DNA from: Malacoraja senta
Lineage: Eukaryota
Length of the DNA: 60,508 bases
NCBI GenBank assembly: GCA_038087875.1
Contig: JAXLNO010004401.1
Span: 3,493-64,000 of the forward strand
Direction: 5' to 3'
Below, in pieces: positions 1 through 60,508 of the stretch (within the stretch, counting starts at the first letter, position 1; each line of letters starts with the position of its first letter). The notes under the pieces were generated by a model. It was not told where the DNA came from, did not search any database, and saw only the letters and a list, made by a program, of their open reading frames with translations. A program made the translations under genes and the position numbers.

Positions 1-893
1 GACTTGGGGGCTCTGCCCTTGTTACAAGTGGGACGATGGGGAAGAGAGCAGTGTTACGGGGTATTGAAGAGACCCTGGTGAGAGCCTCATCTATAGTAGG
101 GGAGGGAACCCCCGTTCCCTGAAGAATTAGGACATTTCCGATGCCCTGTTGTGGAACACCTCATCCTGGGAGCAGATGCGGCGTAGACGGAGGAATTGGG
201 AGTAGGGGTTGGAGTCCTTACAGGAAGCAGGGTGGGAAGAAGTGTAGTCCAGAAAGCCATGGGAGTCAGTAGGTTTGTAAGTGGATGTCGGTCAGAAGTC
301 TATCACCTGCGATGGAGATAGTGAGGTCATGGAATGGTAGGGAAGTGTCGGAAATGGTCCAGGTGTATTTGAGTGCCGATGGAAGTAAGTGGTGAAGCGA
401 TGAAGTCAGTGAGTTGTGTGTGGGTGCAGGAGGTAGCACCAATGCAATCGTCGATGTAGCGGAGGTAGAGGTCGGGGATTGGGGCCCTGGTATGCCTCGT
501 ACAAGGATTGTTCGACGTAACCTACAAAGAGGCAGGCATAGCTGGGGCCTATGTACGTGCCCATAGCTACGCCTTGTATTTGGAGGAAATGGGAGGAGTC
601 AAACAAAAAGTTATTAAGGGTAAGGACCAGCTCCGCTAGGCGGAGGAGAGTATTTGTAGACGGGGATTGGTTGGTTCTCCGGTCGAGGAAGAACCAGAGG
701 GCTTTGAGACCCTCCTGGTGGGGGATGGAGGTGTAGAGTGACTGGACATCCATGGTGAAGATGAAGGGATGGGGCCTAGAGAATGGAATGCCCGGAGACG
801 TCGGAGAGTGTCTGAGGTGTCTTGAACATAGGTAGGGTGGGATTTAACCAGGCGGGATAGGATGGAGTCGAGGTATGTGGAAATAAGTTCGGT
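1..893 (-). mobile_element. Penelope-like element, reverse transcriptase remnant (frameshifted)
   Basis: Minus-strand translation gives DVQSLYTSIP, QIQGVAMGT..GPSYACLFVGYVE and a downstream YIDD, typical of Penelope-type RT; several frameshifts. Confidence 0.85.
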
Positions 894-894
894 A

Positions 895-1170
895 CCGCAA
901 GAGATGCTACACTTCTCACTCGTAACAAGGGCAGAATCCCCCTAGTCCTCAGCTTCCACCGCACTAACCGTCACATACAACAAATTGTCGCCACCTCCAA
1001 CGTGACCCCACCACTCGCCACATCTTCCCATCTCCCCCACTTTCTGCTTTCCGCAAACACCGCTCCCTCCGTAACTCCCTGGTCAATTCTTCCCTTCCCT
1101 CCCGCACCGCCCCCTCCCCCGGGCACTTTCCCTTGTAGCCGCAAGAGATTCTACACTTGTCAATAAACAC
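895..1170 (+). mobile_element. Penelope-like element post-RT fragment, inverted relative to 1-893
   Basis: Plus strand reads RNKGRIPLVLSFH...RDPTTRHIFPSPPLSAFRKHRSLRNSLV...PGTFPCSRKR, the linker between RT and the GIY-YIG region in this family. Confidence 0.7.
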
Positions 1171-1189
1171 TTTGTCTACAGGCAGCCTG

Positions 1190-1875
1190 CCATTGAAGTT
1201 AATGAGATTGAAGCCATTTTAGATGTGGCATTTCCCTGTGGAGCTGCAGGCGGCCATCTTGTTTACCGGCAGTCTGCTGTTGCAGTCCATTGACAGTGAA
1301 GCCCCGGGCGGCCATCTTAGCTACTGCAGTGTTCCATTGAAATCAATGGGAGTAAAGCCCAGGGAGGCGTCCATCTTTGGTCAAGGCAATGACATTGAAG
1401 TCAAAGGGACGTGATGTTCTGGGCGGCCATCTTTGTTACTGGCAGGGTTCCATTGAAGTCAATATGAGTGAAGCCCTGGACGGCCATCTTAGCTACTGGC
1501 AGCCTTCATTTTTTCTCTCTCTCTCTCTCACCCTCTCCCCTCCTCTGCCTTCCTCTTCTCCTTCCCTTCTCCCCTCTCTCCTTCTCTATCTCTTTTCCCT
1601 CTCCTCTCCAAGGAGGCGGCCATTTTTGGTCAGGGCACATTGAAGTCAATGGGAGGTGAGGCCAGGGGGCGGCCATATTTGATCAGGGCACTTCCATTTA
1701 AGGCAATGATGTGATGTCAGGGAGGCGGCTATCTTTGGTCAGGGCACTCCCATTGAAGTCAACGGGAGGTGAAGCCCAGGGTGGCGGCAGCCATCTTTGG
1801 TCAGGGCACTTCCATTGAAGTCAAAGGGAGATGAATCCCAGGGAGGCAGCCATCTTGACTGCTGGCACTCCCATT
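1190..1875. repeat. Degenerate ~55-60 bp tandem array alternating CCATTGAAGTCAATGG-like and GGCGGCCATCTT-like motifs
   Basis: About 10 GGCGGCCATCTT variants (e.g. 1249, 1307, 1366, 1422, 1479, 1615, 1668, 1724, 1786, 1845), most followed by a CATTGAAGTCAA variant; interrupted by a CT-rich tract at ~1510-1608. Confidence 0.85.
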
Positions 1876-2329
1876 GTAGTCACTTAAAAGGGGGAATAGC
1901 AGGGCTGCCAACATTGGGTGAGAGCTGAGAGTGAGAAATTGCGAGGGAGCGCAGCGACCGGGGGGGGTGAGGGTGTGGGAGGGGGTGTTGCCCCTCCCAC
2001 GGTTGGGGAGCTTTTGCATTTTTCAGCTGAAATTGTGCAATCTGGTGCATACTGTAGCGAAACTTTAACCTGCATTTGAATGCAACATTTATGCTTTGAA
2101 TTGGATTAGGTATGAATAAAGTTAGGCTAAATTACATTCCTAATTACATTCCACAATAGAGCCAGGCTCTGATCAGCAGGTGCAGCACATGAATGACTGT
2201 ATTCATATATGGAAATCGGATTATATTCATGCTGTTATTGTATATATATAGAGAACAATTCAGAGAAACAAAGCAAAAGTAGAACTTCCATCACTGTTCT
2301 GCACAAATAAATCAATCAACCTTGTTCAA

Positions 2330-2453
2330 GAAGGAACTACAGATGCTGGAGAATCGAAGGTAGACAAAATTGCTGGAGAAACTCAGCAGGTGCGGCAGCA
2401 TCTATGGAACGAAGGAAATAGGCAACGTTTCGGGCCGAAACCCTTCTTCAGAC
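2330..2453 (-). ncRNA. Penelope-terminal-type repeat with minimal hammerhead ribozyme core
   Basis: Minus strand CTGAAGA-AGGGTTTCGGCCC-GAAAC-GTT (2424-2451): CUGANGA, stem II and GAAAC followed by an NUH triplet. Confidence 0.65.
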
Positions 2454-2558
2454 GGTTTCAACCTTACCCTTTGAATATAGAAACAAGACGAAAATAATGC
2501 CACATATTCAACCATATATGGTCAATGAAATTAATAAATATATGTAAAAATATATATG

Positions 2559-2762
2559 GAAACAGGCCCTTCCACCCAGAAAGTCCACACCGCCCAGCAA
2601 TCTATCATACACCAATTCCATCCATCATACAGGGACAATTTACAGAAGCCAATTAACCTACAAACCTGCACTTCTTTTGGATATGGGAGAAACCGGAATA
2701 TCCAGAGAAAACCCATGTGGTAGTAAGGCAGCAACTCTACCACTGCGCCACCGTGCCACCCC
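2559..2762 (-). mobile_element. tRNA-derived SINE (HE1/V-SINE-like), partial
   Basis: Minus strand GGCACGGTGGCGCAGTGGTAGAGTTGCTGCCTTAC head and GGTTTCTCCCATATCCAAAAGAAGTGCAGGTTTGTAGGTTAATTGG core. Confidence 0.8.
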
Positions 2763-3146
2763 ATTACATTATTTTTTCTGTAATATATTTATTATGGTGT
2801 CACGTGAATAAAGATGAACACATGATTCTGATTTCTGCCCTTAGTTGGATAACACACAGATCCAGTCATTGTGTTTTATGGCTGGTTTCAATCTCTTCAG
2901 GCTGAAGGTCTCGACTCGAAACATCACCCATTATTTCTCTCCAGAGATGCTGGCTGTCCTGTTGAGTTTTTCTAGTTATTAGTGTCTATCTTCAGTTTAA
3001 ACCAGCATCAGCAATTCCTTCCAACACTATTTGTTAATCAAAACAGGCCCTATTCTCATTATATAATTTTGTGATCAGCGTGAGAACATGAAAGTTTTGT
3101 CAAATGCGTGAGTCTCACGCTCAATGCGTGAGAGTTGGCAGCCCTG

Positions 3147-3582
3147 CGCACACACACACACACAGGGAGACACACATACACACAGGGTGACACACATACA
3201 GGGAGACACACACACACAGGGAGATACACACACACACACAGGGATACACACACACAGGGAGACACACAAACACGCACACACACACAGGGAGACACACACA
3301 CACACACAGGGAGACACACACNNNNNNNNNNNNNNNNNNNNNNNNNNNNNNNNNNNNNNNNNNNNNNNNNNNNNNNNNNNNNNNNNNNNNNNNNNNNNNN
3401 NNNNNNNNNNNNNNNNNNNNNNNNNNNNNNNNNNNNNNNNNNNNNNNNNNNNNNNNNNNNNNNNNNNNNNNNNNNNNNNNNNNNNNNNNNNNNNNNNNNN
3501 NNNNNNNNNNNNNNNNNNNNNNNNNNNNNNNNNNNNNNNNGAGACACACACAGGGAGACAGACACACAAGCACACACACACA
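3147..3582. repeat. (CA)n-GGGAGA minisatellite spanning an assembly gap (N 3322-3540)
   Basis: Repeated cacacagggaga units on both sides of the N run. Confidence 0.95.
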
Positions 3583-4251
3583 TCTTGTCTTCCCCCTCCC
3601 TCCATCCTCCCCTTCCTCCCTCCTGCCCCCATCCTTCCCTCTTTCCTCCCCCTCCCTCTTTCTCCACTTTCTCCTTTCCTTCCTTCATCCCCTTTCTACA
3701 TTCCCCATGTCTCGCTTTGCCTCCATCCCTCCCTGTTTTTCTTTCCCTCTCTCTCTCTCTCTCTTCCCCCCCCCCTCCCTCTCTCTCCCCGGCCGCCCAA
3801 TGGGGAGTCTGGCGGGCACGGTGTAGCGCGGATTGGCGTGTGAGTTGAAGGGCAGGAGGGAGGGAGGGAGGGAGGGAGCGAGGCTGCAGCGGCGGCCGGC
3901 AGCGCAGCGCTCACAGCCGGCACAGAGAGCTGCTGACACCCGGCGGCTGCAAATCCAACCAAGAGAGAGGAGACGCGACGTCACTCACAGCCGGCAACAG
4001 ACGCGCTTCCCAGACCGTGCAGATCCCTGGCTCGCGGCGCAAAGGGACAAACTGTGCAGGGACTGAACTCAGCGTGAGAACTCGGTCATGAGCGTGAGGG
4101 CGTGAGAATTTGCTCCAAGGCGTGATTCTCACGCTGAAAGCGTGAGAGTTGGCAGCCCTGTATAATCGGCATGTAAGCAAGGCAATGTGACTTCAATATG
4201 CATGTGAGGATTTCAATGCATGTAGATTGGGGAAATCAGGTTGGTACTGGA

Positions 4252-4686
4252 ACAGAGGTCCGAAAGCCGTTGGAGAGGTCGCTGAGGGAGGAGCTACAAC
4301 CGAGCGGTAGGACTTAAAAAGGAGCGCGGGGGCTTGTTCCTTACAGAGGTCCGAAAGCCGTTGGAGAGGTCGCTGAGGGAGGAGCTACAACCGAGCGGTA
4401 GGACTTAAAAAGGAGCGCGGGGGCTTGTTCCTTACAGAGGTCCGAAAGCCGTTGGAGAGGTCGCTGAGGGAGGAGCTACAACCGAGCGGTAGGACTTAAA
4501 AAGGAGCGCGGGGCTTGTTCCTTACAGAGGTCCGAAAGCCGTTGGAGAGGTCGCTGAGGGAGGAGCTACAACCGAGCGGTAGGACTTAAAAAGGAGCGCG
4601 GGGCTTGTTCCTTACAGAGGTCCGAAAGCCGTTGGAGAGGTCGCTGAGGGAGGAGCTACAACCGAGCGGTAGGACTTAAAAAGGAG
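4252..4686 (+). repeat. CR1 5'UTR monomer array, ~4.8 near-identical 90-91 bp units
   Basis: Units start at 4252, 4343, 4434, 4524 and 4614 and differ only in the length of a G run. Confidence 0.95.
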
Positions 4687-4737
4687 TACCCAAATCGGCA
4701 ACGTTCCACTTCAAAAACAAGTGGGTTTGAGGAAGCC

Positions 4738-4800
4738 GCTGATTGGTGGACGCAGATAAGAGAGAGCAGCTGATTGGGAGTCAGATCCCTGCTGATTGTA
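4738..4800 (+). promoter_or_regulatory. Inverted CCAAT (NF-Y-like) boxes in the CR1 5'UTR
   Basis: GCTGATTGG at 4738 and 4769 (31 bp apart) plus GCTGATTGT at 4791; the reverse complement is CCAATCAGC. Confidence 0.45.
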
Positions 4801-4935
4801 CTGTATTGTAGCAGTTTGTTTTGTATTGTAGCAGTTTGTTTTGTATTGTAGCAGTTTGTTTTGTATTGTAGCAGTTTGTTTTGTATTGTAGCAGTTTGTT
4901 TTGTATTCTATCAGTTTGTTTTATATTCTATCCAG
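4801..4935 (+). repeat. 20-bp tandem repeat (TTGTATTGTAGCAGTTTGTT) ending in a 3' splice-site-like TATTCTATCCAG
   Basis: Five near-perfect units plus about two degenerate units; the AG at 4934-4935 lies 12 nt before the ORF1 ATG. Confidence 0.9.
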
Positions 4936-4947
4936 GGTAAGGGGAGT

Positions 4948-5883
4948 ATGACGGCCAGGGCAGTTTACTGTTCTGGATGTCAGATGTGGGAAGTCATGGA
5001 GTCTGTTAGCCCTCCAGACGTCCACATCTGCGCCAGGTGTATCGAGATGGGGCTCCTAATGGACCGTATTAGGAACCTGGAGCAGCAGCTCGATGACCTC
5101 CGTCTGGTCAGGGAGAGCGAGGAAGTCATTGAGAGGAGTTACAGGGATGTGGTCACTCCAACACCACAGGAGGCAGGCAAGTGGATCACGGTTGGGAGAG
5201 GCAAGGGGCACAGGCAGGGACTAGAGAGTACCCCGGTGGCTGTACACCTTGACAATAAGTACTCCTGTTTGAGCACTGTTGGGGTGGACAGCCTACCTGG
5301 GGGTAGCGACAGCGGCCGGGCCTCCGGTATAGAGACCGGTCCTGTTGCTCAGAAGGGTAAGGAAAAGAAGAGGAGGGCAATATTAATAGGGGACTCTATA
5401 GTTAGGGGGTCAGACAGGCGATTCTGTGGACGCAGTCGGGAGACCCGGATGGTAGTTTGCCTCCCTGGTGCCAGGGTCTGTGATGTGTCCCAACGTGTCC
5501 AAGACATCCTGAAAGGGCAGGGAGAGGAGCCCGAGGTCGTGATACATATAGGTACCAATGACATAGGTAAAAAAAGAGAAGAGGTCCTGAAAGGAGAATT
5601 TAGGGAGTTAGGAGGGGAGTTAAAGAGAAGGACAGCAAAGGTAACAATCTCGGGATTACTGCCTGTACCACGCGACAGTGAGAGTAGGAATGGAGCGAGG
5701 TGGAGGATAAATGCGTGGCTGAAGGACTGGTGCAGAAGGCAGGGATTCAAATTTCTGGATCATTGGGACTTCTTTTGTGGAAGGTTCGACCTGTACAAAA
5801 AGGATGGGTTGCACTTGAACCTGAGGGGGACCGATATCCTGGCGGGGAGATCTGCAAAGGCTACTGGGGAGACTTTAAACTAG
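4948..5883 (+). CDS. CR1 ORF1: Cys zinc finger, coiled coil and SGNH esterase domain (311 aa from MTARAV)
   Basis: CSGC...CARC, heptad segment, then GDSIVRG, LPGA, HIGTND and DGLHLN esterase blocks; no stops. Confidence 0.92.
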   Translation: MTARAVYCSGCQMWEVMESVSPPDVHICARCIEMGLLMDRIRNLEQQLDDLRLVRESEEVIERSYRDVVTPTPQEAGKWITVGRGKGHRQGLESTPVAVHLDNKYSCLSTVGVDSLPGGSDSGRASGIETGPVAQKGKEKKRRAILIGDSIVRGSDRRFCGRSRETRMVVCLPGARVCDVSQRVQDILKGQGEEPEVVIHIGTNDIGKKREEVLKGEFRELGGELKRRTAKVTISGLLPVPRDSESRNGARWRINAWLKDWCRRQGFKFLDHWDFFCGRFDLYKKDGLHLNLRGTDILAGRSAKATGETLN

Positions 5884-8800
5884 AATGGTTGGGGGGAGGG
5901 ACTCAAATAGAGAATGCTATTAGACAGTGTGTGAGGCAGGAGGCAGAGAAGGAAAGCACTCAGACCCAACATGTAGGGGGGAAAGAAGAAAACAATAATA
6001 AACAGAGAATAAGAGGTGGTGGGGTTCTTAAATGGGTGAGCAGAGAAACAGAGGGGTGTAAAATGCGGGCGGAAGCAATAGGTAGCAAGGTGAAAGGTAA
6101 AAGTGGCAGGCAGACAAATCCAGGACAAAAATCAAAAAGAGCCACTTTTCAACATAATTGTATAAGGGGTAAGAGCGTTGTAAAAACAAGTCTGAAGGCT
6201 TTGTGTCTCAATGCAAGGAGCATTCGTAATAAGGTGGATGAGTTGAACGTGCAGATAGCAATTAATGATTATGATATAGTTGGGATCACGGAGACATGGC
6301 TCCAAGGTGACCAAGGCTGGGAGCTGAACATCCAGGGATATTCAATATTCAGGAGGGATAGAGAGAAAGGAAAAGGAGGTGGGGTGGCGTTGCTGGTTAG
6401 AGAGGAGATTAACGCAGTGGAAAGGAAGGACATTAGCTTGGAGGATGTGGAATCGGTATGGGTAGAGCTGCGAAACACTAAGGGGCAGAAAACGCTGGTG
6501 GGCGTTGTGTACAGGCCACCTAGCAGTAGTAGTGAAGTTGGGGATGGCATCAAACAGGAAATTAGAAATGCGTGCAACAAAGGCAAAACAGTTATAATGG
6601 GTGACTTCAATCTACATATAGATTGGGTGAATCAAATTGGCAGGGGTGCTGAGGAAGAGGATTTCTTGGAATGTATGAGGGATAGTTATCTAAACCAACA
6701 TGTAGAGGAACCAACGAGAGAGCAGGCTATTCTAGACTGGGTATTGAGTAATGAGGAAGGGTTAGTTAGCAGACTTGTTGTGCGTGCCCCCTTGGGCAAG
6801 AGTGATCATAATATGGTTGAGTTCTTCATTAGGATGGAGAGTGACATTGTTAATTCAGAAACAACGGTTCTGAACTTAAAGAAAGGTAACTTTGAGGGTA
6901 TGAGACATGAATTGGCCAAGATTGACTGGCAATTAGTTCTAAAAGGGTTGACGGTGGATATGCAATGGAAGGCATTTAAAGACTGCATGGATGAACTACA
7001 AAAATTGTTCATCCCAGTTTGGCAAAAGAATAAATCAAGGAAGGTAGTGCATCCGTGGATAACAAGGGAAATCAGGGATAGTATCAAAGCAAAAGATGAT
7101 GCGTACAAATTAGCCAGAAAAAGCAGCATACCAGAGGACTGGGAGAAATTCAGAGACCCGCAGAGGAGGACAAAGGGCTTAATTAGGAAAGGGAAAATAG
7201 ATTATGAAAGGAAACTGGCAGGGAACATAAAAACTGACTGCAAAAGTTTTTATAGATATGTGAAGAGAAAGAGATTAGTTAAATCAAATGTAGGTCCCTT
7301 GCAGTCAGAAACAGGTGAATTGATCATGGGGAACAAGGATATGGCAGACCAATTGAATAACTACTTTGGTTCCGTCTTCACTAAGGAAGACATAAATAAT
7401 CTGCCGGAAATAGCAGGGGGCCGCGGGTCAAAGGAGATGGAGGAACTGAGTGAAATCCAGGTTAGTCGGGAAGTGGTGTTGGGTAAATTGAATGGATTAA
7501 AGGCCGATAAATCACCAGGGCCAGATAGGCTGCATCCCAGAGTACTTAAGGAAGTAGCTCCAGAAATAGTGGATGCATTAGTGATAATTTTTCAAAACTC
7601 TTTAGATTCTGGAGTAGTTCCTGAGGATTGGAGGGTAGCAAACGTAACCCCACTTTTTAAGAAGGGAGGGAGAGAGAAAACGGGGAATTACAGACCAGTT
7701 AGTCTAACATCGGTAGTGGGGAAACTGCTAGAGTCAGTTATTAAAGAGGGGATAGCAGCACATTTGGAAAGTGGTGAAATCATTGGACAAAGTCAGCATG
7801 GATTTACGAAAGGTAAATCGTGTCTGACGAATCTTATAGAATTTTTCGAGGATGTAACTAGTAGAGTGGATAGGGGAGAACCAGTGGATGTGTTGTATCT
7901 GGACTTTCAGAAGGCTTTCGACAAGGTACCACATAAGAGATTAGGATACAAACTTAAATCACACGGTATTGGGGGTTCAGTATTGATGTGGATAGAGAAC
8001 TGGCTGGCAAACAGGAAGCAAAGAGTAGGAGTAAACGGGTCCTTTTCACAATGGCAGGCAGTGACTAGTGGGGTACCACAAGGCTCAGTGCTGGGACCCC
8101 AGCTATTTACAATTTATATTAATGATCTGGACGAGGGAATTGAAAGCAACATCTCCAAGTTTGCGGATGACACTAAGCTGGGGGGCAGTGTTAGCTGTGA
8201 GGAGGATGCTAGGAGACTGCAAGGTGACTTGGATAGGCTGGGTGAGTGGGCAAATGTTTGGCAGATGCAGTATAATGTGGATAAATGTGAGGTTATCCAC
8301 TTTGGTAGCAAAAACGGGAAGGCAGACTATTATCTAAATGGTGGCCGATTAGGAAATGGGGAGATGCAGCGAGACCTGGGTGTCATGGTACACCAGTCAT
8401 TGAAAGTAGGCATGCAGGTGCAGCAGGCAGTGAAGAAAGCGAATGGTATGTTGGCCTTCATAGCAAGAGGATTTGAGTATAGGAGCAGTGAGGTTCTACT
8501 GCAGTTGTACAGGGTCTTGGTGAGACCACACCTGGAGTATTGCGTACAGTTTTGGTCTCCAAATCTGAGGAAGGACATTATAGCCATAGAGGGAGTGCAG
8601 AGAAGGTTCACCAGACTGATTCCTGGGATGTCAGGACTTTCATATGAAGAAAGACTGGATAGACTTGGCTTATACTCGCTAGAATTTAGGAGATTGAGAG
8701 GGGATCTTATAGAAACGTACAAGATTCTTATGGGGTTGGACAGGCTAGATGCAGGAAGATTGTTCCCGATGTTGGGGAAGTCCAGGACAAGGGGTCACAG

Positions 8801-8999
8801 CTTAAGGATAAGGGGAAAATCCTTTAAGACCGAGATGAGGAAAAACTTTTTCACACAGAGAGTGGTGAATCTCTGGAACTCTCTGCCACAGAGGGTAGTT
8901 GAGGCCAGTTCATTGGCTATATTTAAGAGGGAATTAGATGTGGCCCTTGTGGCTAAAGGGATCAGGGGGTATGGAGAGAAGGCAGGTACGGGATACTGA
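5874..8999 (+). CDS. CR1 ORF2: AP endonuclease plus reverse transcriptase (start uncertain: -1 frameshift at 5874 or ATG at 6063)
   Basis: NARS, ITETWL, VYRPP, GDFN, SDHN (APE); KSPGPD, FQKAFDKV, GVPQGSVLGP, FADD (RT). The frame is open from at least 5700 to the TGA at 8999. Confidence 0.95.
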   Translation, partial: FKLEWLGGGTQIENAIRQCVRQEAEKESTQTQHVGGKEENNNKQRIRGGGVLKWVSRETEGCKMRAEAIGSKVKGKSGRQTNPGQKSKRATFQHNCIRGKSVVKTSLKALCLNARSIRNKVDELNVQIAINDYDIVGITETWLQGDQGWELNIQGYSIFRRDREKGKGGGVALLVREEINAVERKDISLEDVESVWVELRNTKGQKTLVGVVYRPPSSSSEVGDGIKQEIRNACNKGKTVIMGDFNLHIDWVNQIGRGAEEEDFLECMRDSYLNQHVEEPTREQAILDWVLSNEEGLVSRLVVRAPLGKSDHNMVEFFIRMESDIVNSETTVLNLKKGNFEGMRHELAKIDWQLVLKGLTVDMQWKAFKDCMDELQKLFIPVWQKNKSRKVVHPWITREIRDSIKAKDDAYKLARKSSIPEDWEKFRDPQRRTKGLIRKGKIDYERKLAGNIKTDCKSFYRYVKRKRLVKSNVGPLQSETGELIMGNKDMADQLNNYFGSVFTKEDINNLPEIAGGRGSKEMEELSEIQVSREVVLGKLNGLKADKSPGPDRLHPRVLKEVAPEIVDALVIIFQNSLDSGVVPEDWRVANVTPLFKKGGREKTGNYRPVSLTSVVGKLLESVIKEGIAAHLESGEIIGQSQHGFTKGKSCLTNLIEFFEDVTSRVDRGEPVDVLYLDFQKAFDKVPHKRLGYKLKSHGIGGSVLMWIENWLANRKQRVGVNGSFSQWQAVTSGVPQGSVLGPQLFTIYINDLDEGIESNISKFADDTKLGGSVSCEEDARRLQGDLDRLGEWANVWQMQYNVDKCEVIHFGSKNGKADYYLNGGRLGNGEMQRDLGVMVHQSLKVGMQVQQAVKKANGMLAFIARGFEYRSSEVLLQLYRVLVRPHLEYCVQFWSPNLRKDIIAIEGVQRRFTRLIPGMSGLSYEERLDRLGLYSLEFRRLRGDLIETYKILMGLDRLDAGRLFPMLGKSRTRGHSLRIRGKSFKTEMRKNFFTQRVVNLWNSLPQRVVEASSLAIFKRELDVALVAKGIRGYGEKAGTGY

Positions 9000-10198
9000 G
9001 TTGGATGATCAGCCATGATCGTATTGAATGGCGGTGCAGGCTCGAAGGGCCGAATGGCCTACTCCTGCACCTAATTTCTATGTATCTATGTATGTATCTA
9101 TTAGAATTATCGCAGAGGTGTGACATCCTACGTTAGTGCTGATGTCTACAGATGTGAACTTTAATTCACAAACAACTTACTTTCTGTTCAGATTGCCAGC
9201 CTGCATTATCCTGCTAGTTGTGACTTCATTGAGTGCTGGCAGTTGTGACATTGAACAATTGTGCTGAAGTATCTTTTTTAAGATTTTTGTCATTAAAATC
9301 TTTGGGTCTAAAGCCAAACAGCTGTTAGTAAAGGCACCACACATAATCCTCATAATCAACACTAAACACTGAAGGCAACCATTGATGGTGACATGAATCT
9401 TTGTTCACCAAAATCAAAGCATCATCAACTGTCACAAAACAAGATGGAGAAACGCAAAAGATTGCAGTTGCTTCAAATCGTGCAAATACGAGCATTTGGA
9501 ATATCCATTTCCTGACATGCAATTCACAACAGGCAATTGCCTAGGGCCCAACACGTTCATCATTATAGGAGCAGAATCAGGCCATTCGGCCCATCAAATA
9601 CCACTCCGCCATTCAATAATGGCTGAACTACCTTTCTCCCAACCCATTCTCCCCTCTAGATAGAGTAACAGCATAGCAGTGAACAAAGGAACAGAAGGGA
9701 AAGGACACAATGTGTTGGAGAAACTCAGTCTGAACTGAAGAAGGGTCCCAAGCCAAAACAACGCCTCATTTGCTCCAGAGATGCTTCCTGGCCTGCTGGT
9801 TTACTCCAGCATTTTGTCCCCTTTAGTGTATTAACCAGCATCTACAGTTTCTTGTTTCTACAAAGGAACAGAAACAATTGATTCATGGTCAACTATAAAA
9901 GTCAGAGAACAGCACAAATTCAATGTTTCCAAAAATGGGTGAACTACTTGAAGCCCTGTGTAGACAGAAAGTCAACGGCTTGTTTCACACAAATACAGGG
10001 AACCACAGTCATGCCACTGAAAACAAGTAGTGTGGACAGTATTGCTTCTTCAGATAGATAAACTGTCAAGCACACCAGTGTTGCTTTCAGCAATCCAATC
10101 CTTGTGATGAGATTGTTTTCACTCTTTTCAAAGAATCCATTCAAAGAAGTCCTACAGTTCCAGCTTACAGTTAAATACAAGCAAAACTTTGCAACAGA

Positions 10199-11305
10199 AC
10201 ACACCCGAACTGCACCAGACCACAGATTTTCCCCATCTTTTCATTTGATTAAATTTCAAAATTCTAATGAGCATCTTAAGAATGTTTAGACGCAGATCTC
10301 TGCAAAAGCAAGTCATCTGTGAGCAACTTGTAAACTGAACATGAGCCATCCTGTTTTTCCTGTCTTTCCCCTCCATCAGCCAGCTGCTGTCTCGTGTTGA
10401 ATCCACAAAGGCTTGATTCATCCTTATGATTACTCTTGTACTTTGCACCACCACTTCCCGCCCATCGCCCCAACCCCCGGCCCAATGATACAGTCAGGGA
10501 CTGGCAATGGCAGAATTCTGCCCACCCTCCAGAGCAAGTCATCCCACACCACGGACTTCTTCCCATTACACACCAACAGCACAGTGCCCACCCTCCTGCC
10601 TCCGGTCCCAAAACATGCGGGGAAAGGTTTAGTTGCCGGGGCAGAGCCCGATTGATAAAGCAATCACTCCCTAGGCCCAAGATAGACAAAAAAAGCTGGA
10701 GTAACTCAGCGGGTCAGACAACATCTCTGGAAACAGGATTGAGGTCGAGACCCTTCTTCAGACTGAGACAGGGGAAAGGGCTCCAATTTACAGTTAAATG
10801 CAAGTTAATCTTTGCATCATTACTACATCTCTAGTGGACACCGGAACTGCACCAGACCACAGATTTTACCCCATTTCTTTACCCACTTTGATCACATTTC
10901 CAATTTCTATTCAGTACCTGAAAAATGTTTAGACGTGTGACTGAGTAGGCAAGAAGCATCTCAGAGCAACTTGTAAACTGAACACTGGCCATCCTGTTAA
11001 ACGATTATATTCACAAAACTTTCCTCACCTGGCCTTGTGATTCCCTTCCATCAGCCAGTTGCTGTCTTTCCGTCTCGGATGTAAACCTGGCTTGTGATGA
11101 ATCCACAAAAACTGCCTTTATCATCACCTCTTCCACTTGCACCGCCCACCCCTCGCCCATCACCCCAACTCCACCCATCCTCCAGAGACAGTCTCCCACC
11201 CCACTGACTTCTTCCCAATACACAGCCGGCCCCTCGTCTCTGGCCCAAAACATTTGAACAAGAATGTTGTTGGTCTCCAGATTGACAAAACAATCACTAG
11301 GCCCA
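10199..11305. repeat. Diverged direct duplication of unrecognised sequence (10199-10679 and 10839-11305)
   Basis: Shared blocks in the same order: GAACTGCACCAGACCACAGATTTT, GAGCAACTTGTAAACTGAAC, CCATCAGCCAG, GAATCCACAAA, GACTTCTTCCCA, CAATCACT..TAGGCCCA. Confidence 0.85.
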
Positions 11306-12451
11306 CTCATGTCAAGGTGTTAAATTGAACCGTGCCCAGCCAGAGTCCTGCGTTAGTGGCAGGCACGTGCCATGAGTAATTACTCAAGGTAGGCAGTCAG
11401 TCAGATTAAAAAAAATTAAACCTTGCATGCGCAGATTGTTCTCTCCGTAAAAATAAAAATAAAAATAAAGACAGTAACAATTCAGTTTGCCCAAGGCTTC
11501 CAAGTTTCTTTATTCTGAATTACTGAATGGGTGCGGGGTGAAGGGTGATGGCAGGTGGAGATATGGTGTGAAAAACGGGAGTACAGGGAAAGGTTGAATC
11601 AGTTGTCATCTAATTGAATGACAACACTTGTTCAAGGGACCAATTGGGGGGAGAGTTCCTTTCACAGCATGTGGAGAGTCTGTGCCAGGGGTAAAGTTGC
11701 GGGGAGTGTAGGAGTGTTGAGAAGGAGGGGGTCGGGGATAATGCCAGTAACTCACTCACTCACTCACCGCTGCTGGGCTCCGGGCGCCACCGCATTGTAG
11801 CCGGGGATAGAAGCAGCTCGGGGAGCTGCGAGCGGCCACCGGGAGCCAACGGCAGAACAGGCCGCAACTTCAGCACCTTCTGCTGGCCCGCTCACCTTTG
11901 GCAGTCTGAACACCTCGCACCTGCCACTCGCTCATGTCAGCAGCTTCCTGCAAATCCTTGAATTGCCACAGCCGAGTAACCTCAACCTCAACCTGACATA
12001 AGTGAGGCCAGCGAGCGGCAGGTGAGAGGTTTTTAGACGGAGAGCTGCCAGAGGTGAGCGAAGGCCGGCAGAAGCAGCTAAGGTAGCGGCCGGTTCCGCT
12101 GTCCAGCCCGGTAGCCGCTCACAGCCACCCGAGCTACATCTCCGCCCGGCCTCAATGCGGTGGGATTGCACGCCTCGTGCAAGGAGCGTCGCAAGTGGCA
12201 TGATCCCGACCACTCCTTCACAACATTCGTGCCCTCCCCGCAACTTTACCCTGGGCCAGAATCTCCAAACGCTGTGAAAGAAGCTCTCCCCCCCCCCACC
12301 CTCACACCCTGGGAAATACGGTATTTATAAACATAAACACACAATGTACTTACCACATTATCAGTACACAAACTCCATTCTTCTCTCTTTGTTTCCTAAG
12401 ATACACTTAAAATATTGACAAACCATATTTGAAAACCCCGCCAAGAAACTA

Positions 12452-13775
12452 GCGCTGCGCATGCTTGACTAATCTTCTTGAATTTTTCGAAGAGGTTACT
12501 AGGGAAATTGATGAGGGTAAAGCAGTGGATGTTGTCTATATGGACTTCAGTAAGGCCTTTGACAAGGTTCCTCATGGAAGGTTGTTTAAGAAGATTCAAT
12601 TGTTGGGTATTAATGGTGGAGTAGCAAGATGGATTCAACAGTGGCTGAATGGGAGATGCCAGAGAGTAATGGTGGATGGCTGTTTGTCAGGTTGGAGGCA
12701 GATGACTAGTGGGGTGCCTCAGGGGTCTGTGTTGGGTCCACTGTTGTTTGTCATGTACATCAATGATCTGGATGATGGTGTGGAAAATTGGATTAGTAAG
12801 TATGCAGATGATACTAAGATAGGTGGTGTTGTGGATAATGAAGTACATTTTCAAAGTCTACAGAGAGATTTAGGCCATTTGGAAGAGTGGGCTGAAAGAT
12901 GGCAGATGGAGTTTAATGCTGACAAATGTGAGGTGCTACATCTCGGCAGGACAAATCAAAATAGGACGTACATGGTAAATGGTAGAGAATTGAGGAATGC
13001 ATTTGAACAGAGGGATCTAGGAATAACAGTGCATAGTTCTCTGAAGGTGGAATCTCATGTAGATAGGGTGGTAAAGAACGCTTTTGGTGTGCTGGCCTTT
13101 ATAAATCAGAGCATTGAATATAGAAGTTGGGATGTAATGTTAAAATTGTACAAGGCATTGGTGAGGCCAATTCTGGAGTATGGAGTACAATTTTGGTCGC
13201 CTAATTATAGGAAGGATGTCAACAAAATAGAGAGAGTACAGAGGAGATTTACTAGAATGTTGCCTGGGTTTCAGAAACTAAGTTACAGAGAAAGGTTGAA
13301 CAAGTTAGGTCTTTATTCTTTGGAGCGCAGAAGGTTAAGAGGTGACTTGATAGAGGTCTTTAAAATTATGAGCGGGTTAGACAGAGTGGACGTGGATAAG
13401 CTTTTCCCATTGAGAGTAGGGAAGATTCAAACAAGTGGACATGACTTGAGAATTAAGGGACAGAAGTTTAGGGGGAACATTAGGGGGAACTTCTTTACTC
13501 AGAGAGTGGTAGCTGTGTGGAATGAGCTTCCAGTGGAAGTGGTGGAGGCAGGTTCGATGTTATCCTTTAAAAATAGATTGGATGGGTATATGGACGGGAA
13601 AGGAATGGTGGGTTATGGTCTGAGTGCAGGTAGATGGGACTAGGGGGAAGTATTTATTTATATATTAAAAAAATCAAAATAAAATAAAAATAATAATAAA
13701 AATGTTCGGCACGGACTTGAAGGGCCGAGATGGACTGTTTCCGTGCTGTTATGGTTATATGGGTATAAGGTTATG
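12452..13775 (+). mobile_element. 5'-truncated CR1 (RT C-terminal half, open 392-aa frame) nested in the hAT element
   Basis: FSKAFDKV, GVPQGSVLGP, YADD and YRERLNKLGLYSLERRRLRGD; CR1 3'UTR with GTTATATG-type tail. Confidence 0.93.
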
Positions 13776-13920
13776 TGCAGTAGGCTGCAGCTGCCCAGTG
13801 CTGCAAGGGCAGAATTTCTGCTACCTTCAGCTCCCTTGAAATTGACGGCTTGAAGCAGCGCTGAAGGCACGTGGGCTGCACAGACCTTCAAGGGTTACAA
13901 GCGCTGCGGACGAAAGGCAC

Positions 13921-13972
13921 GGAGAATTATGCCTACCTAAGAGATCGATCCCTTAGATAGGCATAATTCTCC
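13921..13972. repeat. 52-bp near-perfect palindrome centred on GATCGATC
   Basis: GGAGAATTATGCCTA-C-CTAAG-A-GATC / GATC-C-CTTAG-A-TAGGCATAATTCTCC; 2 mismatches in 26-bp arms. Confidence 0.95.
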
Positions 13973-14429
13973 CATGCCTTTACTATTTATATTTAGTTAT
14001 TATCATTTTATAATTTTAGTCAGGGTAGGCAGTGCCTCCGTTACCTACATTGACGGCACATGCCTGGTTAGTGGTTATGTTTACAGAATACAAATTGTGG
14101 TTCACCTGCAATTTACTTTCTCTTCAGATTTCCCGCCAACATTGTCCCTATAGATGTGTGTCATTCACAGTGCCAGCAATTGTCATTTTGAATAATTTGC
14201 TGAAGATTGTTTTAATCTTTTGTCGGACCTGGAATCGCAGTTGCATCTTTGGGTCCAAATCCTAGCGGCAACTCATCTTTTCCCTTTAAAATGTACATGG
14301 TTGAAATTAATAATTAAACCATTCACTGCACCACCCTCCCAACGCACACACAAACCAAATATTTAACACTAATTTGTATTGGTCATAGATGGTTGCCTGA
14401 ATCTTTGTTCAGCAAAAATGTATCCATCA

Positions 14430-15110
14430 TTAACTGCCAATCTGAGCGGCGGACAGGTCTGCGAGTCAACAAGTGGCGCTGAAACAAAGAGACAGACATC
14501 AGGCAGAGACGTGGTTGTCGGGGACTCCATCGTGAGAGGTACAGACAGGGGTTCCTGCAGCATCAGGCGAGATTCAAAGATGGTGTGTTGCCTCCCTGGT
14601 GCCAGGATCCAGGACGTCATGGACCAATTACAGGGCATCCTCAAGGGTGAAGGTGAACAGCCGGAAGTGGTAGGACATGTCGGCACAAATGATGTCGGGA
14701 AGAAGAGGAAAGAGGTTCTGCAGCGTGACTTTAGAGAGCTCGGAAGAAGGCTGAAAAGCAGGACCTCCAGGGTGGTTATCTCCGGTTTGCTTCCAGTTCC
14801 TCGTGCTGGAGAGGGCAGGAACAGCGAGACAGGGGATATGAAGGTGTGGCTAAGGAGCTGGTGCAGGGGGCAGGGACTTGGATTCTTAGACCATGGGAGC
14901 TGTTTTGGGGTAAGGGTGAATTGTACAAAAGGGATGGGTTACACTTTAACTGGCGGGGGACCGGCATTGTGGCAGGCAGGTTTGCAACTGCTACACGGGG
15001 GGGGGGGGGGGTTTAAAGTAAATAGTGGGGGGGAGACAAATTGGAAATACAAGGATGGAGTTAAAGGGAAAGAGAATATAGGAAAGGTTAAGAAAAACAC
15101 CAGAATTATG
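14430..15110 (+). mobile_element. Degenerate CR1 ORF1 esterase region and ORF1/ORF2 junction (second CR1 family)
   Basis: VVGDSIVRG, CCLPGARIQDV and HVGTNDV; frameshifted; ends at an (ATT)n tract. Confidence 0.85.
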
Positions 15111-15206
15111 ATTATTATTATTATTATTAATTAATTATTTATTTTTCATTAATATTTTAGTTAGAAGCAATGCACAGTAGTATACAGTAATATAATAATA
15201 GAGAAG

Positions 15207-15485
15207 TGTTGAAATATATGAAAAATATGCTCTCAATTGTAAAGAAGTTAATCTTAATGTTTGTATTGTTACTCAGACAAACTTGATGCAGGTAGTGAAT
15301 AACTGACAATGATAACAGCCAATGAGAGGCGCTGTTATTAATGTGTGCGCATGTGTGTCAATAACGTTCTCTCTTCCAGTTTGAACAAGATGGATGCCCC
15401 ACTGTGTTTTTTACTCCTCTGAATTATCTTCGGTCTAGCACTGGGTAGGCTGCAAGAATCGCTGCACAATTCACCTCTGCCAACA
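15207..15485 (+). repeat. Copia 5' LTR
   Basis: TGTTG...CAACA; 10 substitutions versus the 3' LTR by manual comparison; followed by GGTTATGGGCCCAG (copia-type PBS, 15486-15499). Confidence 0.95.
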
Positions 15486-18400
15486 GGTTATGGGCCCAGC
15501 TTTACCCAGCTTTACCTAGAGTTACCCAAAGGTACCCAGAGAGAGTTATCCAGGGATTTACCACAGAGAAAAATGTCGCGACGTACCGCGTGTCCGGTGA
15601 GTGTTAACTTGCTAAGCTAGTACCATGAGTAGACGGAGCGCCCAGACGAGTAGCCGCTGGTCTCGGCTAGTTTTGACGGAGATGAAAAGAACTATGAGCT
15701 GTGGGAGACGAAATTCTTGGGCCATCTTCGGTTGCAAGGGCTAAAGGATACCATCTTGGGAGAGCCTACCGACAATGAAGAAGAAGACGAGGCCAAAAAT
15801 GCAGAGGCATATGCTGAGCTAATCCAGTTTCTGGATGACAAGAGTTTGTCGCTGGTAATGCGAGAAGCAGCGGACGATGGGCGGAAAGCGCTAACTATTT
15901 TGAGAGATTATTATGCGAGTAAGGGAAAGCCACGTATAATAAGCCTGTATAGAGAACTGACTTCACTTCAAAAGTTGAGCAGCGAGAGTGTAACTGAATA
16001 TGTTATACGGGCAGAGACAGCCATCACAGCATTGAGAAACGCTGGTGAGGTGTTGAGTGATGGACTGTTAATTGCAATGATTCAGAAGGGACTGCCTGAA
16101 TCTTTCAAACCATTTGCTATCCATGTCACGCAAAGTGAGCAGGCAATGCCTTTTGCCGAATTTAAAACTAAACTACGAAGCTACGAAGACACGGAAAAGT
16201 AGCGTTCAGCAGCATCCGACGACAATGTCATGAAGGCACGTGTGCAACCGAGTGTGAGACCCGCCACGACAAGTACAAGTGCGGAGAGAGCGGACATTGT
16301 GTGCTTCAGGTGTGGCCTAAAAGGACATAAAGCCAGAACATGTCAACGCAAGCAGTGGTGTAGTCACTGTAAAAGCACCACATATCGGGACGCAACCTGC
16401 AGACGGAAACAGCGGCGGGACGACGCACGACAAGTTTCCGGGGAGACTAACAACAAGGAATATGCATTCCTGGTGAGTGAAAGGGACGCGGTGATTCAGT
16501 CAGAGCGTGGAGTTGAGTTGAAAGGGCTGATGGTCGATACGGGGGCAACTTCGCATATCATCACTGATATAGCAAGGTTCAAGAAGTTCGATGATATGTT
16601 CCAGTCCGAGACACACTGCGTGGAGTTGGCTGACGGCACAAGGTGTGATGGAGTCGCGGAGCGCAGAGGAGACGCGGAGGTTAGCTTGGTTGACAGCCAA
16701 GGGCGCCGCCACAACACAACACTGAGACAGGTGTTGTACATCCCCTCATACCCGCAGGACATCTTCTCTGTAAAAGCAGCTACTTCCAGCGGAGCAACCG
16801 TAATCTTCAGGGACGGGGAAGACGTCCTACAACACAAGGACGGTACAAAATTCCACATTCATGAGTACAACAGACTGTACTAGTTGCACACGGTAAACGT
16901 TGAATGTGATGACAAATGTAAGAGCAGTTATGATATGCAGACATGGCATGAGATTCTAGGGCACTGTAATTATGAAAATATTCAAAAATTACAGAATGTT
17001 GTTGAAGGTATGGCAATTAAGGGCAAAACAGACAAGCCTGCTCTACACTGTGAAGTGTGTATTCAGGGAAAGTTTATCCAAACTAGGAACAGGGACCCTG
17101 ATGTAAGAGCCAAAGCAGTTTTGAAGTTGGTACACACATATTTAGCAGGACCGATAGACCCAGAGTCCAGAGATGGGTACAGGTTTGCGCTATCATTCAC
17201 TGATGATTATTCCAGTGCAATGTTTGTGTACTTTCTAAAGAATAAGAGTGACACAGTGCAAGCCACCTAGAAGTTTCTTGCTGACACAGCCCCATACGGG
17301 AAGATTAAATGTATGCGGTCTGACAATGGTACTGAATTCATGGGAAAGAATTACCAGGCACCACTCAGCAGAAATTACATTAGACATGAGTCCTCAGCGC
17401 CATACTCACCACATCAGAATGGTACTGCTGAGTGAAATTGGCGCACCCTGTTTGACATGGCCAGGTGTATGCTAATAGAGAGTGAGTTACCTAAACAGTT
17501 TTGGACCTATGCAGTGCAGACAGCAGCTGTAGTGAGGAACAGATGCTTTAACAAGCGCGCAAAGCAGACGCCTTAATTGATGCTGACAAGAAAACGGCCC
17601 AACCTGTCTAGGATGCAAAAGTTTGGGTCAGAGTGTTATGCCTATAAACAGGACAAGAGAAAACTGGACTCAAGGTGTGGGAAGGGAATCTTTGTCCGGT
17701 ACGACAAGAATAGCCCAGCTTACATGATTTACTATCCTGACAATGGGAAAGTAAGGAAGCACAGACTGGTGAAGTTTGTGACCAAAACAATTGTAGAGCG
17801 GCAGACACAGACTGACATGACCCCCGGTGACGATGAGTTTGAGGTGCAGAATAAGGCCAGTAGGATGAGAAAAAATACTGATGAGAGTCCAAGACATACT
17901 CAGAGCCAAGATCAAGTAACTAGGCCTGAGGTGAATAGCCAAGCACAGACAGGTGAAACCAAGCATGAGCCTGCACGTTACCCTGCTAGATTGAGGAAGA
18001 AACCAGCTTACTGAAGTGAATATGTAACTGGCAAGGCGAGTGATGATCATGTAATGATTAACATAGATTATTGCTACAGATTGATGTGTAACACCCCCCT
18101 AACACTCAGGGAAGCTGTAACCTCAACTAACTCAAAGGAATGGGTTAACGCAATGCACGAGGAAATGCAGTCGCTGAGAGAAAATGACACATTTACCCTA
18201 ACCAACTTGCCTGAGGGTAAGAAAGCAGTGGGGGGTAGTTGGGTATATACAATCAAGAACAATGAGGATGGATCTGATAAATACAAGGCACGGTATGTAG
18301 CCAAAGGATACAGTCAAAAATTGGGTGTAGACTATGAGGAGACATTTTCTCCTACTGCTAACCTGACCAGTATCAGAGTGATGATGCAAAAATGATGACT

Positions 18401-19165
18401 GATGTCAGAAAATACAGAGAGGTAGTAGGTAGCCTAATCTATTTGACTACTTGCACAAGACCCGATCTCAGTTTTGTAGTAAGTAAACTGTCACAGTACT
18501 TTACTGAGCCGACGGAAGAGCAATGGGCTACTGTAAAACATGTACTGAGATATCCGAGAGGCCCAATTGAGAAAGAGTTGTGTTACAAGAAATGTGACGA
18601 CGAGAAACTGGCGTTACAAGCGTACAGTGATGCAGATTGGGCGGCTGATGTAACCGACAGACGTAGTACAACCGGTTATTGTGTAAGCCTAAACAAAAAT
18701 GGTCCTTTGATTTCATTGAAAACCAAAAAGCAGCCCACCGTTGCACTGTCAACTTGTGAGGCTGAGTATATGGCGTTAGCCGCAACACTACAAGAGTGTA
18801 TGTACCTAGTACAAATACTAGAAGGTATTGATGGACATCAGTACCCAACACCCAAGGTTTAAGAGGATAACCAGGGTACAATTGCGTTAGCAAAGAATCC
18901 TGTATGTAGACAGAGGTGTAAGCATGTGGACATAAAATATCACTTTGTGAGGTCCACTGTGTATCATGGCAAAATAAGTTTGGAGTATTGCCCAACAGAC
19001 CAGATGGTAGCAGATGTGATGACAAAACCTGCAACAAAATTTAAGTTGATGGAGTTTGCAAAGTTTATGTTTGGAGAGTAACCATGTATGTAAAAGTCTA
19101 CATGATGTAAGGTAGAAAACCTTAGCATGTTTTATTTTGAGTTAAGATAACAATGCGAGAGCAAG

Positions 19166-19444
19166 TGTTGACATATATCAAAAATATGCTCTCAATTGTA
19201 AAGAAGTTAATCTTAATGTTTGTATTGTTACTCAGACAAACTTGATGCAGGTAGTGAATAACTGACAATGATAACAGCCAATGAGAGGTGCTGTTATTGA
19301 TGTGTGCGCATGTGTGTCAATAAAGTTTTCTCTTCCAGTTTGTACAAGATGGATGCCCCACTGTGTTTTTTACTCCTCTAAATTATCTTCGGTCTAGCAC
19401 TGGGTAGGCTGCAAGAATTGCTGCACAATTCACCTCTGGCAACA
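19166..19444 (+). repeat. Copia 3' LTR
   Basis: TGTTG...CAACA, preceded by purine-rich GCGAGAGCAAG (19155-19165). Confidence 0.95.
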
Positions 19445-19689
19445 ACTTCCAATGATTTTGTCTTCACAAATCTCTGGGGTCAAGAGCGCCAGAGAATGAC
19501 CACACTCTGCAAAAAGAGATATTGTAAACAAATGACTGGTCTCTTTTATCTCTTATTGAAGAGGAGTGAAAATACTGCCAATTTTAAGCTCGTCCTCTCC
19601 CCAATTGACCCTCATTTCGTAACTTGTCAATTATTTATTATTGACAATAATATGCCCTAGTGAAAAGATTTGCCGTTGCTATTAGTTTA

Positions 19690-20035
19690 TAATTGTCACG
19701 TGAACTGAGATATAGTCAAAAGTTTGTCTGTGTGTTATCCAATCAGATCATACTACACATGTGCAATCAAGCCATCCACAAGTAGAACAGTGCAAAAAGA
19801 AAACTACTCACAGTGCAGAATATCGGGTTACAATATCATAGCATTACAGTTACAGCGAAAGTGCAGATCAAAAAGAGTTGCAAAGTTCACAATGAGATTG
19901 GTTGGAAGATCAGGACAACATCTTATCGTACATGAGAATCATTCGGTAGTCAAATAACAGTGGGGAAGAAACTGTTCCTGAATTTAATGGTACGTACTTT
20001 CAAACTTTGTTGTGTACTGTCTTAACAGGGAGCGT
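19690..20035 (-). mobile_element. Old LINE 3' fragment (Rex1/Babar- or L2-like)
   Basis: GGGGAAGAAACTGTTCCTGAATTTAATGGTACGTACTTTCAA resembles the antisense of Rex1-type ORF ends; heavily decayed. Confidence 0.45.
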
Positions 20036-20193
20036 ACGATCCCTTTTAAGCCACGTGGTTGGTTGATGGGACGAAAGAGACAAAGCGGGGTAGATGTAGA
20101 CAGTAACTTGGTTGTTGTAGACTGAAGAATATTTTGTGGTGGGTGACTGCAAGTTTTACTGAAGGTGAAAATAACCATCTTACTGTCTTGTAG

Positions 20194-20460
20194 TTTCCCC
20201 TGAGGTATCTGTCGCTGCCCGCCCTGATGATCATTCAGTCCTGTACTGCACTGTGTTTGGATTTTACCCACCGGCCATCAATGTCAGCTGGTTGCAGAAT
20301 GGTCAACATGTCTCTGAGACCAAATCTTCTGGGGTCATACCCAACAACGATGGAACATATCATCTAAAGTCTGTCCTTGAGTATGGTCCGTATGATGGGA
20401 AACAGTATTCCTGTTATGTCGATCACAGCAGCCTGCCCGGTGGGAAGACCATCATCTGGG
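20194..20460 (+). CDS. MHC class I-like heavy chain alpha3 (Ig C1-set) exon
   Basis: Acceptor TCTTGTAG and donor GTAAG; 267 nt, phase 1-1. Translation SPEVSVAARPDDHSVLYCTVFGFYPPAINVSWLQNGQHVSETKSSGVIPNNDGTYHLKSVLEYGPYDGKQYSCYVDHSSLPGGKTIIW has C..GFYP, W, PNxDGTY and YxCxVxHSSL. Confidence 0.88.
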
Positions 20461-20799
20461 GTAAGAACATTAAATATTATTTCATAGATAATCATTATCT
20501 TCTGTTGTTTCCATTTTAATCATTGTGACTACATCCCATATTCCAAGATGCTTAAACTTTCTTTGTTTAGTGGTGTTGCTCTAAGCAATCACATAATCAG
20601 CACCCACTCTCCACATGAGCAGAAGAGTTTATCAACAGAACATTTATCAAAAGTAAATAAATAACTAATATACAAGGAAGGAGCATTTGAGATTCTCAGT
20701 GGTGGAACTGAAATCGATGAAAGGTATGTTTAAATAAAAAACGAATCTTTCCTCATGATGTGATTAACAGCAAGGCACTGGGGGAGCACATGCCCCAAT

Positions 20800-21495
20800 C
20801 CAAATCAATGGTCCGAAGCGGAAATGATTGAGAGCTTCATGTTCCTTGGCATGAATTTATCCAATATTCGGTCATGGACTGGCCACATAGCCAAGGAGGC
20901 ACACCAACACCTCTACTTCCTCAGGAGACTGAGAATATTCATCATGTCTCTGGTGACTCTAGCAAACATCTATAGCTGCTGCTAGAGAAAGCATGTTGTT
21001 GGGTTGCATCACATCTTGATTTGGGAACTGCACTGCCCAAGACTGCAAGAATATACAAAGAGTTAAAGATCATCCCACAGGCCAGACTTCCCACTATTGA
21101 TTCAGTCTACACCAGGTTGCCTTGGAAAACGAGATTTATCCCACCCCGGTCATTCTTCCTTCCTGCTCCCATCAGGCAATAGGTGCAGAAAGTTGAAAGT
21201 ATACACTGCCAGACTCAGGAACACCCCCTTTCCATCTGTTAACAGGCTTCGGAAGGGTCCTTCCATAATGTAGGTTCAATGCCCGATTCACCTCAACCTC
21301 ATTGCAAATTATGTATGGAACTGATGCGTTACAATGCTGAGAACAATATTCTGTACTCTGTATCCTCCTCTTTGCTCTATCTATTGTTTTTGAGTTTGTA
21401 TTTATGTATAGTTTTATAATTTGTTTGGATAGCATACAAAACAAACCTTTGCTCTGTATTTTGAAACATCTGGCATTAATAAAACAAAACCTAAT
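20800..21495 (+). mobile_element. Rex1/Babar-like LINE 3' fragment (decayed)
   Basis: Remnant ESFMFLG...AHQHLYFLRRLR...GCIT..GNC; ends near ATTAATAAAAC. Confidence 0.7.
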
Positions 21496-22344
21496 GAAGT
21501 AAGTTCCCTGATGCAAGTTACAGCTTCAGCAACGAAAAATATAGCTGCCTGACAAACAGCGATCGTACTAGTTTGATTCCAAGTATGCTGCACTAACCTA
21601 CACAAATGCTCACTTTTGAAGATTCCCTCGAACAATGCACAACTAAGGAATCTGATATTACACTCTGAATACTGTTGACATACTCCAGAACTTAATTGCC
21701 AACCTATATATGTATCATCAGCAATCTAGGCTACAGCGCCATCAGTCCCTTCATCTGCTCTTAATACCAACGATAAGTAGTTCACTTTCTTGCATTGATT
21801 CCCAACCTGCAGTTGCAGTTTCCCAACCTGAACACTCCTTTAAGACAACTCTCTGCTTGCTCTTAATTGTTTTTTCCATTCATGCTAATTATTACCCCCA
21901 ATGTCATAAGCCTTTACATCACTTGATTGATATCTTATGAAGATCCAGATATTGTGGCGACATCTGGTGGTCAGACCACTTATTGCTAGAACCCTCGTCA
22001 GGGGAGCTGGGACTATCACATGACAGGGTTTTGGTGTGAGTTGGTGATGAATCGCCAGTCAACTGGTGTGCCCGATTACAACGGCAGGAACTTTGTTCAA
22101 GTCCTTACTAAACGCGAGTGGGCCAAAACTGTATTTCTTTTAAAAAACATTGATTTGTTCACGACGTTTGGATCTCTACAATATATTGTATTTCTTTTGT
22201 TTCTCATTCCAATTTTGTTACCTATTCTGCTTTTCCATCATTTTGTTTTTGAATTTTAGACTGTGCACACCTGCTGCTCGAATATACATTGTCTACGGGT
22301 TCCTGTTGCATTTTCAAAGAATTTTAATCAATTTCTCAAACAAA

Positions 22345-22552
22345 GTTTGAAGAAGGGTCCCAAAACGAAACGTCACCTGTCCATGTGTAAGAAGAAACTG
22401 CAAATGCTGGTTTACACCGAAGATTGACACAAATCGCTGGAATAACTCAGCTGGTCAGCCAGCATCTCTGGAGAAAAGGAATAGGTGCTGAATCCATGTT
22501 CGCCAGAGATGCTGCCTGTTCCGCTGAGTTACTCCAGCATTTTGTGTCTATT
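22345..22552. repeat. Penelope-terminal-type repeats including a degenerate foldback
   Basis: TTGAAGAAGGGTCCCAAAACGAAACGTCACC, then inverted arms ACACAAATCGCTGGAATAACTCAGC...CAGCATCTCTGG / CCAGAGATGCTGCC...GCTGAGTTACTCCAGCATTTTGTGT. Confidence 0.75.
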
Positions 22553-23135
22553 ATGTATATTCTTTCCACTGACTGGTTAGCGCGTAACAAAAGCTTTTCA
22601 CTGTACCTCAATACATGTGACAATAAACTAAACTAAAGCTTTTGTGTAAATAAGTATCTGCATCTCTTTCTTTCTACAATTTTCCTGTTAACGCCCTGAT
22701 AATGCACTTTATTGTTTTGTTATTACTTAAATGTTCAGCCATTATTGAAAGGAATCCAGCATTTTCCCCAAAACAAATGTTAGTTTATATAGGGTTAAAG
22801 CTTTCTGCTTCCAATTCACCTTCTTTCTTGAATTAAGTTGTGGCTGTGATGGTGCCATAGATCATAGAGTTGTACAGAACATATATTGTCCCTTTGCCAT
22901 GCTGCAGAACTCCGTGATTCAAAACACCATATCATCTTATATACCTTGAAAAGCGCCAAAGATAGACACAAAATGCTGGAGTAACTCAGCGGTCAGGTAA
23001 CATCTCTGGAGAAAAGGAATAGGTGGCATTTCTGATCGAGACCCTTCTTCACTCTGAAGTCTTCAGACAGTGCCCATCTATTTAGCTGCACAGCTTAACA
23101 ATTGATTTGTAAAATTATGCATTCTTATTTTTCAG

Positions 23136-23243
23136 AAGGAAATAGGAAGAAAGACAGGCACATAGGCCTTATTGCCGTGTGTGTGCTGATATTGCTGGCT
23201 ATTGTCTTGGCAGTAATTGTTTGGTGGAGAAAAAAGAGGAGAG
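23136..23243 (+). CDS. Connecting peptide, transmembrane and stop-transfer exon of the MHC class I-like gene
   Basis: Acceptor TTCTTATTTTTCAG and donor GTAAG; 108 nt, phase 1-1. Splicing to 20460 gives W-E-GNRKKDRHIGLIAVCVLILLAIVLAVIVWWRKKRR. Confidence 0.85.
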
Positions 23244-23499
23244 GTAAGATGGAAGAATTGTGATGCACTGTTGCTAGTAAAGGTATTGGGCTTGAAGAAA
23301 TTATCGATCTCAAGTAGGATAAGGCAGCAGCTACACCTGAAATGCCTCGACAGTCACCACTGTCAACTAGCCTTTGTGCTGTTGTTAAATGTTTCTGATC
23401 ATCAGATATTTAAGAATTGTGAATTCAGTGTAAAAATGTTTTATACATTATGGATTCACTGCCCCAAATCCTAGAAATATCAATGAGTCATTAAAAAGT

Positions 23500-23810
23500 A
23501 CAGCATGCAAGCAGTCCTTTCGGCCCGCCGTGTCCATGCCAACCACCAACCACCTGTTCTCATGAATTCTATCTCATTGCACCTTCTCATCCAGTCACCC
23601 ACCCACTAGGGGCAACTTACAGTGGACAATTAAACTATAAACTGACACATCTTAGGATGTGTGAGGAAACCGGAGTCCCTGGAGGGATCCAATGCGGTTA
23701 CACGGAGAACGTGCAAACTCCACATAGATGGCACTCAAGGTCAAAATTGAACCCGGGTCTGTGTAGCTGTGAGGCAGCAGCTCTACGAGATGTGACACTG
23801 TGCTGCTCTG
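23500..23810 (-). mobile_element. tRNA-derived SINE (HE1-like), diverged
   Basis: Antisense of the SINE core: GGAAACCGGAG...GAGAACGTGCAAACTCCACATAGA...GAACCCGGGTCT. Confidence 0.75.
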
Positions 23811-23883
23811 TTGGGGGCTCGCACTGTTCATGATCCAAGTCAGCTACGAGGCAGATTGGTTGCAGTTTAACATTTACTAGTTT

Positions 23884-24170
23884 TGTTTAGTTTAATTTAG
23901 AGATACAGTGACGAAACAGGCCCTTCGGCCCACCGAGTCTGCGCTGACCAGCGATCCCCGCACATTAACACTATCCTATACACGCACACCAAGCCAATTA
24001 ACCTACATACATGTACGTCTTTGGAGTGTGGGAGGAAACCTTAGATCTTGGAGAAAACACACGCGGTCATGGGGAGAACGTACAAACTCTGTACAGACAG
24101 CATCAGTAGTCGGGATCGAACCCGGGTCTCCGGTGCTGCAAGCACTGTAAGGCAGCAACTCTACCGCTGC
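23884..24170 (-). mobile_element. tRNA-derived SINE (HE1/V-SINE-like), near full length
   Basis: Antisense head GCAGCGGTAGAGTTGCTGCCTTACAG, B-box GGTTCGATCC and TCTAAA...AAAC tail. Confidence 0.9.
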
Positions 24171-25074
24171 ACACAGTAGCTGCCACCAAGGCCGCTGTTG
24201 CTGGAAAACTCAAAATTAAGTGGGAATGTGAGTAGTCGGAGAAATGGTTCAAGGTGGAAAGCCGAATGAATGAGCAACAACATGACAGGTGGAGTACAAT
24301 GTGAAACTGAGCCAGAGACCTGAATTAAATACCGACATCGGCTGTTGTATCTGTAGAGTTTGCATGTTGTTCCTGTGACCATGTGGGTTTCCCCTGGTGC
24401 TCTGGTTTCCTCCCACATCCCCAAAACATTGTTTGGTAGATTAGTTGTCCCCTAGATTGTGCATGATACAATGTGGGGAGAGCTGATGAGAATGTGGGAC
24501 AAATATAGGATTAGTGTACATGAATGGTTGGTGCAGGTCAGTGGGACGAAGGCCATGTTTGTATGCTGCATATTTCCATGACTATGATGTAGAAACATGC
24601 TGACTATTTTTGATTTATAAGATTGGGAAAGACTGTGAGGGACAGTGCTATAGTAACTCAGCAGGTCAGGCAACATCCCTGGAGACCATGGATAGGTGAC
24701 AATCTGGTTCGAGACTCTTCAAGCAAATTACAATGGGTATTCCTCCGCTTAAGTCTGATAGTAGTGTACAGATGCACCTCAACCACTGACTTGCTCAACA
24801 AGTGCTTAAATTAGTTGAATCAAAGTATGTTTGGAGTAACATGCAGCAGTCCTTAAAATCTACCATTTCCCAAATCCCAAGAGAGCTGGATGATCAGGGT
24901 TTTAGTGTAAATTCAGTCATCTATATCACTGATTTCTTGCCTGTGATCACACTGTTGTAAGATATATTCTGGTGATGAATTGCAGCTCACTTTCCTCCTG
25001 TGTAAAGGAGTTATTGTGTTGAATATAACAAGTGGAAGGGAAAGTCAGTGTATGATTTAGAGTTTGTACGTAAT

Positions 25075-25370
25075 GCAGCATTGTAGTGCAGCTGGTAGAA
25101 CTGCTGCCTCACAACGCCAGAGACCCAGGTTCAATCTGGACCTCGGGTACTGTCTACGTGGAGTTTGCACGTTCCCCTTGTGACTATGTTGGCTTCCTCA
25201 GGGAGCTCCGGTTTCCTCCCATATCCCAAAGATGAGCAGGTGTGCAGGTAATCATCCTCGGTAAGTCACCCTGATAGTGTAGGGGGTGGATGGGAAATCT
25301 ATTATGAATGGGTGATTGCTGGTTAGTATGGATTTGGTGGCACAAATGGCCTGTTTACACACTGTATCAC
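25075..25370 (+). mobile_element. tRNA-derived SINE (HE1-like)
   Basis: GGTAGAACTGCTGCCTCACAACGCCAGAGACCCAGGTTCAATC head and GGTTTCCTCCCATATCCCAAAGA core. Confidence 0.8.
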
Positions 25371-26089
25371 TGTTTTCAAGAGAGAGTTAGATTTAGCTCT
25401 TAGGACTAAGGGAGTCAAGGGATATGGGGAAAAAGCCAGATCGGAGTATTAATTTTGGATGATCAGCCATGATTGTATTGAATGGCGATGCTGGCTCAAA
25501 GGGCCGAATAGCCTATTCCTGCACCTATTTTTTATGTTTCTATCTTTCTATTAAATAAACTAAATTGGAAGACTGAAGGTATTGACTGATGCATCTTCAC
25601 GCCAGCTGTAAATGTCATAAACTGTGAGAATTGATTGCAAATGTTATACAATATTCTAAACTAAACTGGGTGATCAAAATGACAAGATGGATGAAGAGCA
25701 GTTTTCATTCAAATAACAGACGTGCAGCTTTCTCGAGCACTTGGCCTTGGTTGTGTAATATTTCCTCTTCAAAATACAATGTTCCCAGGCATTGCTGGTC
25801 TGAGACACCATTCAGTAAGTATATTTCCTGAAATTGAGATTCTGCTTTCATGGTATCAAGATGTCTAACAGCTCCAGCACCCAGATCAGAACCTTGCCAA
25901 AACTAAGAATGCAGCAACAATTTAGTCATTGAACATCAACGACATGCATATTTCAACTGAGGCAATGGTTAGCTTATTATCACTGTAAACCAGTCATGGT
26001 GATGGGTCTGCCATTGTGGTCATTATTAGTGAGGGTGATTAACTATCATTTAGCAGTGAAACGGAAAAGAATTGGCTTTTCAAGCCCAC

Positions 26090-26630
26090 GGAGCCATAGA
26101 GTCATAGGGCATGGAAATGGGCCCTTTGCCTCAACTTGGCCATGCCAACCAAGATGCCATGTTTAAACTACAATTTTCCTGCAATTGACCCATATCTGAC
26201 TGAACCTTTCCTATCTACAGTATGTACCTGTCCAAGCGTGTTCTAATATGTGTTTTAATACCTGCCTGAACTCCTTCCCCTGGAATGTTCTTCTATATTT
26301 CCACTTCCTCTGGTTCCGAGTAAATCGTTTCCTTCTCACCTTAAACCTAAGTCCTCTGGTTCTTGATTACACAAGGCTGGTCAAAAGAATCTGTGCATTC
26401 AATCTATCTATGCTCCTTGATTTTATAAACTTCTATAAGATCACCCCTCAGCCTCTTGCGTGCCAAGAACTAAAGTCCAAGCATTCTCATCCTCTCCCTG
26501 AATCACAGGCCCTGTTAATGACATCCTTCCGATAGTGGAGTGACCAAAACTTAACACAATACTCCAAATGTGGCCTCACCAACATCTTGTACAACTGTAG
26601 CAGAACATCCCAACTTTTTTATTCAGTACC
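26090..26630 (-). mobile_element. CR1 3' fragment, truncated at the L1 insertion
   Basis: CATAGAGTCATAG tail, GGCCCTTTGCC and antisense ORF2 remnant TCCAAATGTGGCCTCACCAAC. Confidence 0.75.
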
Positions 26631-29299
26631 TTTCTTTTAAAATCTTTTTATTGTTTTTTTTCCAAAAAACAAAAACAAAAATAAAACATAAAAAACAGAG
26701 CAAAAAGAATAATGATAAACATAACAATGGTATTGATACACAGGGATCAGGATTAAACACAATAATAACAGGTATAACCTAATATGAGACCAGTGTCAAA
26801 ATACACAATGAATATAGACCTCTCGGTCTCTATGTAAATATAGTTAAATCTTTAAAAGGAAACATAAATGTAAANNNNNNNNNNNNNNNNNNNNNNNNNN
26901 NNNNNNNNNNNNNNNNNNNNNNNNNNNNNNNNNNNNNNNNNNNNNNNNNNNNNNNNNNNNNNNNNNNNNNNNNNNNNNNNNNNNNNNNNNNNNNNNNNNN
27001 NNNNNNNNNNNNNNNNTGAACTGAGAAATTCAACAATTTAAGTCTGTTTGTCGTCAAGTCCGTTCCACCCTATGAAGGTAAAATAATTTTTATAACAGTT
27101 AAAGAGGGATCAATTTATGTTGTACGAATGCGTTCAATAAATTCCCCCCAAGTCTTATCAAATTTAACCAAGGGTTCAACAATGTCACTTCTGATTTTGT
27201 CTAAATTTAAACATGATATCGTTTCAGAATACCTTTGGAGTGTGGTCGGAGGGTTGGAATCTTTCCATTTAAAGAAAATAAATCGTCTGGCAATTAATGT
27301 GGTAAAAGCAATCAACCGATGGGCGGAGTGGGACAAATGAATATAATCTAACATTGGTAACCCAAAAATTGCAGTAATAGGATGAGGTTGTAAATCTATA
27401 CCTAAGACTACCGAAATAGTATCAAAGATTTCTTTCCAATATTTTTCCAAAAGAGGGCAGGACCAAAACATATGGGTCAGTGATGCCACTTCAGAGTTAC
27501 ATCTGTCACAGGTAGGATTTATATGACCATAAAAACGAGCTAACTTATCTTTTGACATATGAGCTCTGTGGACCACCTCGAATTGTATCAAATCGTGTCT
27601 TGCACACATTGAAGAGGTATTAACTAATTGAAGGATCCTCTCCCATTTCTCTCTAGATAAAGACATTTGGAGTTCTCTTTCCCAGTCATTCTTAATTTTA
27701 TCAAATGTATCTATTTGTAATTTTAAAATCAACTCATGAATAGTCGTTATTAATCCTTTCTGATAAGGGTTCGACTGTAAAAAAATTCCAAAATTTTGGG
27801 TTGATGTGGTAGCGGGAAAAGGGGTAGTTCCTTTTGTCTAATTTGTAAATATCCAAAAAAGTGTGAATTAGGTAAGTTATATTTATTGGAGAGTTGTTCG
27901 AAAGACATAAAACAACCCTCCAAAAACAAATCACAAAAAGCTACTAATCCCTTCCTCTTCCATAACAAAAAAACTTGATCAGTACTAGATGGTTGGAAGG
28001 GTAATTTGGATAAAATCAGATAGTCCAAAAAACTTACGAAATTGAAACCGTATTCGGAACGTATGTCTTATTATTGGGTTCGTCATATATTTATTCAATC
28101 TCGTAATTGTAAAAGGTACCGAGGTCCCTAGAATAGAAGCCAATTATAGCCCTTGTAATGAATCACGTTCTAGGTTTATCCATCCAGGGCATTGGGTATC
28201 TTCTAAATCTTTTGTCCAAAATGTTAAATAACGAACATTGACTGCCCAATAGTAGAGTCTATGGTTCGGCAATGCCAAACCGCTAACATTTTTTGATTTC
28301 TGTAGGTATTTTTTACCTAGTCTGGGATTTTTATTCTGCCATATATATGACGAGATTTTAGAGTCTATAATATCAAAGAAAGATTTGGCAATAAAAATTG
28401 GTATCGTCTGAAATAAATACAGAAATTTAGGTAAAATAAAAATTTTAATAGCATTGATTCGGCCAATTAAGGATAGGGACATTCGCGACCATTTAGTGAA
28501 CTGATGTTTAATATGGTCAATTAAAGGAATAAAATTAGCTTTAAATAAATCCTTGTGTTTCTTGGTGATCTTAATACCTAAATAAGTAAAACTTTCGGTA
28601 GTCAATCTAAATGGAAACTGTCCACAACTCGAAACAAAATTATTTAATGGGAAAGCTCACCCTTACTAAGATTTAGTTTATAACCAGAAAAACTACTGAA
28701 TTGATTAAGTAATGCTACTATTGCCGGAATAGATTTCTCAGGGTTAGAAATAAATAATAACAGATCATCTGCATAAAGAGATAGCTTATGTGTCTTATTC
28801 CTGCGGACAATACCAAAAATATTAGGAGGTTCCCTAATAGCAGTGGCTAAAGTTTCCAAAGCAATATCAAATAGTAAAGGACTTAAGGGACAGCCCTGTC
28901 TAGTACCTTGAAAGAGCCTGAAAAAAGGGAATCTCTGATTATTAGTAAATACAGAAGCCTGAGGTATAAGATATAGCAGTTTGATCCAAGAGATAAATTT
29001 TGGACCAATCTTAACTTTTTCAAGTATATTGAATAAGTATTCCATTCTACTCTATCAATAGCCTTCTCGGCATCAAGTGAGATGACACATTCTGGGGTTT
29101 TATTAGACGCTGTATATACAATATTTATTAATCTCCTAACATTAAAGAATGAGTAACGATTTTTAATAAAACATGTCTGATCTTTAGAGATAATTTGCGG
29201 TAAAATCTTTTCCAATCTCATAGGTAATATTTTGGAAGGAATTTTAAAATCTACATTTAACATTGATATCGGTCTATATGATGTCACTTCAGTAGGGGC

Positions 29300-29723
29300 T
29301 TTATCATTTTTTAAATTAAAGCAATAGAAGCTTCATAAAAATATTGTGGTAATCTATTGCTTAAAAAGGCATGGAGACAATAAATGTGAGAAATACTTTA
29401 AAAATTCTACTGTAAACCCATCTAAACCGGGAGCTTTACCAGAATTCATTGAAAACATTGCTTTCTATATTTCTTCTTCCGTGATGGGTTCATCTAACAA
29501 CAGAGACTCATTGTATGGTAAATTTGGTAAGTTCAGTTTCTTTAAAACCTCATGCATTATATTGGAATCAGTAGGAAAATCTGATTGGTATAGGGAGGTA
29601 TAAAAGTCCTGAAAGGATTTATTAATTTTGTCATGGCCTACAGTTACTGTACCATCCCGTTTACTCACTTTAGTAATCTGACGCTTGGCCGACACTGCTT
29701 TCAATTGATTAGCAAGTAATTTA

Positions 29724-29733
<10 letters not shown>
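29300..29733 (+). repeat. Left copy of a 434-bp direct duplication flanking element B
   Basis: Matches 32917-33350 at offset 3617; one substitution seen (AAAGCAATAG vs AAAGAAATAG). Confidence 0.95.
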
Positions 29734-29768
<35 letters not shown>

Positions 29769-32700
29769 TTTTTTATTGGAGATGCGTACACAACCTGGTT
29801 ACATCATTACAGTCTTACATTATTAAATTGATAATATTGTTAAATATTATTACAATGTCTCCAATACCTTTTGCTTTTTTTTTAAGGTAAATAGAACTAA
29901 AGAGANNNNNNNNNNNNNNNNNNNNNNNNNNNNNNNNNNNNNNNNNNNNNNNNNNNNNNNNNNNNNNNNNNNNNNNNNNNNNNNNNNNNNNNNNNNNNNN
30001 NNNNNNNNNNNNNNNNNNNNNNNNNNNNNNNNNNNNNNNNNNNNNNNNNNNGAAACATTTATTAAAATAGAAAACTTCATTCGAGATATATTCGTACATT
30101 TCTAGATATAGCGTTTCATCCATTCTTTAGCCCGGGTGCTAGTCAGGTTCCTGTGCTGAACTATTCTGGCCCTTTAGGTAGTCAATAAAAGGAGACCATG
30201 TTCCAACGAATAATTCCTGTTTATCCAACAGGGAGAGTCTGATTCTTTCCACATTTAAGGTCTCCGTCATTTCTATAATCCACATTTTAATTGTGGGGGT
30301 CGTAGGGCCTTTCCAAAATTTTAGAATTAATTTTTTTCCTGTTATTAAACTATAATCAATAAAGTTTCTTTGTGTTATTCTAAATGTTTGATTTAATTCT
30401 AATATTCCAAGTATTATTAATTTTGGATCTGGGTCCAATTTTGTGCTGGTTACTTTAGATATTATACTGAAAATATTTACCCAGAATTGTTTAATTTTTA
30501 TACAGTTTGCAAACATATGAGATAAGGTAGCTTCTAAATGTTGACATTTATCACATATAGGTGAGATATGTTGAAAAAATTTATGTAGTTTTGTTTTGGA
30601 ATAATGTAACCTATGTATTACTTTGAATTGTATTAGAGAATGTCTGGCGTTTAATGAACATTGATGTATGTGTTGCAAACTTTCTTCCCAAGTATCTTTC
30701 GTTATTATTTGATTTAATTCTTTTTCCCATGTTTGTCTATGTAAGTCCGTCGATGGAATGTCACTGTCTAATAAGATATTATATATATAAGATATTAATT
30801 TTTCTGTATGAGGATGTTTGTTCCAACATTCATCAAGAATTTCTGAATTTCTAATTCGAAAATTTTGAGTATTTGATTTTACATAATCTCTAAGTTGAAG
30901 ATATCTGAAGTAATCATTTCCTCGAAGTCCGTAAGTCTGTTGCAACTCCTGAAATGTCAGAAAAGTGCCTTCCTTGTAAAGTTGTCCCATATTTTTAATT
31001 CCATAATTCTTCCATTGTGTAAAACCCCCGTCCAACCATGAAGGCTTAAACAAAGGGTTATTCACAATTGGAAGAAAAAGTGATAAATTATCTAATTTTA
31101 ATGTCTTTTTTAATTGTTTCCAAATTCGTATAGCACTAAATATTATAGGGTTTTCCCTATAAATTTTTTTGTTTAATTTAGACGTAGCAAATAAAATCGA
31201 ACCGATATCAAAAGGTAAACAATCTTCCTTTTCCATTTTTAACCAGTCTGGCTGATGATCTATTTCTTCCAACCAGAAATTCATATTTTTAATATTAACT
31301 GCCCAGAAATAAAACAAAAAGTTGGGTAAAACCAAGCCTCCATTCATTTTTGATTTACACAAATGTCTTTTGTTTATCCTATGATTCTTATAATCCCAGA
31401 TGAAATCATTAACAATAGAATCCAGTTTTTTAAAAAAGGTTTTTGCCAGATATATCGGAATTGTCTGAAAAAGGTATAATATTTGCGGTAAAAAAATCAT
31501 TTTTATGGCATTAATTTTGCCTACCATTGAGATAGGAAGTGTTTTCCAGTATTGAATATTCTTATGTAGTTTATTTAGTAATGGTGGAAAATTTGCTTTA
31601 AATAATGATGTATATTTCTTAGTTATATAAATACCTAGATATTTAAATTTTTCCTTTACTATTTTAAATGGAAATTGTTGTATTATCTGTTTGTTATGTT
31701 CCCTTATTGGCATAATTTCACTTTTATTCCAATTTATTCTGTATCCTGAAAGTGAACCAAATTGGGTTATTAGCTTTAATAAGTTTGGAATACTAATTTC
31801 TGGTTTTGTAATGTAAATTAATACATCATCTGCGTATAAAGAAATTTTATTCACTGTATCCTTTGTGTTATATCCGTGTATTTCCGGATGCCCCCTGACT
31901 CTTTCTGCAAGTGGCTCAATAGCAAGCGCAAATAATAATGGAGATAACGGGCATCCTTGTCTACAACCTCTAGATAGACTAAATTTAGATGACAACCTTT
32001 GGTTTGTAAATATTCTAGCCGTGGGATTTGTATATAACAGTTTTATCCATGTACAGAATTTCTCCCCTAACTGCATATTTTCCATCACCGAAAATAAATA
32101 AGACCATTCGACCTGATCAAATGCTTTTTCAGCGTCAAGTGAGATTATTGCTAGATCTTCCTTAATATTTCTCTTGGAATATATAATATTAAATAATCTT
32201 CTTAGATTATAATATGAGTACCGCTTCTGAATAAAGCCTGTTTGGTCAGGGTGTATTAATTTATTCATCACTGTACTTAATCTATTCGCTAGTATTTTAG
32301 TTAATATTTTCTGATCTGTATTTAAAAGTGCGATTGCTCTATATGATCCCGGGTCTTCCGGATCTTTATCAGCTTTAGGAATAAGTGTTATTATAGATTC
32401 ATTTAAAGTGTCTGGAAGTTTCTGTTGAGTATAGATATACTCATACAATCTTTGTAAACGTGAGCAAAGCAAGTCATGACATTTTTTATAAAATTCGGAG
32501 CCTAAACCATCTGGTCCTACTGCTTTACCATTTTTTAAAGAGCCGATAGACTCCTCAATATCTTTTATGGTAATCTCCTTTTCTAATAATTCTCTATCGT
32601 TTGAATCTAAACCTTTTAAATTACATTTTAGTAAAAAATCTGCTATTTCTTCTGATTGTCCTACGGTTTTAGTTGAATAAAGGTTATGATAGTATTGGAG

Positions 32701-32916
32701 AAATCTATCATTTATGTCCTTAGGCATTTTTAATAATTCTCCTGTCTCTGTTCTAATTTTATGAATTATTTTTTCCCCTTCCATTTTTCGTAACTGACGT
32801 GATAATAGTTTTTGTGGTTTGTCTCCAAATTCAAAATGTAATTGTTTGGTTTTTTGATAAAGTTTTATTACTTGTTCTGAATACATTTTATTTAATTTAT
32901 ATTTTAATACAGCAAT
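29729..32916 (-). mobile_element. L1-clade element B, 5'-truncated and young, inserted in element A
   Basis: 35-nt poly(A) tail (T 29729-29763), 3'UTR with a gap, and an uninterrupted ORF2 fragment; a different family from A. Confidence 0.93.
30139..32886 (-). CDS. L1 element B ORF2 fragment (RT plus C-terminal Cys region, 915 aa, no endonuclease)
   Basis: GKAVGPDG, YRAIALLNTDQK, SLDAEKAFD, QGCPLSP, YADD, CDKC..HMFANC; no stops. Confidence 0.9.
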   Translation of the reverse strand: MYSEQVIKLYQKTKQLHFEFGDKPQKLLSRQLRKMEGEKIIHKIRTETGELLKMPKDINDRFLQYYHNLYSTKTVGQSEEIADFLLKCNLKGLDSNDRELLEKEITIKDIEESIGSLKNGKAVGPDGLGSEFYKKCHDLLCSRLQRLYEYIYTQQKLPDTLNESIITLIPKADKDPEDPGSYRAIALLNTDQKILTKILANRLSTVMNKLIHPDQTGFIQKRYSYYNLRRLFNIIYSKRNIKEDLAIISLDAEKAFDQVEWSYLFSVMENMQLGEKFCTWIKLLYTNPTARIFTNQRLSSKFSLSRGCRQGCPLSPLLFALAIEPLAERVRGHPEIHGYNTKDTVNKISLYADDVLIYITKPEISIPNLLKLITQFGSLSGYRINWNKSEIMPIREHNKQIIQQFPFKIVKEKFKYLGIYITKKYTSLFKANFPPLLNKLHKNIQYWKTLPISMVGKINAIKMIFLPQILYLFQTIPIYLAKTFFKKLDSIVNDFIWDYKNHRINKRHLCKSKMNGGLVLPNFLFYFWAVNIKNMNFWLEEIDHQPDWLKMEKEDCLPFDIGSILFATSKLNKKIYRENPIIFSAIRIWKQLKKTLKLDNLSLFLPIVNNPLFKPSWLDGGFTQWKNYGIKNMGQLYKEGTFLTFQELQQTYGLRGNDYFRYLQLRDYVKSNTQNFRIRNSEILDECWNKHPHTEKLISYIYNILLDSDIPSTDLHRQTWEKELNQIITKDTWEESLQHIHQCSLNARHSLIQFKVIHRLHYSKTKLHKFFQHISPICDKCQHLEATLSHMFANCIKIKQFWVNIFSIISKVTSTKLDPDPKLIILGILELNQTFRITQRNFIDYSLITGKKLILKFWKGPTTPTIKMWIIEMTETLNVERIRLSLLDKQELFVGTWSPFIDYLKGQNSSAQEPD

Positions 32917-33350
32917 TTTATCATTTTTTAAATTAAAGAAATAGAAGCTTCATAAAAATATTGTGGTAATCTATTGCTTAAAAAGGCATGGAGACAATAA
33001 ATGTGAGAAATACTTTAAAAATTCTACTGTAAACCCATCTAAACCGGGAGCTTTACCAGAATTCATTGAAAACATTGCTTTCTATATTTCTTCTTCCGTG
33101 ATGGGTTCATCTAACAACAGAGACTCATTGTATGGTAAATTTGGTAAGTTCAGTTTCTTTAAAACCTCATGCATTATATTGGAATCAGTAGGAAAATCTG
33201 ATTGGTATAGGGAGGTATAAAAGTCCTGAAAGGATTTATTAATTTTGTCATGGCCTACAGTTACTGTACCATCCCGTTTACTCACTTTAGTAATCTGACG
33301 CTTGGCCGACACTGCTTTCAATTGATTAGCAAGTAATTTACCAGATTTTT
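32917..33350 (+). repeat. Right copy of the 434-bp direct duplication
   Basis: Matches 29300-29733, including the same inactivating stops of element A. Confidence 0.95.
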
Positions 33351-36000
33351 CGCCAGTTATATAACATTTACTTTTGGTTTTATGTAACTGGTTCTCAATC
33401 GGTGATACTAATCACAAATCATATCTCAATTGAAGTTCAACTCTATTCTTATAAAGCTCTAAACTAGGAGCTTTTGAATATTTTGTATCAATTTATTTAA
33501 TCTCGTCAGCCAATGTGCGTATTTCTTTTTGTGTTTGTTTTTTTAATCTCGCGGAGTATGAAATAATTTGTCCACGAATATATGCCTTAAAAGCATCCCA
33601 AACTATACCATTGGATATCTCTTCATTAGAGTTTGTCAAGAAGTAAAAAATAATCTGATCTTTCATAAACTTAATAAAGTTTAAGTCTTGAAGCAAAGTA
33701 GCATTAAATCGCCATTGTTTAGCACTAAACTTGGAATCAGGTAGTTTGATCAATAGTTTCACTGGTGCATGATCAGAAATAGCAATTGCATCATACTCAC
33801 ATGCAATGACCGATGGAACTAGCCGAGAATCTAGTATAAAATAGTCGATCCTAGAATAACTATGATATACATGAGAGAAAAATGAAAATTCTTTGTCATT
33901 TGCGTGTAAGAATCTCCAAATTTCTAACATTCCCGAGTCAAGTAAAAAATAATTAATAAAATTAGCTGATTTATTTGGAAGCGCATGATCAGATGTAGAC
34001 CTATCAATCGAGGGATTCAAACAGCAATTGAAGTCTCCACCCATTATTAAAAAGTGTTCATTTAAATTAGGAAAGGATGCAATTAACTGTTTAATAAAAC
34101 CTCAGGGTGATCAATATTTGGTGCATAGACATTCACCATGGCGACTTTTTGCCTATAAAGGACACCGGTAATCACCAAGAATCTGCCATATGGATCAGAA
34201 ATTGTTTCAGTGAACAAACGGAATTGAGGGGTCAATAAAAATAGAAACTCCTTTCACCTTAGCCTGTGAATTTGAATGAAACTCTCCAAAACTTGAAAAA
34301 TCGTGACATGTCATCTTGCCTTACATGAGTTTCCTGAACAAAGATAATCTGAGCATTTAGTCTGTAAAGAACTTTAGTCTATGAAGAATTTAAAAAAAAA
34401 ATCCTCTTAATGGGATGGTTCAAGCCATTCACATTCCATGAAAGGAAATTAGTAACTTTATCCATATTGCTTGTAAAAATCATGTGGGATGTAATGGGTT
34501 AATTTCTTGAAGCCTAAAAGTTCATAATACTGGAAGAAAAATCTAGGGCGGAGCCAGAAGTGACGACATTTCAGCCAATTTTGTAGTTCAGAATTTGCAC
34601 AAATGGAGATAACGAAATAGGGAACAAAAGACCCCTCCCCCTTCCCCCCTCCCACCCCTGTAGAACCCCAAACTGACCAAAAGACTGTCAGCAAACTACC
34701 TAACCCCCTCCCCAATCCCATCTCTCCCAGTAACAGCGCTCAGCATAAAAATAATAATATTTAACCACTACGTCATAACTCATTCGTTATTATCTCTTTG
34801 AGAGAGAAGAAGAAAAAAATACAGACTGGCATGGAATGCTGCTTATTATTATCCAAGGTCAAGATATGAAAAACAAGAACTGCGTTCTCTTAGTTTGTCT
34901 AACGACAGGGGAACACGAATTAACAAATAAATTCTTAAAAGAATATATATAAAAGAAAAACAACTCGTCCAGTTAAATTCTTAATCATTACCAAACGATA
35001 CGTTTTCAAAATATGAACAGTAAATCTCCAATTATAACTTAATCAGCTATCAATTACTCCCCTTCCTCGTCGTAGCTCTTCAGACACAGCTGGAGGCGTC
35101 TTGAGGACTGTTAAAAAATCGAAAGTTACCATTGAAAAGCCGAATACGCAATCTAGCTGGTGATAATAAAGCTGGGCGCAGTTTTTCTTATATAAATCAG
35201 ACATTACATTATAAAAAGTCTTTCTTATTTCCAAAAGCTCGTAACTATAATCAGGGACAAACCGAAACTTACATCCTTCATATTCAACCACTCCAAACTT
35301 TTTTGCTGCCTGGAGAATATACTCCTTCATTTGAAAAAAATGAAACCGAATGATCAAGTGTCTCGGTTTATTACCGGATCTCTTCCCAATCCTGTGTGCC
35401 TTATCCAGGAATGGAGGGTTTTCATTGTGCTCAATGTTGAATGTTTCCTTTATCATTTTAGAATCATATTTTCTAACGTTATTTCCTTCTTCGCCTTCCG
35501 GCAAACCAACAATTCGTCAATTCAAACCACGGCTTCTATTTTCTAAGTCCATATTTTTAGACTTGTATTGCTGAAGTGTTTTCATTCATTCTCCGTTCCA
35601 ATTTTTCAATCTTCAAATCTCTCTCCTGTCCCAGGGTGCGCAAGATATCAATTTGATCCTTTTGTTCACGAAGTTCATCTTGTAACAAAGACAGTTTTCC
35701 TTGGACTTCCTTCAATTTGGTCGAAACTCCTTTCACCATTTCTTCCAAACTGCTAAATCTTGTTTTCATTTCATTTTTCAGCTCATTTTTCAATTCATCG
35801 TTCATTTTCGATATTGCTTCTATGATGCTGGAGTAAGAAGCTGTGGTTGTGGCTTTCCCCTGTTCCTTCCTTGCGGAGCCTCCTTTCCTACTTGTCTCCA
35901 TCCTTTCCACAATTAAGGCATGTAAATGTGTTATCAACACTTTATGAAAAGTTAGACGGTTTCTTGAAGTGAAATAGTCACCAGTAACATTGAAAGGGTA

Positions 36001-36564
36001 GTGAGGGGAGCAGAGAGGACCATTGGCGTTTCCTTACCCTCGGTACAAGAACTGTTCCAGAGCCGCTGTCTGAAAAAAGCTCAGAGAATTGCTAAGGACA
36101 AACTGCAACCCCTCCACATACACCTGGATCTCCTGCCATCAGGCAAGAGATATCGCAGCATCAAAGCCCGGACTACAAGACTGCTAAACAGCTTCCTGCC
36201 ATATGCTGTGAGGCTGCTAAACAGCCACTCCGTACTCACAGTCAACTGATTCTGCGGCTTGGCACGGACTCTTTAATAACTGGCACTGGTCACTTCAATA
36301 ACTGGCACTGGCCACTCAAATCAGCTGCCCCGGACATGTTTATGATTGGTTTTACTGTATTTTAACGTTGTAGTTTTACCTCCTTTTAACTATTTATACT
36401 GTTCCATTAGGGACTGGATTGTTTTTAGTGTTATTATGTGTGAAATGTTTTAAATTTCATGTGCGATGCTCTGGTATTCCCTGGGAAACGTATTTTCATT
36501 TTGCACTGTACAACTGTTGCTTGCAAGATGACAATAAAGTTTGATTGATTGATTGATTGATTGA
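36001..36564 (+). mobile_element. Rex1/Babar-like LINE 3' fragment
   Basis: AERTIGVSLPSVQELF..RCLKKA..I..D..HP....LLPSGKRYRSIKARTTRLLNSF; AATAAA followed by a (TTGA)n tail. Confidence 0.85.
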
Positions 36565-37149
36565 AAGAGTGGTCAGTGGGTGTTAAAAGTTATGGGAGCA
36601 AACGAGTTTGCAAGCTTACAGCATGCTGCCACAAGGAGAGTCTAGTTATTGACATGTTATTGATGTTCATGATTATTCTGTTCTTTGTGCCTGGCCATTT
36701 TGACTTTGTCACATTTTACTTGGTTTATGATATTGTACGAGATTTGCAATCACACCTCCCAATTAACTAAATGCCTACTATGGCATTTAAATTATTGCAT
36801 TATATTCAGTGCAGGGTAGAAGCTGCAGTTTTTTTTAAATGGCAAGTTTTTATTACATACTATGTGGTGTGTGCCTGGAAAGCACTGCCAGGGATGGTGG
36901 CGTCTGGGGAGCACCTTCGTGCGTGCATGGAGATGCAGGGGTTTGAGGGACATGAATCATTTGCAGGCAGATGCTGCCTAACTGGTGTCTGTCCGACCGA
37001 TCTGGAGGGATCTGATGGTCAGGCAGGGAATATTTCCAGTGACCCAATGGTGCTGAGTTCGCTGAATTTTACGGTGAATGGGAATGCCCCTGTAATAGAG
37101 GAACAGGTCCTTTGTCCAAAAACGTTTGTGCTGAAAATGACGCAACCTG

Positions 37150-37660
37150 AGGCAGAGTGGCGCTGCTGATAGAGCTGCTGCCTCAGTGCGTCATACACAT
37201 CAGTTCAATCCTAACCTCGGTTGTCGGCTGTGTGAAGTTTGCATGTATTCCCTATGACCGCATGGGTTTCCACTGTCCTCCAGTTTTCACACACATACTA
37301 AAGATGCCAGGTTTTATGGGTTAATTGGTCTCTGTAATTTGACCCTAGTGTGGAAGCGAAAGTTAGATAACATAGAACTTGTGTGAACGAAACTATTTGA
37401 AGGAGTATTGCGTTTTTTGTTTAGTTTAGAGAGAGAGCATTGAAACAGACACTTCGGCCTCCTGAGGCCGCACCAACCAACGATCACCCACATAAGCTAG
37501 GGACACAAGTCAATTAACCTACAAACCTGCACATCTGTCTTTGCAATGTGGGAGGAAACTGGAGCACCTGGAGAAAACCTATGCAGTCACGGGGAGAAGG
37601 TACAAATTCCGTACAGACATCACCCGTGGTCAGGATCAAACCCAGGTGTCTGGCGCTGTG
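37150..37660. mobile_element. Two HE1-like SINE copies in opposite orientation (37150-37400 +, 37420-37660 -)
   Basis: SINE head and core motifs as in the other copies. Confidence 0.7.
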
Positions 37661-38811
37661 CCTTTATATCTGGAAGGAAGATGTTATGTGGTATGAATCA
37701 ACAGTTAAAGCGAATATACTAGTTGCATTTTTCTGAGTTCTGTTCTCTGCTAAGCCATTTCTTTGTTGTCTAATATTTAATTTCCCTCCTCAGATTATCA
37801 AAATATTCAACCAAAGCAGAACGTGCACTGCTAACCAATCGCTGAGTAGAAGATTTCATGGATGTGATTAAAATGCAGGAACTGAAATAAATGGAAAGAG
37901 TTAAATTAAGTTTATCAAACATGACAGAAATTCTCAATAGACTGCCCTGCATTTGTACAAATTAGAGCTATCTAGCAATTTATGTTGATACAACTGATAT
38001 GACTGAGGCCTCAACTCCTTTACTGTGCTTATTCCACATAAGACACAATTCCCTGTTCTTTTAGAATATATCCACGCATTATCCATCAATTCACCACCAC
38101 ATCAGGCCTCTTTAATACATTCATAAGGTTAACTCTGTTTCTTGTCATCTCCAAGGGACACAGAACCAGTGATTTCAGCCATTCATGGTTAGGCAACACT
38201 TGCTTATTCCAGAAATCTCTTCTAGCTGATATCCAATATTAATATATTCTTTCTTAAATTTGAGGACCAAGCTGTGCACAGTGCTCCAGATATGTCCTTA
38301 GCAACATCATGTACCATAATTACAATAGTAACCTACGTTGAATGCTAATCACATTCTGCGTTGTGTGCTGCATCTACCTGCTGGCATTTTGTTTTGTACT
38401 TTAAGCACTTGAATCTCTTGTACTCCACTCATTTGCAATCTCACTCCATTTAGATAATAGCTTCCTTTGAATTGCTCTTACCAGAGTGTGTGAGCACATA
38501 TTTTCCATTATTAAATCTCCATTTGCCATGTTTATGTTCATCTAACAAAGAGTCATAGAGCCATATAGCATGGAAGTAGGTACTTCAGCCTAATGCTCCA
38601 CGCTGAACAAGATGCTACATTTAGGTTAGTCAAATTTGCCAGCGTTTGGCCCACATTCCTCTCATCTTGTTCTATCCATGTACCTGTCCAAGTGTTTTTT
38701 CTATGTTGTTATTCTGCCTTCGCTGGTAACTCATTCCATACACCCAGTAACCTCTTAGTAGAAAAGGTTGCCTCTCAGGTTCCTACTAAATCTTCCTCCT
38801 CACCTTAAACC

Positions 38812-39465
38812 CAGGGGTGCAGTGCTGCCGGAGCTCACCTGAGCACCGATTCGGATCCTCTTATAAAGGAAAAATAAACAGCGTGGAATTTTAACTAGCG
38901 GATGTGTGGTTGAGGTAACCTGATTAAAAGAGGGGTAAGGGGAAGACCCATCACTACTGAAGTTCCCTGTAGGAGGAGGGGAACACTATGATGCAGCAGA
39001 GACAGACCATGTGATGTGTGCATCGTTTGTGGTTGTGGGCCTGGAGCTGAGCCTGGAACTCTGGTGGGTGGTTGAGTGGGTGGGTGTGAGGGTGAATGGG
39101 TGTGAGGGTGAGAGAGAGAGTGTGTGTGTGTGTGTGTGTTTGTGTGTGAAGGCCCAGAGCTGCAGGATAGCCAGGGCGAGTCGGTATCTTGCCGGCACCT
39201 CTGTAAAAATACATGATAACCGTATTTTTCTTTACTTGCTTCATAATTATATTTCATGATAATCAGTGAGTGCAACCGTGCAATATTTTGTCATAATTAA
39301 ATTAAGTATTATATGATTTAATGTACTAGCTATACACTGGGATGTAGTAATAGGCTATAATCTTGTTTGACCCTCTAGGGAGACAAGCTTGCCCCCCTCC
39401 CCAGCATAATCTGAAATGCCCCTGTTTGACAGCTCCGACACCTAAAAAAGTAGCATTGAACACTG
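38812..39465. mobile_element. hAT MITE with 8-bp TSD, inserted in an antisense CR1 3' fragment
   Basis: TSD CTTAAACC at 38804-38811 and 39466-39473; imperfect TIRs CAGGGGTGCAGTGCT / AGCATTGAACACTG with GCCGGAGCT-like subterminal motifs. Confidence 0.85.
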
Positions 39466-42400
39466 CTTAAACCTGTTTTTGCTGGTTCTTGATTACCCTA
39501 CCCTGGGTAAAATAAATCCTGATCAATCGCCCTCATGATTTTAGAAAGCTCTCTAAGCACCAATTAAATGGTTTCAATTATAGATAGAGTAAGACTTTGT
39601 GGTTATTTCCAACAAGAATTGTAGACTAAAGAAAGGCCAGTGGAAGTACTTGGTCAAACAGCATCTGTGGAGGCAAATGACATATACCAACATTTCAAGG
39701 CAAGGCACTGCATTAGAATTGAAGGAGAGGATGGGAAGATTCTAACAGTTTGAAGGAGGAATGGGGCAGAGGCTGGTAAGTGGCAGGTGGAATCAGCTGG
39801 GGATGGGATGATGGGCAGATGGAGCAAAGTTGGTGTATGGGTGGTTGTGGGAGAACAAATGAACACCAGTGGTATGGATAAGCTGAAATGTGAAAACTTT
39901 ATATTCATACCATCGGCTTGTAAGTTACCCAGGTGGATTATCAGATATTTTACTTAAAACTTTCTGTGCCCAAGATTAACGACAGATGGGTCAGTGTGAG
40001 AGTGGGAAGGGGTATTAAAATACCATACAACAGATCTCAGGATGATCTTTACTTCAAAGGGATGTGCTGTACAAAATGGTTGACATCTAAGCTAGTTTCT
40101 CCACAGTGTGAGCAATGAATGCAGAAGAGAAAGTTGAAAGAGGTGCAAGTGAACCTCTGTCTCATTTGAACAGTTTATTCTCCTGTTGTTCACCTCGTCC
40201 TCCTCCTCTCCTACCTGTTTCCATCTACCCATTATCCTCTTCCCACCTGGTTCTACGTTTGATCTACCAGCCTCTGTCCTATCCCTCCCTGATTGCTATA
40301 TATTGGCAATTCATCCTCTTCCCTCACAGGCCTGGTGCAGGTTCTTGACCCTATTTGTGACATCAAACATTTGTCCCAATAATTTGCTTGAGCCATTGAA
40401 TGCTTTCAGTCTTCTGTTTTTAGTTGCAGATTCCATTAGCTACATTCATTATTGGATAGAATATATTTTGTTTTAACACTGCATTTAATCTGAGACACAG
40501 CACCAATAAATGTTGTTACATAACGCTTGGTTATTTGATGATGTCAAAAAGGCTTGATTGCTTGTACTTTGTACATTTCTAATCTAATGCAAAGAATTTA
40601 TCATCCATATGAATATAAAATTGTCCAGTGACTGGTGGTAGAGTGATCAAGTTCATTTTATGTGCCTCATTTCGTACAAGTTCTGCTCTTGAGATTTCAC
40701 CTAATAATAGATGCCTGTAGAATGTGCTTGATGAATAGATCATTGAGTATAAGATTTTTGGAAATAGATTGGCATGAAATCCAAGTAAACACATTGGATT
40801 GCACCCTGTTTTATAGTGGCTTCATGTTGCGAAGTAAAGGCAAGATATATGGAATATGCAAGATATAATATGAAAGATATAATATGCAAGGCGCAAAATT
40901 AAATTGTTGTTAAGAAAATGTAAAGCCTCCATTTATTTGCAACAGCATCAATCACAGTTATCTTACGCCAAAGTTAATTTTGTATTTTTTAGAGAATGAA
41001 TGGGAACAAAATGATCAAAAATGAATTGGCAGTCAAAGTAATACAAGGTTGTAGTGGAGACAAGTGTGTATGAACAGGCCACTCTGCCAATCCTGCCAAT
41101 ACTGGTGCATATGGTTAACATGAGCCTCTTCCCACCTTATGCGATCTGCAACATGGTTGGCAAGTCTGTGCTGGATTCTCCAATGTAGAACGGACTTTTC
41201 TTTTCTCTTTTGTGTTTGCCCAGCCTTCCCCTAAATGCAATTCATTGATCTGGATCCCCATTCTCACCAGTATTGTGAGGGAGGGGAGGAGAGGGAGCAT
41301 TCTCTGTAGAATTCCCTGCTGGATTTTATGGTGTAAATGTTTTCACCATAGTGATTCATTTAAAAGCTTTATGTATTTTAATATCACCCTTCAGCCACTT
41401 CTCAAAGGGGTGGGGGGCAGGGTGTGAACGACTTACCCAGGGACATTCGATGACCGTGTTTTGTTTATTTTATCCAAACATTTTTTAATATAGATTAATA
41501 TAGTATTATTTTTTGTATCTTGGGTAAGCACATTGAAATAGCAATGGATGGCGTGTTCAGAAAATTATTTCTGATTTGTCCTCGCTTTGTGAACACCAAA
41601 CCAATGTATGCATCTGTCTTATTTGCAAAAAGGCATTGGCACCAGGGTCTCGGTTCCTTTTAAGCATCCCAGTTATCATGTTCTTCGATGCAGAGGAAAT
41701 GTGGCCTCGATAAATACAAAAATGTTGAAATGCAGAATATAAAAGTAATAGGAATTCAGGCATTTGAGCCTCAACTATTATTCCATGTGATCCATTGTGA
41801 CTTAAAATTTATACCTTGATACTTTCATTTCTCTGATCCTTTGACCATACAAACAACATATAACTCTTTGTATAAATTCAATGATATGTGTTCAACTGCT
41901 TCCAGTGGTATAACATTCCACACCTTCATCATTCTGTGGGAGAAGTAATCGCTCTTCATCTCAACTTGAAGCCTGATCATCAGATTGTGACCACTGGGTC
42001 CTGAACTGACCGGATTTCCCTCTTGAATATATNNNNNNNNNNNNNNNNNNNNNNNNNNNNNNNNNNNNNNNNNNNNNNNNNNNNNNNNNNNNNNNNNNNN
42101 NNNNNNNNNNNNNNNNNNNNNNNNNNNNNNNNNNNNNNNNNNNNNNNNNNNNNNNNNNNNNNNNNNNNNNNNNNNNNNNNNNNNNNNNNNNNNNNNNNNN
42201 NCTCTTTCTCGTTTTTCATATTGTTTACCATGTACTATGTTTACATATTCCATTTTGCTGCAGCGAGTAAGAATTTCATTGTACTATCTGGGACATATGA
42301 CAATAAAACACTCTTGACTCTCTTCAATCTGTACAGACCCATAAGAATGTTGTAGTTGATTTTGAATGGTCCTAATCACAATGTAAAACTGATCGCCCAA

Positions 42401-42622
42401 ATCGCCCTTCATACATTAGTCCTCCCATCCCTGAAATCTGATGAACCTTCACAGTACTCCCTCCATAACAAGAACATTCTTCCTAAGATCAGGAGACTAA
42501 AAGTGCAGATGCCATGGTCTTGGCAAACACATTTCTCAGAATAACATGATGTATCTTTAGAAAGGGATAAGGAGGAATCTCAAGAGTCAGAGGGTGGTGA
42601 ATCACATATTAAGTTCTTGGAG

Positions 42623-43137
42623 CTGAACTGAACTGAACTTTATTTATAGAGCACTTTAAAAACAACCACTGTTGCAACAAAGTGCTGTACATGACTAATC
42701 ATAAACATAAAACAAAACAATAAAAACATTAAAAGACAGTAAAAACTAAAAAACAATATAAACACTAAAACAGGAGCAAAGTCTAATGCAGGGTCAAATG
42801 CCAAGGAATAGAAAAGGGTTTTAAGACTAGTTTTGAAAATGGACAGTGAAGGGGCCTGTCTAATGTGCAAAGGTAGAGTGTTCCATAATGTCGGAGCCGC
42901 AACAGAGAAGGTTCTATCCCCTCTGAGCTTCCGCTTAGACCTCGGTACCTCCAGGAGCAGCTGATCAGCTGACCTGAGGCACCGAGCAGGAACGTAGGGA
43001 TGAAGCAGCTCAGAGAGGTAAGGCGGGGCGAGGCCATTTAAAGATTTAAAAACAAATAAAATAATCTTAAAATGAACTCTAAAGTACACAGGCCGCCAGT
43101 GGAGGGAGGCCAGAATAGGCGTTATGTGCTCCCTCTT
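42623..43137 (-). mobile_element. L2-clade LINE 3' fragment
   Basis: HITPILASLHW..FKI.LFVFKSLNGLAPPYL..LRSADQ..GDRTFSVAAP.LWN.LP; (GTTCA)n tail. Confidence 0.92.
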
Positions 43138-45214
43138 ACGAGCTCTGGAAAATTATCAATCTTTGAATGGAAGAATGGATAGGAGGCTGCTCACTTTGCT
43201 GGAGGGTTTGAGAGCGGACAAGGAATTCTATGCAACGTGCGTTTGGAATTTCAAGTGTACGGCATGTAGATGTAGTGTAGTTGGGTCCATTATCCCATTA
43301 ATGCACTGGAAAAGGTAAACCGGGTTTTCACCTAAGATTACATTTTCTGCTAACAGCACTTTATGGTAAGCAAGTAGCCTGGCTTTGGGAAACAATTAGA
43401 TGATCGAGGGCTCACTTAGAATAACTGGGAAATTATGGAGCAGCCTACAAGGATATTTAGCTAAAGGATAAGTTAAACCTTTCTTTTCTCCGAGACATGC
43501 AAGAATAGCTCGGTGCTTGATTTAATGCAGAACCTTTGAAGGACAGTGGCTGGGCCCGCAAGATCTCTATACCAGCCATCATAAATAGGAGTCTCCAATG
43601 GGCAGAAGACTGTGAGTCTTGATGGTATTTGCCACGGCTTCTATCATTTAACACATTGAGCTGAAAGCCATGAGATTCGTTGCTTTTTTAGTGCTTTGTC
43701 TTGTAATTTGATGTAATAAAGATAGTCATTTGTACCCCTGCAATTTTCTTTCTCCGTTCATTGATCCGAATCCTATTTATGTTTCATTACAAAGAGAGAA
43801 TTGGATAAACTAATTGTCGGCAAAAACATGCAAAACTACAGTCGAAGGGCTGGGGTTGAACAAGTGATTTTCTCCAGTAGAGAGGTGGCATTGGCCTGAT
43901 AGGATGAATGGTCCCCGTCAGCACAGTAAACATTGAAATGATCCATTGATTTGTATTTATCATCGTATAGCAAATAAACTTAGGGATACGGAAGGAGAAC
44001 TATTTTGGCCTGTTTATATGGTACAAAATAACCTACCCCAGTACAATAAATAGTTGTGAATTTACACTTAATATTACCTGTCACTGAAGCAGAGTGCAGA
44101 GGTTCTCAAATTCATTTAAGAAATTGTATTAAGGCGACTGTATATAAATTGATGGGTATTGCTTGGCTGCAAGATGGGAGTAGTATTGTAGTGGTAGTGA
44201 TGAGATGTTTTGATGGCAGTGATTATAATTTAGCATGATTAAAGTAGAAATGTACACTAGGAACGCAGGTTTGCAGCTGAGGTGAAAATATTTCCAAGAC
44301 TGCAACATAAGTTAACAGAAATGTAATACAAAATGTAATAAAATAGGGCAAATTAATGGTAACAGTTAACAGATCTCTGGGGATACTAGAAACTGCAGAT
44401 GTTGGTGCGATGAGCAAAACTGTTGGAGGAACACAGTGCGTCAGGCAACATCTGTGGGATGGAATGAACCAACGATATTTCAGGCTGGAACTCTTGTTCA
44501 GACTGGTGACTTGAAAACTTGTCAGTCGATTTCCACCACAGATGCTGCCTGACACACTGAATTCTTCATGCACTTTGTTTTTAACACACCAGCTGGAAAG
44601 AGTGCAGAGTAGATTTACAAGGAGACTTGATAGTGGCATTTGAAGTCTTTAGAAAGGCATAGATATGCAGGGAAAGGAGGGATATGGAACATGTGTTGGT
44701 GGAGGAGATTAGCTCAACTTGGCATCACGTTCGGAACAGAAGGTGTGGGCCCAAGGGTCTGTTCCTATGCTGAACTGTTCTGCCAGTTAGTGAGTGTATG
44801 TTTAGGGAGGGTGAGGTTGAGAAGGCTCTGATTTCATTCCTTAGAGTGCAGGAGGATGGGGTGATCTGAAAGAGGTTTACAAAATTATGAGATCAATCAA
44901 TCAGATAAATGCGCATGAGTTTTTTGCCCACAATAGGGGACTCGAGAACCAGAGGGTATAGGTTTACGGTGAGAGGGGGTGAGTGGGGAGATTTAATAGG
45001 AACCTGGGAGGTAACATTTTTACACAAAGAGTGGTGGGTATATGGAACGAGCTGCCAGAGAAGGAGGTTGAGACAGGTACTATCATAACAATAAACAGAC
45101 AATGGACAGGTACATGCATAGGATAGGTTTAGAGGGTTATGAGCGAAGCGTGGGGAGTTGGGACTAATGTAGGTGGGGCATGCTGTGCCGAAAAGCCCGT
45201 TTCAACGCAGTGTA

Positions 45215-45425
45215 ATTTGATATCTCAATCCCACTTTGGCACCTTACACATTTTACTAGGGGTAATTTACAGGGGGCAATTAACCTATAAACCTGCACGA
45301 CTTTGGAATGTGGGTGGAGACCAGCGTCCGGATAAAACACATGTACGACGTTCACACAGACAGCATCCATAGTCGGGATCAAACCCGGGTCTCTGATGCT
45401 GCGAGGCATCCGTTCGACTGCTGCG
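45215..45425 (-). mobile_element. HE1-like SINE, partial
   Basis: CAATTAACCTATAAACCTGCACGACTTTGGAATGTGGG...CGGGATCAAACCCGGGTCTCTG. Confidence 0.8.
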
Positions 45426-45522
45426 AATTGTGTTTGAATTTTCTGATTTAAATCAAGGATTTTACTTCGGAGTCACGCGTCCAGCCGCATGCGCGTCATT
45501 ACGTCAGACGCATGGTGCAGCG

Positions 45523-46095
45523 TGTTACGAATCCCGAATGCAGGTACTTCAGAGCCGCGTAACATAACTCAAAAACCAGGTTCAAGTTCCAAAATAGTTT
45601 TAATTATTCAATAACATAAAACCCAAACCTGATTCAAACAACCCAGTCAGGGTTATGGATGGACTAACAAACAATTTAACGGTGCTCCAGCCAGCCACGT
45701 GATGGACCGTCGAACCGGAGACTCTAAAACCTGCCTAAAAAGATATAACCCTGAAACAAAATACCCGAAACACTAGATAAGCCCTTATCCGTCCCAATTC
45801 AATATTTCGTAAGGGTGAAAGTACACAAAGTTCTATGCCAAGTGGCCAGGCCTTCCGCAGCTCACTCCAGCAGTCAGCTCACAAGTCAGGGTCGACGAAG
45901 GAGAGAGAGAATCCTGGGATGACTCTGGTATTTAAGCTTCAGATGAGTCACCCGTCACCTGTCGCAGCTTGGCCAATCAGGTACAGGAGCCTTTTAACCC
46001 TTTGATTCCAGACTCACAGCCACAAGGCCTGCACTCAGGAAAGAAACAGAGAAAGGTAAGTACATATCATTCACCAGGGGAGGAAGCGCCGAACA
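45523..46095 (-). repeat. 3' LTR of the left gypsy (573 bp)
   Basis: TGTTCGGCGC...CGTAACA on the minus strand; adjacent PPT at 46096-46107. Confidence 0.93.
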
Positions 46096-49000
46096 CCCCC
46101 ACCCAAAGATACTGAATACGTTTCGGAAGAAGAGAGAAAAAACACCACCAAATCCCAGAAAATATTCAGGAGCTGAAACTCCACTGGCGCGACAAGGCAT
46201 CAGCCAAGACATCATCCTTGCCACGGATATGCCTGACCTCTAGGTTGTAGTCTTGCAGCTGCAAACTCCAGCTCATTAACCGCCGGTTCTTATTCTTCAT
46301 ACTTTTCAAAAATACCAACGGATTATGATCCGTGAGTACAATGACAGCGACATTCCAGGAGCCAACATATACCTCGAAATGATTCAGAGACATTAAAATA
46401 GCAAGGGCTTCTATCTCAATGGTGGAGTACCACTTCTGATGACGATTAAACTTCTTTGAGAAGTACGAAATTGGATGCTCCACCCCATCTGAATCATCCT
46501 GTAGAAGAACTCCCCCAACCCCACGATCACTAGCATCCACTGCCAGCTTAAATGGACGATCAAAATCAGGTGCCGCAAGCACTGGTGCGCGCACCAGAAG
46601 ATTTTAGTATGATCAAAGGTTTGTTGACACCCTGCGGACCACACAAAAGCTACCTTCGGACTCAGCAAATCCGTCAAAGGGGCAGCTACCGCAGAGAAGT
46701 TTCGACAGAATCCTCTATAGTACCCAACCATAGCCAGATACCTACGGAGTTCAGTCGAGGTTGGAGCAGGAAATGCGACAATATGCTCCACCTTTTCCTT
46801 GAGAGTACGAACCTGACCCCGGCCCACCACCTTACCCAGATACGTTACCGTGGCCTGGCCAAACTCACACTTCCCCAGATTGATATTGAGCTTTGCCTCC
46901 GCTAGACGATGAAATACCTCCTTCAGATGACCGATGTGTTCGATCCACGACCTGGAGCACACAACCAAATCATCAAGGTATGCCTCACAAAAGGACAAAC
47001 CAGACGTTCACCAACCGTTGGAAGGTTGCCGGCGCATTGCGCATCCCAAATGCCATTACTGTGTACTGCAGAAAGTTATCAGGCGTAACGAACGCTGAGA
47101 TCTCCCTCGCCCACCTAGTCAAAGGAACTTGCCAATACCCTTTTAACAAGTCCAACTTAGACACAAAAGATGCACTTCCCACACGATCCACGCAATCCTC
47201 CATTCGTGGGAGAGGATAGCAATCCGGCTTAGTTACACCATTCACTTTCCGAAAGTCCGTGCAAAACCTGTCCTCCCCATTAGCCTTCGTTGCCAATAGA
47301 CACGGAGAACTCCACGGACTACAAGTAGGTTCAGCAATGCCATGCCGCAGCATAGAGTCAACCTGACTCCATAGACGATGACGCTTGTCAGGGTTGACCC
47401 GATACGGATGCTGTTTAATTGGCGCAGCACCGGCCACGTCAATGTCATGCTGCAGTACAGATGTCTGAGAAGGCTCATCCGAGAACAGTGACCCATTTGA
47501 CTCCACCAAAGCCAGCAGATCACCCCGCTGACTTTCAGTCAAATGAGACAACCGCAAGGGAAGCGACTTCAAAGCCTCAGAGCCTTCCCTACGTCACTGC
47601 CTCCGACAACCGTGCCTCTCCCACATCACCACCCGTGTCAGGGGGCAGCACCACTGCAGCCAAAACAGGCTTAGACGAAACCGAAGGACACAGCACCTCC
47701 CCATCAACCTCCACAGGCTCCTGCTCATGGTACTGCTTCATCATGTTGACATGACAGAGCTGAGTCTTTCGCCTTCGATCAGGGGTACCAATAACATAAT
47801 CCCTTTCACCAACCTTCTTAACCACCGGATCGGGACCGCTATACCGAGCCTGTAGACTGGAACCAGGAATAGGCAACAACACCAGGAACTTGTCACCTGG
47901 AGAAAAAAATCCTACTAGAAGCCTTCCTGTCGAACCACCCCTTCATCCTAGACTGAGCAGAAGCAAGATTACCCATTGCCAGTTCGCAAGCCCTCTTCAG
48001 TCGAGACCGAAAGGTACAGACGTGGTCTAAAATACTTCGTTTAGTATCCTCCTGCAACCATTTCCCCTTTAGGACCGTCAACGGACCACGTACAGTATGC
48101 GCGAACACCAGGTCAGCAGGACTGAACCCTAAAGACTCTGCACCATCGGAACAGCCGTCACCTCAGGAGTAACTAAAACTCTACTTCCTGCCAAGTCATT
48201 CCCCAAAATTACTGAAACTCCCCCAACGGGAAAACACGGCCGTAACCCAACAGTTACCCGGCCTGAAACCAACTCGGACTCGAGACTCACGGTATGCAAA
48301 GGCACTACCATGCCCTCCATCCCGAATCCTACCACAGGGGCACTTGACCCAACCGATGATTCCACAGAAAACGGCAGTACACTATCCAATATAAAGGACT
48401 GAGTAGCACCAGTATCACGTAAGATGGATACTGGAACTCTATCACTCCCATCCTCCAGAGAAACAAAACCATTCATGATGAACGCAGAATAATTCCTACA
48501 CTCATCAGACTCAGGCACCTCAGGTACCACAGGTGCCTTCTGTGTACCCACCAAAGCCACAGGCTTTGCATTTTTCTGCTTCAGAACGGGGCACGCCTTT
48601 AACATGTGCCCTCTCCCTCTACAATAGTAGCAAACAGGACCTTCATTAGTCCTCAAATTTCCATCAACCTTATGAGCTCGGACCTCCCACTGTATCAACG
48701 TGCTGCCACTTGCAGGCACAGAAACACCTTTGACACTGCCACCGGCGACACCACCACGATCAACCGGCCGTGCACCAAAACTATAGGAGCGCCCAACAAA
48801 ATCAGTTTTATGAGTCAATAAATACTCATCTGCCAGCACCGCGGCCTTAGACACCTCATTCACCTTCTGCTCATTAAGGTAAGTAGTAACCCTCTCAGGG
48901 AGACAGTTCTTAAAGTCTTCCATAATAATCAAGGCCCGCAGTTACCCAATATCCTTCACTCCTTGAGAAGCGCACCACCTGTCAAAAGGTGCCTCCTTCT

Positions 49001-49871
49001 CCCTTGCAAACTCCACATAAGTCTGACCATCAAACTTCCTAAAGCGCCAGAATTTCTGCCGGTACGCCTCTGGAACTAATTCATAAGCCCTTAATACTGT
49101 AGACTTCACACACTCATAGTCCAGACTGCTTTCAACAGACAAAGACGAGTACACCTCCCGTGCTTTACCCACAAGGACACACTGCAATAGCAAGGTCCAC
49201 ACGTCCCTAGGCCACTTCAGTGATATAGCAACACGGTCAAACAAAGTGAAATATTTATCAACATCTATTTCACTGAACGGTGGAACCAAACGAATATTCC
49301 TGCTCACATCAAACTCCCGTTCCCTAGAAGAAACCCGGGAGGCATCCAATTCCTTCTCCCGCAGCCTAATCACTGCCCTCTTGGTTTCCTCCTCAGCCCC
49401 ACGCAGCTGAATCTCTGCTCTTTTGGTCTCCTCCTCTGCTTTTGCCAGCTCAAACTCCTTCAACCTAATGACTGCCTCCATGTCCTGACCAGGCTGAACA
49501 GAAGGTGTGGGACTGTCTGCACAGCCAGGCAAAACCCCACCCTCCACCAACGCAGCCCACAACACCGATTTAATGGACTGTTTCCTTGAATGTGGGTTAA
49601 TAGGCACTTCATAGTTCTCAGCCAGAAAAATCAAATGCTCCTTCGTACATCTATCAAACAACTCCCGACTAGGAGCCTCAATAAAGTCCTTCCCTTTAAA
49701 CTCCATATCAAATGTAGCACCAAACCACCAGCTAAACACTGGGCACCAATGCTACCACAAACAGGGAAGAAACATTTCCCTCACAACACAGACTTCCTTA
49801 CTCACCAGAAGCCTACTAAAAAAAAACCAAACACGTCTAGGGTCCTCAAAACTCAGGACGAACCCCCATGT

Positions 49872-50455
49872 TGTTACGACTCCCGAATACAGGTACTTCA
49901 GAGCCGCGTAACATAATTCAAAAAACAGGTTCAAGTTCAAAAGTAGTTTTAATTATTCAATGGAACACAAAACCCAAACCTGATTCAAACAACCCAGTCA
50001 GGGATATGGATGGACTGACAAACAATTTAACAATGCTCCAGCCAGCCACGTGATGGACCGTCGAACCGGAGACTCTAAAACCTGCCTAAAGAGATATAAC
50101 CCTGTAACAAAATACACGAAAACACTAAGGTCAGCCGTTATCCGTCCCAATTCAATATTTGTTAATAAGTAATGGTGAAAGCACACAAAGTTCTATGCCA
50201 GGTGGACAGGCCTTCCGCAGCTCACTCCAGCAGTCAGCTCACAAGTCAGGGTCGACGAAGAAGGGGCAGAATCCTCGGAGCCTCTGGTATTTAAGCTTCA
50301 GATGAGTCACCCATCACCTGACGCAGCTTGGCCAATCGGGTACAGGAGCCTTTTAACCCCTTGATTCCAGACTCACAGCCACAAGGCCTGCACTCGGGAA
50401 AGAAACAGAGAAAGGTAAGTACATAGCCTTCACCAGGGGGGGGAAGCGCCTAACA
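49872..50455 (-). repeat. 5' LTR of the left gypsy (584 bp)
   Basis: TGTTAGGCGC...GTCGTAACA on the minus strand; PBS immediately internal. Confidence 0.95.
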
Positions 50456-50600
50456 ATCAGTACCACCACAGTGTGCCCCTCCATCAGTACCACCACAGTG
50501 CGTCACTCAACCAGTACCACCACAGTGTGTCCCTGCGTCAGTTCTGCCCCATTTTTATCCCTCCATCAGTACTATCTCACTGTGTCCCTCCATCCGTGGG
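50456..50600. repeat. ATCAGTACCACCACAGTGTG-type minisatellite (mirrored at ~57045-57189)
   Basis: Four to five degenerate ~26-bp units. Confidence 0.85.
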
Positions 50601-51491
50601 CGGAGAGAGGGCAGTCCAAAGAGGGGGAATAGAGAGTATAGGGGAGAGAGTAACAGTTCAGAGAGAGTGACAGCAGTAAGGATGGAGGGAGAGAGAAAGA
50701 GGGGAGGGAGAGGTGCTGCATCATTCGATGTTTTATTTAGGTTGAGGACAAGTCTGAGGCGGCAATGTTTCTGTTCTCTGAGTGTCGTGAGTCTTTGGGT
50801 CGTTCCTCCACAGAGTTGATGAAGGAAGGCAGAGAATGGTATTGTCCCATGGTATAGCCAGATCTATTCCAGGCAAGCAGGGAGTGAATGGTTCCCGGGG
50901 TCATTCAGCGGGAGTGTGGGGTTGAGGTCACAGTCAGTGAAGCCGCGATCATATTGAGTGGAGGGGGGGTGGGGTGGGGCATTTTAGTCTGAGGTGATGT
51001 GTTGAACTAATTCCTCAACCTGTGGACAAAGGTCGCCCAGTCCAGTTCACCTTCAAACTGGGCACCAGAAGCCCTGAGAGGGTCCCTGGAATTTGGCATT
51101 GCCTTGCTGAGTGAAACGGATTGAAGGAAATAAGTCAAACAACATGAAGTGGCGTGTTGGATCCGATGGAGTTTGAAACAATATCCCTTTTGATGGAACA
51201 TTGCCGCCGCTCCCAATTTCCATTCCTCAGTATCTATCGCCACAATTCCCAGTCTTTGGAGTTTCTCAATCAATTCCCTGAATAAATCACAACCTGTCTC
51301 AGCAGGCATTTCACTGGGCTGATGTCATCTGTTTGTGAATCATTTCAAAATCTCTATTTTTAAACTCTGTTGAAACTTCACTGTCCCAGTTGAGACGGAA
51401 AATGGTATAATATCTCCAGGAATGTTCTGTCCCAGCATTTCATTCCGAGACATTACCGGTGGCTCACGGGGACACGTCGCTGGGCAGAGAA

Positions 51492-51567
51492 ATGGGGGAA
51501 AAGCTGCGGGAATATGTCGACGTGGAGAAAATCCTGTACGTGATCATTGCTGACGTTGGAGTCCCTG
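51492..51567 (+). CDS. GPR139/GPR142-like GPCR exon 1, left copy (N-terminus and TM1 start)
   Basis: ATG at 51492, MGEKLREYVDVEKILYVIIADVGVP, then G|GTAAGT; phase 1 joins 53869 to give GVP-V-NLVAIVVLSRGKCG. Confidence 0.85.
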
Positions 51568-52301
51568 GTAAGTGAGCAGAGCAATTCAAGTTTTATAACT
51601 CCATCCGTGTATAAACTGGTGTTGGCCTGATTCTCATCATGTTACAAGTTCCCAACTGATGATCGTTGTACAAGAATATGTGAGGAATATCAATCCTCTC
51701 AGTGAAATATTTGTGAATTAACGCTGTGCTTTTTCTTATTTTCAGACAGCTTTTTCTCTCACTGCTGCCGGCCGGGAGCCACTAGAATGTTGTTCTTGCC
51801 TTCAGTGGGATTTTGCCCAGAGTTATCCTAGTGCTCGGGACAGTCAGGCAGGCAGGCAGCTCTCCGGGACGGTGTGACTGGGAGAGAGGGGTTCATATTG
51901 TGAAGTTCACTGTGTCTGAGTTATTGATCAGAGTGAACACCCGCTCCTGTAGACACTGTGTCTCACTGTGGAGTCTGTCTGTCACAGTCGGCTTCCACCC
52001 ACAGCCTGTTGGTCAATAATTGGATCGATCTCCTGAACCAGTGGCCGCGGATCTACCGGTGTGTGTGTATGTGTTGTTACTTCACCTGCACCATCTTGAG
52101 TCTGCGGAAATTAGCCGCTTTATGTCTAAACTAACCCGCCTAACTCAACCCCCCCCCCCCGCCCTGTCTCTGTGCTTTGGTGCAAAAATCCACACCGTCC
52201 ATACATGGGGATAATAAGTTGCATTCCTGGCACCGTCTGGATTTCGTGTGTGGGAAAGACCTGCAGATGCTGTTATAAATCGAAGATAGACACAAAGTGC
52301 T

Positions 52302-52425
52302 GGAGTAACTCAGCGGGACGGGCAGCATCTCTGGAGAGAAGGAATGGGTGACGTTTCGGATTCAGACCCTTCTTCAGTCCCATTCCTTCTCTCCAGAGAC
52401 GCTGCCTGTCCCGCTGAGTTACTCC
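52302..52425 (-). ncRNA. Foldback repeat (47-bp arms) with an intact hammerhead core in the loop
   Basis: Minus strand CTGAAGA-AGGGTCTGAATCC-GAAAC-GTC (52349-52377); arms 52302-52348 and 52379-52425 match at 45/47. Confidence 0.7.
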
Positions 52426-52862
52426 GCTTTCTGCGTCGACCGTCTGGACCAGAAGGGGTGGACTCTCATTTGCAACAATTGTGAAGGGCACCTTGTGTGG
52501 GGAGGGAGAGAAAGAGGAATATCAGGGATTATTGGATATGGCGGCCATTGTAGTGCGTTCTTCCCCCAGCTTTACCTTTACCTTTAGAAAGGAGATGAGG
52601 AGGAATTTCTTTAGACAGAGGGTGGTGAATCTGTGCAATTCATTGCGGCAGACGGGGGTGGAGGTCAAGTCAATGGATAGTTTTAAGGCGGAGAGTGATA
52701 GATTCTTGATTAGTGCGGGTGTCGGGGGGTTATGTGGAGAAGGGAAGAGAATGGGGTTGAGAGGGAAAGATATATCGGCCATGATTAAATGGCGTAGACA
52801 TGATGGGCCGAAAGTGTAAAGTGTTTAAGAAGGAACTGCTGGTGCTGGAAAATCGAAGGTAC

Positions 52863-53023
52863 ACAAAAGTGCTGGAGAAACTCAGCGGGTGCAGCAGCAT
52901 CTATGGAGCGAAGGAAATAGGTAACTATTTCCAGTCTGAAGAAGGGTTTCGGCCCGAAACGTTACCTGTTTCCTTCGTTCCATAGATGCTGCCTCACCCG
53001 CTGAGTTTCTCCAGCACTTTTGT
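52863..53023 (+). ncRNA. Foldback repeat (~63-bp arms) with an intact hammerhead core
   Basis: CTGAAGA-AGGGTTTCGGCCC-GAAAC-GTT at 52936-52963; arms 52863-52925 and 52961-53023. Confidence 0.72.
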
Positions 53024-53194
53024 CTACTCTTGTGTAAAGTCCTTTCAGAGTAATTTCCCTTATCTGTGCTGAATGCTAACCTGGTTCTGGAAGGGCAGAG
53101 TTTGGGGATAATGCAATAGATGAAGTAGTTTGCATCAAGAAGCCATTGGGATAACCTCAGTGGAAGCTTGAGAGTGATGAGTGGTGGGTGTGGA

Positions 53195-53400
53195 ATTCTC
53201 TGTCTCAGAGGGGCGGTGGAGGCCGGTTCTCTGGATGCTTTCAAGAGAGAGCTAGATAGGGCTCTTAAAAATAGCGGAGTCAGGGGATATGGGGAGAAGG
53301 CAGGAACGGGGTACTGATTGGGGATGATCAGCCATGATCACATTGAATGGCGATGCTGGCTCGAAGTGCCAAATGGCCTCCACCTGCACCTGTTGTCTAC
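53195..53400 (+). mobile_element. CR1 3' end fragment
   Basis: TTCAAGAGAGAGCTAGATAGGGCTCTT...GGGGATATGGGGAGAAGGCAGG...GATCAGCCATGATC, as in the 3' end of the 4252-9100 element. Confidence 0.85.
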
Positions 53401-53868
53401 TGAACTCACTGTGGAATGAATCCATTAACGGAGCCACTCTGTTGCCGAATTCCATGTTGTCCCTGCCTTCCCTCTGGAAGCCTCCTCGTCCCCATCAGAT
53501 GCCGAGTTCCCAGAGCCCTGGTCAAACGCGGCCGGCCGCTCACGGTTAAGTCTGTGAAAGCGGCCCCATCACAGACTTTGAGCAGCAGCAGTGTTAACTA
53601 TAGAAAGGACCATTACGCCTATTGTAGCGGGTGGCGGCTGCTCGTTCCCTCCCCGCCCTTTACCCGCCCGCCCGTCGCCTTATCTCTTCTCCCCTGAAGC
53701 AGGCAGGCAGGTCGGGCACAGTCGGAGCCGGCTCTGACATTGTTAAACTTGCAGCAGCCGCGCACCGAATCCAACACTCCTGATCTTGAGCTGAAAGTCG
53801 AGCCGGTGTTCAGCCCCGGAGACCGTGTTGAGTAAATGCCCAGTGTCCGTTCCCTTGTCTTTCCGCAG

Positions 53869-54573
53869 TGAATTTAGTGGCGATTGTGGTCCTGTCCCGG
53901 GGAAAGTGCGGCCAATCCACCTGCACCACTCGCTACCTGGTGGCCACGGCAGCGGCCGATCTACTGGTCGCCATCACCGGGGTCATTTTGTATCGGATCC
54001 GAGAGCATTACTTTTATTGGAGTTTCGTGTCCATCACCCCTGTGTGCAGTGTTAACTATGTACTGAAGTTTGCAGCTATAGACTGTTCTGTCTGGTTCAC
54101 CGTCACTTTCACCTTTGATCGCTTTGTCGCCATTTGTTGCCAGAAGCTGAAAACTAAATATTGCAGCGGGAAAACTGCGGCTGTGGTTCTGGCAACCGCC
54201 GGCGTTCTGTTCTGTGTGAAAACCATTCCCCGCTACTTCACACTGGAACCATGGTATATCATCGACAATGTCCCGTGGGGCTGTGACACGGTGGACAGTT
54301 ATTTCACTGACCCCGGTGGGTGGCATTTGACTGGATCGACACGGTTTTAACTCCGTTCCTCCCTTTCGCTGTAATACTGCTGCTCAACGCTCTGACAGTC
54401 CGCCACATTTTAGTGGCCAGTCGGGTCCGTAAGGGGCTGAGGGGTGAGAGCAAGGGGGAGAACCGCAGTGACCCGGAGATGGAGAGCAGGAGGAGGTCTG
54501 TGGTTTTACTCTTCACCATCACCGGCAACTTCATCCTCCTGTGGCTGACGACGGTTGTAGAATTCGTCTATTA
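53869..54573 (+). pseudogene. GPR139/GPR142-like GPCR exon 2 (TM1 end to TM6), with a 1-nt frameshift near 54315 and truncated by a gap
   Basis: Acceptor CTTGTCTTTCCGCAG; NLVAIVVLSRGKCG, AAADLL (TM2), PVC, FTFDRFVAIC (TM3); frame switches at DPG to WVAFDWIDTVLTP..LLNALTVRHIL..ESRRRSVVLL; N run 54574-54773. Confidence 0.88.
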
Positions 54574-54773
54574 NNNNNNNNNNNNNNNNNNNNNNNNNNN
54601 NNNNNNNNNNNNNNNNNNNNNNNNNNNNNNNNNNNNNNNNNNNNNNNNNNNNNNNNNNNNNNNNNNNNNNNNNNNNNNNNNNNNNNNNNNNNNNNNNNNN
54701 NNNNNNNNNNNNNNNNNNNNNNNNNNNNNNNNNNNNNNNNNNNNNNNNNNNNNNNNNNNNNNNNNNNNNNNNN
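54574..54773. other. Assembly gap at the centre of the inverted duplication (other gaps: 3322-3540, 26875-27016, 29906-30051, 42033-42201)
   Basis: Runs of N. Confidence 1.
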
Positions 54774-57700
54774 CACTTTTGTGTACCTTCGATTTTCCAG
54801 CACCAGCAGTTCCTTCTTAAACACTTTACACAAGAGTGCAGCTCGCAGGAGCAGAAGCAGGCCATTCGGCCCATCATGTCTACTCCGCCATTCAATCATG
54901 GCCGATATATCTTTCCCTCTCAACCCCATTCTCTTGCCTTCTCCCCATAACCCCCCGACACCCGCACTAATCAAGAATCTATCACTCTCCGCCTTAAAAC
55001 TATCCATTGACTTGACCTCCACCCCCGTCTGCCGCAATGAATTGCACAGATTCACCACCCTCTGTCTAAAGAAAATTCCTCCTCATCTCCTTTCTAAAGG
55101 TAAAGGTAAAGCTGGTGGAAGAACGCACTACAATGCCGCCATATCCAATCATCCCTGATATTCCTCTTTCTCTCCCTCCCCACACAAGGTGCCCTTCACA
55201 ATTGTTGCAAATGAGAGTCCACCCCTTCTGGTCCAGACGGTCGACGCAGAAAGCGGAGTAACTCAGCGGGACTGGCAGCATCTTTGGAGAGAAGGAATGG
55301 GACTGAATCCGAAACGTCACCCATACCTTCTCTCCAGAGATGCTGCCCGTCCCGCTGAGTTACTCCAGCACTTTGTGTCTATCTTCGATTTATAACAGCA
55401 TCTGCAGGTCTTTCCCACACACGAAATCCAGACGGTGCCAGGAATGCAACTTATTATCCCCATGTATGGACGGTGTGGATATATGCACCAAAGCACAGAG
55501 ACAGGGGGGGGGGGTTGAGTTAGGCGGGTTAGTTTAGACATAAAGCGGCTAATTTCCGCAGACTCAAGATGGTGCAGGTGAAGTAACAACACATACACAC
55601 ACGCCGGTAGATCCGCGGCCACTGGTTCAGGAGATCGATCCAATTATTGACCAACAGGCTGTGGGTGGAATCCGACTGTGACAGACAGACTCCACAGTGA
55701 GACACAGTGTCCACAGGAGCGACTGTTCACTCTGATCAGTAACTCAGACACAGTGAATTTCACAATATGAACCCCTCTCTCCCAGTCACACCGTCCCGGA
55801 GAGCTGCCTGCCTCCCTGCCTGTCCCGAGCACTGGGACAACTCTGGGCAAGGTCCCACTGAAGGCAAGAAGAACATTCTAGTGGCTCCCGGCCAGCAGCA
55901 GTGAGAGAAAAAGAGGGTTAGTTTCAGCGTTAATTCACAAATATTTCACTGAGAGGATTGATATTCTTCACATATTCTTGTACAACGATCATCAGTTGGG
56001 AACATGTAACATGATGAGAATCAGGCCAACACCAGTTAACACACGGATGGAGTTATAAAAACTTGAATTGCTCTGCTCACTTACCAGGGACTCCAACGGC
56101 AGCAATGATCACGTACAGGATTTTCTCCACGTCGAAATATTCCCGCAGCTTTTCCCCATTTCTCTGCCCAGCGACGTGTCCCCGTGAGCTACCGGTAATG
56201 TCTCGGAATGAAATGCTGAGGCAGAACATTCCTAGAGATTTTATACCATTTTGCGTCTCCACTGGGACAGTGACGTTTCAACAGAGTTTAAAAATAGAGA
56301 TTTAGAAATGATTCACAAACAGATGACATCAGCCCAGTGAAATCCCTGCTGAGACAGGTTGTGATTTAATCAGGGAATTGATTGAGAAACTCCAATGACT
56401 GGGAATTGTGGCGATAAATACTGCGGGATGGAAATTGGGAGCGGCGGCATTGTTCCAGCAAAGGGGATATTGTTTCAAACTCCATCAGATCCAACTCTCC
56501 ACCTCATGTTGTTTGTCTGATTTCCTCAATCCGTTTCACTCAGCAAGGCAATGCCAACTTCCAGGGACCCTATCAGGGCTTCTGGTACCCAGTTTGAAGG
56601 TGGACTGGACTGGGCGACATTTGTCCACAGGTTCAACACATCACCTCAGACTAAAATGCCCGCCCCCCTCCACTCTGCTTCACCACTCAATATGATCGCG
56701 GCTTCACTGACTGTGACCTCAACCCCACACTCCCGCTGACTGACCCCGGGAACCATTCACTCCCTGCTTGCCTGGAATAGATCTGACTATACCATGGGAC
56801 AATACCATTCTCTGCCTTCCTTCATCAACTCTGTGCAGGAACGACCCAAAGACTGACGATACTCAGAGAACAGAAACATTGCCGCCTCAGACTTGTCCTC
56901 AACCTAAATAAAACAGCGAATGATGCAGCACCTCTCGCTCCCCTCTTTCTCTCTCCCTTCATCCTTACTGCTGTCACTCTCTCTGAACTGTTACTCTCTC
57001 CCCTACGCTGTCTATTCACCCTCTCTGGGCTGCCCTCTCTCCGCCCACTGATGGAGGGGACACAGTGAGATAGTACTGATGGAGGGATAAAAATGGGGCA
57101 GAACTGACGCAGGGACGCACTATGGTGGTACTGATGGAGTCAAACACTGTGGTGGTACTGATGGAGGGGCACATTGTGGTGGTACTGATTGTTAGGCGCC
57201 CCCCCCCCTGGTGGAGGCTATGTAATTACCTTTCTCTGTTTCTTTCCCAAAGTGCAGGCCTTGTGGCTGTGAGTCTGGAATCAAGGGGATAAAAGGCTCC
57301 TGTACCGGATTGGCCAAGCTGCGTCAGGTGACGGGCGACTCATCTGAAGCTTAAATACCAGAGGCTCCGAGGATTCTGCCCCTTCTTCATCGACCCTGAC
57401 TTGTGAGCTGACTGCTGGAGTGAGCTGCGGAAGGCCTGGCCACCTGGCATAGAACTTTGTGTACTTTCACCATTACTTATTAACAAATATTGAATTGGGA
57501 CAGATAAGGGCTGTTTTCGTGTATTTTGTTTCAGGGTTATATCTCTTTAGGCAGGTTTTAGAGTCTTCGGTTCGACGGTCATCACGTGGCTGGCTGGAGC
57601 ACTGTTAAAGGTGTTTGTCAGTCCATCCATATCCCTGACTGGGATGTTTGAATCAGGTTTGGGTTTTGTGTTCCATTGAATAATTAAAACTACTTTTGAA

Positions 57701-59495
57701 CTTGAACCTGGTTTTTGAATTATGTTACGCTGCTCTGAAGTACCTGTATTCGGGAGTCGTAACAAAATGGGGGCTCGTCCTAAGTTTTGAGGACCCTAGA
57801 CGTTTTTTTTTTTTTAGTAGGCTTCTGGTGAGTAAGGAAGTCTGTGTTGTGAGGGAAATTTTTCTTCCCTGTTTGTGGTAGCATTGGTGCCCAGGGTTTA
57901 GCTGGTGGTTTGGTGCTACATTTGATATGGAGTTTAAAGGGAAGGACTTTAATGAGGCTCCTAGTCGGAGTTGTTTGATAGATGTACGAAGGAGCATTTG
58001 ATTTTTCTGGCTGAGAACTATGAAGTACCTATCAACCCACATTCAAGGAAGCGGTCCATTAAATCGGTGTTGTGGGCTGCGTTGGTGGAGGGTGGGTTTT
58101 GCCTGGCTGTGCAGACAGTCCCCACACCTTCTGTTCAGCCTGGTCAGGACATGGAGGCAGTCATTAGGTTGAAGGAGTTAGACGTGGCAAAAGCAGAGGA
58201 GGAGACCAAAAGAGCAGGGATTCAGCTGCGTGGGGCTGAGGAGGAAACCAAGAGGGCAGTGATTAGGCTGCGGGAGAAGGAATTGGATGCCTCCCGGGTT
58301 TCTTCTAGGGAACGGGAGTTTGATGTGAGCAGAAATATACGTTTGGTTCCACCGTTCAGTGAAAGAGATGTTGTTAAATATTTCACTTTGTTTGAGCGTG
58401 TGGCTATATCACTGAAGTGGCCTAGGGACGTGTGGACCTTCCTATTGCAGTGTGTCCTTGTGGGTAAAACATGGGAGGCGTACTCGTCTTTGTCTGCTGA
58501 AAGCAGTCTGGACTATGAGTGTGTGAAGTCTACAGTATTAAGGGCTTATGAATTAGTTCCAGAGGCGTACCGGCAGAAATCCGGCGCTTTACGAAGTTTG
58601 ATAGTCAGACTTATGTGGAGTTTGCAAGGGAGAAGGAGGCACTTTTTGACAGGTGGTGCGCTTCTCAATGAGTGAAGGATATTGGGCAACTGCGGGCCTT
58701 GATGATTATGGAAGACTTTAAGAACTGTCTCCCTGAGAGGGTTACTACTTACCTTAATGAGCAGAAGGTGAATGAGGTGTCTAAGGCCGCGGTGTTGGCA
58801 GATGAGTATGTATTGACTCATAAAACTGATTTTGTTGGGCGCGCCTATAGTTTTGGTGCACGGCCGGTTGATCGTGGTGGTGTCGCCGGTCGCAGTGTCA
58901 AAGATGTTTCAGTGGCTGCAAGTGGCAGCACGTTGATGCAGGGGGAGGTCCGAGCTGATAAGGTTGATGGAAATTTGAGGACTAACGAAGGTCCTGTGTG
59001 CTACTATTGTAGAGGGAGAGGGCACATGTTAAAGGCGTGCCCCGTTCTGAAGCATAAAAATGCAAAGCCTGTGGCTTTGGTGGGTACACAGAAGGCACCT
59101 GTGGTACCTGAGGTGCCTGAGTCTGATGAGTGTAGGAATTATTCTGCGTTCATCATGAATGCTTTTGTTTCTCTGGAGCATGGGGGTGATAGAGTTCCAG
59201 TATCCATCTTACGTGATACTGGTGCTACTCAGTCCTTTATATTGGATAGTGTACTGCCGTTTTCTGGGGAATCATCGGTTGGGTCAAGTGTCCCTGTGGT
59301 AGGATTCGGGATGGAGGGCATGGTAGTGCCTTTGCATACCGTGAGTCTCGAGTCCGAGTTGGTTTCAGGCCGGGTAACTGTTGGGTTACGGCCGTGTTTT
59401 CCCGTTGAGGGAGTTTCAGTAATTTTGGGGAATGACTTGGCAGGAGGTAGAGTTTTAGTTACTCCTGAGGTGACGGCTGTTCCGATGGTGCAGAG
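54774..59495. repeat. Right arm of the large inverted duplication
   Basis: Begins directly after the gap matching 52871 in reverse and extends through the second gypsy copy. Confidence 0.95.
56085..56229 (-). CDS. GPR139/GPR142-like GPCR exon 1, right copy (in frame only from an upstream ATG at 56229 or 56262)
   Basis: MFCLSISFRDITGSSRGHVAGQRNGEKLREYFDVEKILYVIIAAVGVP then G|GTAAGT; 145 nt, phase 1. Confidence 0.7.
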
Positions 59496-60508
59496 CCCTG
59501 ATAGATTGGCTATGCAGCATCCGAGGGTCTTCGCAGCTTGTGCTGTCACGAGGGCTATGGCTAAGAGCCAGGCAAAGTTTGGGGATGTAGTGGACCCAAG
59601 TGAGAGCATTTTGGGGGATCAGGATGAGGGATCCTGTGTTGTGAAGGGTGTTTCTGCATCTCAAGATGGGATAGTGTCTGGAAATGGGCCGGTGACGCTG
59701 TCACGTGGCCGGCTGGTTGAGGAGCAAAATAGTTATCCAGGTCTATCTGATCTGTTCGACTGCGCGGTGCCTGAGCGGGATATGGATTCCACAGCAAAGG
59801 GGTATTTTCTAAGGGAGGGCTTACTGATGCGAAAGTGGTCTCCCTTGGATATATCTGGGCATGATGATTGGAGCGTGGTTGATCAGATTGTGATACCTCG
59901 TCGGTATAGGGACGAGATACTCTGTTTGGCTCATGATGGACCTCTGGGTGGACATTTGGGGGTCAATAAGACGTATGACCGTATCTTACGGAAAATTTTT
60001 TGGCCAGGGTTGAAAAAGGACGTGAAACAGCAGTGCAGGTGTTGTCACATTTGCCAGGTGGCAGGAAAGCCGAACCAATCGATTGTTCCTGCGCCTTTAT
60101 ATGCAATCCCTGTGGTCGGTGAGCCGTTTGAGCGGATTTTAGTTGATTGTGTGGGTCCTCTACCTCGGACAAAAGTGGGCAACAAGTTTTTATTGACAAT
60201 TATGTGTGCGTCTACCCGCTTTCCGGAGGTGGTCCCTTTGCGTAGAATTACTGCCCCCATCATTGTGAAGTATCTCACTAAGTTTTTTTCGTTGTTCGGT
60301 TTGCCCAAGGTGGTGCAGAGTGACCAAGGTTCCAACTTCATGTCGAAGGTTTTTGGTCAGCTAATGAAGTTGCTTGATATTAAGCATTGTTACTCCAGTG
60401 CGTATCACCTGAGAGCCAGGGAGCTCTCGAGAGGTTTCACCAGACTTTGAAATCGATGTTGAGGACTTACTGCCTGGAGTTTGAAAAAGACTGGGATGAG
60501 GGGGTTCA
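57190..60508 (+). mobile_element. Gmr1-like Ty3/gypsy copy 2 (5' LTR, gag, PR, IN; continues past the window end)
   Basis: LTR 57190-57764; PBS TGGGGGCTCGTCC (57768-57780, complementary to the tRNA-Pro 3' end); CYYCRGRGHMLKAC; LRDTGA; HDGPLGGH..CHIC; VDCVGP; SDQGSNF; several frameshifts. Confidence 0.95.
58672..60450 (+). CDS. Gypsy gag C-terminus, protease and integrase open frame (592 aa, ends at a frameshift)
   Basis: Continuous CCHC-PR-IN(HHCC, D..D) frame; a 1-nt loss near HPESQGALER shifts the frame. Confidence 0.8.
   Translation: MKDIGQLRALMIMEDFKNCLPERVTTYLNEQKVNEVSKAAVLADEYVLTHKTDFVGRAYSFGARPVDRGGVAGRSVKDVSVAASGSTLMQGEVRADKVDGNLRTNEGPVCYYCRGRGHMLKACPVLKHKNAKPVALVGTQKAPVVPEVPESDECRNYSAFIMNAFVSLEHGGDRVPVSILRDTGATQSFILDSVLPFSGESSVGSSVPVVGFGMEGMVVPLHTVSLESELVSGRVTVGLRPCFPVEGVSVILGNDLAGGRVLVTPEVTAVPMVQSPDRLAMQHPRVFAACAVTRAMAKSQAKFGDVVDPSESILGDQDEGSCVVKGVSASQDGIVSGNGPVTLSRGRLVEEQNSYPGLSDLFDCAVPERDMDSTAKGYFLREGLLMRKWSPLDISGHDDWSVVDQIVIPRRYRDEILCLAHDGPLGGHLGVNKTYDRILRKIFWPGLKKDVKQQCRCCHICQVAGKPNQSIVPAPLYAIPVVGEPFERILVDCVGPLPRTKVGNKFLLTIMCASTRFPEVVPLRRITAPIIVKYLTKFFSLFGLPKVVQSDQGSNFMSKVFGQLMKLLDIKHCYSSAYHLRARELSRGFTRL

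Follow-up and report, generated by a model that had tools for sequence, protein, structure and literature searches.

In the 60,508-nucleotide stretch of skate DNA analyzed here (hereafter, the window), two first exons of a G protein-coupled receptor (GPCR) gene face each other from the arms of an inverted repeat, and the only second exon visible lies between them. This arrangement raises the question of whether recombination between the arms could flip the center and hand the second exon to the other promoter, as an invertible switch, or whether the locus is a gene pair of which one second exon is hidden in an assembly gap; a first-pass annotation of the DNA had offered both readings and judged the second the more parsimonious. 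Our best reading is an inverted duplication of an ordinary kind, in which both copies are damaged, rather than a gene switch that works by flipping DNA.

Inverted arms and the retrotransposon they share

When the left arm (48136-52871) was aligned with the reverse complement of the right arm (59495-54774), the alignment comprised 4670 columns with 96.4% identity and 24 indels, 8 of which were 5 bp or longer. This similarity is far above chance and confirms that the inverted repeat is real, and the first-pass description of arms of at least 4.7 kb holds. The accompanying figure of about 93% identity is correct for some 250-bp stretches, among which identity ranged from 93.2% to 98.7%, but not for the arms overall. 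The longest perfect tract common to both arms is 155 bp, and their most diverged part is the promoter-side DNA, with 94.3% identity. The ratio of transitions to transversions was 75:92 between the arms and 148:137 for other repeat pairs within the window. Two technical explanations were considered and rejected: assembly noise, since the transition:transversion ratio typifies repeats of the skate genome, and a fold-back assembly artefact induced by a hairpin, which would yield identical arms.

Table 1 Positions of the features of the locus within the window.
Feature	Position	Strand	Remarks
Left arm	48136..52871	+	retrotransposon 5' part, LTR, 1.04 kb of upstream DNA, exon 1, first 1.3 kb of intron
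Right arm, inverted paralogous copy	54774..59495	-	inner end is the contig end at the gap
Left 5' LTR	49872..50455	-	TG...CA ends; points away from the receptor gene
Rest of left Gmr1-like element	45523..49871	-	gag to 3' LTR
Left gag	48942-49739	-	
Left CCHC/protease	48129-48932	-	
Left integrase C-terminus	47589-48108	-	
Left reverse transcriptase (RT)	46985-47572	-	
Left 3' LTR	45523-46095	-	
Left exon 1	51492..51567	+	25 codons + 1 base; donor GTAAGT at 51568
Left intron	51568..53868	+	2301 nt; hairpin element and SINE-like repeats inside
Foldback (hairpin) repeat element	52815..53040	+	in left intron; right copy of its first part at 54774-54865
Exon 2, TM1 end to TM6, broken off by gap	53869..54573	+	acceptor AG at 53867-53868
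Assembly gap, 200 N	54574..54773	.	flanks discontinuous
Right exon 1	56085..56159	-	donor GTAAGT at 56084
Right retrotransposon copy	57190..60450	+	continues beyond the window end
Right LTR	57190-57764	+	
Right gag	57971-58675	+	
Right CCHC/protease/integrase ORF	58672-60450	+	Integrase_H2C2 and rve domains

Each arm had been taken to consist of upstream sequence plus exon 1. Exon 1 is indeed present in both, but their outer ~2.3 kb belongs to an LTR retrotransposon, with gag, protease, and an LTR, rather than to a promoter. The element appears to be a Gmr1-like Ty3/Gypsy retrotransposon, an assignment made from the order of its pol domains: in the left copy, read on the minus strand, the integrase C-terminus precedes the RT, and in the right copy the Integrase_H2C2 and rve domains follow directly after the protease. 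In common with Gmr1-like Ty3/Gypsy elements (PMC8220671), it has LTRs with TG...CA ends, a gag with a CCHC knuckle, and an integrase upstream of the RT; in contrast to them, both copies here are defective. The left element is without the integrase zinc finger and core, both of which the right element keeps, and the outer end of the arm alignment sits inside the retrotransposon, at this internal deletion in the left element. No target site duplication was found for the left retrotransposon, the flanks of which (CAGCG and ATCAG) differ. The same insertion with the same flank occurs in both arms, and the 5' and 3' LTRs of the left element are 93.6% identical, whereas the LTRs of the two arms are 96.6% identical to each other; thus, the insertion predates the duplication.

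A GPR139-like receptor gene with two exons

Owing to the frameshift in exon 2, the exon pieces were searched separately. The first piece of exon 2 matched the Pfam family 7tm_1 with 38.4 bits (gathering score of 30.5) and an E-value of 1.3e-9, and the second matched the same family with 19 bits, under the cut-off when taken alone; the nearest solved structure is that of GPR139 (7vug), with an E-value of 2.6e-8. Relatives of the receptor formed 123 clusters at E<=1e-10, and all 7 of the 7 that were looked up come from rays and sharks, the best-scoring ones (from Mobula, Chiloscyllium, Heterodontus, Hypanus, and Stegostoma) being 52-73% identical. Judged from these matches, the receptor is a rhodopsin-like GPCR assignable to a shark-and-ray GPR139-like orphan family. 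Its likeness to this family lies in the 7tm_1 domain, in GPR139 as the nearest structure, and in a build of two exons, a 23-25-residue first exon, ending in ...GVP, and then one large exon; it differs in that the copy here is frameshifted, cut by a gap, and facing an inverted paralogue rather than lying in a head-to-tail array. NCBI names members of the family variously 'probable G-protein coupled receptor 139', 'sex peptide receptor-like', and 'uncharacterized protein'. A limited literature search (GPR139, skate, and expansion) found no report on an expansion of the family in sharks and rays.

As the first-pass annotation stated, each arm contains an exon 1 with a GTAAGT donor, and the diagnostic differences that it listed between the two (GTC/TTC and GAC/GCC) are both present in the right-left comparison. 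The left exon 1 (MGEKLREYVDVEKILYVIIADVGVP) aligns with residues 1-25 of intact family members of 323-332 amino acids and is followed by a phase 1 intron with a GTAAGT donor and an AG acceptor; repeats within this intron recur in the window at 2323-2453, 8959-9072, and 25371-25526. The right exon 1 lacks one G directly after the conserved ATG, in the G run at 56153-56157 (G5 to G4), with a stop after 16 codons; only an atypical ATG farther upstream, at 56229, puts it in frame. In exon 2, comparison with the DPGW of relatives revealed a 1-base deletion in the G run at 54314-54316, followed by a stop at 54348; other copies, found in sequencing runs of related skates, have one extra G behind 54314. 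No reading frame runs intact through seven helices, TM7 and the tail being unassembled, which may in part reflect assembly error. As assembled, both copies are therefore damaged, one by the 1-base frameshift in the right exon 1 and the other by that in the visible exon 2, and this damage fits a birth-and-death turnover of the receptor family. Both frameshifts sit in G runs and may stem from errors in base calling; the copies would then perhaps be intact.

A tblastn search across all 60.5 kb identified no exon-2-like sequence besides 53869-54573, in agreement with the earlier observation that the sole visible exon 2 lies in the center and is oriented as the left copy. The sequencing runs of related skates comprise contigs in the tens of thousands, of which the longest pieces listed measure 76-158 nt, and the best of these runs carry 0.5-0.6 of the words. 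At >=95%, they yielded 8-23 distinct contigs per position, covering the intron, exon 2, and the right-arm intron; the unit is thus multi-copy in related skates, and in such a multi-copy family the contig depth is unusable as a copy number. Among the short contigs of these runs, no read or contig bridging the gap was found and a second exon 2 was not seen, and none of the runs recorded as RNA holds exon 2.

The gap and a probable second exon 2

The left flank of the gap encodes TM6 of the receptor on the plus strand, and the right flank corresponds to the hairpin element of the intron in reverse complement; a frame read through the N run continues into non-receptor sequence. Relative to the intact family members, exon 2 is still short of 67-76 codons behind 54573 (204-231 nt with the stop), so the 200 N cannot hold even the rest of the left exon 2, and the gap is undersized for the missing TM7 and C-terminus, as had been claimed. 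That homology reaches the gap edge was likewise verified, with 52814-52871 and 54831-54774 identical at 58/58 positions. The right contig breaks off after 1.3 kb of intron, where the high-copy hairpin element begins, and the right arm ends where the contig ends, not where homology ends. With the right contig broken in the intron, the apparent sharing of one exon 2 is best read as an effect of the gap and not as a design feature. The hairpin element (-76.7 kcal/mol, z -14.8) has a further copy at 2323-2453 and a very high word depth in the sequencing runs; a search of 51500-56500 against Rfam returned no family up to the gathering score, hammerhead included. The remaining gaps in the window comprise 142-219 N, and these varied lengths hint that gap sizes are estimates.

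We consider it probable that the locus consists of two oppositely oriented paralogous receptor-gene units, the second of which has an exon 2 that is missing from the assembly. Each unit would begin with the Gmr1-like LTR retrotransposon, followed by ~1 kb of DNA upstream of the gene, exon 1 with its 25 codons, an intron of 2.3 kb, and exon 2. A segmental duplication after the retrotransposon insertion would have given rise to the two copies, which would since have acquired ~3.6% divergence and indels. The left copy would then be assembled up to TM6 of exon 2, and the hairpin, the rest of the intron, and the own exon 2 of the right copy would be missing from the assembly. The right copy runs into the gap and the 200 N are too small, which favors the gene pair with an exon 2 hidden in an undersized gap over the switch, and we infer the existence of a second exon 2. 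One reasonable form of this arrangement, although somewhat short of an even chance, is a genuine tail-to-tail pair in which the 200 N stand for 2.1 kb or more; that the two units were joined by the scaffolder via repeats is a more doubtful one. That the units adjoin at all may be a product of scaffolding, since both gap edges lie in repeats of a multi-copy family; on the right, repeats extend from 54774 to 55401. If the 200 N were about right, there would be no space for a mirrored exon 2, which counts against the paired-unit reading.

Alternative readings and comparison with known systems

A partial inverted duplication, in which the gap is truly a few hundred bases and the right arm terminates within the hairpin or shortly past it, by the 3' end of exon 2, is an unlikely alternative. 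The right promoter and exon 1 would then be an orphan, decaying fragment with no splice partner, a picture to which the frameshift of the right exon 1 from the conserved ATG and the single exon 2 found in the window conform, and the varied gap sizes, which suggest estimation, also speak for it. Hairpin elements are, moreover, plausible breakpoints of fold-back or template-switch duplication. Yet the match stays perfect as far as the contig end, with no breakpoint visible; the missing 204-231 nt of exon 2 together with any hairpin remainder (~170 nt) exceed 200 N; and both contig ends lie in repeats, a usual cause of assembly breaks. A right contig that represents the other haplotype of the left locus, reversed by the scaffolder, would account for arms that are collinear across their entire visible length and for a join in repeats, but this is improbable because the arms differ by 3.6% substitutions and 24 indels and, within the retrotransposon, by a structural change of 950 bp or more, far beyond usual allelic variation.

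Least credible is the invertible switch, a true palindrome with a short gap and the sole exon 2 in a 1.9-kb spacer that is flipped by recombination between the arms, such that a rare germ-line or somatic flip would let either promoter and first-exon module drive the receptor. Its geometry works, with the minus strand after a flip reading right promoter, exon 1', intron, and exon 2, and primate X palindromes do invert spacers by arm recombination (PMC8327919). However, it presupposes the structure of the partial duplication, and the arms, which are 96.4% identical and match perfectly over no more than 155 bp at a stretch, fall short of actively recombining palindromes, which exceed 99% (PMC8327919, PMC3723533). 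Divergence of the arms is greatest in the promoter-side DNA (94.3% identity), the right exon 1 is frameshifted, as is exon 2, the only recombinase-like gene nearby is the retrotransposon integrase, and no RSS-like heptamer-nonamer (RAG-type) signals were detected anywhere in the window; expression data were not found. With a lone exon 2 that rests on a contig break, arms of 96.4% identity, frameshifts, and no recombination signals, the switch reading is unsupported. If true, it would describe a vertebrate gene with promoter choice set by orientation.

The bacterial invertible promoter switches fimS and hin work with inverted repeats that are short, some tens of bases, and with a dedicated site-specific recombinase whose gene lies close by. 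The proposed switch resembles them in that a segment lies between inverted repeats and its orientation decides expression, but here there are neither short repeats nor a dedicated recombinase, the repeats being 4.7-kb diverged arms. In variable-first-exon clusters such as the protocadherins and UGT1A, every first exon sits on the same strand, and splicing makes the connection. At this locus, too, one downstream exon could be served by several promoters and first exons; unlike in those clusters, the right exon 1 (minus strand) and exon 2 (plus strand) lie on opposite strands and could not be spliced together without DNA inversion. Primate sex-chromosome palindromes, with arms of 8 to 140 kb, identity of up to 99.99%, and gene conversion (PMC8327919, PMC3723533), share with the locus inverted arms that carry gene-family members around a short spacer, but here 4.7 kb is visible, identity is 96.4% rather than >99%, there is no sign of homogenization, and the 200-N gap separates the spacer from the right arm. 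Each gene of those palindromes is contained entirely within an arm or within the spacer, and none is described with a shared exon held in the spacer (PMC8327919, PMC3723533).

Read as an inverted duplication, the locus is another inverted segmental duplicate of a fast-turnover, multi-copy receptor family, situated in a repeat-broken stretch of the assembly. It is of use as a caution: because a contig broke at a hairpin repeat, an ordinary gene pair looked like a shared-exon switch. The large expansion of GPR139-like receptors in sharks and rays is a more interesting subject than the locus itself.

Inverted arms and the retrotransposon within them

A repeat search and gapped local alignment paired the left arm (48136-52871) with the reverse complement of the right arm (59495-54774) at 96.4% identity over 4670 columns, with 24 indels, eight of them at least 5 bp long; the inverted repeat is real. 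Identity per 250-bp step ranged from 93.2% to 98.7%, so the value of about 93% in the first-pass annotation describes the worst stretches but not the arms overall. The inner 750 bp (52136-52871 and 54774-55521), largely interspersed repeats, are 98-98.7% identical, compared with 93-96% in the arm middle; gene conversion near the centre, or smoothing of repeats by assembly, could account for this. Transitions and transversions numbered 75 and 90 in the arms and 148 and 137 in the window's other repeat pairs (same blastn pass); because the arm ratio, near 1, is that of the other repeats, it does not point to noise. Such near-equal counts between repeat copies, seen throughout the window, are low for vertebrate DNA.

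An LTR retrotransposon oriented away from the receptor gene contributes its 5' part to both arms, forming their outer 2.3 kb. Of the earlier description of the arms as upstream sequence plus exon 1, exon 1 stands; these outer 2.3 kb are not promoter DNA. Integrase precedes RT, as in Gmr1-like elements (PMC8220671), and gag gave weak SCAN-domain matches. The left copy passes directly from protease to the integrase C-terminus, so that at least 950 bp are absent relative to the right copy; this internal deletion comprises the integrase zinc finger and core, and its edge is the outer arm end (48136/59495). The arms probably continue beyond the window. Because the LTR flank is common to both arms, and the left element's two LTRs are less alike (93.6%) than the LTRs of the two arms (96.6%), insertion of the element preceded duplication of the whole unit. 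The flanks of the left element (CAGCG and ATCAG) showed no matching target-site duplication.

Coordinates of features in the window
Feature	Position	Strand	Details
Left exon 1	51492-51567	+	MGEKLREYVDVEKILYVIIADVGVP
Right exon 1	56159-56085	-	25-codon frame ending at GTAAGT donor
Foldback element copies	52815-53040; 2323-2453; 54774-54865		
Left retrotransposon	45523-50455	-	
Right retrotransposon	57190-60508	+	
Left 5' LTR	49872-50455	-	
Right 5' LTR	57190-57764	+	
Left gag	48942-49739	-	
Right gag	57971-58675	+	
Left CCHC/protease	48129-48932	-	
Right CCHC/protease	within 58672-60450	+	
Left integrase	47589-48108	-	C-terminus only
Right integrase	within 58672-60450	+	zinc finger and core
Left RT	46985-47572	-	
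Right RT	past window end		
Left 3' LTR	45523-46095	-	
Right 3' LTR	past window end		
Assembly gap 1	3322-3540		219 N
Assembly gap 2	26875-27016		142 N
Assembly gap 3	29906-30051		146 N
Assembly gap 4	42033-42201		169 N
Assembly gap 5	54574-54773		200 N

The receptor gene and the gap

As first annotated, both arms contain an exon 1 with a GTAAGT donor; its open frame spans 25 codons. Exon 2 is likewise single: tblastn of exon pieces against the whole window gave one match, 53868-54571 on the plus strand, with the acceptor AG at 53867-53868 and a split codon (G, then TG). The first exon-2 piece matched Pfam 7tm_1 over the gathering score (38.4 bits) and the second under it. GPR139 constructs are the sole solved relatives. 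A full phmmer scan identified 123 clusters at E<=1e-10; all seven looked up were of ray or shark origin (Mobula, Chiloscyllium, Heterodontus, Hypanus, Stegostoma), under the names 'probable G-protein coupled receptor 139', 'sex peptide receptor-like' or 'uncharacterized'. Intact members are 323-332 aa long; in the alignment with relatives, exon 1 pairs with the N-termini of these intact proteins, and the FDRFVAIC motif is preserved. A literature search (GPR139, skate, expansion) found no publication on this shark-and-ray GPR139-like family.

As assembled, neither coding module is intact. Immediately after the conserved ATG, the G run counts five bases in left exon 1 (G5) but four in right exon 1 (G4), and the right copy read from this ATG meets a stop after 16 codons; the frame is kept only from an upstream ATG at 56229, which is atypical in this family of short N-termini. 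Exon 2 reads GAC CCC GG- TGG against the relatives' D-P-G-W, resulting in a stop at 54348, and some copies in related-skate runs carry an extra G behind 54314. Both frame defects fall in runs of G, and errors in base calling could have produced them.

The left contig ends within exon 2, in receptor TM6 (…NFILLWLTTVVEFVY). On the other side of the gap, 54774-54865 corresponds in reverse complement to left 52812-52871 together with a 32-bp indel, and 58/58 positions are identical at the very gap edge, to which homology had indeed been said to run. The reading frame, carried across the N run, enters unrelated sequence; the two flanks are discontinuous with each other. Past 52871 the left copy is a foldback element, a near-perfect hairpin (DNA folding -76.7 kcal/mol, z -14.8) with very high word depth in sequencing runs; an Rfam scan of 51500-56500 yielded no family, hammerhead included, at gathering score. 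As the right contig starts exactly at the expected beginning of a copy of this element, what terminates the right arm is the end of its contig at a high-copy hairpin rather than a loss of homology. Alignment with six relatives, four of them intact, places 67-76 exon-2 residues in the missing part, or 204-231 nt including the stop codon. The 200 N, first judged barely able to hold TM7 and the C-terminus, are thus equalled or exceeded by this part alone, and the rest of the right hairpin would add ~170 nt, so the gap must be undersized unless one of these two features is truncated. With five gaps in 60.5 kb and contigs of only about 3-23 kb, any claim about the structure of this region calls for caution.

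Origin of the arms and copy number of the unit

The arrangement is probably an inverted pair of paralogous units whose second exon 2 is unassembled. Within this reading, a true tail-to-tail pair around an undersized gap is plausible at somewhat below even chances, and a scaffold join driven by repeats is a more tentative possibility. That the inverted duplication was only partial, with an exon 1 left as an orphan, is unlikely. That one arm is a haplotig is very improbable given the 3.6% substitutions, 24 indels and kilobase-scale structural change within the retrotransposon that separate the arms; a hairpin-induced fold-back artefact was rejected on the same differences. The proposed switch, whereby arm recombination would flip the centre and give exon 2 to the other promoter and exon 1, has a valid geometry, and spacers do invert through arm recombination in primate X palindromes (PMC8327919). 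Those arms, however, are >99% identical, whereas the arms here are just 96.4% alike, with a longest perfect tract of 155 bp and with the LTR-to-exon 1 interval as the most diverged compartment (94.3%); moreover, both coding modules are damaged, no RSS-like signals were found in the window, and the sole recombinase-like gene is the retrotransposon integrase. We consider a functional switch extremely improbable.

Sequencing runs represent the stretch poorly, with best shares of 0.5-0.6. Over 52872-56300, four runs yielded contigs by the tens of thousands (longest listed pieces 76-158 nt), none bridging the gap; the raw-read run gave no reads. In related-skate runs, 8-23 distinct contigs of one run carried the same alternative letter at single positions (52872-56300; X1, X2, X15), covering the intron, exon 2, the right-arm intron and DNA around exon 1. 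Since both contig ends also lie in repeats, the scaffold join is weak evidence of adjacency. The contig counts indicate that the whole gene unit, not the coding exon alone, is multi-copy at 95% identity or more in related skates, and the two arms are therefore not necessarily each other's closest relatives.
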